In this document: positions 1 through 64,000 of the stretch, one piece after another
How positions within the stretch are numbered: the first letter of the stretch is position 1
Layout: each line of letters opens with the position of its first letter
Origin: Amphiscolops sp. MND2022
Lineage: Eukaryota
Length of the DNA: 64,000 nt
Direction of reading: 5' to 3'
Assembly (NCBI GenBank): GCA_964187785.1
Contig: OZ076409.1
Span: forward strand, 35,838,001 to 35,902,000
Program-made: the position numbers and the translations under genes
Notes under the pieces: model-generated
Seen by the model: only the letters and a program-made list of their open reading frames with translations
Database searches by the model: none
What the model was told of the DNA's origin: nothing

Positions 1-2480
1 TGTTGCTGTTGGATTTTAGTACACAGTGATGTGGTAAAAAATAACAATTTTTGTCTCTAACTCTTATTCAGCCACTTTTTCTAAATGAACTAAGTCGATG
101 ACTTTTCTCACGAACTTACTCTACTCTTCGTGCAGCTTTTTATTACTCAAAAGTTTTTTCTCTACGTTTAGGAAACGTTTCATTGCGAGAGCTTTACCAC
201 GGTCTAAGTTTTCTATGTTTTTATTAAAAGGCAATTTAGCAACGAATCGGTCATCATCTCTACGCCTTGTGGTTTGATCGAATTGAATTTCACATTTCTT
301 TTTCTTCATTTGAGAGATGTTTTTTATCGTGAACGCTTTTTAATTCCCAAAATGCTTAAAGGTGCAATCAGTGACGTATTGGCTAAAATTGGAAAAGTGT
401 TTTCCGATTCTGGTTTTTGGACAGGTCCAGTAACAATCCATCCTAAGAGACATTCACGTATGACGACACCATTGTCCTTGATTCGATTATCTAACATAAC
501 TTCTTCAAGCACATCAGCGCCATGAAGAATGTGTATTTTACCAGGCACCTTGAACGTGGCGTCTGCTAACTGCAGATGGTTGACATGACGAAGTTGTGAA
601 ACATGAATTGGTTTTGTAGCTACTTCGTTGGTAATTCTTGGATTTACATGAAGATTGATCCCAACAACATCGTTGAGTTTCATTGCAATCAAGCCCTGGG
701 CTTTTTGCGTCTCTGCTTTGCCGACAGCAGCAATTGGTGTTTGTACTTTTTCAATAGGAAGCACAAGGGTTTCGCTCAAGCCTCTGTTATAACACTACCT
801 TGCGAGCCAGCATCTAGAAGTGCGCGCAATGAAAATTAATTGCCAGCCTTATTACGAAGCAGAACGTAGGCTGTTGACAACTTGACAACAAAACATCGTT
901 GACAGGCAAAAAAAGGAGGGAGAAGAATGCTGTTGGCATTCTGTTGATGCGCTGCACTGAATATTAACAACGCTCGCGTGGTTTTCCTTTTCTGTTTCAG
1001 TGCTAGCTGCATTCGACGGAAACGTTCTTTTAGTCAATGAGTTTGCTTGAAAACTCTTGTCGTGATGCAATAGATTGTGGTCCTTCATTTTTCCCTCTCT
1101 GCTGGTATACTTAGAGGTACAGGCACCTACTCCAAAACGAGATTGAAAACAATTGAAACATAATTGTTTTGATCTAATGAGTATTCCTCTATCAGAAACT
1201 GGCAGCTTTTTAAAATGCGGGCACGCATGAGTTTTTTGATGCTCAGAACAAGATTCGTTACAGACATTTACTGTTGAGTAAGATTGGATTCTACGGTCTT
1301 ACTTTGAATTGTTAGTGTTGCTCATTTGGGCTTGGGAATATTCCTTAACATTACTAAGTTCGAGAGCTCGACTTCTTGAATGTAAGAACTTCACGCGATC
1401 TTGTCACTGTAGAAGATCCGTGCCTGGATGGGCCAATTGCCATTGTTTTTTGATTCATTATGTAACGTTTCCGTAATCAAGAAATCAACAATGAGTTCCA
1501 CGCATAGTTCTTCTAAAGCTCTCAAGTGTTAATTTGTTGTCTCTAGAATTTTTCGCGACTCTAGACCAGATTCACATTTCTTGCTAGGTTGAGACCACAT
1601 CACGTTCAAATACGCCTGCACAAAGCAACGCTTGTTTTTGTATCTATCTCGAAGGAGAGTCAAGGCAATTTTTTAATTTTGCATCCGTAATCATAAGCAA
1701 GCTTATCAGTTTTACGTGAAAAGGGCTTATCAGGCTCATGAATAGTTCAACTTTTCTGACTGTGTTAATTGCTTTTTTGAATCTACGGATGCTCTAAAAA
1801 GATTCATAAATGAAGTCCAATCAGTGTACGAGCCTGTAAATTTTGGCAGTTGTAACTTGCAGTTTCATTTTTACACCGTCTCCCTTGAGACAGGCTTGGG
1901 AAAAGTTCAACTTTTCTGACTGGATTAATTGCATATTTGAATCTACGGATGCTCTAAAAAATCTAATAATGATGTCAATTCAGTGTACGAGCCTGTACAC
2001 CTTGCCAGTTGTAACTTTGGCAGTTTCATTTTACTGGTGGTGGTTACCGAAGTGACGTCAGAAGTCGAAGTTCTACGTGACGATGCCTTTTGTTCGTATG
2101 TATTGATCAGTGACTCCAAACAAGCAAGTGCAATACTGGCCGTTTCATCAGAAATAGCACTTGAATCATTTTCAGAACTCAACTCGTCCTCATCATCTAT
2201 CAAAAGCCCGAGTTCGGCATCATACCGAAGTACTAAGTTCCATCGATTTTTAAAATTGGCTAAAAAAGGTTTCTGCTTTATAAAGTTGTTCCTCATTCAC
2301 TATCGATGGCGACAACATAAGATCGATTTTGGGCTCCTATTTAATGGAAGCACCTTTATGCCCGCCACGAATGCGAATCAATTTCTTAACATCAGCTTCG
2401 GGTTCGATGTTAGAACTACTTGTTTCATTTTCTGCCATTGTTATCAACTTTTATTTGACTTTTTTCCAAAATAAAAACAA
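1..2480 (-). mobile_element. Decayed BEL/Pao LTR retrotransposon, gag-protease to start of RT (runs off the left edge)
   Basis: Minus-strand motifs in BEL order: DUF1759-type gag start KLPKLQL..TGSYT (1943-2296), Cys/His knuckle LCFNC...KDHNLLH (~1060-1230), protease LRALLDAGSQGSVITE (~780-830), LADATFKVPGKIHILHGADV and GWIVTG (324-779), RFVAKLPF...AMKRFLNVEKKL (121-309), LPHHCVL (~15-40). Many stops and frameshifts. Confidence 0.88.
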
Positions 2481-4029
2481 TTTCTGCCAATGGGAATCGT
2501 GTTTTTTCGTAAAAAATAGTACCGATGAGTAGGTAGGAGAAAACGCGGTCTTTCAGTTCTAACTTGACGACAATCGACTGAATTACCACTCAAGGGCGAG
2601 AAAACACCCAAGGAGTCACAATGTGCAACCTCTCAAGCTTTTCATGGCTGCACAACAAAACTAACGCTATTTTTTGCGAGCTGTTTCCGTCGCATTTGTG
2701 ACAGATTCTTCTTGGATTTTGATCGATTTCTTTTCAGGAGCTTTCGAAGATTGGTTTGATGATGCAGAATGATTTGCAGGATATGGAGTTCAATGTGTTA
2801 CAATGGATGCAAATTTCCACAATTCTTGACTGATTTCTGCTGATTTTTTCTTTCGATTGGATGGCAAATGTTGTTTAGGGCTGATTGTGATGTCCGAGCT
2901 TGATCTAGTTTTTTGTGGATATTCAGGGTTCCAATTCTTTGATTGTAAATAACAGCACTGATTTAAAAGGCTCCAAAATTTTGACAAAGTTCCGATTGCC
3001 GTTATTCCTATACCAGGATAGAGAATTGTTCACGAGATCGTGCCAATTAACGATGTTTTTGCCACCTTTCTAACCTTTTTTGAGTAAACTTTGAAGTTGC
3101 TTGTTTGGGTTTTTGGCTGTTCGGTGAAAACTCAACCCGGACTGCAAAGACTTTACCTTGAATGTTTTTGCGGGTTGAAGTTGGGGCTTTGTCGATGGCT
3201 CTTCTCAAGCAGATTGCTGCAATGATATAGACCATCCAAAAATGAAAAATGTGGCAGACGCAAACGTCCAAACTACCACAATTTTAGGTCCTTGGACTGT
3301 AAAATGTGGCAAACGCAAACGTTCAAACTACTACAAGTGTTTGACAGAAAGTGCGTGTCGGCGGACAAAAAATTGTTCTCGCAGAAACTCTTTGACCCAT
3401 GGTCAACAATTTTTTGAAACAAACTGGCGGGCCATTCTAACATTCCAGAGAGTGAGAGAAGATTTCCGAGTCTTGTGAAAAGGGTGAGCTTGTTTTCCCC
3501 TTCAGTTGATGACGGTCAGCGTTTACCCTTCAGTGGGCGTCCCATGATAGCGTTGAATTCTGACACGTCGAATTTCTCTTTCAGTGGACCTTGTTTGGTA
3601 ATACCAGTCAAAGCAGCGACTGTTCCAACACGTGTTTTCTAGCCGTGTTATGTAATCTGTGATACTTCAGTAAACGAAGCATGGGCATTCTATGAAAAGT
3701 TGGTCGCAAGATGTCAATGGTGCTCCGAAATGTTTTCTCAAATAACCCACTTCAAGTAACTCAGCTCCAAGTAGGAATGATTCTTTTTTAGAAACACTCA
3801 GATCCTTCCAGACTAAACACGAAAATTCTACGAAAGAAAGAGTTATTTCAAAAACTTCCACAGAAGAAATTGGGTTCGTTTTCGGTAAGGTTAATTTTCA
3901 TAAAGATCAAGAAACTGTAGACGGGGCAAATTTGGGCACATAAGTGACGTACTGCAAATTTATTGGCTAATCGTAAAGAATTTCCCTTAAACTTACATTT
4001 TTTGGATATTTTGGATTTTTGAAAATTTT

Positions 4030-4270
4030 CCAAAATAATATCAGGCCAAAACAGTCAGTGAAAGCAAAAAACGTTTTGAGCACTGGTGGATTCTTTTGGG
4101 GGATCTCCAATAGTATCGTAAGAGTTGGTGCGCTGAATTTTGCTCGAGAAATCAGAGGATTCCTTATTATGCTGCCGCACTCGCATGTCCCGAACAAAGC
4201 ATAAGCTGCCAGATGATGTCGCACGCTCGAATTTTGACGTCACACCTGCTTTTGATATGCCACTCCCATT
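4030..4270. repeat. Dispersed ~240-bp repeat, copy 1
   Basis: Aligns directly with 10050-10290 (atcaggccaaaacagtcagtgaaagcaaaaaacg...gcatgtcccgaacaaagcataa...cacctgctt). Confidence 0.85.
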
Positions 4271-4301
4271 ATTAAGTACCATTTCTACAATCAAACGAAA
4301 A

Positions 4302-5034
4302 TGTAAAGATTACAAATCACTTGGCTTAGTCATTTGGTATAATTTTTTCCTTGAGTCATTTGGTTTAATAACTTTGAGCTAATTGACCACAAAATTAATC
4401 CAAGACCATTCTAATTCGAGCAATAGCTAAAAACAGTATATTAAAAATGAATTGAAGTTTTAGCCAAATGTTGACGGAAGGTTTGAATTGAAATGAAGAG
4501 GTCAGCATATTTGTTGTATGGCTCGTTCGCTTCGCTACCATCACCAAGTAGCAACATTGAGGCATGGCCATATGGACGTCGCTCCGCTTCGTCCTGCTGC
4601 AGGGTTCTAGGAACTTGTTAAAATAGCTGACCTTGCTACATCAAAAATCTTGACGAAACGTGTCATGCGTTTTCAACATGGTGATTTTCAACCAAATGGG
4701 ATTGCGCCAAGAGACCATACACCAAGACGTTTGGCTGAAAAAAAATTAGGACAAGTGACCGTCATGGATCCCCTGAATTTGACCAAAGAATTTCGATATA
4801 AATGACTTCAAAACAAGTAAACATTCACAAATGTAAACACATCAATTCTCAAACTCTCAACACTGTTTCAACTCTTTTCGACTGGAAATCGGTTATCTGA
4901 TTAATTTGAAGTTTTTGGCCGATTCATTTAGAGTTAACACTGAACTTGACTGTTCCTCCGACTCCCTTTTCAGTTTTGGTTGATGCCTCAAACGATGTCA
5001 ACCAAAATTTTCAGAACATTTCTACTGCTGACTT
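4302..5034. repeat. Isolated copy of the ~730-bp flank segment of the 1.5-kb tandem unit
   Basis: Starts tgtaaagattacaaatcacttggcttagtcatttgg as at ~36472, 37987, 39501, 41490 and 42986, and ends at the same gactt|tgttagggcctgaa LTR junction. Confidence 0.9.
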
Positions 5035-5261
5035 TGTTAGGGCCTGAAGTCCTGATCGTGGCTGCGTTGTCAGAATATTGAGGATTGAATATTGTCAATA
5101 CAATAGTTTGAGATGTGTGTTGAGAACATGATTCAGTCAAATGAAGATAAAACAACAGGTACATGTTTACAAACAACAATAACAAACTAAAATAGTTCAG
5201 CCTGGTATATTCTGAGTTGGTTGACCTTCAATGGTCCTTTGACCTTCATCGGTCTCTAATA
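5035..5261 (-). repeat. Copia 3' LTR, copy 1
   Basis: TGTTAG...CTAATA ends; homologous to 43646-43872 and 48047-48259. Confidence 0.9.
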
Positions 5262-7513
5262 CCACCGCTCGATGAAAATCTCGGAGAGTTTCTGGTGGTT
5301 GATGATTGCAAACCGCTGTTATTGACCATCTGTCGTGTCAAGGCAGCGGTTGAGTGGCCTCTATCCATCAGTTGAAGAAAAGCTGAAAGTCGTGATAGTC
5401 ATAGTTCTAACATAAACATACTAATGGGTAAAGTGAAATAATTCAGTTGTGAAAGACACAAGGGTTAAGTTGATGATTAAGGTGGCTGAATGCAAAGAGT
5501 TGCGACGAGACATCATTGAAGGCAGGCTTAGGTGAAGCCAAGTTATTCTTTGTGGTGAGAGACATAAGGCAGTTGAATGCGTTTGTCCTCAACCAGTTGA
5601 TGGAAGGTGTGATGTCGGGTTTCTATGTGTTTAGCACGTTTGTGGGCGACAGAGTTGCTGGCCGGGGCGAGTGCTCCTTGATTGTCACCACACAACAAAA
5701 TAGGAGAGTCCACCGTCATCAAGCTGAAGAATATTAGCAAGCCTTGCAAACAGACTGCTTCCTGTGCAGCCAAAGCCAACGAAACATTCTCGGTTTCACA
5801 AGAGCTAAATGCCACACACCTTTGCGTTTTGAACGCCCAAGAGACAACACTACCAAAACGACATAGAGAGAACATGAAGTTGACTTGCGATCTTCCTTGT
5901 CGGTAGCCCAATCTGAATCCCAAAAACCAAAAAGTTCGAGGTTTTCGGAGCGATTATACACAAGGTGTTTCAATGCACACCAAAGGGCATTACCAGGAAT
6001 TGACAGGGATTGCGCTAAGTTGTAGACAGCAAAGCAATAGTCGAGGTGACTAACAACGGACAAATACATTAAGTTTCCAACTAAGCTACGATTTTGTTTC
6101 TGTTCGCAAAACTCAAGTGAATTTTCACTACCTTCCAAAGGGCAGTCCGATTTAGACTGTTTCGTATGGGGTACAGACTGGCGTACAGACTGGTTTACAA
6201 TCAGACATCTGGCTTTTGCGCAAAAAAACTTTTGTATATGATCGCTGACTCAGGCAAATGACTTACGAATTCGTTCTTCAAAAACCACTGAGCTAGGTTT
6301 TGTTCCAATCCTCCCCTGCTTGTTTTAAACTTTAAAGGCATTTTTGAAGCTGGCAAAAAAGTGTTTCACTATTAGCCCCCGCTTGCGCAAAGCTTTCTGG
6401 TTGTTGTATGTAAAGTTCAACTCTTAAGTTCGCATTGAGGAAGGCTGAACGGACATCTAATTGAAGAACAAAAGTCGACCACGAAGCAGCGAACGCAAAA
6501 CAAGACCTCAAGGAATAAAGTTTGGCAGTAGGCGCACTAGTTTCATCCCACTTGCTCCCACAAACTCGCAAAACCCTTTGGGAAACGAACCGAGCCTTGA
6601 ATTTCTCAATTGATCTGTCGTCGTGTCGCTTAGTTTTGAAAACTCACCGGCTTCCAATTGCCTTTCGACCCTGCGAAAGCAAAGAAAGCATCCAGTTTTT
6701 GTTTTCAATGGGCGAATTGTACTCCTTTTGAGTAGCTTCGATGCATTCGCTTTTAAGCTATGACTTCATTGCTTCACAATAAGGTAGATTCTCATCACTG
6801 TCATTCGTTAACAGAACGTAGTCGTCAAGATACACAGGAGGTTTGATAACCCTCCCAATTCGAGACCGCGAAACCACTACTTTCAATAGCCTCAATGATT
6901 TCAGATGAAACACCATCAACGGGGGAAGAAGTTGTTTCAGTTTTGATATCATTCAATGTTTCAGTCGGTAAAACAGGAACTGGAGACTTTTCGCAAAATT
7001 GTTTCTGTGTTTCAGGAAAGACTTTTTTTGGTGCCGGCTTTTCGATAACAAATGCTCGAATGTTTTGACTTGGGTGCGCAGCAAAAGAGTCACAAGAAGT
7101 CTCATCAAAGGAGACGTTGCGAGAAAACGAAGTCTTGTTAGAGTAAGGACTGTACAAAATGTGTGCTTCGGAATACTCACAATAATCAACAAAAAGCTCT
7201 TTGGTTTATCGAAAAGTTTGTCTCGATGCGTTTCAATGTCTTTGAAAGCAGTACACCCAAAACGTTCAAATTGGAAAGATCTGGTTTTTCACCAAAGACC
7301 ATTTCGAAGGGCGTTTTACATTTTGGTAAAATTACTGTGAGGCAACGATTTGAAATGTAAAAAGCATTGAGTAAGACCCGAACCCATTGCTGAATTTGAC
7401 TGTTTTTAGCATGCAGCGAGCCATTTCGACTGTTGCTTGCCAGTGACGTTCACTCACATCATTTGATAAGGCGAATAAGGGGCTGTATGCTCACCAATGA
7501 TACTGTTTGATAT

Positions 7514-8122
7514 AACAAGACGGGAACGTCTAAAGTCGGCGCTATATCTAAGGCTCAAGAAGCGCAAAGTTTTCTAAATATGCTCAGGACGTATTCATGA
7601 AAAGCTTTGAAAACACTTTTGAGACACCCAAAGTGTGCCTTTCATGCTCGATATAATTGGAAAATCACTGTTTCCCGACTGGGAACAAAAGTTGAAAACT
7701 TTTTTGAAAATTTTTTTTTTGAAAAAAACAAAGAAAATGTCGCTTAGTGCCGAAAAAAAGGGGGACACTTTGGGATTCATTAACGTACATTCTATTGCAA
7801 AATATCAAAAAACTCGAAGGGGGACTCTTTTGAGACCTTAAAAAATTTTCGAAAACAATTTCGCACAGTGCCGAAAAAAAATGAAAGGGGGGACCCTTTG
7901 GTCTCTTCCGGTTGTGTAGGTTACGTAAAAAAGGTAAAAAATGAAAGGGGTGACCCTTTGCACTAAGTTTCCATTAGCCGGACTTGTCCTGAGTAGTCGT
8001 ATCAGTTTCTGTAAAAAGTGGTACATACGCGATGAGCTCTGTGGTCTGACGGAAAAAAGAAAAAAAACTGGCCAATGTAATAGTCGGGCTTTTTTCCTTA
8101 AAGCAAAAGGCGCCGACTAAAA
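7514..8122 (-). mobile_element. Non-autonomous Helentron-type (HINE/DINE-1-like) element inserted in the Copia integrase
   Basis: Absent from the paralogous Copia (empty site ~46330). Subterminal inverted repeats AGTCGGCGC (7534-7542) and GCGCCGACT (8110-8118), terminal hairpin TAGTCGG..CCGACTA (8081-8119), stem-loop AGACG-GGAA-CGTCT (7518-7531). Sits in an A/T run with no TSD; internal ggggaccctttg subrepeats. Confidence 0.8.
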
Positions 8123-9229
8123 GCACTTCGAAAAGACTTGGATATGTACTCTTTCCCATTATCAGAACGGATTGCGTTCCCACTTGCGCACAAACAACTT
8201 CGAGTTTATCTAGTCACTCGTTTTTCGATTTGAAGAAAAATACCGCTGCGTACCCGCTGTAGAAGTCCGCAAAGGAAATAGCGAAATGATTGCCACCAAG
8301 CGAAGTATTCAGCATCGGTCCCAAGCTGTCAGTGAGAACGGAATCAAGTTTCGAAGGTTTTTTTCTCCATTTTTCGCGATACTGGTTGCCGTCGTGATTT
8401 AGAAATTTTGCAATTTTCACAACAACAAATTTATCAAAAGCACTGTTTTTCAAACTCATTCCAGAAACATGAAGAGCCAAACATTTCACATTTTTGAAAT
8501 CGTTGCGACCAAGGCATTGATGCCACAGCATCGCTTCTTCGTTCTCACCGGAAAAAGAACAAAAATCAAATGTCTTTCCTTTCAAAACGTAAAGATCATC
8601 GTGCTCTTCAACAGGAATAGTTGCATTTCCATCAAGATTGACAAAAAAAGCTCAGAGATTGTCCGAAGTCCACCTTAGCCCCGCTTTGTGTCAACTTGCT
8701 AACGCTGATCATGTTATGAGAATGATCAGGAAGAAGACGTCACATTCGCATTTTTACTTTGCGTTTTTGTTTCTTCGCTAAAGTTGAAGAACAGAGAACG
8801 GTCAAAAAACATATGCGAGGAGGCACAAGAGTCGATGTATAAAGGGTGCTCCTTCATCTTGCATTTTTAGTTAGTGAGTGCAGTCTCACTACCATCGCAA
8901 CCAAAGTAAGTCCTCAACTAGGTTTGACTCTCCTGTCTAACCACTTGACCTAGGGTCCAAAAGAGGGTTTTTCTTGAACCATTCAGTCTTTTCATGGCCA
9001 GAAGGCCTGAAAAAAATACACTGGGAAACTCTACAAGTGGCTTGTTGAAGTGCACTTTTACCGCAACGGGTACACTTCCCAATAGAGTTTGCGCAAAGTT
9101 TGCGCGAGGAAGCTTTTCAGGATTGCGCGAGGAACTTGCCGCAGCAGTTCTTTGGAAAACAAAGCAACATTTTCATTGCTAGCTGTCGCAGTTTGTAGGT
9201 TACGAGAACTTTCAAAATTTTCAATTTTT

Positions 9230-9480
9230 CAAAAAGTGAATTCTAGTTAAAGTTTGACTGTTTTACACTTGACACAATTTTTTGACTGGATTACACTCTT
9301 TACGAATTACACTTAATGACTGAAATTCGTGAATCTGCATTACTCTGCTTGACTGAAATACGCAATAAAACAGCTAATACACATTACACTCCTTGACTAA
9401 ATTACGGTTCGAGACTATTTTACACTGAAAACATATTACACTTGATGATAAAAATTCACTTTTGCGGCTCATGTATCGTA
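9230..9480. repeat. Foldback-like repeat fragment (ttacact/ttgact subrepeats)
   Basis: Aligns with 48940-49205 (aaaagtgaattctagt.aaagtttgact...cacttttgcggc). Confidence 0.7.
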
Positions 9481-10049
9481 TGCAGTTTTGAAATAGTCAT
9501 ACTCGGGTGGTGCGGGTACTCAATTGTTGCCACAATAAATGTCGGTTTTTTTAACGGACTTCGAAAATGATCGAGCAATTTTTCAGTATGGCAGGTTACA
9601 ATTCAAGCCATTATCCGATTATCAACAACGATTCTCCCAAGAGCATCTCGAAGAAGTCATTTTTGAAAGCCAACGCTCAGTTCTGGAGTATTCATAGTGT
9701 TGTTGATGCCTTGAATAAGTGATCCTAATCTCTGCCTGAGACATTCCCAATTAATTGCTCTACTTGATTACATTGATTGTTTTGGTCTCCAATTATCAAT
9801 TATTAATTGGTTAATTTTTTCAGACCAATTAATTGCAATGAAAAATTGCCCATCAATGTTGAAGAACAATCATTAGGGTGGAGGCATATGCATAATCTGA
9901 TTGGTTGAGTTGAAAATCCAGTTCGAGATTACAGGTTGAATGTTGTAAATATCAAAGTGGGGATGAAGAAGTAGCCAGCGCAAACACCCAAAAGCAGAGT
10001 TTTGTTTGAATGACATTATTTGAAACAACCTGCATTTGAAATTTTACAA

Positions 10050-10290
10050 AAAAAATTATCAGGCCAAAACAGTCAGTGAAAGCAAAAAACGTGTTATGCA
10101 CTAGTGGATTCTTGTGCGGGATATGCAATAGTATTGGAAGAGTTGGTGCTCTGAATTTTGCTTGAGAAAACCGAGGAGTCCTCATTATGTTGCCGCAGTC
10201 GCATGTCCCGAACAAAGCATAACCTACCAGATGATGTCGCACGCTCAACTTTTGACGCCACACCTGCTTAAGAGATGCCACCCTAGTTGA
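10050..10290. repeat. Dispersed ~240-bp repeat, copy 2
   Basis: Direct homology to 4030-4270. Confidence 0.85.
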
Positions 10291-10524
10291 GAATGCCGTG
10301 AAATTTTGTAAGCACATGAATAAAGTGCAGACTAATTTTTGATAAAACATAGAAAAATTAGGGACCCTGCTTAGAAAAGTTTGTAAAACTTCCCTGCATC
10401 TTGGAAAATCTTGAAAAAACCGCAACCTAATATAACAACTGAGAAAAAAACTGAATTGCATTCAAAATAAAAAAAAGTGAAACTCTACAAATTTATAGAA
10501 GTCTAATCAAATGTATGCAAAAAC

Positions 10525-13500
10525 ATAGTCTAAAAAAGTTTTCCGATTTGTAATAAGAAAGCCGGAACCCAGAACACTAGCATCGCATACAGAACACACC
10601 AGGTGCCAGAGAAAGTTCCTCCATTGGATTCGTAACAGATGCCACACAAACTCCATCGTTTTCCGAATACAAATTTTGAAACGAAACAGGTCATTCATTG
10701 ACAACACGAGGAGTTAAGAAGGACATACCAAAAAACAACAGCGAAAAAACTCAAGAACTAGAAATTACAATTCCCTAATACTTTTTTTGAGATTTTGAAG
10801 TACTGGGGACACTAAAATGCTACAATTGACATCAACATTTTTAAGCGGAGGACTACGTTTTCGACAAGGTTTCCAAATACACTAATAAATTATAGTGAAG
10901 AGCCAAAAAACTTTCAAATCTTCAGAAATTGAGGTCTTTCGGAGTTGTTTTGAGGTAGTCGAAACCCAGAACACTTGTGTCGCATACAGAACACATCAGG
11001 TGCCAGAGATAGCTCCTCCAGTGGTTTCGTACCAGATGCCACACAAATTCGATCGTTTTCCGAAGACAAAGTTTGAAACAAAACTGGTTATTCATTGACA
11101 ACACGAGGAGTTAAGAAGAACATATCAAAAAAACAACAGCGAAAAAAAACTTGACAACTAGAAAGTACAATTCCCTGATTCTTTGTTTGAGATTTTGAAA
11201 TACTGGGGACACTAAAATGCTACATTTTGCATCAACATTTTTGAGCGAAGGATTACGTTTTCGACAAGGTTTCTAAATACACTAAAAATTTATAGTGAAG
11301 AGCCGAAAAATTTTCAAATCTTCTGAAATTGAGACCTTTCGGAGTTGTTTTGAGGAAGCCGAAACTCAGAACACTTGTGTTGCATACAGAACACACCAAG
11401 TGCCAGAGATAGCTGCTCCAGTAGTTTCGTACCAGGTGCCACACACACTCCATCGTTTTCCGAAGACAAAGTCTGAAAGAAAACTGGTTATTCATTGACA
11501 ACACGAGGACTTAAGGACATATCAAAAAAACAATAGCGGAAAAAACTCGAGAACTAGAAATTACAATTCCTTGATTCTTTTTTAAAAGATTTTGAAGTAC
11601 TGGGGACACTAAAATGATACATTTGGCATCAACGTTTTTTGAGCGAAAGACTACGTTTTCGACAAGATTTCTAAATACACTGATAGATTATAGCGAAAAC
11701 CGAAAAACTTTCAAATCTACAGAAATTGAGACCTTTCGGAGTTGTTTTGAGGAAGTCGAAACGCAGAACACTTGTGTCGCATACAGAACACACCAGGTAC
11801 CAGAGATAGCTCCTCCAGTGGTTTCGTACCAGATGCCACACAAATTCCATCGCTTTCCGAAGACAAAGTCTGAAAAAAAACTGGTTATTCATTGACAACA
11901 CGAGGAGTTAAGAAGACCATATAAAAAAACAACAGCGGAAAAAACTCGAGAACTAGAAAATACAATTCTCTGATTTTTTTTCGAGATTTTGAAGTACTGG
12001 GGACACTAAAATGATACATTTGGCATCAAGGTTTTTTGAGCGAAAGACTACGTTTTCGACAAAATTTTTAAATACACTAATAACTTATAGTGAAGAGCCG
12101 AAAAATTTTCAAATCTTCTGAAATTGAGACGTTTCGGAGTTGTTTTGAGGAAGCCGAAACCAAGAACACTTGTGTCGCATAGAAGAACACACCAGGTGCC
12201 AGAGATAGCTCCTCCAGTGGTTTCGTACCAGATGCCACACACACTTTATCGTTTTCTGAAGACAAAGTCTGAAAGAAAACTGGTTATTCATTGACAACAC
12301 TAGAAGTTAAGAAGGAAATATCAAAAAAACAACAGCGGAAAAAACTCGAGAACTAGAAAATACAATTCCCTTTTTTTTGAGATTTTGAAGTACTGGGGAC
12401 ACTAAAATGATACATTTGACGTCAACGTTTTTTGAGCGAAAGACTACGTTTTCGACAAGGTTTCTAAATACACAAATAACTTATAGTGAAGAGCCGAAAA
12501 ATTTTCAAATCGTCAAAAATTGAGACGTTTCGGAGTTGTTTTGAGGAAGCCGAAACCAAGAACACTTGTGTCGCATAGAAGAACACACCAGGTGCCAGAG
12601 ATAGCTCCTCCAGTGGTTTCGTACCAGATGCCACACACACTCTATCGTTTTCTGAAGACAAAGTCTGAAAGAAAACTGGTTATTCATTGACAACACTAGA
12701 AGTTAAGAAGGACATATCAAAAAAACAACAGCGGAAAAAACTCGAGAACTAGAAAATACAATTCCCTTTTTTTTGAGATTTTGAAGTACTGGGGACACTA
12801 AAATGATACATTTGACGTCAACGTTTTTTGAGCGAAAGACTACGTTTTCGACAAGGTTTCTAAATACACAAATAACTTATAGTGAAGAGCCGAAAAATTT
12901 TCAAATCGTCAAAAATTGAGACGTTTCGGAGTTGTTTTGAGGAAGCCGAAACCAAGAACACTTGTGTCGCATAGAAGAACATACCAGGTGCCAGAGATAG
13001 CTCCTCCAGTGGTTTCGTACCAGATGCCACACACACTCTATCGTTTTCTGAAGACAAAGTCTGAAAGAAAACTGGTTATTCATTGACAACACTAGAAGTT
13101 AAGAAGGACATATCAAAAAAACAACAGCGGAAAAAACTCGAGAACTAGAAAATACAATTCCCTTTTTTTGAGATTTTGAAGTACTGGGGACACTAAAATG
13201 ATACATTTGACAACAACGTTTTTTGAGCGAAAGACTACGTTTTCGACAAGGTTTCTAAATACACAAATAACTTATAGTGAAGAGCCGAAAAACTTTCAAA
13301 TCGTCAAAAATTGAGACGTTTCGGAGTTGTTTTGAGGAAGCCGAAACCCAGAACACTTGTGTCGCATACAGAACACTCCAGGAGCCAGAGATAGCTCCAC
13401 CAGTGGTTTCGTATCAGATGCCACACAAATTCCATCTTTTTTCGAAGACAAAATCTGAAAGAAAACTGGTTCTTCATTGACAACACTAGGAGTTAAGAAA

Positions 13501-16500
13501 GCCATATAAAAAACAACAGCGGAAAAAACTCGAGAACTAAAAAATACAATTCCTTGATTTTTTTTCAAGATTTTGAAGTACTGGGGACACTAAAATGATA
13601 CATTTGACATCAACGTTTTTTGAGCGAAAGACTACGTTTTCGACAAGGTTTCTAAATACACAAATAACTTATAGTGAAGAGCCGAAAAATTTTCAAATCG
13701 TCAAAAATTGAGACGTTTCGGAGTTGTTTTGAGGAAGCCGAAACCAAGAACACTTGTGTCGCATAGAAGAACACACCAGGTGCCAGAGATAGCTCCTCCA
13801 GTGGTTTCGTACCAGATGCCACACACACTCTATCGTTTTCTGAAGACAAAGTCTGAAAGAAAACTGGTTATTCATTGACAACACTAGAAGTTAAGAAGGA
13901 CATATCAAAAAAACAACAGCGGAAAAAACTCGAGAACTAGAAAATACAATTCCCTTTTTTTTGAGATTTTGAAGTACTGGGGACACTAAAATGATACATT
14001 TGACGTCAACGTTTTTTGAGCGAAAGACTACGTTTTCGACAAGGTTTCTAAATACACAAATAACTTATAGTGAAGAGCCGAAAAATTTTCAAATCGTCAA
14101 AAATTGAGACGTTTCGGAGTTGTTTTGAGGAAGCCGAAACCAAGAACACTTGTGTCGCATAGAAGAACACACCAGGTGCCAGAGATAGCTCCTCCAGTGG
14201 TTTCGTACCAGATGCCACACACACTCTATCGTTTTCTGAAGACAAAGTCTGAAAGAAAACTGGTTATTCATTGACAACACTAGAAGTTAAGAAGGACATA
14301 TCAAAAAAACAACAGCGGAAAAAACTCGAGAACTAGAAAATACAATTCCCTTTTTTTGAGATTTTGAAGTACTGGGGACACTAAAATGATACATTTGACA
14401 ACAACGTTTTTTGAGCGAAAGACTACGTTTTCGACAAGGTTTCTAAATACACAAATAACTTATAGTGAAGAGCCGAAAAACATTCAAATCGTCAAAAATT
14501 GAGACGTTTCGGAGTTGTTTTGAGGAAGCCGAAACCCAGAACACTTGTGTCGCATACAGAACACTCCAGGAGCCAGAGATAGCTCCACCAGTGGTTTCGT
14601 ATCAGATGCCACACAAATTCCATCTTTTTTCGAAGACAAAATCTGAAAGAAAACTGGTTCTTCATTGACAACACTAGGAGTTAAGAAAGCCATATAAAAA
14701 ACAACAGCGGAAAAAACTCGAGAACTAAAAAATACAATTCCTTGATTTTTTTTCAAGATTTTGAAGTACTGGGGACACTAAAATGATACATTTGACATCA
14801 ACGTTTTTTGAGCGAAAGACTACGTTTTCGACAAGGTTTCTAAATACACTAATAACTTAAAGTGAAGACCCGAAAAACTTTCAAATCGTCAGAAATTGAA
14901 ACGTTTCGGAGTTGTTTTGAGGAAACCGAAACCCAGAACACTTGTGTCGCATACAGAACACACCAGGTGCCAGACAGAGATAGCTCCTCCAGTGGTTTCG
15001 TATCAGATGCCACACATTTTCCATCGTTTTCCAAAGACAAAGTCTGAAACAAAATTGATCATTCATTGACAACACGAGGAGTTAAGAAAGCCATGTAAAA
15101 AACAACAGCAGAAAAAATTCGAGAACTAAAAAACACAATTTCTTGATTTTTTTTCGAGATTTTGAAGTACTGGGGACACTAAAATGATACATTTGACATC
15201 AACGTTTTTTGAGCGAAAGACTACGTTTTCGACAAGGTTTCTAAATACACTAATAACTTAAAGTGAAGAGCCGAAAAATTTTCATATCGTCAGAAATTGA
15301 AACGTTTCGGAGTTGTTTTGAGGAAGCCGAAACCAAGAACACTTGTGTCGCATACAGAACACACCAGGTGCCAGACAGAGATAGCTCCTCCAGTGGTTTC
15401 GTATCAGATCCCACACATTTTCCATCGTTTTCCAAAGACAAAGTCTGAAACAAAATTGGTTATTCATTGACAACACGAGGAGATAAGAAAGCCATATAAA
15501 AAACAACAGCAGAAAAAACTCGAGAACTAAAAAATACAATTCCCTGATTTTTTTTCGAGATTTTGAAGTACTGGGGACACTAAAATGATACATTTGATAT
15601 CAACGTTTTTTGAGCGAAAGACTACGTTTGCGACAAGGTTTCTAATTACACTAATAACTTAAAGTGAAGAGCCGAAAAACTTTCAAATAGTCAGAAATTG
15701 AAACGTTTCGGAGTTGTTTTGAGGAAACCGAAACCCAGAACACTTGTGTCGCATACAGAACACACCAGGTGCCAGACAGAGATAGCTCCTCCAGTGGTTT
15801 CGTATCAGATGCCACACATTTTCTATCGTTTTCCAAAGACAAAGCCTGAAACAAAATTGGTTATTCATTGACAACACGAGGAGTTAAGAAAGCCATATAA
15901 AAAACAACAGCAGAAAAAACTCGAGAACTAACAAATACAATTCCCTGATTTTTTTTCGAGATTTTGAAGTACTGGGGACACTAAAATGATACATTTGACA
16001 TCAACGTTTTTTGAGCGAAAGACTACGTTTTCGATAAGGTTTCTAATTACACAAATAACTTATAGTGAAGAGCCGAAAAACTTTCAAATCGTCAAAACTT
16101 GAGACGTTTCGGAGTTGTTTTGAGGAAACCGAAACCCAGAACACTTGTGTCGCATACAGAACTTTCCAGGAGCCAGAGATAGCTCCACCAGTGGTTTCGT
16201 ATCAGATGCCACACAAATTCCATCGTTTTTCGAAGACAAAGTCAGAAAGAAAACTGGTTCTTCATTGACAACACTAGGAGTTAAGAAAGCCATATAAAAA
16301 ACAACAGCGGAAAAAACTCGAGAACTAAAAAATACAATTCCCTGATTTTTTTTCAAGATTTTGAAGTACTGGGGACACTAAAATGATACATTTGACATCA
16401 ACGTTTTTTGAGCGAAAGACTACGTTTTCGACAAGGTTTCTAAATACACTAATAACTTAAAGTGAAGACCCGAAAAACTTTCAAATCGTCAGAAATTGAA

Positions 16501-19500
16501 ACGTTTCGGAGTTGTTTTGAGGAAACCGAAACCCAGAACACTTGTGTCGCATACAGAACACACCAGGTGCCAGACAGAGATAGCTCCTCCAGTGGTTTCG
16601 TATCAGATGCCACACATTTTCCATCGTTTTCCAAAGACAAAGTCTGAAACAAAATTGATCATTCATTGACAACACGAGGAGTTAAGAAAGCCATATAAAA
16701 AACAACAGCAGAAAAAACTCGAGAACTAAAAAATACAATTCCTTGATTTTTTTTCGAGATTTTGAAGTACTGGGGACACTAAAATGATACATTTGATATC
16801 AACGTTTTTTGAGCGAAAGACTACGTTTGCGACAAGGTTTCTAATTACACTAATAACTTAAAGTGAAGAGCCGAAAAACTTTCAAATCGTCAGAAATTGA
16901 AACGTTTCGGAGTTGTTTTGAGGAAACCGAAACCCAGAACACTTGTGTCGCATACAGAACACACCAGGTGCCAGACAGAGATAGCTCCTCCAGTGGTTTC
17001 GTATCAGATGCCACACATTTTCCATCGTTTTCCAAAGACAAAGTCTGAAACAAAATTGGTTATTCATTGACAACACGAGGAGATAAGAAAGCCATATAAA
17101 AAACAACAGCAGAAAAAACTCGAGAACTAAAAAAAACAATTCCCTGATTTTTTTTCGAGATTTTGAAGTACTGGGGACACTAAAATGATACATTTGATAT
17201 CAACGTTTTTTGAGCGAAAGACTACGTTTGCGACAAGGTTTCTAATTACACTAATAACTTAAAGTGAAGAGCCGAAAAACTTTCAAATCGTCAGAAATTG
17301 AAACGTTTCGGAGTTGTTTTGAGGAAACCGAAACCCAGAACACTTGTGTCGCATACAGAACACACCAGGTGCCAGACAGAGATAGCTCCTCCAGTGGTTT
17401 CGTATCAGATGCCACACATTTTCCATCGTTTTCCAAAGACAAAGTCTGAAACAAAATTGGTTATTCATTGACAACACGAGGAGATAAGAAAGCCATATAA
17501 AAAACAACAGCAGAAAAAACTCGAGAACTAAAAAACACAATTCCCTGATTTTTTTTTCGAGATTTTGAAGTACTGGGGACACTAAAATGATACATTTGAC
17601 ATCAACGTTTTTTGAGCGAAAGACTACGTTTTCGATAAGGTTTCTAAATACACAAATAACTTATAGTGAAGAGCCGAAAAACTTTCAAATCGTCAAAACG
17701 TGAGACGTTTCGGAGTTGTTTTGAGGAAACCGAAACCCAGAACACTTGTGTCGCATACAGAACACACCAGGTGCCAGACAGAGATAGCTCCTCCAGTGGT
17801 TTCGTATCAGATGCCACACATTTTCTATCGTTTTCCAAAGACAAAGCCTGAAACAAAATTGGTTATTCATTGACAACACGAGGAGTTAAGAAAGCCATAT
17901 AAAAAACAACAGCAGAAAAAACTCGAGAACTAAAAAATACAATTCCCTGATTTTTTTTCGAGATTTTGAAGTACTGGGGACACTAAAATGATACATTTGA
18001 TATCAACGTTTTTTGAGCGAAAGACTACGTTTGCGACAAGGTTTCTAATTACACTAATAACTTAAAGTGAAGATCCGAAAAACTTTCAAATCGTCAGAAA
18101 TTGAAACGTTTCGGAGTTGTTTTGAGGAAACCGAAACCCAGAACACTTGTGTCGCATACAGAACACTTCAGGAGCCAGAGATAGCTCCACCAGTGGTTTC
18201 GTACCAGATGCCACACAAATTCCATCGTTTTTCGAAGACAAAGTCTGAAAGAAAACTGGTTCTTCATTGACAACACTAGGAGTTAAGAAAGCCATATAAA
18301 AAACAACAGCGGAAAAAACTCGAGAACTAAAAAATACATTTCCTGGATTTTTTTTCGAGATTTTGAAGTACTGGGGACACAAAAATGATACATTTGACCT
18401 CAACGTTTTTTGAGCGAAAGACTACGTTTTCGACAAGGTTTCTAAATACACTAATAACTTAAAGTGAAGAGCCGAAAAACTTTCAAATCGTCAGAAATTG
18501 AAACGTTTCGGAGTTGTTTTGAGGAAACCGAAACCCAGAACACTTGTGTCGCATACAGAACACACCAGGTGCCAGACAGAGATAGCTCCTCCAGTGGTTT
18601 CGTATCAGATGCCACACATTTTCTATCGTTTTCCAAAGACAAAGTCTGAAACAAAATTGGTTATTCATTGACAACACGAGGAGTCAAGAAAGCCATATAA
18701 AAAACAACAGCAGAAAAAACTCGAGAACTAAAAAAACAATTCCCTGATTTTTTTTCGAGATTTTGAAGTACTGGGGACACTAAAATGATACATTTGACAT
18801 CAACGTTTTTTGAGCGAAAGACTACGTTTTCGACAAGGTTTCTAAATACACTAACAACTTATTAGTGAAGAGCCGAAAAACTTTCAAATCGTCAGAAATT
18901 GAGACGTTTCGGAGTTGTTTTGAGGAAGCCGAAACCCAGAACACTTGTGTCGCATGCAGAACACACCAGGTGCCCGAGATAACTCCACCAGTGGTTTCGT
19001 ACCAGATGCCACACACACTCCGTCGTTTTCCGAAGACAAAGTCTGAAAGAAAACTGGTTCTTCATTGACAACACTAGGAGTTAAGAAAGCCATATAAAAA
19101 ACAACAGCGTAAAAAACTCGAGAACTAAAAATTACAATTCCTTGTTTTTTTTCGAGATTTTGAAGTACTGGGGACACTAAAATGATACATTTGGCATCAA
19201 AGTTTTTTGAGCTAAAGACTACGTTTTTGACAAGGTTTCTAAAGACACTCATAACCTATAGTGAAGAACCGAAAAACTTTAAAATCGTCAGAAATTTAGA
19301 CGTTTCGGAATTGTTTTGAGGAAGCCGAAACCCAGAACACTTGTGTCGCATAGAGAACACACCAGGTGCCAGACAGAGATTGCTCCTCCAGTGGTTTCGT
19401 ACCAGATGCCACACATTTTCCATCGTTTTCCAAAGACAAAATCTGAAACAAAATTGGTTATTCATTGACAACACGAGGAGTTGAGAAAGCCATATAAAAA

Positions 19501-22500
19501 AACAACAGCGGAAAAAACTTGAGAACTAAAAAATACAATTCCTTGATTTTTTTTTGAGATTTTGAAGTACTGGGGACACTAAAATGATACATTTGACATC
19601 AACGTTTTTTGAGCGAAAGACTACGTTTTCGACAAGGTTTCAAAATACACTAACAACTTATTAGTGAAGAGCCGAAAAACTTTCAAATCGTCAGAAATTG
19701 AGACGTTTCGGAGTTGTTTTGAGGAAGCCGAAACCCAGAACACTGTTGTCGCATACAGAACACACCAGGTGCCCGAGATAACTCCACCAGTGGTTTCGTA
19801 CCAGATGCCACACACACTCCGTCGTTTTCCGAAGACAAAGTCTGAAAGAAAACTGGTTATTCATTGACAACACTAGGAGTTAAGAAGGACATATCAAAAA
19901 AAACAACAGCGGAATAAACTCGAGAACTAGAAAATACAATTCCCTTATTTTTTTGAGATTTTGAAGTACTAGGGACACTAAAATGATACATTTGGCATCA
20001 AAGTTTTTTGAGCTAAAGATTACGTTTTTGACAAGGTTTGTAAAGACACTCATAACTTATAGTGAAGAGCCGAAAAACTTTAAAATCGTCAGAAATTTAG
20101 ACGTTTCGGAATTGTTTTGAGGAAGCCGAAACCCAGAACACTTGTGTCGCATAGAGAACACACCAGGTGCCAGGCAGAGATTGCTCCTCCAGTGGTTTCG
20201 TACCAGATGCCACACATTTTCCATCGTTTTCCAAAGACAAAATCGGAAACAAAATTGGTTATTCATTGACAACACGAGGAGTTAAGAAAACCATATAAAA
20301 AAACAACAGCGGAAAAAACTCGAGAACTAGAAAATACAATTCTTTGATTTTTTTTCGAGATTTTGAAGTACTGGGGACACTAAAATGATACATTTGACAT
20401 CAACGTTTTTTGAGCGAAAGACTACGTTTTCAACAAGGTTTCTAAATACACTAATAACTTATAGTGAAGAGCCGAAAAATTTTCAAATTGTCAGAAATTG
20501 AGACGTTTTGGAGTTGTTTTGAGGAAGCCGAAACCAAGAGCACTTGTGTCGCACACAGAACACACCAGGGGCCAGAGATAGCTCCTCCAGTGGTTTCGTA
20601 CCAGATGCCACACAAATTCCATCGTTTTTCGAAGACAAAGTCCGATTGAAAACTCTTTATTCATTGACAACACGAGGAGTTACGAAGGCCATATGAAAAA
20701 TACAACAGCGGAAAATACTCGAAAACTGGAAAATACAATTCCATGATACTTTTGTCGAGTTTTTGAAGTACTGGGGACACTAAAATGATACATTTGACAT
20801 CAACGTTTTTCGAGCGAAAGACTACGTTTTCGACAAGGTTTCTAAATACACTCATACCTTATAGTGAAGTGCCAAAAAACTTTCAAATCGTCAGAAATTG
20901 AGACGTTTCGGAGTTGTTTTGAGGAAGCCGAAACCCAGAACACTTGTGTCGCATACAGAACACACCAGGTGCCCGAGATAACTCCACAAGTGGTTTCGTA
21001 CCAGATGCCACACACACTCCGTCGTTTTCCGAAGACAAAGTCTGAAAGAAAACTGGTTCTTCATTGACAACACTAGGAGTTAAGAAAGCCATATAAAAAA
21101 CAACAGCGTAAAAAACTCGAGAACTAAAAAATACAATTCCTTGTTTTTTTTTCAAGATTTTGAAGTACTGGGGACACTAAAATGATACATTTGGCATCAA
21201 AGTTTTTTGAGCTAAAGACAACGTTTTTGACAAGGTTTCTAAAGACACTCATAACCTATAGTGAAGAGCCGAAAAACTTTAAAATCGTCAGAAATTTAGA
21301 CGTTTCGGAATTGTTTTGAGGAAGCCGAAACCCAGAACACTTGTGTCGCATAGAGAACACACCAGGTGCCAGACAGAGATTGCTCCTCCAGTGGTTTCGT
21401 ACCAGATGCCACACATTTTCCATCGTTTTCCAAAGACAAAATCTGAAACAAAATTGGTTATTCATTGACAACACGAGGAGTTAAGAAAGCCATATAAAAA
21501 AACAACAGCGGAAAAAACTCGAGAACTAAAAAATACAATTCCCTGATTTTTTTTCGAGATTTTGAAGTACTGGGGACACTAAAATGATACATTTGACATC
21601 AACGTTTTTTGAGCGAAAGACTACGTTTTCGACAAGGTTTCTAAATACACTAACAACTTATTAGTGAAGAGCCGAAAAACTTTCAATTCGTCAGAAATTG
21701 AGACGTTTCGGAGTTGTTTTGAGGAAGCCGAAACCCAGAACACTTTTGTCGCATACAGAACACACCAGGTGCCCGAGATAACTCCACCAGTGGTTTCGTA
21801 CCAGATGCCACACACACTCCGTCGTTTTCCGAAGACAAAGTCTGAAAGAAAACTGGTTATTCATTGACAACACTAGGAGTTAAGAAGGACATATCAAAAA
21901 AACAACAGCGGAATAAACTCGAGAACTAGAAAGTACAATTCCCTTATTTTTTTGAGATTTTGAAGTACTAGGGACACTAAAATGATACATTTGGCATCAA
22001 AGTTTTTTGAGCTAAAGACTACGTTTTTGACAAGGTTTCTAAAGACACTCATAACTTATAGTGAAGAGCCGAAAAACTTTAAAATCGTCAGAAATTTAGA
22101 CGTTTCGGAATTGTTTTGAGGAAGCCGAAACCCAGAACACTTGTGTCGCATAGAGAACACACCAGGTGCCAGACAGAGATTGCTCCTCCAGTGGTTTCGT
22201 ACCAGATGCCACACATTTTCCATCGTTTTCCAAAGACAAAATCGGAAACAAAATTGGTTATTCATTGACAACACGAGGAGTTAAGAAAGCCATATAAAAA
22301 AACAACAGCGGAAAAAACTCGAGAACTAGAAAATACAATTCCTTGATTTTTTTTTGAGATTTTGAAGTACTGGGGACACTAAAATGATACATTTGACATC
22401 AACAATTTTTGAGCGAAAGACTACGTTTTCGACAAGGTTTCTAAATACACTAATAACTTATAGTGAAGAGCCGAAAAACTTTCAAATTGTCAGAAATTGA

Positions 22501-25500
22501 GACGTTTCGGAGTTGTTTTGAGGAAGCCGAAACCCAGAACACTTGTGTCGCATACAGAACACACCAGGTGCCAGAGATAGCTCCTCCAGTGGTTTCGTAC
22601 CAGATGCCACACATTTTCCATCGTTTTTCGAAGACAAAGTCTGAATGAAAACTCGTTATTCATTGACAACACGAGGAATTAAGATGGCCATATGAAAAAT
22701 ACAACAGCGGAAAAAACTCGAAAACTAGAAAATACATTTCCATGATTCTTTTGTCGAGATTTTGAAGTACTGGGGACACTAAAATGATACATTTGACATC
22801 AACGTTTTTTGAGCGAAAGACTACGTTTTCGACAAAGTTTCTAAAAACAACAATAACTTATTGTAAAGAGCCGAAAAACTTTCAAATCGCCAGAAATTGA
22901 GACGTTTCGGAGTTGTTTTGAGGAAGCCGAAACCAAGAACACTTGTGTCGCATACAGAACACACCAGGGGACAGAGATAGCTCCATCAGTGGCTTCGTAC
23001 CAGATGCCACACAAATTCCATCGTTTTCCGAAGACAAAGTCTGAAACAAAACTGGTTATTCATTGACAACACGAGGAGTTAAGAAGGCCATATAAAAAAA
23101 CAACAGCGGAAAAAACTCGAGAACTAGAAAAAACAATTCCCTGATTTTTTTTTGAGATGTTGAAGTACTGGGGACACTAAAATGATACATTTGACGTCAA
23201 CGTTTTTTGAGCGAAAGACTACGTTTTCGACAAGGTTGCTAAATACACTAATAACTTATAGTGAATAGCCGAAAAACTTTCAAATCGTCAGAAATTGAGA
23301 CGTTTCGGAGTTGTTTTGAGGAAGCCGAAACCAAGAACACTTATGTCGCATACAGAACACTCCAGGAGCCAGAGATAGCTCCACCAGTGGTTTCGTACCA
23401 GATGCCACACAAATTCCATCGTTTTTCGAAGACAAAGTCCGATTGAAAACTCTTTATTCATTGACAACACGAGGAGTTACGAAGGCCATATGAAAAATAC
23501 AACAGCGGAAAATACTCGAAAACTGGAAAATACAATTCCATGATACTTTTGTCGAGTTTTTGAAGTACTGGGGACACTAAAATGATACATTTGACATCAA
23601 CGTTTTTCGAGCGAAAGACTACGTTTTGGACAAGGTTTCTAAATACACTCATACCTTATAGTGAAGTGCCAAAAAACTTTCAAATCGTCAGAACTTGAGA
23701 CGTTTCGGAGTTGTTTTGAGGAAGCCGAAACCAAGAGCACTTGTGTCGCACACAGAACACACCAGGGGCCAGAGATAGCTCCTCCAGTGGTTTCGTACCA
23801 GATGCCACACATTTTCCATCGTTTTCCAAAGACAAAATCTGAAAGAAAACTGGTTATTCATTGACAACACTAGGAGTTAAGAGGGACATATCAAAAAAAC
23901 AACAACGGAAAAAACTCGAAAACTAGAAAATACAATTCCCATATTTTTTTTGAGATTTTGAAGTACTGGGGACACTAAAATGATACATTTGGCATCAAAG
24001 TTTTTTGAGCTAAAGACTACGTTTTTGACAAGGTTTCTAAATACACTAATAACTTGTAGTCAAGAGCCGAAAAACTTTAAAATCGTCAGAAATTTAGACG
24101 TTTCGGAGTTGTTTTGAGGAAGCCGAAACCCAGAACACTTTTGTCGCATACAGAACACACCAGGTGCCAGAGATAGCTCCTCCAGTGGTTTCGTACCAGA
24201 TGCCACACATTTTCCATCGTTTTCCAAAGACAAAGTCTGAAACAAAATTGGTTATTCATTGACGACACGAGGAGTTAAGAAAGCCATATAAAAAACAACA
24301 GCGGAAAAAACTCGAGAATTAGAAAATACAATTTCCTGATTTTTTTTCGAGATTTTGAAGTACTGGGGACACTGAAATGATACATTTGACATCAACGTTT
24401 TTTGAGCGAAAGACTACGTTTTCGACAAGGTTTCTATATACACTAATACCTTATAGTGAAGAGCCGAAAAACTTTCAAATCGTCAGAAATTGAGACGTTT
24501 CGGAGTTGTTTTCAGGAAGCCGAAACCCAGAACACTTGTGTCGCATACAGAACACACCAGGTGCCAGAGATAGCTCCTCCAGTGGTTTCGTACCAGATGC
24601 CACACATTTTCCATCGTTTTTCGAAGACAAAGTCTGAATGAAAACTCGTTATTCATTGACAACACGAGGAATTAAGAAGGCCATATGAAAAATACAACAG
24701 CGGAAAAAACTCGAGAACTAGAAAATACAATTCCATGATTCTTTTGTCGAGATTTTGAAGTACTGGGGACACTAAAATGATACATTTGACATCAACGTTT
24801 TTTGAGCGAAAGACTACGTTTTCGACAAAGTTTCTAAATACAATAATAACTTATTGTAAAGAGCCGAAAAACTTTCAAATCGCCAGAAATTGAGACGTTT
24901 CGGAGTTGTTTTGAGGAAGCCGAAACCAAGAACACTTGTGTCGCATACAGAACACACCAGGGGCCAGAGATAGCTCCATCAGTGGCTTCGTACCAGATGC
25001 CACACAATTTCCATCGTTTTCCGAAGACAAAGTCTGAAACAAAACTGGTTCTTCATTGACAACACGAGGAGTTAAGGAGGCCATATAAAAAAACAACAGC
25101 GGAAAAAACTCGAGAACTAGAAAAAACAATTCCCTGATTTTTTTTTGAGATTTTGAAGTACTGGGGACACTAAAATGATACATTTGACGTCAACGTTTTT
25201 TGAGCGAAAGACTACGTTTTCGACAAGGTTGCTAAATACACTAATAACTTATAGTGAAGAGCCGAAAATCTTTCAAATCGTCAGAAATTGAGACGTTTCG
25301 GAGTTGTTTCGAGGAAACCGAAACCAAGAACACTTGTGTCGCATACAGAACACTCCAGGAGCCAGAGATAGCTCCACCAGTGGTTTCGTACCAGATGCCA
25401 CACAAATTCCATCGTTTTTCGAAGACAAAGTCCGATTGAAAACTCTTTATTCATTGACAACACGAGGAGTTACGAAAGCCATATGAAAAATACAACAGCG

Positions 25501-26924
25501 GAAAATACTCGAAAACTAGAAAATACAATTCCATGATTCTTTTGTCGAGATTTTGAAGTACTGGGGACACTAAAATGATACATTTGACATCAACGTTTTT
25601 CGAGCGAAAGACTACGTTTTCGACAAGGTTTCTAAATACACTCATACCTTATAGTGAAGTGCCAAAAAACTTTCAAATCGTCAGAACTTGAGACGTTTCG
25701 GAGTTGTTTTGAGGAAGCCGAAACCAAGAGCACTTGTGTCGCACACAGAACACACCAGGGGCCAGAGATAGCTCCTCCAGTGGTTTCGTACCAGATGCCA
25801 CACATTTTCCATCGTTTTCCAAAGACAAAATCTGAAAGAAAACTGGTTATTCATTGACAACACTAGGAGTTAAGAGGGACATATCAAAAAAACAACAACG
25901 GAAAAAACTCGAAAACTAGAAAATACAATTCCCATATTTTTTTTGAGATTTTGAAGTACTGGGGACACTAAAATGATACATTTGGCATCAAAGTTTTTTG
26001 AGCTAAAGACTACGTTTTTGACAAGGTTTCTAAATACACTAATAACTTGTAGTCAAGAGCCGAAAAACTTTAAAATCGTCAGAAATTTAGACGTTTCGGA
26101 GTTGTTTTGAGGAAGCCGAAACCCAAACACTTTTGTCGCATACAGAACACACCAGGTGCCAGAGATAGCTCCTCCAGTGGTTTCGTACCAGATGCCACAC
26201 ATTTTCCATCGTTTTCCAAAGACAAAGTCTGAAACAAAATTGGTTATTCATTGACGACACGAGGAGTTAAGAAAGCCATATAAAAAACAACAGCGGAAAA
26301 AACTCGAGAATTAGAAAATACAATTCCCTGATTTTTTTTTCGAGATTTTGAAGTACTGGGGACACTGAAATGATACATTTGACATCAACGTTTTTTGAGC
26401 GAAAGACTACGTTTTCGACAAGGTTTCTATATACACTAATACCTTATAGTGAAGAGCCGAAAAACTTTCAAATCGTCAGAAATTGAGACGTTTCGGAGTT
26501 GTTTTCAGGAAGCCGAAACCCAGAACACTTGTGTCGCATACAGAACAAACCAAGTGCCAGAGATAGCTCCACCAGTGGTTTCGTACCAGATGCCACACAA
26601 ATTCCATCGTTTTTCGAAGACAAAGTCAGAAAGAAAACTGGTTATTCATTGACAACACTAGGAGTTAAGAGGGACATATCAAAAAAACAACAACGGAAAA
26701 AACTCGAAAACTAGAAAATACAATTCCCATATTTTTTTTGAGATTTTGAAGTACTGGGGACACTAAAATGATACATTTGACATCAAAGTTTTTTGAGCAA
26801 AAGACTACGTTTTTGACAAGGTTTCTAAACACACTAAAAACCTATAGTGAAGAGCCGAAAAACTTTCAAATCTTCAGAAATTGAGACCTCTCGGAGATGT
26901 TTGAGGAAGCCGAAACCCAGAACA
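10525..26924. repeat. Tandem satellite array, ~395-403-bp monomer, about 41 copies
   Basis: Monomer landmarks (gtgaagagccgaaaaa; gaagtactggggacactaaaatgatacattt) recur every ~400 bp, e.g. starts at 10895, 11295, 12090, 12486 ... 26449, 26847. The ORF track repeats with the same period. Confidence 0.98.
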
Positions 26925-27499
26925 AGTGTTCTGGCTCAAGAACACTCGAGACCTCTAGGGTTGCTAGTGTCGGCTAGCGAAAAACTGTCAGACTTCTGAA
27001 AAACATAGCGAGCTTGTGTTTTTCTTGATTTCTTTGTTAATATTCAGTCTGGAAAAACGAAACGAGAACTAAACAGATTCATTTACACATTTAATTGAAA
27101 GACGGCCTGATAAACACCCAGAGACATAATACAGTTATTGTAGTGTAATTATAATGTAATGTGTCAGACCTGATTCTTTGCCCAACAACAATAAACACAA
27201 GAATTTGGCAGACGACAAACTTCGAGGTTTGTCCGGTTGGAGATGCCTGCGAAAGTTATTTGTCAGTCACAACCAGTGCTGTGCTAGAACCAACATGTAG
27301 CAATCCTCCATTAAATTGATGATTAAGATTACGAAACTCTTACTTCTTCTAACCACTCAGTCATGAAAATTATAACAACAATCAAATAACATATTCGATT
27401 ACTCGTTTGAACAACCGGGAGACGTGATAAACGCCCATACTGGAGTTTGAATGGACATTCTTCCAAAATTATATGGAGTTTGTTTTCTTCCAAAAGTTT

Positions 27500-29400
27500 T
27501 TTTCTTCCAATGGAGTTTGGTTCTTCCAAAATTATATGAGTTTATGTTATTTGTTCGCGTTGACACTCCCCAATTGTTCTCCGAGGTGTCCCAAAGAATG
27601 AAAATTGAAGCTCTGTGAGTCACTTCCATATAGTTCTACAAAGTTGTTAAGAAAATTGAAAAGTAGTTTTTCAGCATCTTGGATGTCGTCTCGGATGAAA
27701 CTCGCCTTGATAATAGTCTAATTGCAATCGAGGGCTGATTAAAAGAACGATGTATATCATCTCGAAGTAGTCCTTCGAAACCAAAGCTGCCGTAGTGAGA
27801 ACGAAAAATATCCCTCGCTTTCTAAAACGGCAACTCAGACAGCAGTCTTGGTTTGCAGTACAAGTTTGTTGGACTGGTCATGTTTTTGAGGCGTTGTTCA
27901 GCTACTGGGATGTCATGTTTGGATAGAAAGCCAACAAGTGCACTCATGTTTGACTTACCGAGGTGGACTTGGTGCATGGCATCGGTTGGAACGTCACCAA
28001 GAAAATCTTTTTCTTCGCCCTTTTATTCTATTTATCATTGTTTTTGTTTCGGCCGAATTTGCGTCCCTCTTGGATTATTCAGATCAACGGTAGAGGAAGC
28101 GTTTCTGCACTGAGACGTTGAACATACTTTGTATTACGTATTTTCCGGGTGGTCAACACTATCATCAGCCCCCAAAAAAATGGCCTCATGACTGAAAAAA
28201 CTAATTAACATCGACAAATGAATTGAAACAAGAAGAGCGCTTTTTACTTGAACCATGATTTTACTTGTGCGCTTCAATCCCTTGTACGTAACTGAATATT
28301 GAACGTTTTAACATCTCAACAGTTGAATTCGGAAAACAAACGGGAAAACAAAGATAACGTTTTTCAATATGTTGTGATTCGATTTTAAGGCAAGTATAGA
28401 CGCAAAAGTTACCTCGTCGGTTTCATCAATTTTCGGGTTGTAGCAGACCACTCCACTTTTGGACCTCAATACACATGCGAGACCCCTCCCTTCCAAGTTT
28501 AAACCGCCTGGTAATCACACTTCAGCGAATTGTGACTGATTGGGTGACCCAAAAAGGGGAAAAAACGGAAATTCAAAAAACTTTTGAAAAACTATCTGAG
28601 AAAGTTTCCTCTTGAATAAGAACCAGACAGTAGGTAATGACGCTCGTTGTAAAGTTTTCTCAAAACAAAATCAAAGCCCAATGTTTTTTCTAACAAACTT
28701 GCCTGGCATGAATAAAGATGTCTATGCTTTTCATGGGCTCCTGGCATGTTCGCATATAACAATAAAGGCAACCACAGATTTAGTTGAACTGAACGACATT
28801 CAAGGAGGATGATTCCGCTACCATGTCGCAAACGAAATCTCCCAAATTGACATCCAAATGCTTTTTTCAGCTTACTACAGTACACACCAGTTGTAATGTT
28901 TATTAGTTCTTTCTTTATTAATGGACCAATCAAAGTATCAAAGTGAAATCCGGTTCACTGTTGCCTCCATAAAGCCACTAGTATCATATTTTCAAGGGCA
29001 GTTCGTCTAGGGCTGGGTAGAGTATCAACTAAGGCCCAGAAAGACCAAAAAATTTTGCCGAGCGAAATGAAGTTGCACCGTCTGTATTGGTCAAAAGTGT
29101 AACTGTTGTTAGATCTGCGAAAACATTGTGATTCCGCTCAAGGACTCGCGATACTTGTTTTCTGATTTCTAGCACCTCGATGCCGTCTGAATAAATTTTT
29201 GTTCTACGATGATTCAGATTTTTCGGAACAATATTCGGTCCTGGCAGCAGTCGCTTGAACAATGTTAAAAGTTTCTTTTGAGCGTTTTCAGGTAGTTTAT
29301 GTCTCTCAACAAAGTCCCGGTAAATTTCTTGAAACCCTTACACACTGATATCAGAACCTTCATAGAGTGCAAAATAATCGGAAAACGAGCTGCCATCAGA
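27500..29400 (-). pseudogene. Decayed CACTA/EnSpm (CMC)-like DNA transposase of the metazoan type
   Basis: Ordered minus-strand motifs: RHKLPENAQKKLLTLFKRLLPGPNIVP (~29220-29310), TLLTNTDGATSFRS (~29060-29100), FVCDMVAESSSLNVVQFN*ICGCLYC (~28757-28836), VPTDAMHQVHLG (~27958-27995), YGSDSQSFNFHSLGHL (~27583-27630). Multiple stops and frameshifts. Confidence 0.8.
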
Positions 29401-30317
29401 GAAACTTTGGTTGGTCGTTTTTTCAGAAAAGGAAAATTCCAGATTGCAAGGAAGATGCAGCGAAGTAGAGCAGCAAACCACTTCGTGAGCTGGCACTATT
29501 GGACTGTTTACAATCGAAAGTGTATCAGAAGGTGTAGGGTTGTTGTCGGAAGACAAACTGTTCCTACAAAAGCTAATAAAGTTTGCATCGGATATCGGTT
29601 TCATTTTCTTGCTTTGGGATGTTCCAAATCTCCCGTTGATACATGATGTAGAAAGGGCTGATAAGTTCATGTCATAGCGTTTTAACACATCATTGTATAT
29701 AGAAAATAACAAAGACGTACAAGCACTAAAGGAACCTATTTTATACGAAGAACGATTCTCATTCTCGAATCAAATGACAATCAGAATTTTCGAAGCTGTT
29801 TCGTCGTCGAAAGAGTTGGAAAAACGTTCCTATACAGAACCTTATAAAACTGGTAATTATGAGTAGAATAAATGTAATAATTGCATCATTCATAATCGTA
29901 CTTTTTAACCAATTTTACAAGGTTTCAAATTTTGGCGATTTTCAGTTTCACGACGATTGTGAAGATAACCATTTTGGTATTTTATTCGTTTTCATTTTAC
30001 CACAGATCAGCCTTGTATGTAGGTCTCTTCTAAGTCCGCGATTGGCAAACTGACTTGAAATGCTCAGAAAGAGGACATGAGGGACCTGCAGACTTCCTGA
30101 CTTTTTCGAACTCAGTTCCGACCATTCTACCTCTCTCACTAGTCATCCGTGCTTCAGACCTAGTACGGGAATTGAAAACGACAATTCTGTTCCCCCTTGA
30201 AATCTTCACCTTTCTTTATACCTCTCAGTGGTCTCAGAGACATCAATTGGTTCTGATTGTTGGAATAGATAACATTAGGCCAACACGAGTGGTTCGCAAA
30301 AAACAATGGCCCTAGCA

Positions 30318-30755
30318 TTAATTCTTCTCTCTTTCGTTTGAAGACGGAACATTCGCATCAACAAGCAAATCACAAAACTTAGGTATTTCAGCAAGAAACC
30401 CCATCAACTCAATTTTACTCCCCATTTCGTTATCTCTCTTCCCAAAAACGCCAAGATTCGTAAACCTCTGTTCCGGTAAATAAGAAACTGGCGCAAACGC
30501 AAAGTCAACCAACGCTTTTTCATACGCATCAGTCAAAGTTACAACAAGCTCATCATTGATTGTATCATTGGAGTCTGGCGACAAAATTTTGTGAGAAATA
30601 ATATCACAGCTATCTATCAAAGTGCTTGTGACAAATGCATCAGCCACGGCTAATTGGTTCCACCCAGAAACACTCATTGACGTCTGAAACGAGGCAATCG
30701 ACCTATTGGGTTGAAATGAAGAAATGAATTCTTCTTGGGAAATGAATGGGCACAC
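30318..30755 (-). other. Unassigned 145-aa ORF upstream of the CACTA-like transposase (possible second ORF remnant)
   Basis: Same strand, directly upstream of the transposase; protein-like composition but no motif recognised. Confidence 0.25.
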
Positions 30756-32039
30756 GAGAAAAACTCAGCGAAAAATCTAAAAACGTTTAAATGCAACTTT
30801 CGAACTTTCATTACTCTGTTGGAAGTTGACAAGTTGTTCAATAAAGTTCTTGTTTCAAACTCAAACCGCTGATATAGCTATTCGCAACCAATAAACTGAC
30901 TTTCAGCAGAACAAAATAAAGATTTTTCTACGAATCGAACTGAATGGATCAACAAAAGAAATTGATGAGTTTCAGAGCAACAAAATCTGGCGAAATTCCG
31001 TCTCTATGACCCCTCAAATTTTTGAAATTTTTGATGAACAACAAAAGCAATTGTTCCTTTTTTCTCGTCTAAATCACTTGCCTGTTTGACAAACAAATTA
31101 CTGAAACTAGAACTTTTTAACTTTGACGATCATTGGTTCAACCTATTTTCTTTAGCGTGTTTTGTTCAGTGAGCGGACATCGATAAGTTAGATGTTGTTC
31201 TAGCGTTTCACCTGACGTTTAGGGGCGGAACAAAGTATGATGGAAAAATTAACTATAAAGACTAATTTAGACTAATTTAGAGACATTGATTTCTTCAATA
31301 TGAACGTATATCTTAAGGGCATATTATGAGAGTATATTTGATACCAATGCGGTCAATACAAAACCATCAATGAACAGAATAACATTAGGAAAACTAACGC
31401 GAAATCAAAAAAAACTTGGTGTGAAGATAGCCAGTGCTATCTCCGATAAAGTATTAAGAGTGATGTTTGTGTGATGAAGAATTATTATTTCTATTGTTTC
31501 TTCTTTCGTCATCATCTCAGGGAGTCTCAACTAATATGGAGGGAGACTTCAAAGGCCGGGCACAGGGCGAGTTTTGCGCGTCCTTCATTCGGTTCTTTAA
31601 TTCAGTTCCAAGTTGATTAACGCTACTCCGGCACTTAACAGAGGATCCCGAGAGGGAAGAGACTTTGTGTTCGATGCATTGTAAATAGAAAACAGATAAA
31701 GAGTAAAGAGTCGATGAAGCATACAGTCTGAAGGGAACAGGTACCACAGCTAACTTTAAAGCAGTTCGGCCGCTGATCCAAAGCGTTTCTCAAAACAGTT
31801 CATGAAAAAAGTTGGCTTTGAGAACAACCTCGAAATGGATGAATACATACAAAAAGCCGGTTCTCAAAAAAACATCAACTGTAACGACACTCGGATCCAG
31901 TTCAGGACTTAGAAGCTAACTGTCATTACTTAGACTGATTGCAACATAAATTTAATTCTCATTCAAATATTTAAACGATGCCCAAAGTAAATGTGAGCGT
32001 ATCTCATTCCTTCTCTAAACAAATTGCTAAAGGCATAAT

Positions 32040-33595
32040 TCATCGAAAATATTAGAATCTATTAGCCACAAATGATAAATTTCAGCTTTGAAACACTTGC
32101 AGTGAGGATAGCCAATTCGATGTTGATGTTGTCGTAGCCAACAATCAGTTTGATTTTTAATATTGCAGAAAACTCTTGAGGCATTCCTCTGAAAAGAGCC
32201 CTTCTGCTGGGTCTCATTAGATTTTCCGCTGCCAGAACGTAATTTGAAACCTTCCCAGGAGACATGATACAAGTTATCAGATCACCCATGGAGGAGAGGA
32301 ATCGTGCATTGTGACGACCGTACTGCATTGGAAGGCCACCGAGTGATATACTTCCCAACATACCCTTGAATGCGTAATCAAAAACAATAGACCACCCAAA
32401 AATGATTTTTGTAAAAGTTTGCTCAAGCACAGCCAGTGCAGCACTGCAAACGAAACGGATGCTACTCTAAGCATCTAGATGTAATTACACCAGAAGTTAA
32501 ATCGCGCAGGAAACAATGTATGTCTCATTTATTCTCGTTTTGGGGGGTTTCGCGCCCCACATGTTCGTCCTTCTTTAGAATCAATTGCTAGACTCAATTC
32601 ATAGTTCAAAGAAGTATTTTTGAACCTATTACCTAGAAATTATGATCAAATTTATTCTCGAACCACTTTCATTGAGGATAGCCATTGAAGCAAAATCTTC
32701 GAAGTTGCGCCAACGGCTTATTATGCGCCTGCGTGATTATTATGCGCACTTCTTGATAATTTAATCTCCTCTTCTACGCGCAACATGCTGCGCAAAAGTT
32801 GCTCCATAATTGTATTCTAAACACAACCAAGTTTGAATGGAAAAAGACTTGAAATTGGAGAGAAACAATAAGAGCATACCAGGGCAGCAAAACTAGCTGC
32901 ATTTGAGTTACTCAATTCACCTCTATCGCAAATTGAATCCAATGTTATTCGCTTAGAGGGCGGTTCCAAACAGTTAAAACGCGCAAGCAAAAAATTGGAT
33001 GACTCAGTCTTTCTCGTTTTGGGGTGTTTCGCGCCCGACATGTTCGCCCTTCTTTATACCCAATTGCTAGACTCAATTCATAGTTCATTTAATTAGTTGT
33101 GAACCTATTACATAGACGTTATGATCAAATTCATTTTCGAACCACTTGCAGTTAGGATAGCCAGTGTTAAGCTCCGTTAAGCGGTTGGATGTTGTTGTTA
33201 TTATAGCCAACAGTTTATTTTTCCATATTGGAGGCACTATGGCAACGCCTACCTCTGAAAACAGCCTTTCTGGTGGGTGTGATTAGAGTTTGCGCTGCCT
33301 GCACCTATCCTAAATCCTTCCCAGGACACATGATACACGGTATCTGTTCACCCTTGGAGGAGAGGAATCGTGCATTGTGACCACCATACAGCACTGGAGA
33401 GCAACCAAATGAAATAATTCTCAACATACTCTTGAATGCAAAGAGTAATCAAAAAAACTAGACCGCCCAATAAAAGGATTTTTATTGTAAAGAAGTGCTC
33501 AAGCACAGCCAGTGCTGCGCTGTAAGCCAATCGGAGGCTATTCAAAGCGTCCAGATGTAATTACACAGAAAAGTGAAACGCGCCAGAAAACAAAA
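32040..33595. repeat. Diverged ~590-bp direct repeat (about 2 copies) with an intervening segment
   Basis: 32090-32520 matches 33140-33595, and 32533-32685 matches 33011-33165 (ttctcgttttgggg..tttcgcgccc..catgttcg; gaggagaggaatcgtgcattgtgac). Confidence 0.8.
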
Positions 33596-34547
33596 TGTTG
33601 CACACAGCTTTGAACTTAGATATATTTTGCGATATTTTGCATCTGAAAAGCATGAAAAACGTCAAAGCTCAATTGTTGGTGATAACTAGAATAGTTTCAA
33701 CATTTTCCTAATATACATAGATAAACATTGTTGGTATACTTAGACCTAATTATTTTTTATGTTCTCTGTATAACTTGTAACGTAAAAATTCATTATGACT
33801 TAATACATTAATTTATTTGGAAGAATAGCCAAAGAGAAGACTTCCGAGGTTCCTTCTCGAAAAATACAAGATCGAAACGTTTCAACCAGAATGTTACAGA
33901 GGGGGATTGTCAAAAAGGCGATGAAGGTGTCGGTACGCTGCAAGCTGCAGAGTCTCCTTGCAGCGCCAGTAACGGTCCCGTCAGTTTTTGAACACAGAAC
34001 AGAAAACAGTTGTTTTAGTTGCTGATCGAACCAGCGTTATTGACTGGATCGACCGACAGCAAGCTTTTTTGGCATTTAACTCGAGATATTTATCGATTCA
34101 ATGCATTTTGACTCAAACGCGAAGAAATCATTTGCTTTCATGGACATGATGAAAGAATATCGTTGACTAATTATGGTAAACAACTTCGGTTTTACAGAAC
34201 ATTTCTCGTGGATTATGCTTAATTAGACAGGTTTTTTTTTCAATAAATTTTCATAACCTTATCTCAGTAAGCGCGATTACATTTTAATTGCCATAAGGTG
34301 ACAAAGTTCTAGGTATTTTGCTAAATAAATGGATTTTTATAGCGAAAACGTTTTGGGGTACAGTTCATAAGTTAAAATTTTGGCGACATATCTATTCCGA
34401 AAAGCTTCTAAACGAAGAAAAACCTTCAAAAAAGCTCACCGTTTTTCCGGTTGAGAAATTTCCATTTCAGAAGAAGCTGCAAAAGAAGTTTGAGTACAAC
34501 AGAATGAGAGTGCAAAAGAACGGAAGTCAAAAGAGATCTGGAAATGT

Positions 34548-36070
34548 GTGATTTTAGACGTTAATCCACAAACATAGTGACTTTAGACGTTATTCCACAA
34601 GAAAATTGATTTTAGATGGTATTCCACAAAAATTGTAATTTAGGACGTAATTCTACCACAATACGGTGATTCTAGACATTTTTTTGAACTACAGTGTTTT
34701 TAGTTGGCGCTTTTCCATTAATGGAAAAATGCCCGACAATAGCAGTGACTGTTTTTTTCTTCAGACTACAATCCTTGCACTGATCGGTCCACTTTTTAGA
34801 AACAATCCTGATACCACCTATGGCGCCCAGTCCGGCAAAGGGGCCAAGGCAAACTTAGTGCAAAGAGTCCCCCTTTCATTTTTTACTTTTTCAAGGTAAC
34901 CTACAAAACCGGACGAGAATAAAGAGTCCTCCTTTTGATTTTTTTTCGGCACTGTGCAACATTTTTTCGAAAATTTTTTTTGTCTCCAAAGGGTTCCCCT
35001 CTCATTTTTTTATCTTTTTAAACGTAACCTAGAAAATCGGCCATTACTAAAGGGTCCCCTTTTGATTTTTTTGGTACTGTGCGACTTTTTTCGAAATATT
35101 TTTTTGTCTCTAAAGGGTCCCCTTTTCATTTTTAACATTTTAACGTAACCTAAAAAACCGGCCGAGACTAAAGGGTCCCCCCTTTGAGTTTTTTGTTATT
35201 TTGCAACAGAATGCATGTTTATAAATCAAAAAGGGTCCCCTCTTTTACATTTTTTGGCACTGTGCGACATTTTCCGAAAGAAAACATTTTTCGAAACTTT
35301 CAAATTCGTTATTCGTTATTTCAAAGACGTTATTCTGCAAAAGTATTGTTATTAGACTTTATTCTACAAGAATACAATGATTTTGGACATTATTTTAGTG
35401 TCTTTAGGTCCTATTCTATCAAAACAGAAGGATTTTAGACGTTATTCTACCAGAATACGATGATTTTTGACATAATTCTAGTATTATACATTGTTTTTAG
35501 ATCTTATTCTACCAAAATAAGAGTGATTTTAGACGTTATTCCAGAAATCTAGTGATTTTAGACGTTAATCCCCAAAATAGTGATTTTAGACGTTATTCCG
35601 CAAAAATAATGATTTTAGACGTTATTCTATCAGATTACGGTAATTTTAGACATTATTTTAGAAAAATACAGTGTTTTTAGATCTTATTATACCAAAATTG
35701 AGTGATTTCAGACGTTATTTTAGAAATATAGTGACTTTAGACATTATTCCCCAAAAAAGTGTTTTCAGACGTTATTCCAAAAAAATAATAATTTTAGACG
35801 TTATTCTACAAGAACACAGTAATTTTAGACATTATTCTAGTGGGATACAGTGTTCGGAGATCTTATTCTACCAAAATAGATTGATTTTCGACGTTATTCC
35901 ACAAATGTAGTGATTTCAGATGTTATTCCTTAAAAAAGTGATTTTAGACGTCATTCCACCAAAATATTGATTTTAGACGTTATTCTACCAGAATACAGTG
36001 ATTTCAGACATTATTCTGGTAAAATACACGTTATTCCAATAAAATTATTGGAATACACGTTATTCCATTT
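34548..36070. repeat. ~30-bp minisatellite (gattttagacgttattc core), interrupted by a HINE-like element
   Basis: Core recurs every 28-33 bp at 34548-34700 and 35320-36070; further blocks occur inside each 1.5-kb unit. Confidence 0.93.
34698..35305 (+). mobile_element. Second, 3'-truncated member of the HINE-like family with expanded ~120-bp internal repeats
   Basis: Begins TTTTAGTTGGCGCTTTTCCATTAATGGAAAAATGCCCGACAAT, matching the reverse complement of 8080-8122. Body matches the reverse complement of ~7700-8075 (aaacttagtgcaaag, cggcactgtgc, aaagggtcccc repeats). Confidence 0.78.
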
Positions 36071-39000
36071 CTTTGCGCTTTTTTCAAAGAAGGAAGTCAT
36101 CAGAAACGAAATACAAGGGCCCAAAAATCACCTGAATTTTTCGGAATAGAAATTTTTATTTCCAAAAAATTTGTTGAATATTTCACCCGAAAAACGCCTA
36201 TCTTCTCAACTCATGCAAAAAACTTCAACAAAAAGTCTCGCAAAAACCCTTAATAATCCTTCTCGGTAGTTTGTCATATTTTCTGAAGATGTTTGACGCT
36301 GAAAAGGTTGGTTAAAAAAACAATATTCAATCAATTAAAACAGCTTAATTTTGATATTCCGTTCTAAAAATGCAGTCTAAAACTTTGTTATGGAATTGTT
36401 TTGGTTTCTCCTAACACAAGATAAAAGTGATAAATATTGTCTATTCCGACAGTTTTCATGCCAAAAAAGTTTGTAAAGATTACAAATCACTTGGCTTAGT
36501 CATTTGGTATAATTTTTTTCTTGTGTCATTTGTTTTAACAACTTTGAGCCAAATGACCACAAAACTAAGCCAAGACAGTTCTAATTCAAGCAATAGCTAA
36601 AAACAATTTAATAAAGGCCAGAGCTGAATTGAAATCTTAGCCAAATGTTGAAGGAAGTTTTGAATTGAAATGAAAAGGTCAGAATATTTGTTGTATGGCT
36701 CGTTCGCTTCGCTCCTATCACTAACTAGCAACATTGAGGAATGGCCAAATGGTACGTCGCTCCACTTCTTCCTGCTTCAGGGAACTAGGAAATTGTTAAA
36801 ATAGCTGACCTTGTTATAACAAAAATCTAGACGAAAAGTGGCATGCGTTTTCAACCCGGTTCTTTTCAGCCAAGTGGGATTGCACCAAGAGACCATACAC
36901 CAAAACGACGTTTGGCTGAAAAAAACTAAGGGAAGTGGCCAAACGCATTGGGCCAAAGATTTTCCATATTAATGACGACTTCAAGCCAAATAACCATACA
37001 CCAATGTAAACACATCAATTGTTAAACTGTCAACACTGTTTCAATCTTTTCAACTGAAACTCGGTTTCCTGGTTACTGTGAAGTTTTTGGCAGATTCTCT
37101 TAGAGTTAACACACTTTTTGACTGTTCTTCCGACTCCCATTTTGGTTTTGGTTGGTGCCTCAAAAGATGTCAACCAGAATATTCTGAAAACTTCTACTCC
37201 TGACTTTGTTAGGGCCTGAACTCCTGATCGTGGCTGGGTTGTCGGATTTGTAGACGTTATTCCTCAAAAATACCAATTTTAGACATTATTCTACCAGCAT
37301 ACAGTAATTTTAGACTTTTTTTTGGTGAAATACAGTGCTTTTAGATCTTTTTTTTACCAAAATAAGCAAGATTTTAGACGTTATTCCACAAATACAGTGA
37401 TTTTAGAGGTTATTCCCAAGAAAAATAATTAAAGACGTTTTTCCCCAAAAAAGTGATTTTAGACGTTATTCCACAAAAACATTAATTTTAGACGTTATTC
37501 TACCAGAATACGGCAATTTTAGACATTATTCTGGTAAAATACAGTGAATTTAGACGTTATTCCCATAAAATAAAGTCTCAGGGCCTTTTTTCAAATGAAA
37601 AATTATCAGAAATGAAATACAACGGCCCAAAATTCAACTGATTATTTCGGATTAGAGTTTTTTAATTCCAGAAAAATTGTTGATTTTTCCTCCCGAACAA
37701 CACCTAATTTCTCAACTCATGCGGAAAATTCTTCAACAGAAATGCTTGCAAAAACCTTTAATAATTCTTCTGGTTAGTGTGTCAGATTTTCTGAAGATAT
37801 TTGACGCTGAGAAGGTTGAAAAAAAACAAACTTCAATTAATTGAAACAGCCTAATTTTGATATTCCGTTCTAAAATAGTTCCCTAAAAGTGCCGTCTAGA
37901 ACTTTTTTATGGGATTGTTTTTGTTTCTCCTAACACGAACAAGGATAACGATTGTCCATTCCGACAGTTTTCATGCCAAAAAAGTTTGTAAAGATTACAA
38001 ATCACTTGGCTCAGTCATTTGGTATTCTTTTTTCATTGTGTCATTTGTTTTAATAAGTTTGAGCCAAATGACCACAAAATAAAGCCAAGACATATCTATA
38101 TCAAGCAATAGCTAAAAACAAACTATTTAGGGCCAGAGCTGAATTGAAATTTTAGCCAAATGTTGAAGGAAGGTTTGAATTGAAATGAAGAGGTCAAAAT
38201 GTTTGTTGTATGGCTCGTTCGCTTCGCTCCCATCACCAAGTAGCAACATTGAGGCATGGCCAAATGGTACGTCGCTCCGCTTTGTCCTGCTGCAGGGCCC
38301 TAGGAAGTTGTTAAAATAGCTGACTTTGCTTATTCAAAAATCTAGACGAAACGTGGCATGCGTTTTCAACCCGGTTTTTTTCAGCCAAGTGGGATTGCAC
38401 CAAGAGACCATACACCAAAACGACGTTTGGCTGAAAAAAAACTAAGGGAAGTGGCCAAACGCATTGGGCCAAAGATTTTCCATATTAATGACGACTTCAA
38501 GCCAAATAACCATACACCAATGTAAACACATCAATTGTTAAACTGTCAACACTGTTTCAATCTTTTCAACTGAAACTCGGTTTCCTGGTTACTGTGAAGT
38601 TTTTGACAGATTCTCTTAGAGTTAACACACTTTTTGACTGTTCTTCCGACTCCCATTTTGGTTTTGGTTGGTGCCTCAAAAGATGTCAACCAGAATATTC
38701 TGAAAACTTCTACTCCTGACTTTGTTAGGGCCTGAACTCCTGATCGTGGCCTGTTTGTCGGATTTTTAGAGGTTACTCCTCAAAAAAAATGTTTTTAGTT
38801 GTTATTCTACCAGAATACGGTAATTTTAGACATTTTTCTGGTGAAATAAAGTGTTTTTAGAACTTCTTTTACCAAAATGGGAAAGATTTTAGACGTTATT
38901 CCACAAATATAGTAATTTTAGACGTTATTCCCAAAAAAGTGACTCAGGACGTTTTTCCCCGAAAAAGTGATTTAGGACTTTATTCCACAAAAATACTAAT

Positions 39001-42000
39001 TTTAGACGTTAATCTACCAGAATACGGCAAGTTTAGACATTATTCTGGTAAAATACAGTGAATTTAGACGTTATTCTAATAAACTAAAGTCTCTAGGCCT
39101 TTTTTCAAAAAAATGTAAACAGAAATGAAATACAACGGCCCAAAATTCAACTGAAAATTTCGGGTTAGAAATTTTTATTTCCAGAAAACTTGTTGACTTT
39201 TCCTCCCGAACAACACCTAATTTCTCAACTCATGCGGAAAATTCTTCAACAGAAACGCTTGCAAAAACCTTTAATAATTCTTCTGGTTAGTGTGTCAGAT
39301 TTTCTGAAGATATTTGACGCTGAGAAGGTTGAAAAAAAACAAACTTCAATTAATTGAAACAGCCTAATTTTGATATTCCGTTCTAAAATAGTTCCCTAAA
39401 AGTGCCGTCTAGAACTTTTTTATGGGATTGTTTTTGTTTCTCCTAACACGAACAAGGATAACGATTGTCCATTCCGACAGTTTTCATGCCAAAAAAGTTT
39501 TTAAAGATTACAAATCACTTGGCTCAGTCATTTGGTATACTTTTTTCATTGTGTCATTTGTTTTAATAAGTTTGAGCCAAATGACCACAAAATAAAGCCA
39601 AGACATATCTATATCAAGCAATAGCTAAAAACAAACTATTTAGGGCCAGAGCTGAATTGAAATTTTAGCCAAATGTTGAAGGAAGGTTTGAATTGAAATG
39701 AAGAGGTCAAAATGTTTGTTGTATGGCTCGTTCGCTTCGCTCCCATCACCAAGTAGCAACATTGAGGCATGGCCAAATGGTATGTCGCTCCGCTTTGTCC
39801 TGCTGCAGGGCCCTAGGAAGTTGTTAAAATAGCTGACTTTGCTTATTCAAAAATCTAGACGAAACGTGGCATGCGTTTTCAACCCGGTTTTTTTCAGCCA
39901 AGTGGGATTGCACCAAGAGACCATACACCAAAACGACGTTTGGCTGAAAAAAAACTAAGGGAAGTGGCCAAACGCATTGGGCCAAAGATTTTCCATATTA
40001 ATGACGACTTCAAGCCAAATAACCATACACCAATGTAAACACATCAATTGTTAAACTGTCAACACTGTTTCAATCTTTTCAACTGAAACTCGGTTTCCTG
40101 GTTACTGTGAAGTTTTTGGCAGATTCTCTTAGAGTTAACACACTTTTTGACTGTTCTTCCGACTCCCATTTTGGTTTTGGTTGGTGCCTCAAAAGATGTC
40201 AACCAGAATATTCTGAAAACTTCTACTCCTGACTTTGTTAGGGCCTGAACTCCTGATCGTGGCCTGTTTGTCGGATTTTTAGAGGTTACTCCTCAAAAAA
40301 AATGTTTTTAGTTGTTATTCTACCAGAATACGGTAATTTTAGACATTTTTCTGGTGAAATAAAGTGTTTTTAGAACTTCTTTTACCAAAATGGGAAAGAT
40401 TTCAGACGTTATTCCACAAATATAGTAATTTTAGACGTTATTCCCAAAAAAGTGACTCAGGACGTTTTTCCCCGAAAAAGTGATTTAGGACTTTATTCCA
40501 CAAAAATACTAATTTTAGACGTTATTCTACCAGAATACGGCAAGTTTAGACATTATTCTGGTAAAATACAGTGAATTTAGACGTTATTCTAATAAACTAA
40601 AGTCTCTAGGCCTTTTTTCAAAAAAATGTAAACAGAAATGAAATACAACGGCCCAAAATTCAACTGAAAATTTCGGGTTAGAATTTTTTATTTCCAGAAA
40701 ACTTGTTGACTTTTCCTCCCGAACAACACCTAATTTCTCAACTCATGCGGAAAACTTCAACAGAAATGCTTGCAAAAACCTTTAATAATCCTTCTCGTTA
40801 GTGTGTCATATTTTTTGAAGATATTTGATTCTGAAAAGGATGAAAAAAAAAACAAATTTCAACCAATTAAAAGAGCCCAATTTTGACATTCCGTTCTAAA
40901 ATAGTTCCGTAAAAATGCCGTCTAGAACTTTGTTGTGGAATTGTTTTCGTTTCTGTTGACACGAAAAGAGATAAATATTGTCTATTCCGACAATTTTTAT
41001 GCCAAAAAAAATTGTAAAGATTACAAATCACTTGGCTTAGTCATTTGGTATAATTAATTTCCTTGTGTCATTTGTTTTAAAATCTTTGAGCCAAATGACC
41101 ACAAAACTAAACCAACACCATTCTAATGCATGCAATAGCTAAAAACAATTTATTAAAGGCCAGAGCTGAATTGAAATTTTAGCCAAATTTTTTTCCTCCC
41201 GAACAACATCTAAATTCTCAACTCATGCGGAAAACTTCAACCGAAATGCTCGCAAAAATCTTTAAGAATCCTTCTCGTTAGTGTGTAATAATTTCTGAAG
41301 ATAATTGACGCTGAAAAAGATAAAAAAAAACAAATCTCAACTAATTAAAACAGCCTAACTTTGAAATTCCATTCTAAAAGAGTTCCGTAAAAATGCCGTC
41401 TAGAACTTTGTTATGGAATTATTTTCGTTTCTCTTAACACAAAAAGTGATAAATATTGTCTATTTTGACAGTTTTCATGCCAAAAAATTTGTAAAGATTA
41501 CAAATCACTTGGCTTAGTCATTTGGTATAATTTTTTCCTTGTGTCATTTGTTTTAATAACTTTGAGCCAAATGACCACAAAACTAAGTCAAGACCATTCT
41601 AAGTCACGCAATAGCTTAAAACAATTTATTAAAGGCCAGAGCTGAAATGAAAATTCAGCCAAATTTTGAAGGGAGGTTTGAATTGAAATGAAGAGGTCAG
41701 AATATTTGTTGTATGGCTCGTTCGCTTCGCTTCCATCACCAAGTAGCAACATTGAGTCATTGCCAAATGGTACGTCGCTCCGCTTCGTCCTCCTTCAGGG
41801 CCCTAGGAAGTTGTTAAAATAGCTAACCTTGCTATATCAAAAATCTAGACAAAACGTGGCATTCGTTTTCAACATTGTAATTTTCAGCCAATTGGGGTTG
41901 CGCCACGAGACCATACACCAAGACGACGTTTGGCTGAAATAATCTAAGAGAAGTGGCCAAACGCATTGGGCAAACGATTTTCAATATAAATGACTTCAAG

Positions 42001-43690
42001 CCAAGTAACCATTCACCAATGTAACCACATCAATTGTCAAACCGTCAACACTGTTTTAATCCTTTCCAACTGAAACTCGGCTTTCTGGTTATTTTGAAGT
42101 TTTTGACCGATTCTCTTAGAATTAACACTCTACTTGACTGTTCCTCCGACTCCCATTTTGGTTTTAGTTGGTGCCTCAAACGATGTCAACCAGATTATTC
42201 TGAAATTTTCTACTCCTGACTTTGTTAGGGCCTGAACTCCTGATCGTGGCTGGCTTGTAAGATGTTTAGACATTACTCCTCAAAAATATCGATTTTAGAC
42301 GTTATTCCACCAGAATACGGTAATTTTAGACATTTTTCTGGTGAAATACAGCGTTTTTAGATCTTATTTTACCAAAATAGGACTGATTTTAGACGTTATT
42401 CTACAAACATAGTGCTTTTAGACGTTATTCCAAAAAAAGTGATTTTAGACGTTTTTTGCCAAAAAAGGGATTTTAGACATTATTTCACAAAAATACTAAT
42501 TTTAGACGTTATTCTGCCAGAATACGGCAATTTTAGACACCATTCTGGTAAAATACAGTGAATTTAGACGTTATTACAATAAAATAAAATCTCTAGGCCT
42601 TTTTTCAAATAAAAAGTCATCAGAAACGAAATACAACGGCCCAAAATTCATCTGAAAATTTAGGATTAGAATTTTTATTTCAAGGAAACTTGTTAATTTT
42701 TCCTCCCGAACAACACCTAAATTCTCAACTCATGCGGAAAACTTCAACAGAAATCTTTAATAATCCTTCTCGTTAGTGTGTAATTTTCTCTGAAGATGAT
42801 TGACGCTGAAAAGGATGAAAAAAAAACAAATCTCAACTAATTAAAACAGCCTGACTTTGAAATTCCGTTCTGAAATAGTTCCGTAAAAATGCCGTCTAGA
42901 ACTTTGTTATGGAATTATTTTCGTTTCTCTTAACACAAAAAGTGATAAATATTGTCTATTCCGACAGTTTTCATGCCAAAAAAATTGTAAAGATTACAAA
43001 TCACTTGGCTCAGTCATTTGGTATAATTTTTTCCTTGTGTCATTTGTTTTAATAACTTTGAGCCAAATGACCACAAAACTAAGTCAAGACCATTCTAAGT
43101 CACGCAATAGCTCAAAACAATTTATTAAAGGCCAGAGCTGAAATGAAATTTCAGCCAAATTTTGAAGGGAAGTTTGAATTGAATTGAAGAGGTCAGAATA
43201 TTTGTTGTATGGCTCGTTCGCTTCGCTCCCATCACCAAGTAGCAACATTGAGGCATGGCCAAATGCTACGTCGCTCCGCTTTGTCCTGCTGCAGGGCCCT
43301 AAGAAGTTGTTAAAATAGCTGACCTTGCTATATCAAAAATCTAGACGAAGCGTGGCGTGCGTTTTCAACATGGTGATTTTCAGCCAAATGGGATTGCGCC
43401 ACGAGACCATACACCAAGACGTTTGGCTGAAAAAAATTGAGATAATTGACCGAAAGCATTGGGCCAAAGAACATCAAAACAAATGACTGCAAGCCAAGTA
43501 ACCATTCATCAATTTAAACACATCAGTTGTCAAACTGTCACCACTTTTTCAATTCTTTCCAACTGAAACTCGGCTTTTTGAATATTTTGAAGTTTTTGGC
43601 AGATTCTTTTTGGGTAAACAATCAACTTGACTGTTCCTCCGACTTTGTTAGGGCCTGAACTCCTAGTTGTGGCTGGGTTGTCTGATTTTT
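35970..43690. repeat. ~1.5-kb tandem array (about 5 units plus a ~480-bp partial): minisatellite block + AT-rich block + foldback-like flank + Copia LTR tip
   Basis: Landmark taaagattacaaatcacttggc at ~36472, 37987, 39501, 41013, 41490, 42986; LTR tips at 37207, 38723, 40236, 42223; full LTR at 43646. Confidence 0.95.
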
Positions 43691-43872
43691 GAAGATTGAA
43701 CATTGTCAAAACTTTATTTAGAGATGTGTGTTGAGAAAATGACTCAGTCAAATGAAGATAAAAAAACAGGTACTTGTGTACAAACAACTATACCAAACTA
43801 AAATAGTTCGGCCTGGTATATTCTGAGTTGGTTGACCTTCAATGGTCCTTTGACCTTCATCGGTCTCTATCA
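43646..43872 (-). repeat. Copia 3' LTR, copy 2
   Basis: TGTTAG...CTATCA; internal side carries a degenerate purine tract (minus strand gagcggtgg). Confidence 0.92.
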
Positions 43873-46800
43873 CCACCGCTCGATGAGAATCCCGAAGAGA
43901 TTCTGGTGGTTCATGATTGCGAACCGCTGTGACTGACGATCTGTCGTGTCTAGGCAGCGGTTGAGAGGCCTCTATCCATCAGTTGAAGAGAAACTGAAAG
44001 TCGTCATAGTCCTAGTTCTAACATAAACTTGATAATGGGTAAAGTAAAATAATTGAGTTGTGAGGGAGGCAAGAGATACGTTGATGATTGAGGTGGCTGA
44101 ATGACAAAGAGTTGCGATGAGAGCTCTTTAAAGGCAGGCTTGGGTAGATTCTTGGTGCAGATATCAGCAAAGATATTCTTTGTGGAGAGAGACATGGGAT
44201 AGTTGAATGCGTTTGTTCTAAACCAGTTGACGGAAGGTGTGGTGTCGGGTTTCTATGTTTGTTGGCGACAGGGTTACTGGCCAGTGCGACAGCAGAAGAA
44301 GCGTGTCTAACGTCATCAAGGAGAAGTATGTCGGCAAGCCTTGCAAATAGACTGCTTCATGTGCAGCTAAAGCTACGAAGCATTCTCGGCTTCACAAGAG
44401 CTAAGTGCCACACACCCTTGCTGTTTGGACGCCCAAGAGACAACCAAAAAAAAACTTATTTTGAAGCAAAAACCCGAAGTTGACTTGCGATCATCCTTGT
44501 CGGTAGCCCAATCGGAATCTGGAAAATCAAAAAGACCTAGTTTTTTAGAGCGATTAAGCACAAAGTGTTTCAATGCACACAAATGGGCTTCACCGGGAAT
44601 TGACACGAATTGCGCTTAAGTTTTAGACAGCAAAGCAAATTTCGCGGCGACTAACAACGGACAAATACATTAAGTTTCCAACTAAGCTACAATTTTGTTT
44701 CTGTTCGCAAAACTCAAGTGAATTTTCACTACCTTCCAAAGGGCAGTCCGATTTAGACTGTTTTGTTTGAGGTATAGCTGGCGTACTGATTGGTTTATAA
44801 TTAGACATATGGCTTTTGCGCAAAAATCCTTTGTAAATGATTGCTGACTAAGAGAAATGCGAGTGCGTGACTGTTCAACATCGCTTCCGAAAAACCAAGT
44901 CATTTCCCCGGATCATCAATGCTGAATGCATTGCTGAGTTTCGCCTCGAAGTCATGCAGTTTTTTGTTGTTGTTTGAAAAGTACAAAATGTCGTCGACCC
45001 AAAATAGTACGAAATTTTGGGGACCATTGGTCCCATCGCAACAAAAAAGACAATGATCCTCGGCAGACTTTACGAATTCGTTCTTCAAAAACCACTGAGT
45101 TGAGGTTTTGTTTCATTCGCTCTTTGCTTGTTTTAAACAATAAAGGCATTTTTGAAGCTTGTAAAAATGTGCTTCACTATTAGCCCCCGCTTGCGCAAAG
45201 CCTTCTGGTTGTTGTATGTAAAGTTCAACTCTTAAGTTCGCATCGAGGAAGGCTGAACGGACATCTAATTGAAAAACAAAAATCGACCACGAAGCAGCGA
45301 GCGCAAAACAAGACCTCAAGGTACAAAGTTTGGCAGTAGGCGCACAAATTTCATCCTACTTGCTCCCACAAACATGCAAAACACCTTGGGATACGAAACG
45401 AGCCTTGAATTTCTCAATTGATCTGTCGTCGTGTCTCTTAGTTTTGAAAACCCACCGGCTTCCAATTGCCTTTCGACCCTGCGAAAGCAGCGAAAGCATC
45501 CAGCTTTTGTTTTCAATGAGCGGATTGTACTCCTTTTGAGTAGCTTCGATGCATTCGCTTTTAAGCTATGGCTTCATTGCTTCACAATAAGTTAGATTCT
45601 CATCACTGTCATTCGTTAACAGAACGTAGTCGTCAAGATACGCAGGAGGTTTGATAATTCTCCTAATTCGAGACCGCGAAAACACTACTTTCAATAGCCT
45701 CAATGATTTCAGATGAAACAACATCAACGGGGGAAGAAGTTGTTCCAGTTTCGATATCATTCAATGTTCCAGTCGGTAAAACAGGAACTGGAGACTTTTC
45801 GCAAAATTTTTTCTGTGTTTCAGGCAAAACTTTTTTCTGTGCCGGCTTTTGGATAACAAGCGCTCAAATGTTTTGACTTAGGTGCGCAGTAAAAGAGTCA
45901 CAAGAAGTCTCATTAAGGGAGACGTTGCGAGAAAGCGAAGTCTGTTTAGAGTAAAGACTGTACAAAATGTGTGCTTCAGAATCCTCAGAAGAACCAACAA
46001 AAAGTTTTTTGGTGGTTTATCGGAAAGATTCTCTTGATGCGTTTCGATGTGTTTGAAAGCAGTACACCCAAAAATTTTCAAATTGGAAAGATCTGGTTTT
46101 TTACCAAAGACCGTTTCGAAGCGCGCTTTACATTTTGGTAAACTTACTGTGAGGCAAAGGTTTGAAATGTAAAAAGCAATGAGTAAGAGCCGAATCCAAA
46201 ATTCATTGCCGAAATTGGATGTTTTTAGCATGCAACGAGCCATTTCGACTGTTGTTTGGCAGCGACGTTTACTCACACCATTTTGATGAGGCGAATAAGG
46301 GGCTGTATGCTCACCTTTGATTCTGTTTGACATACAAAAACATCGAAAAGACTTGGGCATGTCCTCTTTCCCATTATCAGAACAGATTGCTGTGGGCATT
46401 CCCACTTGCGCACAAAAAAGTTTGAGTTTAACTAGGCACTCGTTTTTCGATTTGAAGAAAATTACCGCTGCGTACCTGCTTTAGCATCGGTCTCAAACTG
46501 TCAGTGAAAACGAGATCAAGTTTCGAAGTTTTTGTCTCCATTTTTGTGATACTGGTTGCCGTCGTGATTTAGAAATTTTGCAAACTTCACAACAACAAAG
46601 TTTATCGAAAGCACAGTTTTTCAAACTCATTCCCGAAACATGAAGAACCAAACATTTCACAATTTTGAAATCGTTGCGACCAAGGCGTTGATGCCACAGC
46701 ACCGCTTCTTCGTTCTCACCGGAAAAAGAACAAAAATCAAATGTCTTTCTTTTCAAAACGTAAAGATTATCGTGCTCTTTAAGAGGAATAGTTGCAAATC

Positions 46801-48030
46801 CATCACGATTGACAAAAATGCTCAGAGATTGTCCGGAGTCCACTTGAGCCCCGCTTTGTGTCAACTTGCTAACACTGATAATGTTATGAGAATGATCAGG
46901 AAGAAAACGTCCCATTCGCATTTTTACTTTGCGTTGTGTTTCTTCGCTAAAGTCGAAGAACAGAGAACGGTCAAAAAACATATGCGAGGAGGCACCAGAG
47001 TCGATGGATAAAGGGTGCTCCTTAACCTTGCATTTTTGGCTAACGAGTGCAGTCTCACTACCTTCGCAAAAAAAGGTAAGTCCTCAGCTAGGTTTGATTC
47101 TCCTGTCTCAGCACTTGACCTAGATTCAAAAGATGGTTTCTCTTGAAACATTCATTCTTTTCATGGCCAAAACGCCTGCAAAAGTTGTACTGGGATACTA
47201 TACAAGTGGCTTGTGTAAGTCCACTTTTACCGCAACGCCTATACTTCCCAGTGAAGTTTGGGCGATGTTTGCGCGAGGAAGCTTTTCAGGTTTGCGCGAG
47301 GAACTTCCTGCGGCAGTACCTTTGGAAAACAAAGCAACATATTCATCGCTAGCTATCACAGTTTATAGGTTACGTCAACTACCGAAATTTTTATTGCCTC
47401 TTTACCTTTGCAAAAGACGCCTTATTTCTCGAAAAAACGTGCACAATTTTGAAATAGTCATACTCGGAAGGCAAACCCTTGAGAATTTTTGAAAATAACA
47501 TGTTTTCAGAAATTTTCTCACCAGCCGGCTACAACTGCTTACTCACATACAACGCTCGAGTCAGGTAGTCAACGATGCTCTCCGTGGGCTTTAATCACAG
47601 GGTTGTGATCTTCTCCAATAGGTTCATCAACTTCGGTGTTTCGGTGCTGTTGCAGACAACATCAGGAAAATGCGGCAGTCAAGACACTGTTTCAAGTATG
47701 CCCAAATGTAGTACTTCTTTTAATTCGTACCAGCATCTGTCCCATTCAGCACGTTCAGCACCTTCTTTGTGAAACAGAACCCCTTCGAATTGCTCCTGCC
47801 CGCGACAGACAGAAGGAACTAACTGAAACCAAAACGGGCAACAAAACAGGAATTTCCACGAATACATGCTACAATTATAAAGGAAGCAGAACGGTGGTAA
47901 CGGACGTCATAAATAGCAGAAACTGTGGATATCCGAGACGCAGAAAGCAAAAATTGAGAACGAGAAATAAAGATCAGACAAGCATAGTGAGAGTAGGCGA
48001 GAAAAAAAGTTAAAAACCAAACTCGCCAAT

Positions 48031-48046
48031 TGCTGGGTCAATAACC
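48031..48046 (-). promoter_or_regulatory. Copia primer-binding site
   Basis: Minus strand GGTTATTGACCCAGCA directly after the 5' LTR; resembles GGTTATGGGCCCAG, the internal tRNA-iMet fragment PBS of Drosophila copia-type elements. Confidence 0.8.
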
Positions 48047-48259
48047 TGTTAGGGCCTGAACTTCTGATTGTGCCTGGGTTGTCCGTTTATTGAAGATTGA
48101 ATATTGTCAATACTTTGTTTTGAAATAAGTGTTGAGAAAACGATTCAGTCAAGTGAAGGTAAAAATAACAGGTACATGTTTAAGAACAACAATATTAAAC
48201 AAAATTAGATCAGTCTTGTATAGTCTGAATTGGTCCTTTGACCTTCACGGTCACTAACA
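48047..48259 (-). repeat. Copia 5' LTR
   Basis: TGTTAG...CTAACA inverted termini, homologous to both 3' LTRs, flanked by the PBS and the TSD. Confidence 0.93.
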
Positions 48260-48739
48260 GACTTCAAATTCGCTATTGCCCGTGTTGCTTTTGACGTGAA
48301 ACTCAATTATTCCGTCAAGATTAGATTTTCAACCTTCTATATCTAATTACAGCCTTGCATGTAAACTTTTGATATCATTCATGAAGTCATTTAATTCGAA
48401 TGATGCTTCCATGAGTTATCAGTGCGGATGCGAGGATAGGTATAGATTTTCTGCAATTTCATATCTTTTGAGTGCTATTGGTCACCTCAAATACCTAAAA
48501 ACACCAATGCGAAAAAACAAATAGACTTTTTGTTAGCATTTCCGCAGTTGACTGACATTCCTACTCAAAACATTGGGAATATTCTTGTCTTTATCGTGAA
48601 ATGCGGCGACACTACAGTTCGCATTGTTCGAAGTCCTTTTCCCAATCTTTTTCAAACTTTTTGTTCCCCTTTGAATCCAGTGTGTGTTTTGAAAAAGAAT
48701 ACATTAAGGCTCTTTTTTGTTCCTACCTATGTTATATCA

Positions 48740-49205
48740 CGAGTCAAAATTAGTCAAATTAGTCTGAACCAGTCAAAGTGAATAGTGTAAAACAGTCAAG
48801 ACTAATACCGACTGCAATTACAATGTGAAGCGTTTTTGTTAATTAAGAAAGCAATAGGATGCATCGTTTGTTTGGTGCAAAGTAGTCAAACTTTGATGAC
48901 TTTCCCCGTTTTCAAAGAATCTTTTTTCGAAGTGCTCGAAAAGTGAATTCTAGTCAAAGTTTGACTACTTTACACTTTATACACGTTACGGAATTGAGCC
49001 ATATGTAGGTTGAAAATTCTTGACAGGTTTCATTCTTCTCCAATTACGCTGAATGACCACAATCCGCAATTTCTGATCACACTGTGCATCAAAATTCACA
49101 ATGAACACACTGCACTGTTTGACTAGAATACGCTTCGCTCTCGGTTTACGGAAAATACACTTTACACTTGATGACAATTTCCACTTTTGCGGCATAGGTA
49201 TTGTA
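48740..49205. repeat. Foldback-like repeat remnant (agtcaa/ttgact subrepeats)
   Basis: agtcaaa subrepeats at 48740-48800 are mirrored by tttgact motifs at 48960 onward; right part homologous to 9230-9480. Confidence 0.55.
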
Positions 49206-49479
49206 ATGTGAACTTTTTTTGAAGCTTCTTTTGACCAAGTTCTATCAGCAACCTTGAAACTAAAAAAATTTCAAATAGTTTATAAAATGTCCGACCCTTA
49301 AGTATGGTTTGGACTTGTAACACAATTGGTTGGAGGCTCCTTGCGCTTCAAACATTCGACAAAATTCCATGTACTAGCTTCTAATTCGTCGCATACAGTC
49401 CACGATCTGAATTAGGGTAGACACGACCTAAAAAATGTTCAACAAAAATCGGACACTTCAGAATTCAATCAAACTTATT

Positions 49480-50800
49480 GATTTACCAAACGTCCTTTTG
49501 AATCTATTGAACTTGACAAACGCAGCTACAATAGTCAAATCAGCATGAAGGCATTGTTTCATTCTGCTACGGCTCTTCTCGAAGGTGGTATTTAGACAAA
49601 GATAGAAACCTATCGACTAGTGAGTGCTTTGGTTCAAAAATCTGTATTTTCGTAAAGTGAACTCTATAATTTCATATCCCAAAATTTCGTAGTTAAATTA
49701 AAAGTCAGCAAGGCTTCGTGAACACCATGTACCTTTACCCAGATGGGAACTTGTCTTGACAAATTATATCGTATTATTGATTCCAACGTACTCACAGAAG
49801 CTGCATGTTTCGATGTTAAAAATGCATTCGACTCAGTGTTTCAACCCTTACTTCTGCAAATACTTTGGAATTTTGTCCAGGAATCTTTCGCCTGTTCTCT
49901 GTTTACCTAGATTAACGCTACCGAGGTGTAAAACCTAGTTTTACTGTTATTGGAAAATTCCTCCTACGTCTGCTTTACAGGAACGTTTTGTACTACCTCG
50001 AATACAGTTTATCCTGTATGTAAACGATATTGCAAACTCTGAAAACTTTAGTATTCAAGTTTTGTTTCGTGATGATCTGAGTGTGTTGTTTGAAGCTGAT
50101 TCCGACAAAACTCAAAGTGACGTGAACAATCTGCATAATCGGAGATTTGACAACAGTCCTATTTTATCCCTTCCAAGTGCAAACTTCAACATCTCTTTTT
50201 TCCATATTCTTCGCTGACATTGGTCTTCCTGTCATTAATAGCATAAAAGATCTTCTCTCCATGAGTACTTACATTTTGTGCTGGAATTGCCGCAATGACC
50301 ACAAAGCAGCTTCTGCTCAATAAATGTTTGCTTTTTGTCAGGACATGTTCCTTTCAATTGTTTTATGGTCAGAAAGACACTGCTTCATCGAAGCCTAGCT
50401 TGTTTGTTTCTCTCTACAGCTCCCGGTGTGGTCTCTTTCCTCAACTTGTATTGTGTTCCTTCAATTGTTGAAAGTTTCCAAAAGAAGGTTTGGGGTGAAT
50501 CACTGCTGAAGTGGACATTGTTTCAGGTCTGCACCTACTACCTCGGCTATCAACCCATGAAATCTGACATCATTCCATTATGGAAATTATACAATAGTGA
50601 TGTCGATTGTAACTCATGTCTCTAATGTCCTCTTGTGTATACGGTCACCTTTCAATATCCCTGACAGGAAAAAACTTTGGCTCGATCTCACTATTCTTTG
50701 TACGAGCTACAAACGTCTGCATTCAACCTTCAATGTCATATTGTGACATCATTACCCATGTCTCTATCACTCTTGACTGTTACTATAATATGCTTGCCAA
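49480..50800 (+). pseudogene. Highly decayed LINE (CR1/L2/Jockey-group) reverse transcriptase remnant
   Basis: Ordered RT motifs on +: YRLVS (~49611), SQQGF (~49704), FDVKNAFDSV (~49809-49838), LYVNDI (~50014-50031), LFRDDL (FADD-like, ~50062-50079). Boundaries approximate. Confidence 0.7.
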
Positions 50801-51411
50801 GATATCGAATACTCTTGTCGATTTCATCCTAAAAGTATGTGCACTTTCTATTCGCGAAGAAAATATTTATTTGTTCAAATACTTCTGCAACAGGAATTCG
50901 ATTTTAACCACTATTACTATTCACAGAATGATCACAACAAATTATAGCAACCCAGTTCTTCATAGGGGTACGAAAACATTCGAAGGGATAACGTCATAAA
51001 GTCCACCGAGAATAATCTCTGAGGAAATACAATCTAAACTGAGGAAAGAAGAAAAACTAGGATAAAAGTCGATAATGTATTATTATTTATCAAGAAAAGA
51101 TCACCGTCTGAACACTTGGCGAAACTTTAAAAAACATCAGTGGCATTATTAGTGTCCCGCAGCTGCTACTGGCTGCAAATGGAAGTCTTGCGAGGGCGGG
51201 TGTGCATACAACAAGTATGTCCTCTAGAAGTTTTTTTGTCTATTTCACACTTACCCTTTCTGGGCTACAAGTCAAACACTCTTCATTCAGCTGTTTCAGC
51301 TGAAAAAGAATCGAACTTCATTGTCACGAAGTTTGGATAAACGTGGTAAACCAGAAAAAAATCAAAAAAGGCATCCAAAACATTAGACTAATCCCGAAAA
51401 ATGTTTTCAAG

Positions 51412-54110
51412 GGTTATGAGGGCCCAGCACCTTACCAGACAACGAAATTTAGTTAGCTGATCAACGCCTCAACTGTGCAAACAAGGTGACGGCACTATCG
51501 ACAAAAGAAGTTGCTGTTTCGTGGAAGAGAGGACAGCTTCCTCATATTTCTGGGACAGTTCGAAGCACGATTCCATGCCTTGATATCTTTTTCACTGGCT
51601 CCTGGATAGAATCAAGGCAACACCTCATAAGTTCGTAGACACGACTTACAAACGATTCAAGCAAGATGAGGAAGGAGCAGATCTGCAAAAATTTTATTTC
51701 ATGGTGTACTGCGAGCTGGTACAGTACCTTGACAAGGCAAGCATCATCATAGTCAGAGGAAGTAGTCCAATTGGAACTGTAAATTGGGCAGCTCCGACGA
51801 TGTTCGACTAATCAACTCAACGTTATCGTGTTCAGTACATGAATACTCAGTCACTGCTCTCAAAATGACTTAAAGGGTGAAGTGATTGACACTTTGACTA
51901 AGCCGAAGGACTCAACCTCGACTCGGCTGTAACGGGCAAGTGTGATTCAACACAGCGAAGTTCTATACGAGATGAATCAGGGCTTGGTCATTTTCGCAGC
52001 AACCAACGTCTTGATGGTCCCAGTGAGACGCCCGTGAGCAACCATTCATCATTAAACTTCTTCAGATTCCGGGTCTCACGCAGGACTGCACGCTGCAACA
52101 AGCAGAGCATTTAGTTTCTCAAACTCGTCGGGTGTAACGGCTTCAAAATCAAGAAAACGTAGCGTTTCTCTGACAAAGAACAGGTTGTGCTGGCAGACCC
52201 ATGCAATGCTAACAGCTGTCGCTTAGATTGCAAGGGACATGGAACAGTGGGATGCTGGGTGAAGGACAAAAACGTTCCATTTTTGTCTACTGGAACTAAA
52301 GGATGCCTCCTGTTTGTCATCCCACTAGATGAAGCTGGTTTTATAGAAACTATTGACAGTTAAGGGCCTATGTTCATTTAAGTGACAATCTAAAATCAAG
52401 ATGCACAAAGGAAAGGTGATGCAAATGTGATTGAAAGCCGAACTTGTTAGATCATCCTATACACACAGTGTCGCTGGCAATAATGTTTCGCTCAATGGAA
52501 CACTGTGGATTGGCCACATTTCGAACGATTTGACTAGTTTGCAGCACCAGGTCGATATCATGAATATTTCTGGTTCTAGAAACGAGGCGAACTGCAACAT
52601 TTGCTCAAAAAAAGCCCTCAACCATCCGAATGACACAGCACACGAGCAAAAACAAAACTGGGTAACGTTCAAACAGACGTGCTTGGACTAATTCACCAAG
52701 AATCTCACGAGGTTTTTTGCTATTTAGTGGTTTTCATGAACAGTTAAAGCTGTTTCAGTGCGGTGTACCCTTAAAAACGAAAGAAAGACGAGGTGATAGC
52801 AACGTTGCAACGACTCATCGGTGTAGGCCAGCCTGGCACTCTCGTCTATCACGGCGATCTGGAGTTCAAATCAAAGCAGGAACTTGTTGACACCAAATGT
52901 AGTAAAAGAATTTCTGCAAAGTTTTCTAGTCAAAATTTTGTGCACCGTACACACCCGATCAAACTGGAAAACTTGACCGAGCATAAGGCAGCGTGACTGC
53001 ACGATGCGATGCTTGATTGCAAATGCAAGTTTCCAAAACAGTTGTGATCTTTTGCACATTTCATTGTGTCCCCTTTTTGAAGGATCGATCAATCGATTCG
53101 GCCCACGGCTATACTACATTTGGGATATTGCACGGTAGCAACGTCTGACAATTCACATCTTCAATTGTTTGGGTGTAAGTGGATTGTCCACAAAAAAGTT
53201 TAAAAAAAGCTAGACAGCAAAAGACAGCAGACCATTCAATTGGAAGATAGCGAAAATTCCAAAGGATATGCAGTGAACTCAACAGATGGGTGAGAGACGA
53301 GGGCATCAAAGGTCCTATTGTCACAAAACGGTACCTCCAACAACGATGAGTTCCTTATCAATGTGGTTTCGGAGTCACCCGAGAGGAGTGCGAAAACGAC
53401 GACTCCAAGGAAACCGTAACACTTTGTTGTTTATGTAACAAAACAATTTAGAGAAGGTGACATTCACTGTGATGCTTTGATTTGAAATGACCTTCGAAGT
53501 TGTGAAAAATTCGCCCTTGTGGATCTCAACTGGGAAGCAGCGGGTACTTGTAGTTCTGATTACGCCAACTGCAATGACTATGGACGAAGCATTTTAGTTT
53601 CTGCTGTTTGTGCTACAAGACGAGCTACAAAATTTAGTGAACTGCTTGACAATATACGTCTGCAGCAAGATCAGCCACCGAGGCCGAAGTCCATACCGTG
53701 AGCAAAGGTGTCAAGGAACAGATGCATTTGCGTTGAACTCTGGAGTCCTTTGAGGAATTCGTTGAGAGGACTTTGTTCACGGACACTTAGTCATGTTCAG
53801 CATTAGCAACCAAATATCACAACCGTGCCCTACACGAAACACTTTGCATTGTCTTTTGACTTGTTTGCGGGAGACTGACTTGTTTGCGCTGACTTGTTTG
53901 CGCTGACATTTTAACAAAAAGGCGGCATTAGACGAAGACGACACATAACTTTACTCGGCTGTCGGCTATGCGACCTGTCAAAATATCACATCTCCCACGC
54001 AAGGCGGGATCAATTGATTGAAAAGCAATGATCTTAGGCTTCAAGTACTTCCCGGATAACGTCGCACGTTCAAGTACCTCACTCTGCACTGCAACTTCCC
54101 TTGTATAAGA
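51412..54110 (+). mobile_element. Very old Copia remnant of a different family
   Basis: PBS-like ggttatgagggcccagc (51412-51428); pre-integrase-like LWIGH..CNIC (52431-52691); MRCLIANA (~53004-53030); SHLQLFGC..KKLDSK..SENSKGY (~53152-53270). RT not recognisable. Confidence 0.6.
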
Positions 54111-54170
54111 CATCAAAAATTTTGTTAACTGACAATTACCTATCATCGACCCTGTAGATGCTTCGGGATG

Positions 54171-55140
54171 AATTAGGTCCAGTTTGTAGAATACCAGTTT
54201 GTAGATTTTTACATACTGGTCCTAGGTGTTCCAGTTTGTAGAATTTATTTCTACAAACTGCATCATTGAATTCTACTATTTGTACATCCTTGACGCAAGA
54301 TCCTGAGAGCTCCACTGACTAAGATCTAAAGGAACAAGATCTAAAAACTGCAATGGGGGGTATATCCGGTGTATGCACCTCGCCCTCACTGTCGCAAAGA
54401 CCAGCTCCCAGAACTATCGCTTCGCGATCTCCGTTCCAACTAAGTCTATGCTCCTGTTCGACTGTTCGACCTCGCTTAGCAAGATGGGAGCATAGGTGGG
54501 CCCAAGGGGCCGCGGGGCACTGGAAGAAATGTGGACTTCTACAAAACTGGAGGGAATGGGAAACTCTACAAACTGGACCTCACTTTTCCACAAATTGGAC
54601 TCTACAAACTGGTTTTCTACAAACTGGTTAGGACCAGTTTGTAGAATACCAGTTTTTAGAATTCTGGAATTGAAGAAAAACAATAAGGCTAATAATGTAG
54701 GAATGATGCAAAGTATAAAACGTGCCTCGGACATTACCCCATTTCTTCTAGTGCCCAGCAACCCCTTGGGGCAGCTTACGCTCCCATCTTGCTAAGCGAG
54801 GTCGAACATGAGCAAAAAACCAGCGGGAACGGAGATCGCGAAGCGATCGTAGTGGGAGCTGGTCTTTGCGACGGTGAGGGCGATCGTGCATACACCGGAT
54901 ATGCCCCACATTTCAGTTCTTAGATCTTATTCCTTTAGACCTTGAGCAAGGGAGCTCTCAGCATCTTTTGTCAAGGATGTCCAGTTTGACAAATTTAACG
55001 ATCCAGTTTGTAGAATTTAATGATCCAGTTTGTAGAATTTGACAATCCAGTTTGTAGAAAAAAAATTCTACGAATTGGAGCACCTAGGACCAGTTTGTAG
55101 AACTCTACAAACTAGTTTTCTACAAACTGGACCTAAATCG
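54171..55140. mobile_element. Foldback/MULE-like element or head-to-head pair with ~360-400-bp inverted arms
   Basis: 54171-54532 is the diverged reverse complement of 54738-55138 (ttaggtccagtttgtagaa ... ttctacaaactggacctaa); ttctacaaactgg subrepeats; no TSD found. Confidence 0.8.
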
Positions 55141-55714
55141 AGAAGGGTCTCACATCGTCAACTTGTGCACTGAATCAGCTTACGAGTGGGCGAGGTCTTG
55201 AAGAGGTGATAACTCATGAGGAATTACCAAAAAGAATTGTCGTGAGGGAAAACACTACTTGCAGGTAGTTTCTATTTGATAAGCACTCATATGAAGCATA
55301 CATACAACAATTAGGCTAACATAAATAAAACAACATTATATACCAGTAATGATAACTACATATGTATTACATTCATAACTTTCATTTTAAAAACCAAAAA
55401 ACTGCAATAAACCATAAGGCTTATGGCTGCCGAACTATTTTTTTCCTCTATCAGATATCATGGATCTTCATCATCACTCAGGTGCCTTGTGCATCATCAT
55501 GTTGGGGGAGAAGACACACACCCGTGGTCATCAACGAAACTAGGGAACCCCATACCAGCGACTATCCCAGTAGACCAGTAACAAAATAAAACAACCAACA
55601 AACTACTCATACCAGCCACTGTTCCAGTCGACCGGTAGACTTTTTTTAAAGCTGCAATGATATACATGTTTTGAAAAAAAATTCAAATAAGTTTCAAAAT
55701 TTCTTCGAACACAT

Positions 55715-56729
55715 CTCTCGCTCACAGTTTCTAGAACACAGGCCGCATTGCCAATCTGAAGGGCCATTGAAATCCGTTGCTTCGAAAAGTTGTCAGCTCG
55801 TTGATCGTCGTGCGAACGAAAGAGCATTTTACAAAGACGCGTGATGAAAAATTCACTGCTCTCGCCTAAAAAACCCTGAACTCCCAAGGCCACCGGTTGA
55901 AAATTGTTTCCAATGTCTATTAATTCGCGATACTTCTCAATTTTACGCGCTTCAGCCTCGGTGGCGGTGGTTCCCGGGTTGCATAAAGAGGGGTAACTGT
56001 AAATAGAACGAATTTTTCATGTCGAAAGAACAGAGGCGGAACCTTTTGATCGAATTGCAGGGATCGAATGGAATGCGGTCGAATTTCATCGTAACCTTCG
56101 GGTCGAAAACGTTCTTTGTTTGCCTCAACTCGATTGACAAGCTAATTGTGGGGTATATGCTGTGTATTCACGCTCGCCCTCGCAAAGACCAACTCCCACT
56201 ACGATTGCTTCGCGATCTCCGTTCCCGCTGGGTTTTTGCTCCTGTTCGACCTCGCGTAGCAAGATGGGAACATAAGCGGCCCCAAGGGTCTGCGGGGCAC
56301 TAGAGGAAATGAGTACATATCCGGGACACGTTTTATACTTTTCTAGAAAATTCTATCTGCGGCAATTCGATTTGTTTGCCAAAAATCAAAAGTTCGATCC
56401 GAGTTGTTTCGATCCTATTCAAAAATATGGTATGTCGACCCGAGGACTAACTCTGATTTTCGTCCCGTTCCTTCGACTTATTTCCGCCCACTCCATAAAG
56501 AGCCTTGATTCAGTCAGCTGGTTGCAAGAGCATCCACATCAAGATAACACCGTCTGGGAGTTTGCCATCAGTTCGGTACAGTCCACGCGGTTCAAGCACT
56601 GAAGGCAAGTCGAGAGAACCCAACGTCTGGTTTATGAGAGAATTGAGTGTAGAATGACGTGAGAAGCGACCAGCAACCTTGGTGCAAGAAAGACCGTGTA
56701 AACCGTCCTGCTCAATTTTTACCACATTG
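55715..56729 (-). pseudogene. CRE-like non-LTR retrotransposon C-terminal restriction-like endonuclease (RLE) fragment, split by an insertion
   Basis: [37 protein letters not shown](L/R)PDG (56510-56729), continuing after the insert as CNPGTTATEAEARKIEKY..FQPVAL..G..QRISMALQIGNAACVL (55725-55985). Confidence 0.85.
55991..56493. mobile_element. 503-bp non-autonomous Mutator (MULE)-like insertion
   Basis: Exact 9-bp TSD CATAAAGAG (55982-55990, 56494-56502); imperfect termini GGGTAACTGTAAATA / rc GAGTGGGCGGAAATA; removing it rejoins the CRE reading (NQGSL-CNPG). Confidence 0.82.
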
Positions 56730-56911
56730 GCACGCGATTCCGGACGTTTCAGCAAAAGACGTTTTGGTAAAAACATGGCGGCGGACATTTCGGCAAAAAA
56801 ATATGCCGGAACCTCTCAGGCTAAAAACATTTGCCGAAACTTTTCGTATGATATGTGTGGCATATCGGGTGTATGCACGCTCGCCCTCACCGTCGCAAGG
56901 ACCAGCTCCTG

Positions 56912-57899
56912 CTACTTGCAGGTAGTTTCTATTTGATAAGCACTCATATGAAGCATACATACAACAATTAGGCTAACATAAATAAAACAACATTATATAC
57001 CAGTAATGATAACTACATATGTATTACATTCATAACTTTCATTTTAAAAACCAAAAAACTGCAATAAACCATAAGGCTTATGGCTGCCGAACTATTTTTT
57101 TCCTCTATCAGATATCATGGATCTTCATCATCACTCAGGTGCCTTGTGCATCATCATGTTGGGGGAGAAGACACACACCCGTGGTCATCAACGAAACTAG
57201 GGAACCCCATACCAGCGACTATCCCAGTAGACCAGTAACAAAATAAAACAACCAACAAACTACTCATACCAGCCACTGTTCCAGTCGACCGGTAGACTTT
57301 TTTTAAAGCTGCAATGATATACATGTTTTGAAAAAAAAATTCAAATAAGTTTCAAAATTTCTAAATTCCAAAAATCAAAAGTTCGATCCGAGTTGTTTCG
57401 ATCCTATTCAAAAATATGGTATGTCGACCCGAGGACTAACTCTGATTTTCGTCCCGTTCCTTCGACTTATTTCCGCCCACTCCATAAAGAGCCTTGATTC
57501 AGTCAGCTGGGTGCAAGAGCATCCACATCAAGATAACACCGTCTGGGCGTTTGCCATCAGTTCGGTACAGTCCACGCGGTTCAAGCACTGAAGGCAAGTC
57601 GAGAGAACCCAACGTCTGGTTTATGAGAGAATTGAGTGTAGCATGACGTGAGAAGCGACCAGCAACCTTGGTGCAAGAAAGACCGTGTAAACCGTCCTGC
57701 TCAACTTTTACCACATTGGCACGCGATTCCGGACGTTTCAGCAAAAGACGTTTTGGCAAAAACATGGCGACGGACATTTCGGCAAAAAAATATGCCGGAA
57801 CCTCTCAGGCTAAAAACATTTGCCGAAACGTTTCGTATGATATGTGTGGCATATCGGGTGTATGCACGCTCGCCCTCACCGTCGCAAAGACCAGCTCCC
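56912..57899. repeat. Local duplication of 55255-55702 joined to 56380-56910 (includes a second CRE RLE fragment at ~57483-57724)
   Basis: ORFs 55362-55589 and 57019-57246 are identical; ORFs 56510-56788 and 57499-57777 are near-identical. Confidence 0.93.
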
Positions 57900-58067
57900 A
57901 TTACGATCGCTTCGCGATCTCCGTTCCCGCTAGGTCTTTGCTCCTGTTCGACCTCCCTTAGCAAGATGGGAAAATAGGCGGCCCCAAGGGGCCGCGGAGC
58001 ATTAGAGGAAATGGGGATTTATCCGAGGCACGTTATTTGCTTTGCATCATTCCTACATTAATGGTCT
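57725..58067. mobile_element. Left arm of another MULE/foldback-like element (ggacgtttc.gcaaaa subrepeats plus shared core), cut by the Gypsy end
   Basis: Begins abruptly within the CRE zinc-knuckle coding sequence and carries the GC-rich core at 57847-58060; truncated copy at 56736-56910. Confidence 0.6.
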
Positions 58068-58200
58068 TGTAACGTTCCGAGATGATTGTTTTGTTGAATT
58101 TGAAGGATTTTCGGGACGCGTTGAGTTGACTGGAATGCTTTTTGAAGAAGGTTTTATATTGAAAATCAAATAAGGAGATACGTTGAGTTCGTGTTGTTAT
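58068..58200 (-). repeat. Probable distal part of the Gypsy 3' LTR
   Basis: Minus strand ends CGTTACA (TGTAACG on +) exactly where flanking repeat homology stops, and contains caatataaaa. The second LTR is not in the window. Confidence 0.5.
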
Positions 58201-58824
58201 CACTAGTACCACCCTGGTCTGGGTTGCTCAAGACACTCAATTTTCTGAAATTTCTTGTAATTTCTTCCACTGACGCATTATTGGGGACCAAAAGCAACTG
58301 ATACAGGTTAGATGATTCCATTTGTTTAAAATTTTCATGTAGCTGTGTAAGGTTCATTCGAAGTTCATCACACTGTCTTCTACCTTCGTCTAATTCGCCA
58401 AAAACATTTTCATAGTCATCTTGCCACACTTGTAATGTTCTTTTTAACTTCTTGAGTTCGTGTTTTTGCTCCTGGTTCTCCTTTGTAACTCCTGTGCCGC
58501 TTGTTGCCACAGGTACTTTTGTTGCCCCAACTTCTCGGCAGTGTGCTTCTCACGGGCTAACTCATCTTTGAAAGCTTGCAGTTGGTACTTGTGACTTTCG
58601 AGTTCTATGGCCACCGCTGCGACTGACGCCTTCAAGCTGGCTGCTTCCGTTTGGGTCATCTCGATTCTGCCGGTAATTGATGAAGGGAACAAAGTACCCG
58701 CTTCTGCCACCTTTCTGATCTTGCTAACAGACCCCTGCACTCTGTAGACCCCAGTCTTTACCACAGATTTGATGACAAAAACTTCAGGGAGGTAGTAAAC
58801 GCGATCATCCACATTGAAAGTCAT
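58166..58824 (-). pseudogene. Accessory ORF B: N-terminal module + coiled coil + truncated J-domain (one frameshift near 58510-58530)
   Basis: MTFNVDDRVYYLPE... (58444-58824 frame), then ...NLYQLLLVPNNASVEEITRNFRKLSVLSNPDQGG (58166-58510 frame), i.e. J-domain helices I-II with NPD in place of HPD. Confidence 0.8.
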
Positions 58825-59172
58825 CTAAAGGAGACAAAAAGACAACTGAAATGAACCAACAAGAAAAATGAAGCAGCATATATACATACATATATACATA
58901 TATAAACATATATATACATATATACAGATATATTTTGGCGTGATGATACCCATCTCTTTCGAGAACGACGCTCGTTCGTATAGTTCATTGCAGTTAGATC
59001 CAGTTTTAACAGAGCGAAGCCCGGTCTGAATTTTTCCTGAGGAGATGTAACCCATCTCTACTCAATCGAGCGCAACCCGTTCGCTAGTATTTCATTTGTT
59101 AAGGAACGAACCCCGTTCCCTCTTTTTTTAAATTTTTTCTAGAAATTTTTTTAATGTATATATATATTTGTT

Positions 59173-59928
59173 TTAGTCGCTCCACCTTGATTGTCTTGAC
59201 AACTCTTCCTCAGCACGCTCAAGTCCAAACAAGTTATACAATTCTCTGGCCATTTTATTTGAAAGTACGGAATAAGCTCTGTGGATAGATTTAAACTGTT
59301 CTTCGCAGCCATTCACATCGGCGTGAGTTAGAGACGCTAACTTCTTGTAATTCCGTTTGATTGTCTCTTCATCCGCATCTTCCTTGACGAAACGAACCTC
59401 ATTCAAGGTGAAAAGACGTTGAATCAAGGTTTTTTGCTTTATTTCTTTGATGAGTTTTTCAGTGACCTTAGCCTTCGCCCGTTCACTTCTAACAAGAGTT
59501 CTTTGCTTTTCCAAATCTTCGCTCAGTCGCCTTATCTTGTCTTTGTGTGTATGTACATCCATCTCAAGCTGGTGGATATACCTTCGTGCATCTTCAACCT
59601 CCCGATGCACGTTTCTTCCTTCACAATGTAGGCGCTCTTTCAGATTGTTCACTTCTGCCTTGGTGAGCTCCAACTCTTGTCGAATCCCGCCAAGTTGGGT
59701 GGTGGAAATGTCCGATCTCATCTTGATGTTGGATGGACTGAGGGTGTCTTCCGTTGCAATTTTTTGCATCCCCGAGACACATCCTTGAATTCGATACAAG
59801 CCCGGTCCCACTTTCGATTTGATTTGATGAAGTTCGGGCAAGTAGTATACATATTCATTTATACGGTTGTTTTCCATTTCTAAAAAAGTTAAAGGATTTT
59901 TAATGGTTTCATGATTCCTGTTTGTCAT
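59173..59928 (-). CDS. Accessory ORF A: N-terminal module + coiled coil + C-terminal DnaJ-type J-domain (251 aa)
   Basis: Uninterrupted ORF. VKEDADEETIKRNYKKLASLTHADVNGCEEQFKSIHRAYSVLSNKMARELYNLFG fits the J-domain consensus (A...IK.AY.KLA...HPD....E.FK.I..AY.VLS....R..YD..G); E/K/R/L-rich heptad middle region. Confidence 0.88.
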   Translation of the reverse strand: MTNRNHETIKNPLTFLEMENNRINEYVYYLPELHQIKSKVGPGLYRIQGCVSGMQKIATEDTLSPSNIKMRSDISTTQLGGIRQELELTKAEVNNLKERLHCEGRNVHREVEDARRYIHQLEMDVHTHKDKIRRLSEDLEKQRTLVRSERAKAKVTEKLIKEIKQKTLIQRLFTLNEVRFVKEDADEETIKRNYKKLASLTHADVNGCEEQFKSIHRAYSVLSNKMARELYNLFGLERAEEELSRQSRWSD

Positions 59929-61960
59929 TCAGTGTAACGTGCAATTTTGTTTCTGATGAGTTTTGTGCATCATTTAGGAGCTTTGAGGATCTGGGTTGTT
60001 GATTTTTGAGCTCCTTAACATCTAATAAAAATTTATTGTATTCATAAAACTGATTGAGCGGTTGCAAAGCAAATCGCGTTTTCGTACCCAACCGTTTCAA
60101 TCAAATTATGAAAACTATTTTGAATCCTAGTCGAACCAGCATTCCGATTAACGTGATTGTCAGAATAGTTACTGCTATCTCTCTCGCTATCCACCAAAAA
60201 AACAGCGTTTCCTTATTTACCGATTGAAACCACGGTAGTACTCTCCAGCTGAACCCAATCTGGTGCTCTGGAAAATTGAGATGAAACAAACTTTCATGCG
60301 AGTACGTGCCTTTTGAACCCAGATACACCTCTCTACCGGTTACTGTTGTACGGCTCTGGCGGATGGAGCGCGCGCGATTGCTTCTAACGAGATCTTCCAT
60401 TGTGAACAACCCATTACCATTCAAACCCACAAAGTTATGTGGCCTTAGTTCCCGTGAAGAGCTGTTCCGAAAACAACAGGTTCGACTCGCGCTAGTTCGG
60501 TTGTTTTTCCATACGTCACCCAGGATCCGTTTAGCAACTGATACAAATTGGGGTACACTGGGTTGCATTCGGTCAGTGTGTAGTTGTTGTCAAAAATCTT
60601 TGAAATTGGATTCATGAATTTAATCACGGACCCTTTCCCATCGCCAAGTCTCACAGGGATTTCTTCTGTGCAGAAGTCTAAAGTTGCCAGTGTAATTTCC
60701 ATTTTTGCACATCTGTGTAAGTATACAACCTCGCCCGCACGTTCAATATGTGTTCCCACCATCTCGTCCCCACTTATTGCACTGTCGAGATTTGAAATTA
60801 ACACATCTTGAATTCGACATCTCTGGTAGTTGACTTCCTGCCAAGCTCGTTCCATTTCCTGTAACCCTTGGGCATGTAAGAAATCAACTTTGCTCTGTAG
60901 GAGCGTTTCTTCGCCAATGTTGTTCATAATTTTAACTGGTAAATCTGTACTTCGAATGAAAACAAAATTCCCTTCATGATGGTTGGGTAAACTGTAAAGT
61001 TACACAAAGAAACGGGCTGGTTATGAATTTCCAGTGCGAACTTTCTGCCTTGTCTGTTGCTAACGAATCCCGTTAGCATGCTGTTTTTTTCACCAACTAA
61101 TTTGATCACATTGTTTCTTCCATTTATGCCGAAGAGTTTATAAAGGTCGCACTCTTTTGGCTTGGCCACCAAGTAAACCACAAAATCTTTTTCGAAATCA
61201 GTTTCGATGTCGTCGCTTGTTATAGGGTTTCCGAGAGGGTCGTTCCACTTATGGAAGTTGCTTCCGCCAAGTTGCTTCCGCCAAGTTGCTTCTGAGTGAA
61301 CACTTTTCCAATTGTCAGTCGTCCATTGATGAGGACAGACGCTTCAATTACCTCTCCTGTTGGTGTTGTCCATTCAATTGGTGTTGAAAACCCAATCCCT
61401 TTTCCTTTAGCTTTCATAAATTTTTCTGAGTAGTCGAAGTTCTTAAACAACTCATGCTGAAAATTATTAACTTCTTCTATATCAGTCTTTTTCAATTGGA
61501 ACCGATTTTGCTGAATCCCGGTAATATGAAAGGTTTTGCTGCCCACGCCTGACGACAAATTACAATCGAAATCAAGTAAAATGTTGGTAAAATCTTTGAT
61601 TTTTCATGTAAATACAGTCCATTATCATAAACAGATGATTTTTTCATGTACGACACCGTATACGAGGCTTGATAATGACAAGTTTTCATTTCCCGCCTAC
61701 CGTCGTTGTCGCTGAACACCACTGAACCACGTGGCACTGATGCCATCTCACTCGAACATCGAGTACAATTTTTTTGATCAGTTAAGGAGTACACCGTGGT
61801 CCCTACAACTTGCTCGAAGTCGTATACTACAGTTTTAATGTTTTCTTCTTGCACCGATACAGCAATAATAATCAAAAGTAGTATTATCTTGTTATCTGTG
61901 TCTCTGTTTTCTCTTGGGATTTGCATTCTTTTTCCGTGTTCTCGGCTGCTCCTAATTTCC
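59909..61960 (-). pseudogene. env: env-like glycoprotein resembling chuvirus-type G proteins, broken into about 6 ORF pieces
   Basis: Signal-like KIILLLIIIAVS followed by VVYD; motif block AGEVVYLHRC...CTEEIPV...FMNPIS...ECNPVYPNLYQLLNGSW; GLFTMEDL; C-terminal hydrophobic WWIAREIAVTILTITLIGMLVRLGFKIVFII. Lies directly 3' of integrase. Confidence 0.75.
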
Positions 61961-63559
61961 TGAAGCAAAAACGTCGTTGTCATCGAAAGAAGTATCGTCA
62001 TTGTACGCAAAATAGTCACCGAATCTTTTCGGAACTGATCGGATACGAGTACTTTTCTCCCTTTGTGGCACTATTGGAGGCATTCTCTTGTTTTTTGGTT
62101 TCGTAACTTTTGTTTGAGGCGTTTTTAATGGAAGCGATTCATTGTTAACTCCCTCTGCATAACTTTTCATTCTTGCTCCGGCATCAGATTCCTTTAAATC
62201 GCTTGTGCTCGCAGTAGGCCCTTGTTCGCTTTCGGTACTTTTTTGCCTCTCATCTGGATTGGCTACTCGTTCTCTCTTTCCTAATTTACCTATCTGTTCA
62301 ATCTCAACCTCTATTAAGTCGTAATCGATGATCCCAGATTCGTCTGTTTGTTGAGTTTCAGTGTGTTCCTGGGTTCCGCTCATTCTTGTGAAGATTCGCT
62401 CCCGCGGTTTGTACTTTTTCATTCGATCGTAATGTACTTTGATTACTTTTCTGGTCTCTTCGTGGCACACACGGAAATTCAGATCGTTGATTATTTCGAG
62501 AATTTTGTACGGTCCTCTGTAGAACGAAGTGAACTTCTTTGTTTGTCCCTTCTTTACTGTAGGGAAGAAAATAAGCACTTGTTCACCCACGTGGTAGACA
62601 GGGCCATATGCCCGGTAATCATAATACGTTTTCTGTTGTGTTTGTTCTAATTCCATGTGCGATCTCACAAGATAGTGAGCTTTTTGAAGTTCTCTCTTTG
62701 TGTTGTAAATAAAATCACTCGGAGTCGGGAATAATTCGGTATGACGTGTCTCGTACATACAATCAATCGGTAATCTCAATGGTGTTCCCATCACAAGATA
62801 GTTTGGACTATGTTTAGTGACTGCATGAATTGACGAGCGATATGCCATCATGACCAGTTGCAAATAACAGGTCCAATCGCTCTGGTGATTATCGATGTAT
62901 TTCGAAAAGCTTTCTTCAATTGTCCGGTTTGTTCTTTCAATCATCGCATTGCCTTCTGGATGAAAAGGAGTGGTGGATGTCCGTTCAATGCCCAAAACAC
63001 GACACAACTCTGTAAAGAGTTCCGACATAAAATTTGTTCCTTTATCACTATGTAAATTCACGGGACATCCGAATTTCGTGATCCAGTTATCGACTAATGC
63101 TTGTGCGACTGTTTTTGCTTCCTGATTTGCCATGGCAACGGTTTCGAACCATTTACTAAATTGATCACCAATCAACAAAATGTACTTTTGGCCATTGGAT
63201 TCTGGCAAAGGACCCATCACATCTAATGATACCTGCCAAAAAGGATGGCTCGGTTTCCACATTTTTAGACTGTGTCTGTGTTTCTGTGGGGTGCCTTTTC
63301 TCCTCAAGCATTTATCACAGCTTTGAACCCAGCTGTTCACGTCTCGTTTCATCCCAGGCCAAAAGAACCGTACTTGAGCTCTCTGATATGTCTTTTCGAT
63401 TCCGAAATGGCCTGTGCACGGAGACTTGTGCAGCAATGGTAGTCTTTTGGAAATTTGATTCTCCGCAACAATAAGCTGATGTGCCCAACGATCTCCGTCT
63501 TCTAATTTTTTTGTTCTGAAGAGAAGTCCTTGTATCAACGTGAGGTTCTTAAAGTCCAC
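61952..63559 (-). CDS. pol: Gypsy pol, integrase portion (HHCC, DDE, GPY/F)
   Basis: LHKSPCTGHFG..FFWPGM..CDKC; VSLDVMGPL; LHSDKGTNF; HPEGNAMIERTNRT; YRGPYKI; open for 535 codons. Confidence 0.96.
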   Translation of the reverse strand: MDFKNLTLIQGLLFRTKKLEDGDRWAHQLIVAENQISKRLPLLHKSPCTGHFGIEKTYQRAQVRFFWPGMKRDVNSWVQSCDKCLRRKGTPQKHRHSLKMWKPSHPFWQVSLDVMGPLPESNGQKYILLIGDQFSKWFETVAMANQEAKTVAQALVDNWITKFGCPVNLHSDKGTNFMSELFTELCRVLGIERTSTTPFHPEGNAMIERTNRTIEESFSKYIDNHQSDWTCYLQLVMMAYRSSIHAVTKHSPNYLVMGTPLRLPIDCMYETRHTELFPTPSDFIYNTKRELQKAHYLVRSHMELEQTQQKTYYDYRAYGPVYHVGEQVLIFFPTVKKGQTKKFTSFYRGPYKILEIINDLNFRVCHEETRKVIKVHYDRMKKYKPRERIFTRMSGTQEHTETQQTDESGIIDYDLIEVEIEQIGKLGKRERVANPDERQKSTESEQGPTASTSDLKESDAGARMKSYAEGVNNESLPLKTPQTKVTKPKNKRMPPIVPQREKSTRIRSVPKRFGDYFAYNDDTSFDDNDVFASGN

Positions 63560-64000
63560 TCAAAACTTCCATAGTTCCCTAGAAGCTCCGTTCATGTTTT
63601 TTCGATCAGGTCTCTGCTTTTCTTCGATCCATTTAGGACTTTCTTTATGTTGTTATCTTCATGCTGTTTCATTTGCATACTATTACGATCTGTATTCTGG
63701 ATTAACATCCATGGGTTCGCAGGATGTTCCTCCATTGTCGTGTTTTCTCTCAGTGCTGCCACATAGACAGTTATCGGATCTTCCTCCTCCGGCAGTACTC
63801 GCGATAAACAATCTGCATGAGGGATGCTTCTACCCGCTTTATGTTTAATTTCGAAGTCAAATTGTCCAAGTTTTTCCAACCAACGTGCAACCATCCCTTC
63901 TGGATCTTTGAAACTGTAGAGCCATACCAAAGCTCTGTGATCAGTAACTATTGAAAATTTTCTACCTAAGAAATAGGTTTTGAAATGATTTGTAAAATGG
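63560..64000 (-). pseudogene. pol: Gypsy pol, RNase H and linker (frameshifted relative to integrase)
   Basis: HFKTYFLGRKFSIVTDHRALVWL..DPEGMVARWLEKLGQFDFEIKHKAG...HADCLSR. Confidence 0.92.

Follow-up and report, generated by a model that had tools for sequence, protein, structure and literature searches.

A putative SH3-like head on two paralogous J proteins, probable cargo of a Ty3/gypsy element, may direct host Hsp70 to a conserved nucleoprotein target

Results

Genes at the locus

The window, i.e. the whole 64,000-nucleotide stretch of DNA analysed here, is eukaryotic, rich in repeats and about 39% GC. It contains remnants that resemble copia and BEL elements and satellites, as labelled from translations. 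Near its end four genes follow each other on the minus strand in the order pol-env-J1-J2. The 3' part of pol (61952..63999, minus strand) encodes RNase H and then integrase with H2C2, rve and p58 C-terminal domains, which is the Ty3/gypsy order; it has one frame change near 63590 and runs off the window. It is followed by a gene for an env-like fusogen of the gB/class III type (60101..61926, minus strand), which in a three-frame reading lies in five pieces with at least four frame changes. The env-like gene encodes a hydrophobic stretch at the N-terminus and another, transmembrane-like, at the C-terminus, and Monjiviricetes_fusion (PF24664) matches it at 60448-60927 only (E 6.9e-14). One of its frame changes coincides with a 14-base tandem repeat of 2.7 copies at 61255-61292, and in run X1 the length of env differs by 21 bases at 60801.

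The J1 gene (59173..59877, minus strand, 234 aa) is separated from env by about 220 bases. It comprises an N-terminal module, a helix or coiled coil of about 100 residues and a C-terminal J domain at about 59200-59406 (PF00226, E 5.6e-12); its frame is open. After a further gap of about 350 bases comes the J2 gene (58196..58824, minus strand), which is broken: a frameshift lies near 58480, the gene is truncated at 58196 behind the HPD loop, and its match is limited to positions 1-33 of PF00226 (E 1e-6). The HPD motif is altered in both J genes and thus intact in neither. Because pol has one and env at least four frame changes, HPD is lost from both J genes and J2 is frameshifted and cut, this copy of the element is dead. 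A repeat search of the window placed a dispersed repeat (57838..58068) beyond the truncated J2. The window has no dispersed repeat between 58070 and 64000 and no repeat boundary between env and J1, and neither a 3' LTR nor a polypurine tract could be placed in it.

Splice-acceptor-like sites on the minus strand precede both J genes. Before J1 a pyrimidine tract with TAG (59879..59901) ends two bases ahead of the ATG, and before J2 the corresponding site (58824..58848) directly adjoins the ATG. A third site at the end of pol (61959..61983) lies 33 bases before the probable start of env. By a crude pyrimidine-tract score over the 415 minus-strand AG dinucleotides these sites ranked 7, 2 and 17, respectively, with six other AG sites within the top 8. 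The upstream in-frame peptides of several relatives are compatible with a pyrimidine tract plus AG, which is only suggestive. We infer that J1 and J2 may each be read from a spliced subgenomic mRNA of its own. Just upstream of the J2 pyrimidine tract there is a (CATATA)-type microsatellite at 58877-58933, and the peptide upstream in P0046 indicates this type of repeat in another copy as well.

Contigs of a marine metagenome run contained short pieces, 95-98% alike, that cover J1, env and pol, and one contig piece of a second run covers J1. No piece in the contigs of these two runs spans two genes, and J2 is without cover there.

The remainder of the window holds further repeats. A satellite array at 10559-26924 consists of 41 copies of a 397-base unit with 91% matches. 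Near-identical direct repeats at 55255-57667, which are 1657 and 989 bases apart and agree to 99-100% over 300-base references, suggest that this stretch was recently duplicated locally or is a repeat of the assembly; in run X1 parts of this region were at high depth. A dispersed, partly inverted repeat family, MITE- or Helitron-like by reading, is present at 54170-55139, 56147-56341 and 57838-58068, the last of these being the copy just past J2. Translation reading also identified two decayed copia-like elements (5500-8700 and 45878-47083) and a BEL/Pao-like relic (324-2474).

Likeness of the J1 and J2 modules and selection

The module lies at 59716..59865 in J1 and at 58666..58824 in J2, both on the minus strand. 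The initial annotation had quoted a 42-residue string from each with 24 ungapped identities. Both strings are present as quoted (J1 59850-59725, J2 58800-58675, minus strand), and 24 of 42 is far above the identities obtained from 10,000 shuffles of one string (mean 2.9, SD 1.6, maximum 11). BLASTP of the J1 against the J2 open reading frame yielded 31 identical residues of 88 (E 2e-17).

At the DNA level the modules agree in 65 of 126 bases, i.e. in 24, 29 and 12 of 42 at codon positions 1, 2 and 3, and 18 of the 24 identical residues are specified by different codons. By the method of Nei and Gojobori pS was 0.92, which is saturated and leaves dS undefined, while pN was 0.35. Since third positions rarely match, pS is saturated and pN is low, the likeness appears to be kept at the level of the protein. 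The comparison of synonymous and non-synonymous divergence places dN/dS far below 1, and not near 1, the value that the initial annotation had named as a refutation; the module of J1 and J2 is thus under purifying selection.

The divergence of the coiled coils and of the DNA, likewise claimed at the outset, is evident. BLASTN of the full-length J1 gene against the full-length J2 gene gave nothing below E 0.19. Between J1-type and J2-type proteins the coiled coil is 10-27%, the J domain 40-46% and the module 45-60% identical. In 27 of 28 pairs among eight lineage representatives the module surpassed the J domain in conservation; the sole exception was J2c versus J1b with 0.45 against 0.46.

Copies and relatives of the pair

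J1-like and J2-like proteins were collected by word-based searches, all records being from ENA or Logan; contigs of equal length were counted as the same, which is an inferred identity. Close J1 relatives (J1a) are carried by 15 long contigs and close J2 relatives (J2a) by at least 17, of which at least nine are in common and at least 23 exist altogether. A second family consists of J1c and J2c, which are about 57% and 40-44% identical to their counterparts in the first; four of the six contigs that bear J1c also carry J2c. In a tree of 12 natural proteins J1a/b/c and J2a/c formed two supported clades, with long branches flagged. Since the J1 clade and the J2 clade each hold both families, the duplication is older than the families. 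Together with the saturated synonymous sites this supports the earlier proposal of an old duplication maintained by selection on the protein.

The HPD motif is intact in 37 of the 42 protein records that reach it, and window J1 accounts for two of the other five. Many relatives have premature ends or frame changes, which is the pattern of dead copies of an element. In the open reading frame P0059 the first 30 residues of J1c are joined to a gypsy integrase that is 71% identical to that of the window. Linkage of the pair to pol and env is seen directly in the window only; elsewhere it is likely, as suggested by the contigs of equal length and this single chimeric frame. P0051, P0098 and P0108 are intact, diverged members and could be host genes.

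A profile of six module sequences was run exhaustively against 1.84 billion representatives at E ≤0.001. There were 57 matches, 52 of them with the module. Most of these 52 proteins are short or change frame, and every frame of sufficient length continues with a coiled coil followed by a J domain. The remaining five were discarded as chance: P0075 and P0100 are tandem-repeat, adhesin-like proteins, P0111 combines a J domain with repeats, and P0089 and P0101 matched in the same multi-stretch pattern. P0111 looks bacterial and has its J domain at the N-terminus and four almost identical repeats at the C-terminus; its module match was weak (E 2e-4). No named host DNAJ family with the module was among the matches of this exhaustive search. 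A DNAJ family of well-studied animals with such a head should have surfaced, and its absence argues against the module being the N-terminus of an ordinary host DNAJ family, the outcome that the initial annotation had named as a refutation.

The 31 modules that were aligned fall into 16 groups at 60% identity, without insertion or deletion in the core. PF00226 was matched by nine of the 31 proteins, and the other matches listed were weak or of the coiled-coil type; no Tudor, PWWP or KOW family was among the best 25 of 108 Pfam families for these proteins. None of the six modules matched a Pfam family at E 10. The module was also without a match in PDB sequences, and the J2 module of the window matched no PHROGs family. 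It had no match in the ESM Atlas, where a blank indicates neither absence nor novelty. One of the six modules gave a weak match to MarR in NCBIfam (E 0.042), which was rejected. Pattern searches for a related locus yielded 79 matches in viral contigs and 61 in metagenome contigs, none of which was confirmed. By these comparisons the module is a candidate unannotated domain. In P0083, P0085, P0110 and P0116 a lysine-rich short tandem repeat is located upstream of the module, in frame according to the gene caller.

Predicted structure of the head

We modelled the module of J2, below called the head; that of J1 is assigned the same fold by alignment. AlphaFold with five sequences of the full protein predicted a confident 100-residue helix and the J domain, with pLDDT values of 35-46 for the head. 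For the head by itself, with 17 sequences, pLDDT was 86-94 over residues 1-50, and four of five models were above 73 overall. The J2 model has strands at residues 8-11, 14-23, 26-31 and 37-41, a short helix at 42-44 and a strand at 46-47. Such a set of five strands, in which a short helix precedes the fifth, is characteristic of an SH3-like barrel, and thus the model and the fold searches are in line with the small SH3/Tudor/KOW-like barrel that had been suspected from the sequence pattern.

Foldseek found no match of the head in the PDB at E ≤0.001; PWWP, Agenet and Tudor domains headed its list. VIA-align returned 121 of 48,161 chains at Z ≥5, and named Tudor, PWWP, KOW, chromo or SH3 domains predominate among the top 50 rows. 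The leading chains were 6kco (PWWP; Z 7.6-7.7, rmsd 6.3 over 65), 3qii (Tudor; Z 7.3, rmsd 1.2 over 47), chain Z of 5oik (Spt5 KOW; Z 7.2, rmsd 2.1 over 52) and 6if4 (Tudor; Z 7.0, rmsd 1.3 over 49). All fold matches of the head are tied at Z below 8, a score that according to the tool reflects a common arrangement without functional meaning. Because Tudor, PWWP and KOW domains are tied in this range, the result gives the fold class as SH3-like without assigning a family. A search for viral folds with the module produced uncharacterised phage barrels at best (E 8e-4), and with the whole protein it matched the J domain and nothing else.

The individual families were compared with the model. Unlike PWWP domains, the head has L-P-E-(L/V/I) in place of the motif, and its barrel continues into one long helix without a helical bundle. 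The KOW domains of Spt5 and NusG tie with the head in fold; there is no Pfam match, and the loop after strand 1 is L-P. The loop between strands 1 and 2 has nothing but this pair of residues; G, S and variable residues make up the end of strand 3 together with the loop behind it. In Tudor and PWWP domains the cage residues normally lie in the loop joining strands 1 and 2 and in the region of strands 3 and 4, which here contain L-P-E, G and S. Aromatic residues are conserved at head positions 8, 10, 11, 16 and 27, and those at 11, 16 and 27 face the core by strand alternation. A methyl-reading aromatic cage thus looks to be absent from the model.

Basic residues are frequent at positions 19, 28, 35, 37, 38 and 53, with weighted fractions of 0.75, 0.78, 0.70, 0.84, 0.62 and 0.85 (31 modules, 16 groups), and the predicted head has a conserved basic face. 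The module carries a net charge of just -1 to +3, so that binding of nucleic acids by the head is not obvious.

The notion that the head derives from the C-terminal SH3 domain of the element's own integrase received no support. The hhalign probability against this tail was 0.1-0.2% in a profile comparison of low power with a single-sequence target, and integrase tails were not among the best 50 rows of the fold search. Prediction of a complex of J1 and J2 gave a score of 0.01, which speaks neither for nor against one.

The J domain

The J-domain helices of the model span residues 158-217 with a pLDDT of about 90; the four helices of a J domain are present and the fold searches matched J domains. 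The closest J domains are those of DNAJA1 and Sis1, suggesting a donor of the cytosolic type and Hsc70 as the partner. J1 and J2 differ from class A and B Hsp40 proteins in having the J domain at the C-terminus, behind a coil. By the order of their parts, predicted head, coil and J domain, the two proteins are class C J proteins of a new architecture. Intact copies very likely recruit Hsp70.

Discussion

We favor the view, with a probability of roughly 55%, that the module serves as a targeting head, of predicted SH3-like (Tudor/KOW-type) fold, for two paralogous J proteins encoded behind env of a gypsy element; these are likely accessory cargo of the element and would likely recruit host Hsp70 to a conserved nucleoprotein target. 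Its parts differ in strength. That J1 and J2 are cargo of the Ty3/gypsy element is highly probable, and that the head selects the target is fairly probable. Identifying the target with a host nucleoprotein complex is tentative and falls somewhat short of an even chance.

The proposed sequence of events would be as follows. The proteins are expected to be soluble because no hydrophobic leader or membrane stretch is visible. The coil may dimerise them or space the head from the J domain by about 100 residues, and the J domain would stimulate an Hsc70 of the cytosolic type. The conserved basic and tyrosine face of the head would bind a host nucleoprotein complex that evolves slowly, be it one of chromatin, of transcription or an RNP. 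Hsc70 might then remodel this complex to the benefit of the element, by the same logic as with the J domain of the SV40 T-antigen.

The client might instead be the element's own machinery. In that case Gag, the genomic RNP or the integration complex would be the ligand of the head, with Hsc70 aiding particle assembly or uncoating in an auxilin-like manner. The genes are on the same element with signals of co-expression, and host Hsp40 and Hsp70 work in virus assembly and uncoating according to the available part of PMC7356129. Yet the head is as much as 45-60% identical between J1 and J2 and free of indels in 16 groups, and this unusual constancy would be easier to explain by a target that evolves slowly than by Gag, which diverges fast. 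We therefore regard a client from the element as rather unlikely. The basic face of the head fits an acidic partner or one that contains nucleic acid, and, taken together with the constancy, it favors the host nucleoprotein complex.

A narrower version of a host target makes the head a true Tudor or PWWP reader of methyl-lysine or methyl-arginine, which would steer Hsp70 to methylated histones or PIWI proteins and thereby counter silencing. The top folds do include the Tudor domains of PHF20, PHF19, SMN, SPF30 and TDRD3 as well as PWWP and Agenet domains, and plant J proteins work with chromatin readers, as far as described in the accessible sections of PMC8616336 and bioRxiv 10.64898/2026.09.14.751381. 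However, Spt5 KOW domains score level with the Tudors, Pfam detects no Tudor, PWWP or KOW domain in the six modules compared, and the places where the cage usually sits have no conserved aromatics, positions 11, 16 and 27 falling in the core. Methyl reading by the head is thus quite improbable.

Equally improbable, in our estimate, is that the J genes form a host family specific to the lineage or are part of some other mobile unit, and that they merely adjoin the gypsy copy or were recently swept up by it. The full context comes from one locus, and intact, diverged proteins do exist. Against this, no fewer than 23 long contigs have near-identical copies, many of which are broken. A second family again has both genes, P0059 links the module to a gypsy integrase, and about 220 bases, free of any repeat boundary, separate J1 from env, which lies on the same strand. 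Least probable is a head that acts as a self-association cap nucleating the coiled coil of untargeted Hsp70 stimulators or decoys: it would suit the exposed tyrosine pair (8 and 10) and the conserved linker (P47, R53) running directly into the long helix, but six conserved basic positions exceed the needs of a cap, and the head outdoes the J domain in conservation in 27 of 28 pairs.

The preferred reading, a head that directs Hsp70 to a host nucleoprotein complex, can be extended to a bolder one, which we consider doubtful. Here an env-bearing gypsy lineage would be built like a complex retrovirus and use two Hsp70 co-chaperones with a new reader-like barrel, made from separate spliced mRNAs and kept as a pair across families, to bind and dismantle host chromatin or silencing RNPs. 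If true, this would be a T-antigen-like, chaperone-driven anti-silencing weapon inside a retrotransposon. The purifying selection on the pair in at least two element families, with the head surpassing the J domain in conservation, points to a function that the element needs. Knowing the partner of the head would show whether retroelements have to take apart a host defence or whether a chaperone acts at some step of their life cycle.

Comparison with known systems

DNA viruses bring J domains of their own to redirect Hsp70, and LTR elements capture extra genes. Our search of the literature, in which subscription journals were thinly covered, found no J protein encoded by a retroelement. Env-bearing Ty3/gypsy elements ('errantiviruses') with an env of the HSV/gB type have been described across invertebrates (PMC13524379, as far as available). 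The window element resembles them in having pol, then a gB/class III-type env, and multiple similar copies; unlike them it has two further genes behind env. The terms 'J-domain', 'chaperone' and 'dnaj' do not occur in the accessible main text of that article, whose supplements, outside this scope, might list the element. Extra open reading frames of other LTR retrotransposons include the bdelloid ORF3 with a GDSL esterase or a DEDDy exonuclease (PMC5408684) and chromodomain and helicase genes (PMC6338049), both as given in the portions available. Such accessory genes were captured 3' of pol, as is probable for J1 and J2; the cargo here differs in being a duplicated Hsp70 co-chaperone with a barrel head, besides env. 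In the available part of PMC13547354, which deals with extra open reading frames of LTR elements, DnaJ, J-domain, Tudor and chaperone terms are absent.

The T-antigen of SV40 and other polyomaviruses directs Hsc70 at Rb-E2F through its J domain (PMC7356129, available part). Like J1 and J2, it comes from a parasite and links its J domain to a targeting part, a role that in our case is proposed by analogy. It differs in that it stems from a DNA virus, has its J domain at the N-terminus and a known target, Rb-E2F, whereas the J domain of J1 and J2 is C-terminal after the coil. No sequence relation was seen outside the J domain.

The SH3-like barrels of 6kco, 3qii, 6if4 and chain Z of 5oik share with the modelled head the five strands and the short helix before the last. 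They are 8-20% identical to it, and the model differs from them in a very short strand 1-2 loop and in having no visible cage or PWWP motif.

Among plant J proteins SILENZIO acts with MBD5/6 (PMC8616336), and JDP1-4 combine an N-terminal J domain, reported to be dispensable, with an H3-binding DUF3444 (bioRxiv 10.64898/2026.09.14.751381), according to the parts of these sources at hand. They couple a J domain to chromatin targeting, as proposed for J1 and J2; unlike J1 and J2 they are host genes, and they have no sequence match to the module.

Class C J proteins bring Hsp70 to chosen clients through a second domain (PMC10410713, available sections). Tudor, SH3 and transposon terms are absent from the available main text and supplement of this survey. 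J1 and J2 resemble the class C proteins described there in joining a J domain, with HPD intact in most copies, to a putative client-selecting domain and in lacking a G/F region and class A/B C-terminal domains, and differ from the surveyed members in a head without a Pfam match. The pair adds an unannotated domain and a head-coil-J architecture to the class C J proteins.

Follow-up and report, generated by a model that had tools for sequence, protein, structure and literature searches.

The right end of the window, which is the whole 64-kb stretch of DNA that was analysed, carries on its minus strand a piece of RNase H, an integrase ORF, an env gene and two further genes, ORF4 and ORF5, all on one strand and in this order (Table 1). 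The locus is probably what is left, in decayed form, of the 3' half of an LTR retroelement of the Gypsy type with a gB-like env and two J-domain genes. The right edge of the window falls inside pol, and the reverse transcriptase, protease, gag and 5' LTR would lie beyond it. The env start codon (61926) is 25 nt past the integrase stop (61952) and the env stop codon is at 59909-59911; ORF4 starts 31 nt past this stop, and ORF5 starts 348 nt past ORF4. An AT-rich simple repeat (58875-58936) occupies part of the spacer between ORF4 and ORF5. The initial annotation of this DNA had ended at the env stop, and the two J-domain ORFs behind env had been overlooked.

Table 1. Candidate features of the retroelement locus, in the order of the element
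Feature	Position	Strand	Evidence
RNase H, 3' part of pol	63592..64000	-	PF17917 RT_RNaseH, E 2.7e-09
Integrase ORF: H2C2, core, GPY/SH3-like C-terminal domain, long tail	61952..63559	-	Pfam matches (see text)
Acceptor-like site, 33 nt before env ATG	61960..61979	-	rank 11 of 410 AG sites
Broken env, signal peptide to TM anchor and tail	59909..61926	-	PF24664; relatives map in five pieces
env signal-like hydrophobic stretch	61887-61855	-	
env YD motif	61824	-	
env GEVVYLHRC	60735	-	
env CTEEIPV	60672	-	
env FMNP	60618	-	
env CNPVYP	60567	-	
env NGSW	60531	-	
env GLFT	60412	-	
env TM-like stretch	60178-60122	-	
Acceptor-like site, 2 nt before ORF4 ATG	59880..59899	-	rank 3 of 410
ORF4, 234 aa, open: ~55-aa N-terminal domain, coiled-coil-like middle, C-terminal J-domain	59173..59877	-	PF00226, E 5.6e-12
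Acceptor-like site, directly before ORF5 ATG (0 nt)	58825..58844	-	rank 1 of 410
ORF5, paralog of ORF4, frameshift near 58.47 kb	58196..58824	-	PF00226, E 1.4e-06

RNase H precedes the integrase, both match Gypsy-type families, and the integrase has the H2C2 region, the core and the GPY/SH3 tail, as is characteristic of Ty3/gypsy elements (Metaviridae). The integrase ORF matches PF17921 (E 1.4e-18), PF00665 (E 1.5e-12) and PF22938 (E 5.7e-08), and its tail matches Integrase_p58_C and, weakly, SH3_Tf2-1 (E 0.008). Residues 25-386 align with the Ty3 Gag-Pol protein (E 1.4e-24) and residues 44-265 with the foamy virus integrase (E 2.6e-27). In the window copy the RNase H piece and the integrase ORF are in different frames. 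No BEL/Pao-type pol family, such as Peptidase_A17 or DUF5641, matched the RNase H and integrase ORFs in Pfam at E <= 0.1; the intended positive control, the BEL-like remnants at 327-1298, gave no Pfam match either and was uninformative. The assignment to Gypsy rather than to BEL/Pao, made in the initial annotation, is borne out by the Pfam matches of both enzymes and by the similarity to Ty3.

The junction between integrase and env (61731-62081) is spanned, with 11 differences, by a contig from another sequencing run, and the database ORFs P0013 and P0017 read through from the integrase tail into env. Judging from these sequences, the junction is not peculiar to the window copy. Two DNA runs were mapped (X1 and X2, equal in size and probably one data set). 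Their contigs cover env and pol in part, with low depth, and have zero depth over 58416-60019, a gap which in such contigs proves nothing. No related loci were found for ORF4 or the env relative P0039 in metagenome contigs, or for the integrase, ORF4 or the env relative P0005 in viral contigs. The element region is not repeated elsewhere in the 64-kb window.

All the features of env noted in the initial annotation, namely the signal-like peptide, the YD motif, the motif series and the C-terminal TM stretch behind a Gypsy integrase, were found on the minus strand (Table 1), and the set as a whole is far beyond chance. An env gene with signal peptide, ectodomain and TM anchor behind pol is the layout of errantiviruses with a gB-type env. 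The piece at 60448-60999 matches PF24664 (Monjiviricetes_fusion, E 6.7e-14, 51.2 bits against a cut-off of 27), whereas the other four of the five env pieces match no envelope family in Pfam.

The gene is broken in the window copy. Since the relatives P0005 (668 aa), P0010 and P0016 align across it in five frame pieces, it carries four frameshifts, located near 61.5, 61.27, 60.96 and 60.48 kb. In addition, a single premature stop codon follows closely on the TM stretch. Identity per piece is about 60-93% for P0010 and P0016, with lower values where the match overruns a break, and 42-60% for the full-length P0005. One of the breaks is a short tandem duplication, and therefore the decay is real at least in part. 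In several env relatives (P0001, P0002, P0010, P0025) the frame is lost, or the protein ends, shortly before the TM anchor and close to a run of T. This may be a sequencing slip, a mutation hot spot or a secreted form.

A HMMER scan with the best env piece yielded 173 proteins at E <= 0.001. PF24664 is present in all 28 longer matches that were scanned and in P0005 and P0010, and five of these proteins also contain retroelement pol or gag domains. In P0156 it occurs together with reverse transcriptase, RNase H and an H2C2/rve integrase of the Gypsy type. P0087, P0100, P0140 and P0156, which form one clade, have the PF24664 env in frame with one or two aspartic proteases; the fusion in P0156 takes in the whole Gypsy-type pol, and the group resembles the published GAG-ENV-POL arrangement.

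The fold was modelled for the intact relative P0005 (54% identical to the window piece), as a monomer and from an alignment of 60 rows, and not for the broken gene of the window. The model has a mean pLDDT of 73.9 and a pTM of 0.51. When compared with the PDB it matched herpesvirus gB in every row listed (best E 1.9e-12), with global TM-scores of 0.20-0.28, that is, with local agreement at the level of domains. In BFVD the glycoproteins of xinmo-, chu-, qin- and rhabdo-like viruses came on top (best E 2.3e-28, identity 13-18% in the top 14), with chu-like virus G at ranks 3, 5 and 6, and gB came after them. The env profile matched Xinmoviridae G with a probability of 96.9, and a sequence search of the PDB with this profile gave no matches. 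None of the five env pieces, nor P0005 or P0010, matched an F-type envelope protein of baculoviruses or paramyxoviruses in Pfam, and the fold matches listed are class III. By its profile and by the predicted fold of its relative, env belongs with chuvirus G to one family of class III (gB-like) fusogens, and is not of the baculovirus-F type. The initial annotation had assigned the protein to the chuvirus-like glycoproteins, had pointed to a class III fold as a check and had named an F-type env, a non-viral protein or no fusogen fold as outcomes that would speak against it. Because the fold matches of P0005 are gB and the glycoproteins of negative-strand RNA viruses, none of these outcomes occurred, and the PF24664 match is in agreement.

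The pairing of such an env with a Gypsy-type element, treated as unreported in the initial annotation, was already in print: Chary and Hayashi (eLife 2026, PMC13524379) describe 114 elements in which gypsy POL is accompanied by an Anakin-type glycoprotein. The window adds one very divergent lineage to this pairing. Like the errantiviruses with HSV/gB-type ENV of that study, which comprises 1512 elements, the element has pol followed by an env with signal peptide, gB-like ectodomain and TM, and the glycoprotein belongs to the family known from mosquito BEL/Pao elements and Chuviridae; unlike them, it has two J-domain ORFs behind env, and the window copy is decayed. With Anakin, a Pao/BEL element with a chuvirus-like glycoprotein (Dezordi et al. 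2020, PMC7642597, as far as its accessible text goes), it shares the use of this glycoprotein family as the env of an LTR element. However, the backbone here is of the Gypsy type, and no named viral G is close to env. The available parts of two earlier papers mention Gypsy fragments near such glycoproteins with no clear capture (PMC10084718) and restate the scheme, adopted in the initial annotation, that links errantiviruses with baculoviruses and Anakin with chuviruses (PMC12440569).

A quick tree of 45 rows, with SH-aLRT support only and with long-branch warnings, unites the window piece with seven relatives (SH-aLRT 100). Their clade has a stem of 2.5 changes per column and is separate from Xinmoviridae G, the only named viral row. 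Because of these warnings, and because most rows are nameless, the tree shows distance and not origin. An independent and rather recent capture of this env from a chuvirus by a Gypsy lineage, or its transfer from an Anakin-type BEL/Pao element, is very unlikely, although the PF24664 match, the chu-like virus G among the top structural matches and the profile match to Xinmoviridae G would all suit it. The env family does form a lineage of its own in the tree, which leaves room for a separate capture. However, it shares 13-18% identity with the named viral G proteins, its long stem is not nested among virus-like rows in that quick tree, and gB-type env occurs in gypsy elements of many phyla, from which PMC13524379 argues for an ancient origin. 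With a long stem of its own and with matches mixed among virus families at this low identity, neither the independent chuvirus capture nor the swap with BEL/Pao put forward in the initial annotation is established.

ORF4 and ORF5 are, by the J-domain and by the HPD motif of their relatives, class C J-domain proteins. The cut in ORF5, at 58196, falls within the J-domain, near residue 210 of the 248. The loop of the J-domain reads HAD in ORF4 and NPD in ORF5 of the window, in line with decay of these copies. There are 13 relatives of ORF4 with 56-94% identity, and two relatives of ORF5, P0228 and P0229 (248 aa), which stand for clusters of 20 and 5 members. HPD is intact in 17 of the 18 ORF4 relatives with the loop and in both ORF5 relatives; the ORF4 count is based on 32 entries, of which one, identical to the window's own, was set aside, and 13, most of them truncated or with frameshifts, had no J loop that could be matched. 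PF00226 was found in all six relatives scanned (52-64 bits against a cut-off of 27.8). The J-domain is nearest to ordinary class A/B J-proteins, for example DNAJA1 (E 8e-11).

A relative of ORF5 aligns with a relative of ORF4 at 30% identity (E 2e-29), and this identity differs by part: 47-51% in the N-terminal domain, 13-21% in the middle and 33-41% in the J-domain. The N-terminal domain matched no known domain in Pfam or by profile comparison, and the ESM Atlas gave nothing above 0.79 for ORF4 and the ORF5 N-terminus. Derivation of this domain from the C-terminal SH3 domain of the element's integrase found no support (hhalign E 0.83, no Pfam match).

Each of env, ORF4 and ORF5 is preceded by an acceptor-like site (Table 1). 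The score was ad hoc, namely a pyrimidine tract ending in AG, applied to the 410 AG sites on the element strand, and both the score and its cut-off were set post hoc. Equally good sites precede 11 of 120 ATGs, which gives about 8e-4 for all three genes. Since the score was set after the sites had been seen, and since the opposite strand has scores of up to 11.6, as high as the ORF4 site, these sites are a lead only. It is rather likely, by analogy with complex retroviruses, that env, ORF4 and ORF5 each have an acceptor of their own and are expressed from separate spliced subgenomic RNAs. A second acceptor-like AG (rank 6) lies 21 nt before the ORF5 ATG.

ORF4 and ORF5 are very probably enclosed by the LTRs of the element and replicated together with it, as suggested by the co-occurrence of their relatives with env. 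This linkage was derived from equal contig sizes in bp, used as labels, and not from reading the DNA of the relatives. Members were covered for five env clusters and for nine of the 13 ORF4 clusters, and the representative only for the other four. Among 25 distinct sizes of env-bearing contigs, 18 recur among the 29 sizes of ORF4-bearing contigs; seven env sizes have no ORF4 match, and 11 ORF4 sizes, one of them the window's own, have no env match. Large contigs can carry both genes by chance. Three of the shared contigs, of 4063, 10100 and 10431 bp, are short, and hence env and ORF4 must be close together there. The pair with the size of 10100 bp belongs to a diverged subfamily (54% identity in env, 68% in ORF4). 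The size of 348338 bp is common to relatives of env, ORF4 and ORF5. No ORF4 size match was found for the distant env P0039 (38% identity, contigs up to 8827 bp), and no env match for the diverged ORF4 cluster P0187 among the members listed. The divergences of env and ORF4 correlate weakly (rho 0.47, p 0.07) in 16 of the 18 pairs, two having been dropped by a coordinate cut-off, and the env identities are lowered by run-through at frameshifts.

It is unlikely that ORF4 and ORF5 are a passenger, that is, a host or foreign J-protein cassette which sits in the 3' region of the element and is copied without serving it. The weak correlation just given, the many broken copies and the closeness of the J-domain to ordinary J-proteins are what a passenger would show. 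Moreover, no 3' LTR was recognised within the window past the ORF5 cut, where the 3' end is lost. However, ORF4 is retained beside env in the pair that has diverged to 54% and 68%. The gene is duplicated, and the copies are conserved domain by domain, with HPD, at 30% overall identity. The ORFs are free of introns, have acceptor-like sites of their own and lie on the strand of the element. Finally, all 13 relatives of ORF4 and both relatives of ORF5 look like repeat copies, and none is a named host gene. The pair of J-domain genes behind env is thus likely, on the strength of these comparisons, to be a new part of the element.

If so, the following scheme may be suggested. The genomic RNA would encode gag-pol, and spliced RNAs would encode env, ORF4 and ORF5. 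Env would act as a class III fusogen in spread from cell to cell: trimers of an intact env probably bring about membrane fusion and the passage of particles between cells, as has been argued for errantiviruses of the gB type, for which PMC13524379 calls entry by env unknown but likely. The N-terminal domain of ORF4 and ORF5 would bind a target, the coiled coil would serve as a spacer or for oligomerisation, and the HPD loop of the J-domain would fire the host Hsp70 on the bound target. According to the accessible part of a 2026 review (PMC13254874), HPD is essential for stimulation of Hsp70, and there is a good chance, given the HPD of the relatives, that intact copies of both proteins stimulate it.

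The N-terminal domain matches nothing known, which leaves the target open to either of two readings. Hsp70 helps to load small-RNA silencing complexes, and the J-proteins may aim it at a silencing or restriction complex of the host and dismantle it, as SV40 T antigen does with Rb-E2F. This reading is a close rival, although somewhat unlikely. The J-domain of SV40 T antigen acts on host complexes (PMC13254874, accessible part) and a J-protein is encoded by phage RB43 (PMC3486835, likewise in part). However, the N-terminal domain is well conserved, whereas surfaces involved in counter-defence may be expected often to change fast. We tentatively favour, as the single most plausible target, the Gag/Pol particle of the element itself while it assembles or uncoats. 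With slightly less than even confidence, the element can be described as a 'complex' invertebrate retrovirus, in which one donor and three acceptors would give rise to the gB-like env and to two dedicated co-chaperones of Hsp70 whose targeting domain is new; the latter would be the first J-proteins encoded by a retroelement, and would remodel its own particle or dismantle host silencing.

J-proteins encoded by DNA viruses and by a phage are known, but none was found for a retrotransposon in the literature searched. Polyomavirus T antigens and the product of gene 057w of phage RB43, so far as the available portions of these sources describe them, similarly combine an HPD J-domain encoded by a mobile genome with a separate targeting part. 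Here, in contrast, the J-domain is C-terminal and lies behind a coiled coil, there are two paralogs and the carrier is a retroelement; the comparison concerns architecture alone. ORF3 of bdelloid LTR elements (GDSL esterase, DEDDy exonuclease, TM or coiled-coil; PMC5408684) is likewise a case of captured non-env ORFs 3' of pol. However, in the accessible part of that report DnaJ or J-domains are absent, and here the extra ORFs come on top of a full env.

No J-domain protein encoded by a retrotransposon was found in the searchable literature, which leaves out most subscription papers and Repbase/GyDB, and an unpublished or Repbase/GyDB annotation of such ORFs is possible. The main text of PMC13524379 does not mention DnaJ, J domain, chaperone, accessory or splicing, and its supplementary text files do not mention DnaJ. 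Transposons and retroelements are not mentioned in the survey of J-domain proteins PMC10410713, nor transposons in the accessible portion of the main text of PMC13254874. The other literature matches for DnaJ or Hsp with retrotransposons, as far as these papers are accessible, are the host protein SILENZIO (PMC8616336) and papers on chicken genomics (PMC11835228) and yeast ageing (PMC10998562). If the proposed reading is correct, retroelements can capture a host co-chaperone module, duplicate it and express it in the manner of the accessory genes of complex retroviruses. ORF4 and ORF5, as small soluble proteins, would then allow one to find out directly what in retrotransposition, or in host defence, depends on an aimed Hsp70.

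The rest of the window contains other repeats and remnants. On the minus strand, 5546-8651 and 45881-47083 hold decayed remnants of a Copia-like pol, with matches to gag_pre-integrs, Pol_BBD, rve and SH3_retrovirus. ORF pieces at 327-1298, also on the minus strand, resemble by eye the gag zinc knuckle and protease of BEL/Pao elements and have no Pfam match. A tandem array at 10559-26924 has 41 copies of a 397-bp unit with 91% matches, seemingly of several interleaved unit types, and in the region 34548-42575 a unit of 28-31 bp forms many short arrays, next to a tandem duplication of 478 bp in the same region. Nested inverted repeats, whose arms reach 231 nt (87%), are clustered at 54170-58068 together with a duplicated block of about 2 kb. 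This cluster begins about 130 nt past the ORF5 cut, has high depth in the mapped runs and may have replaced the 3' end of the element.
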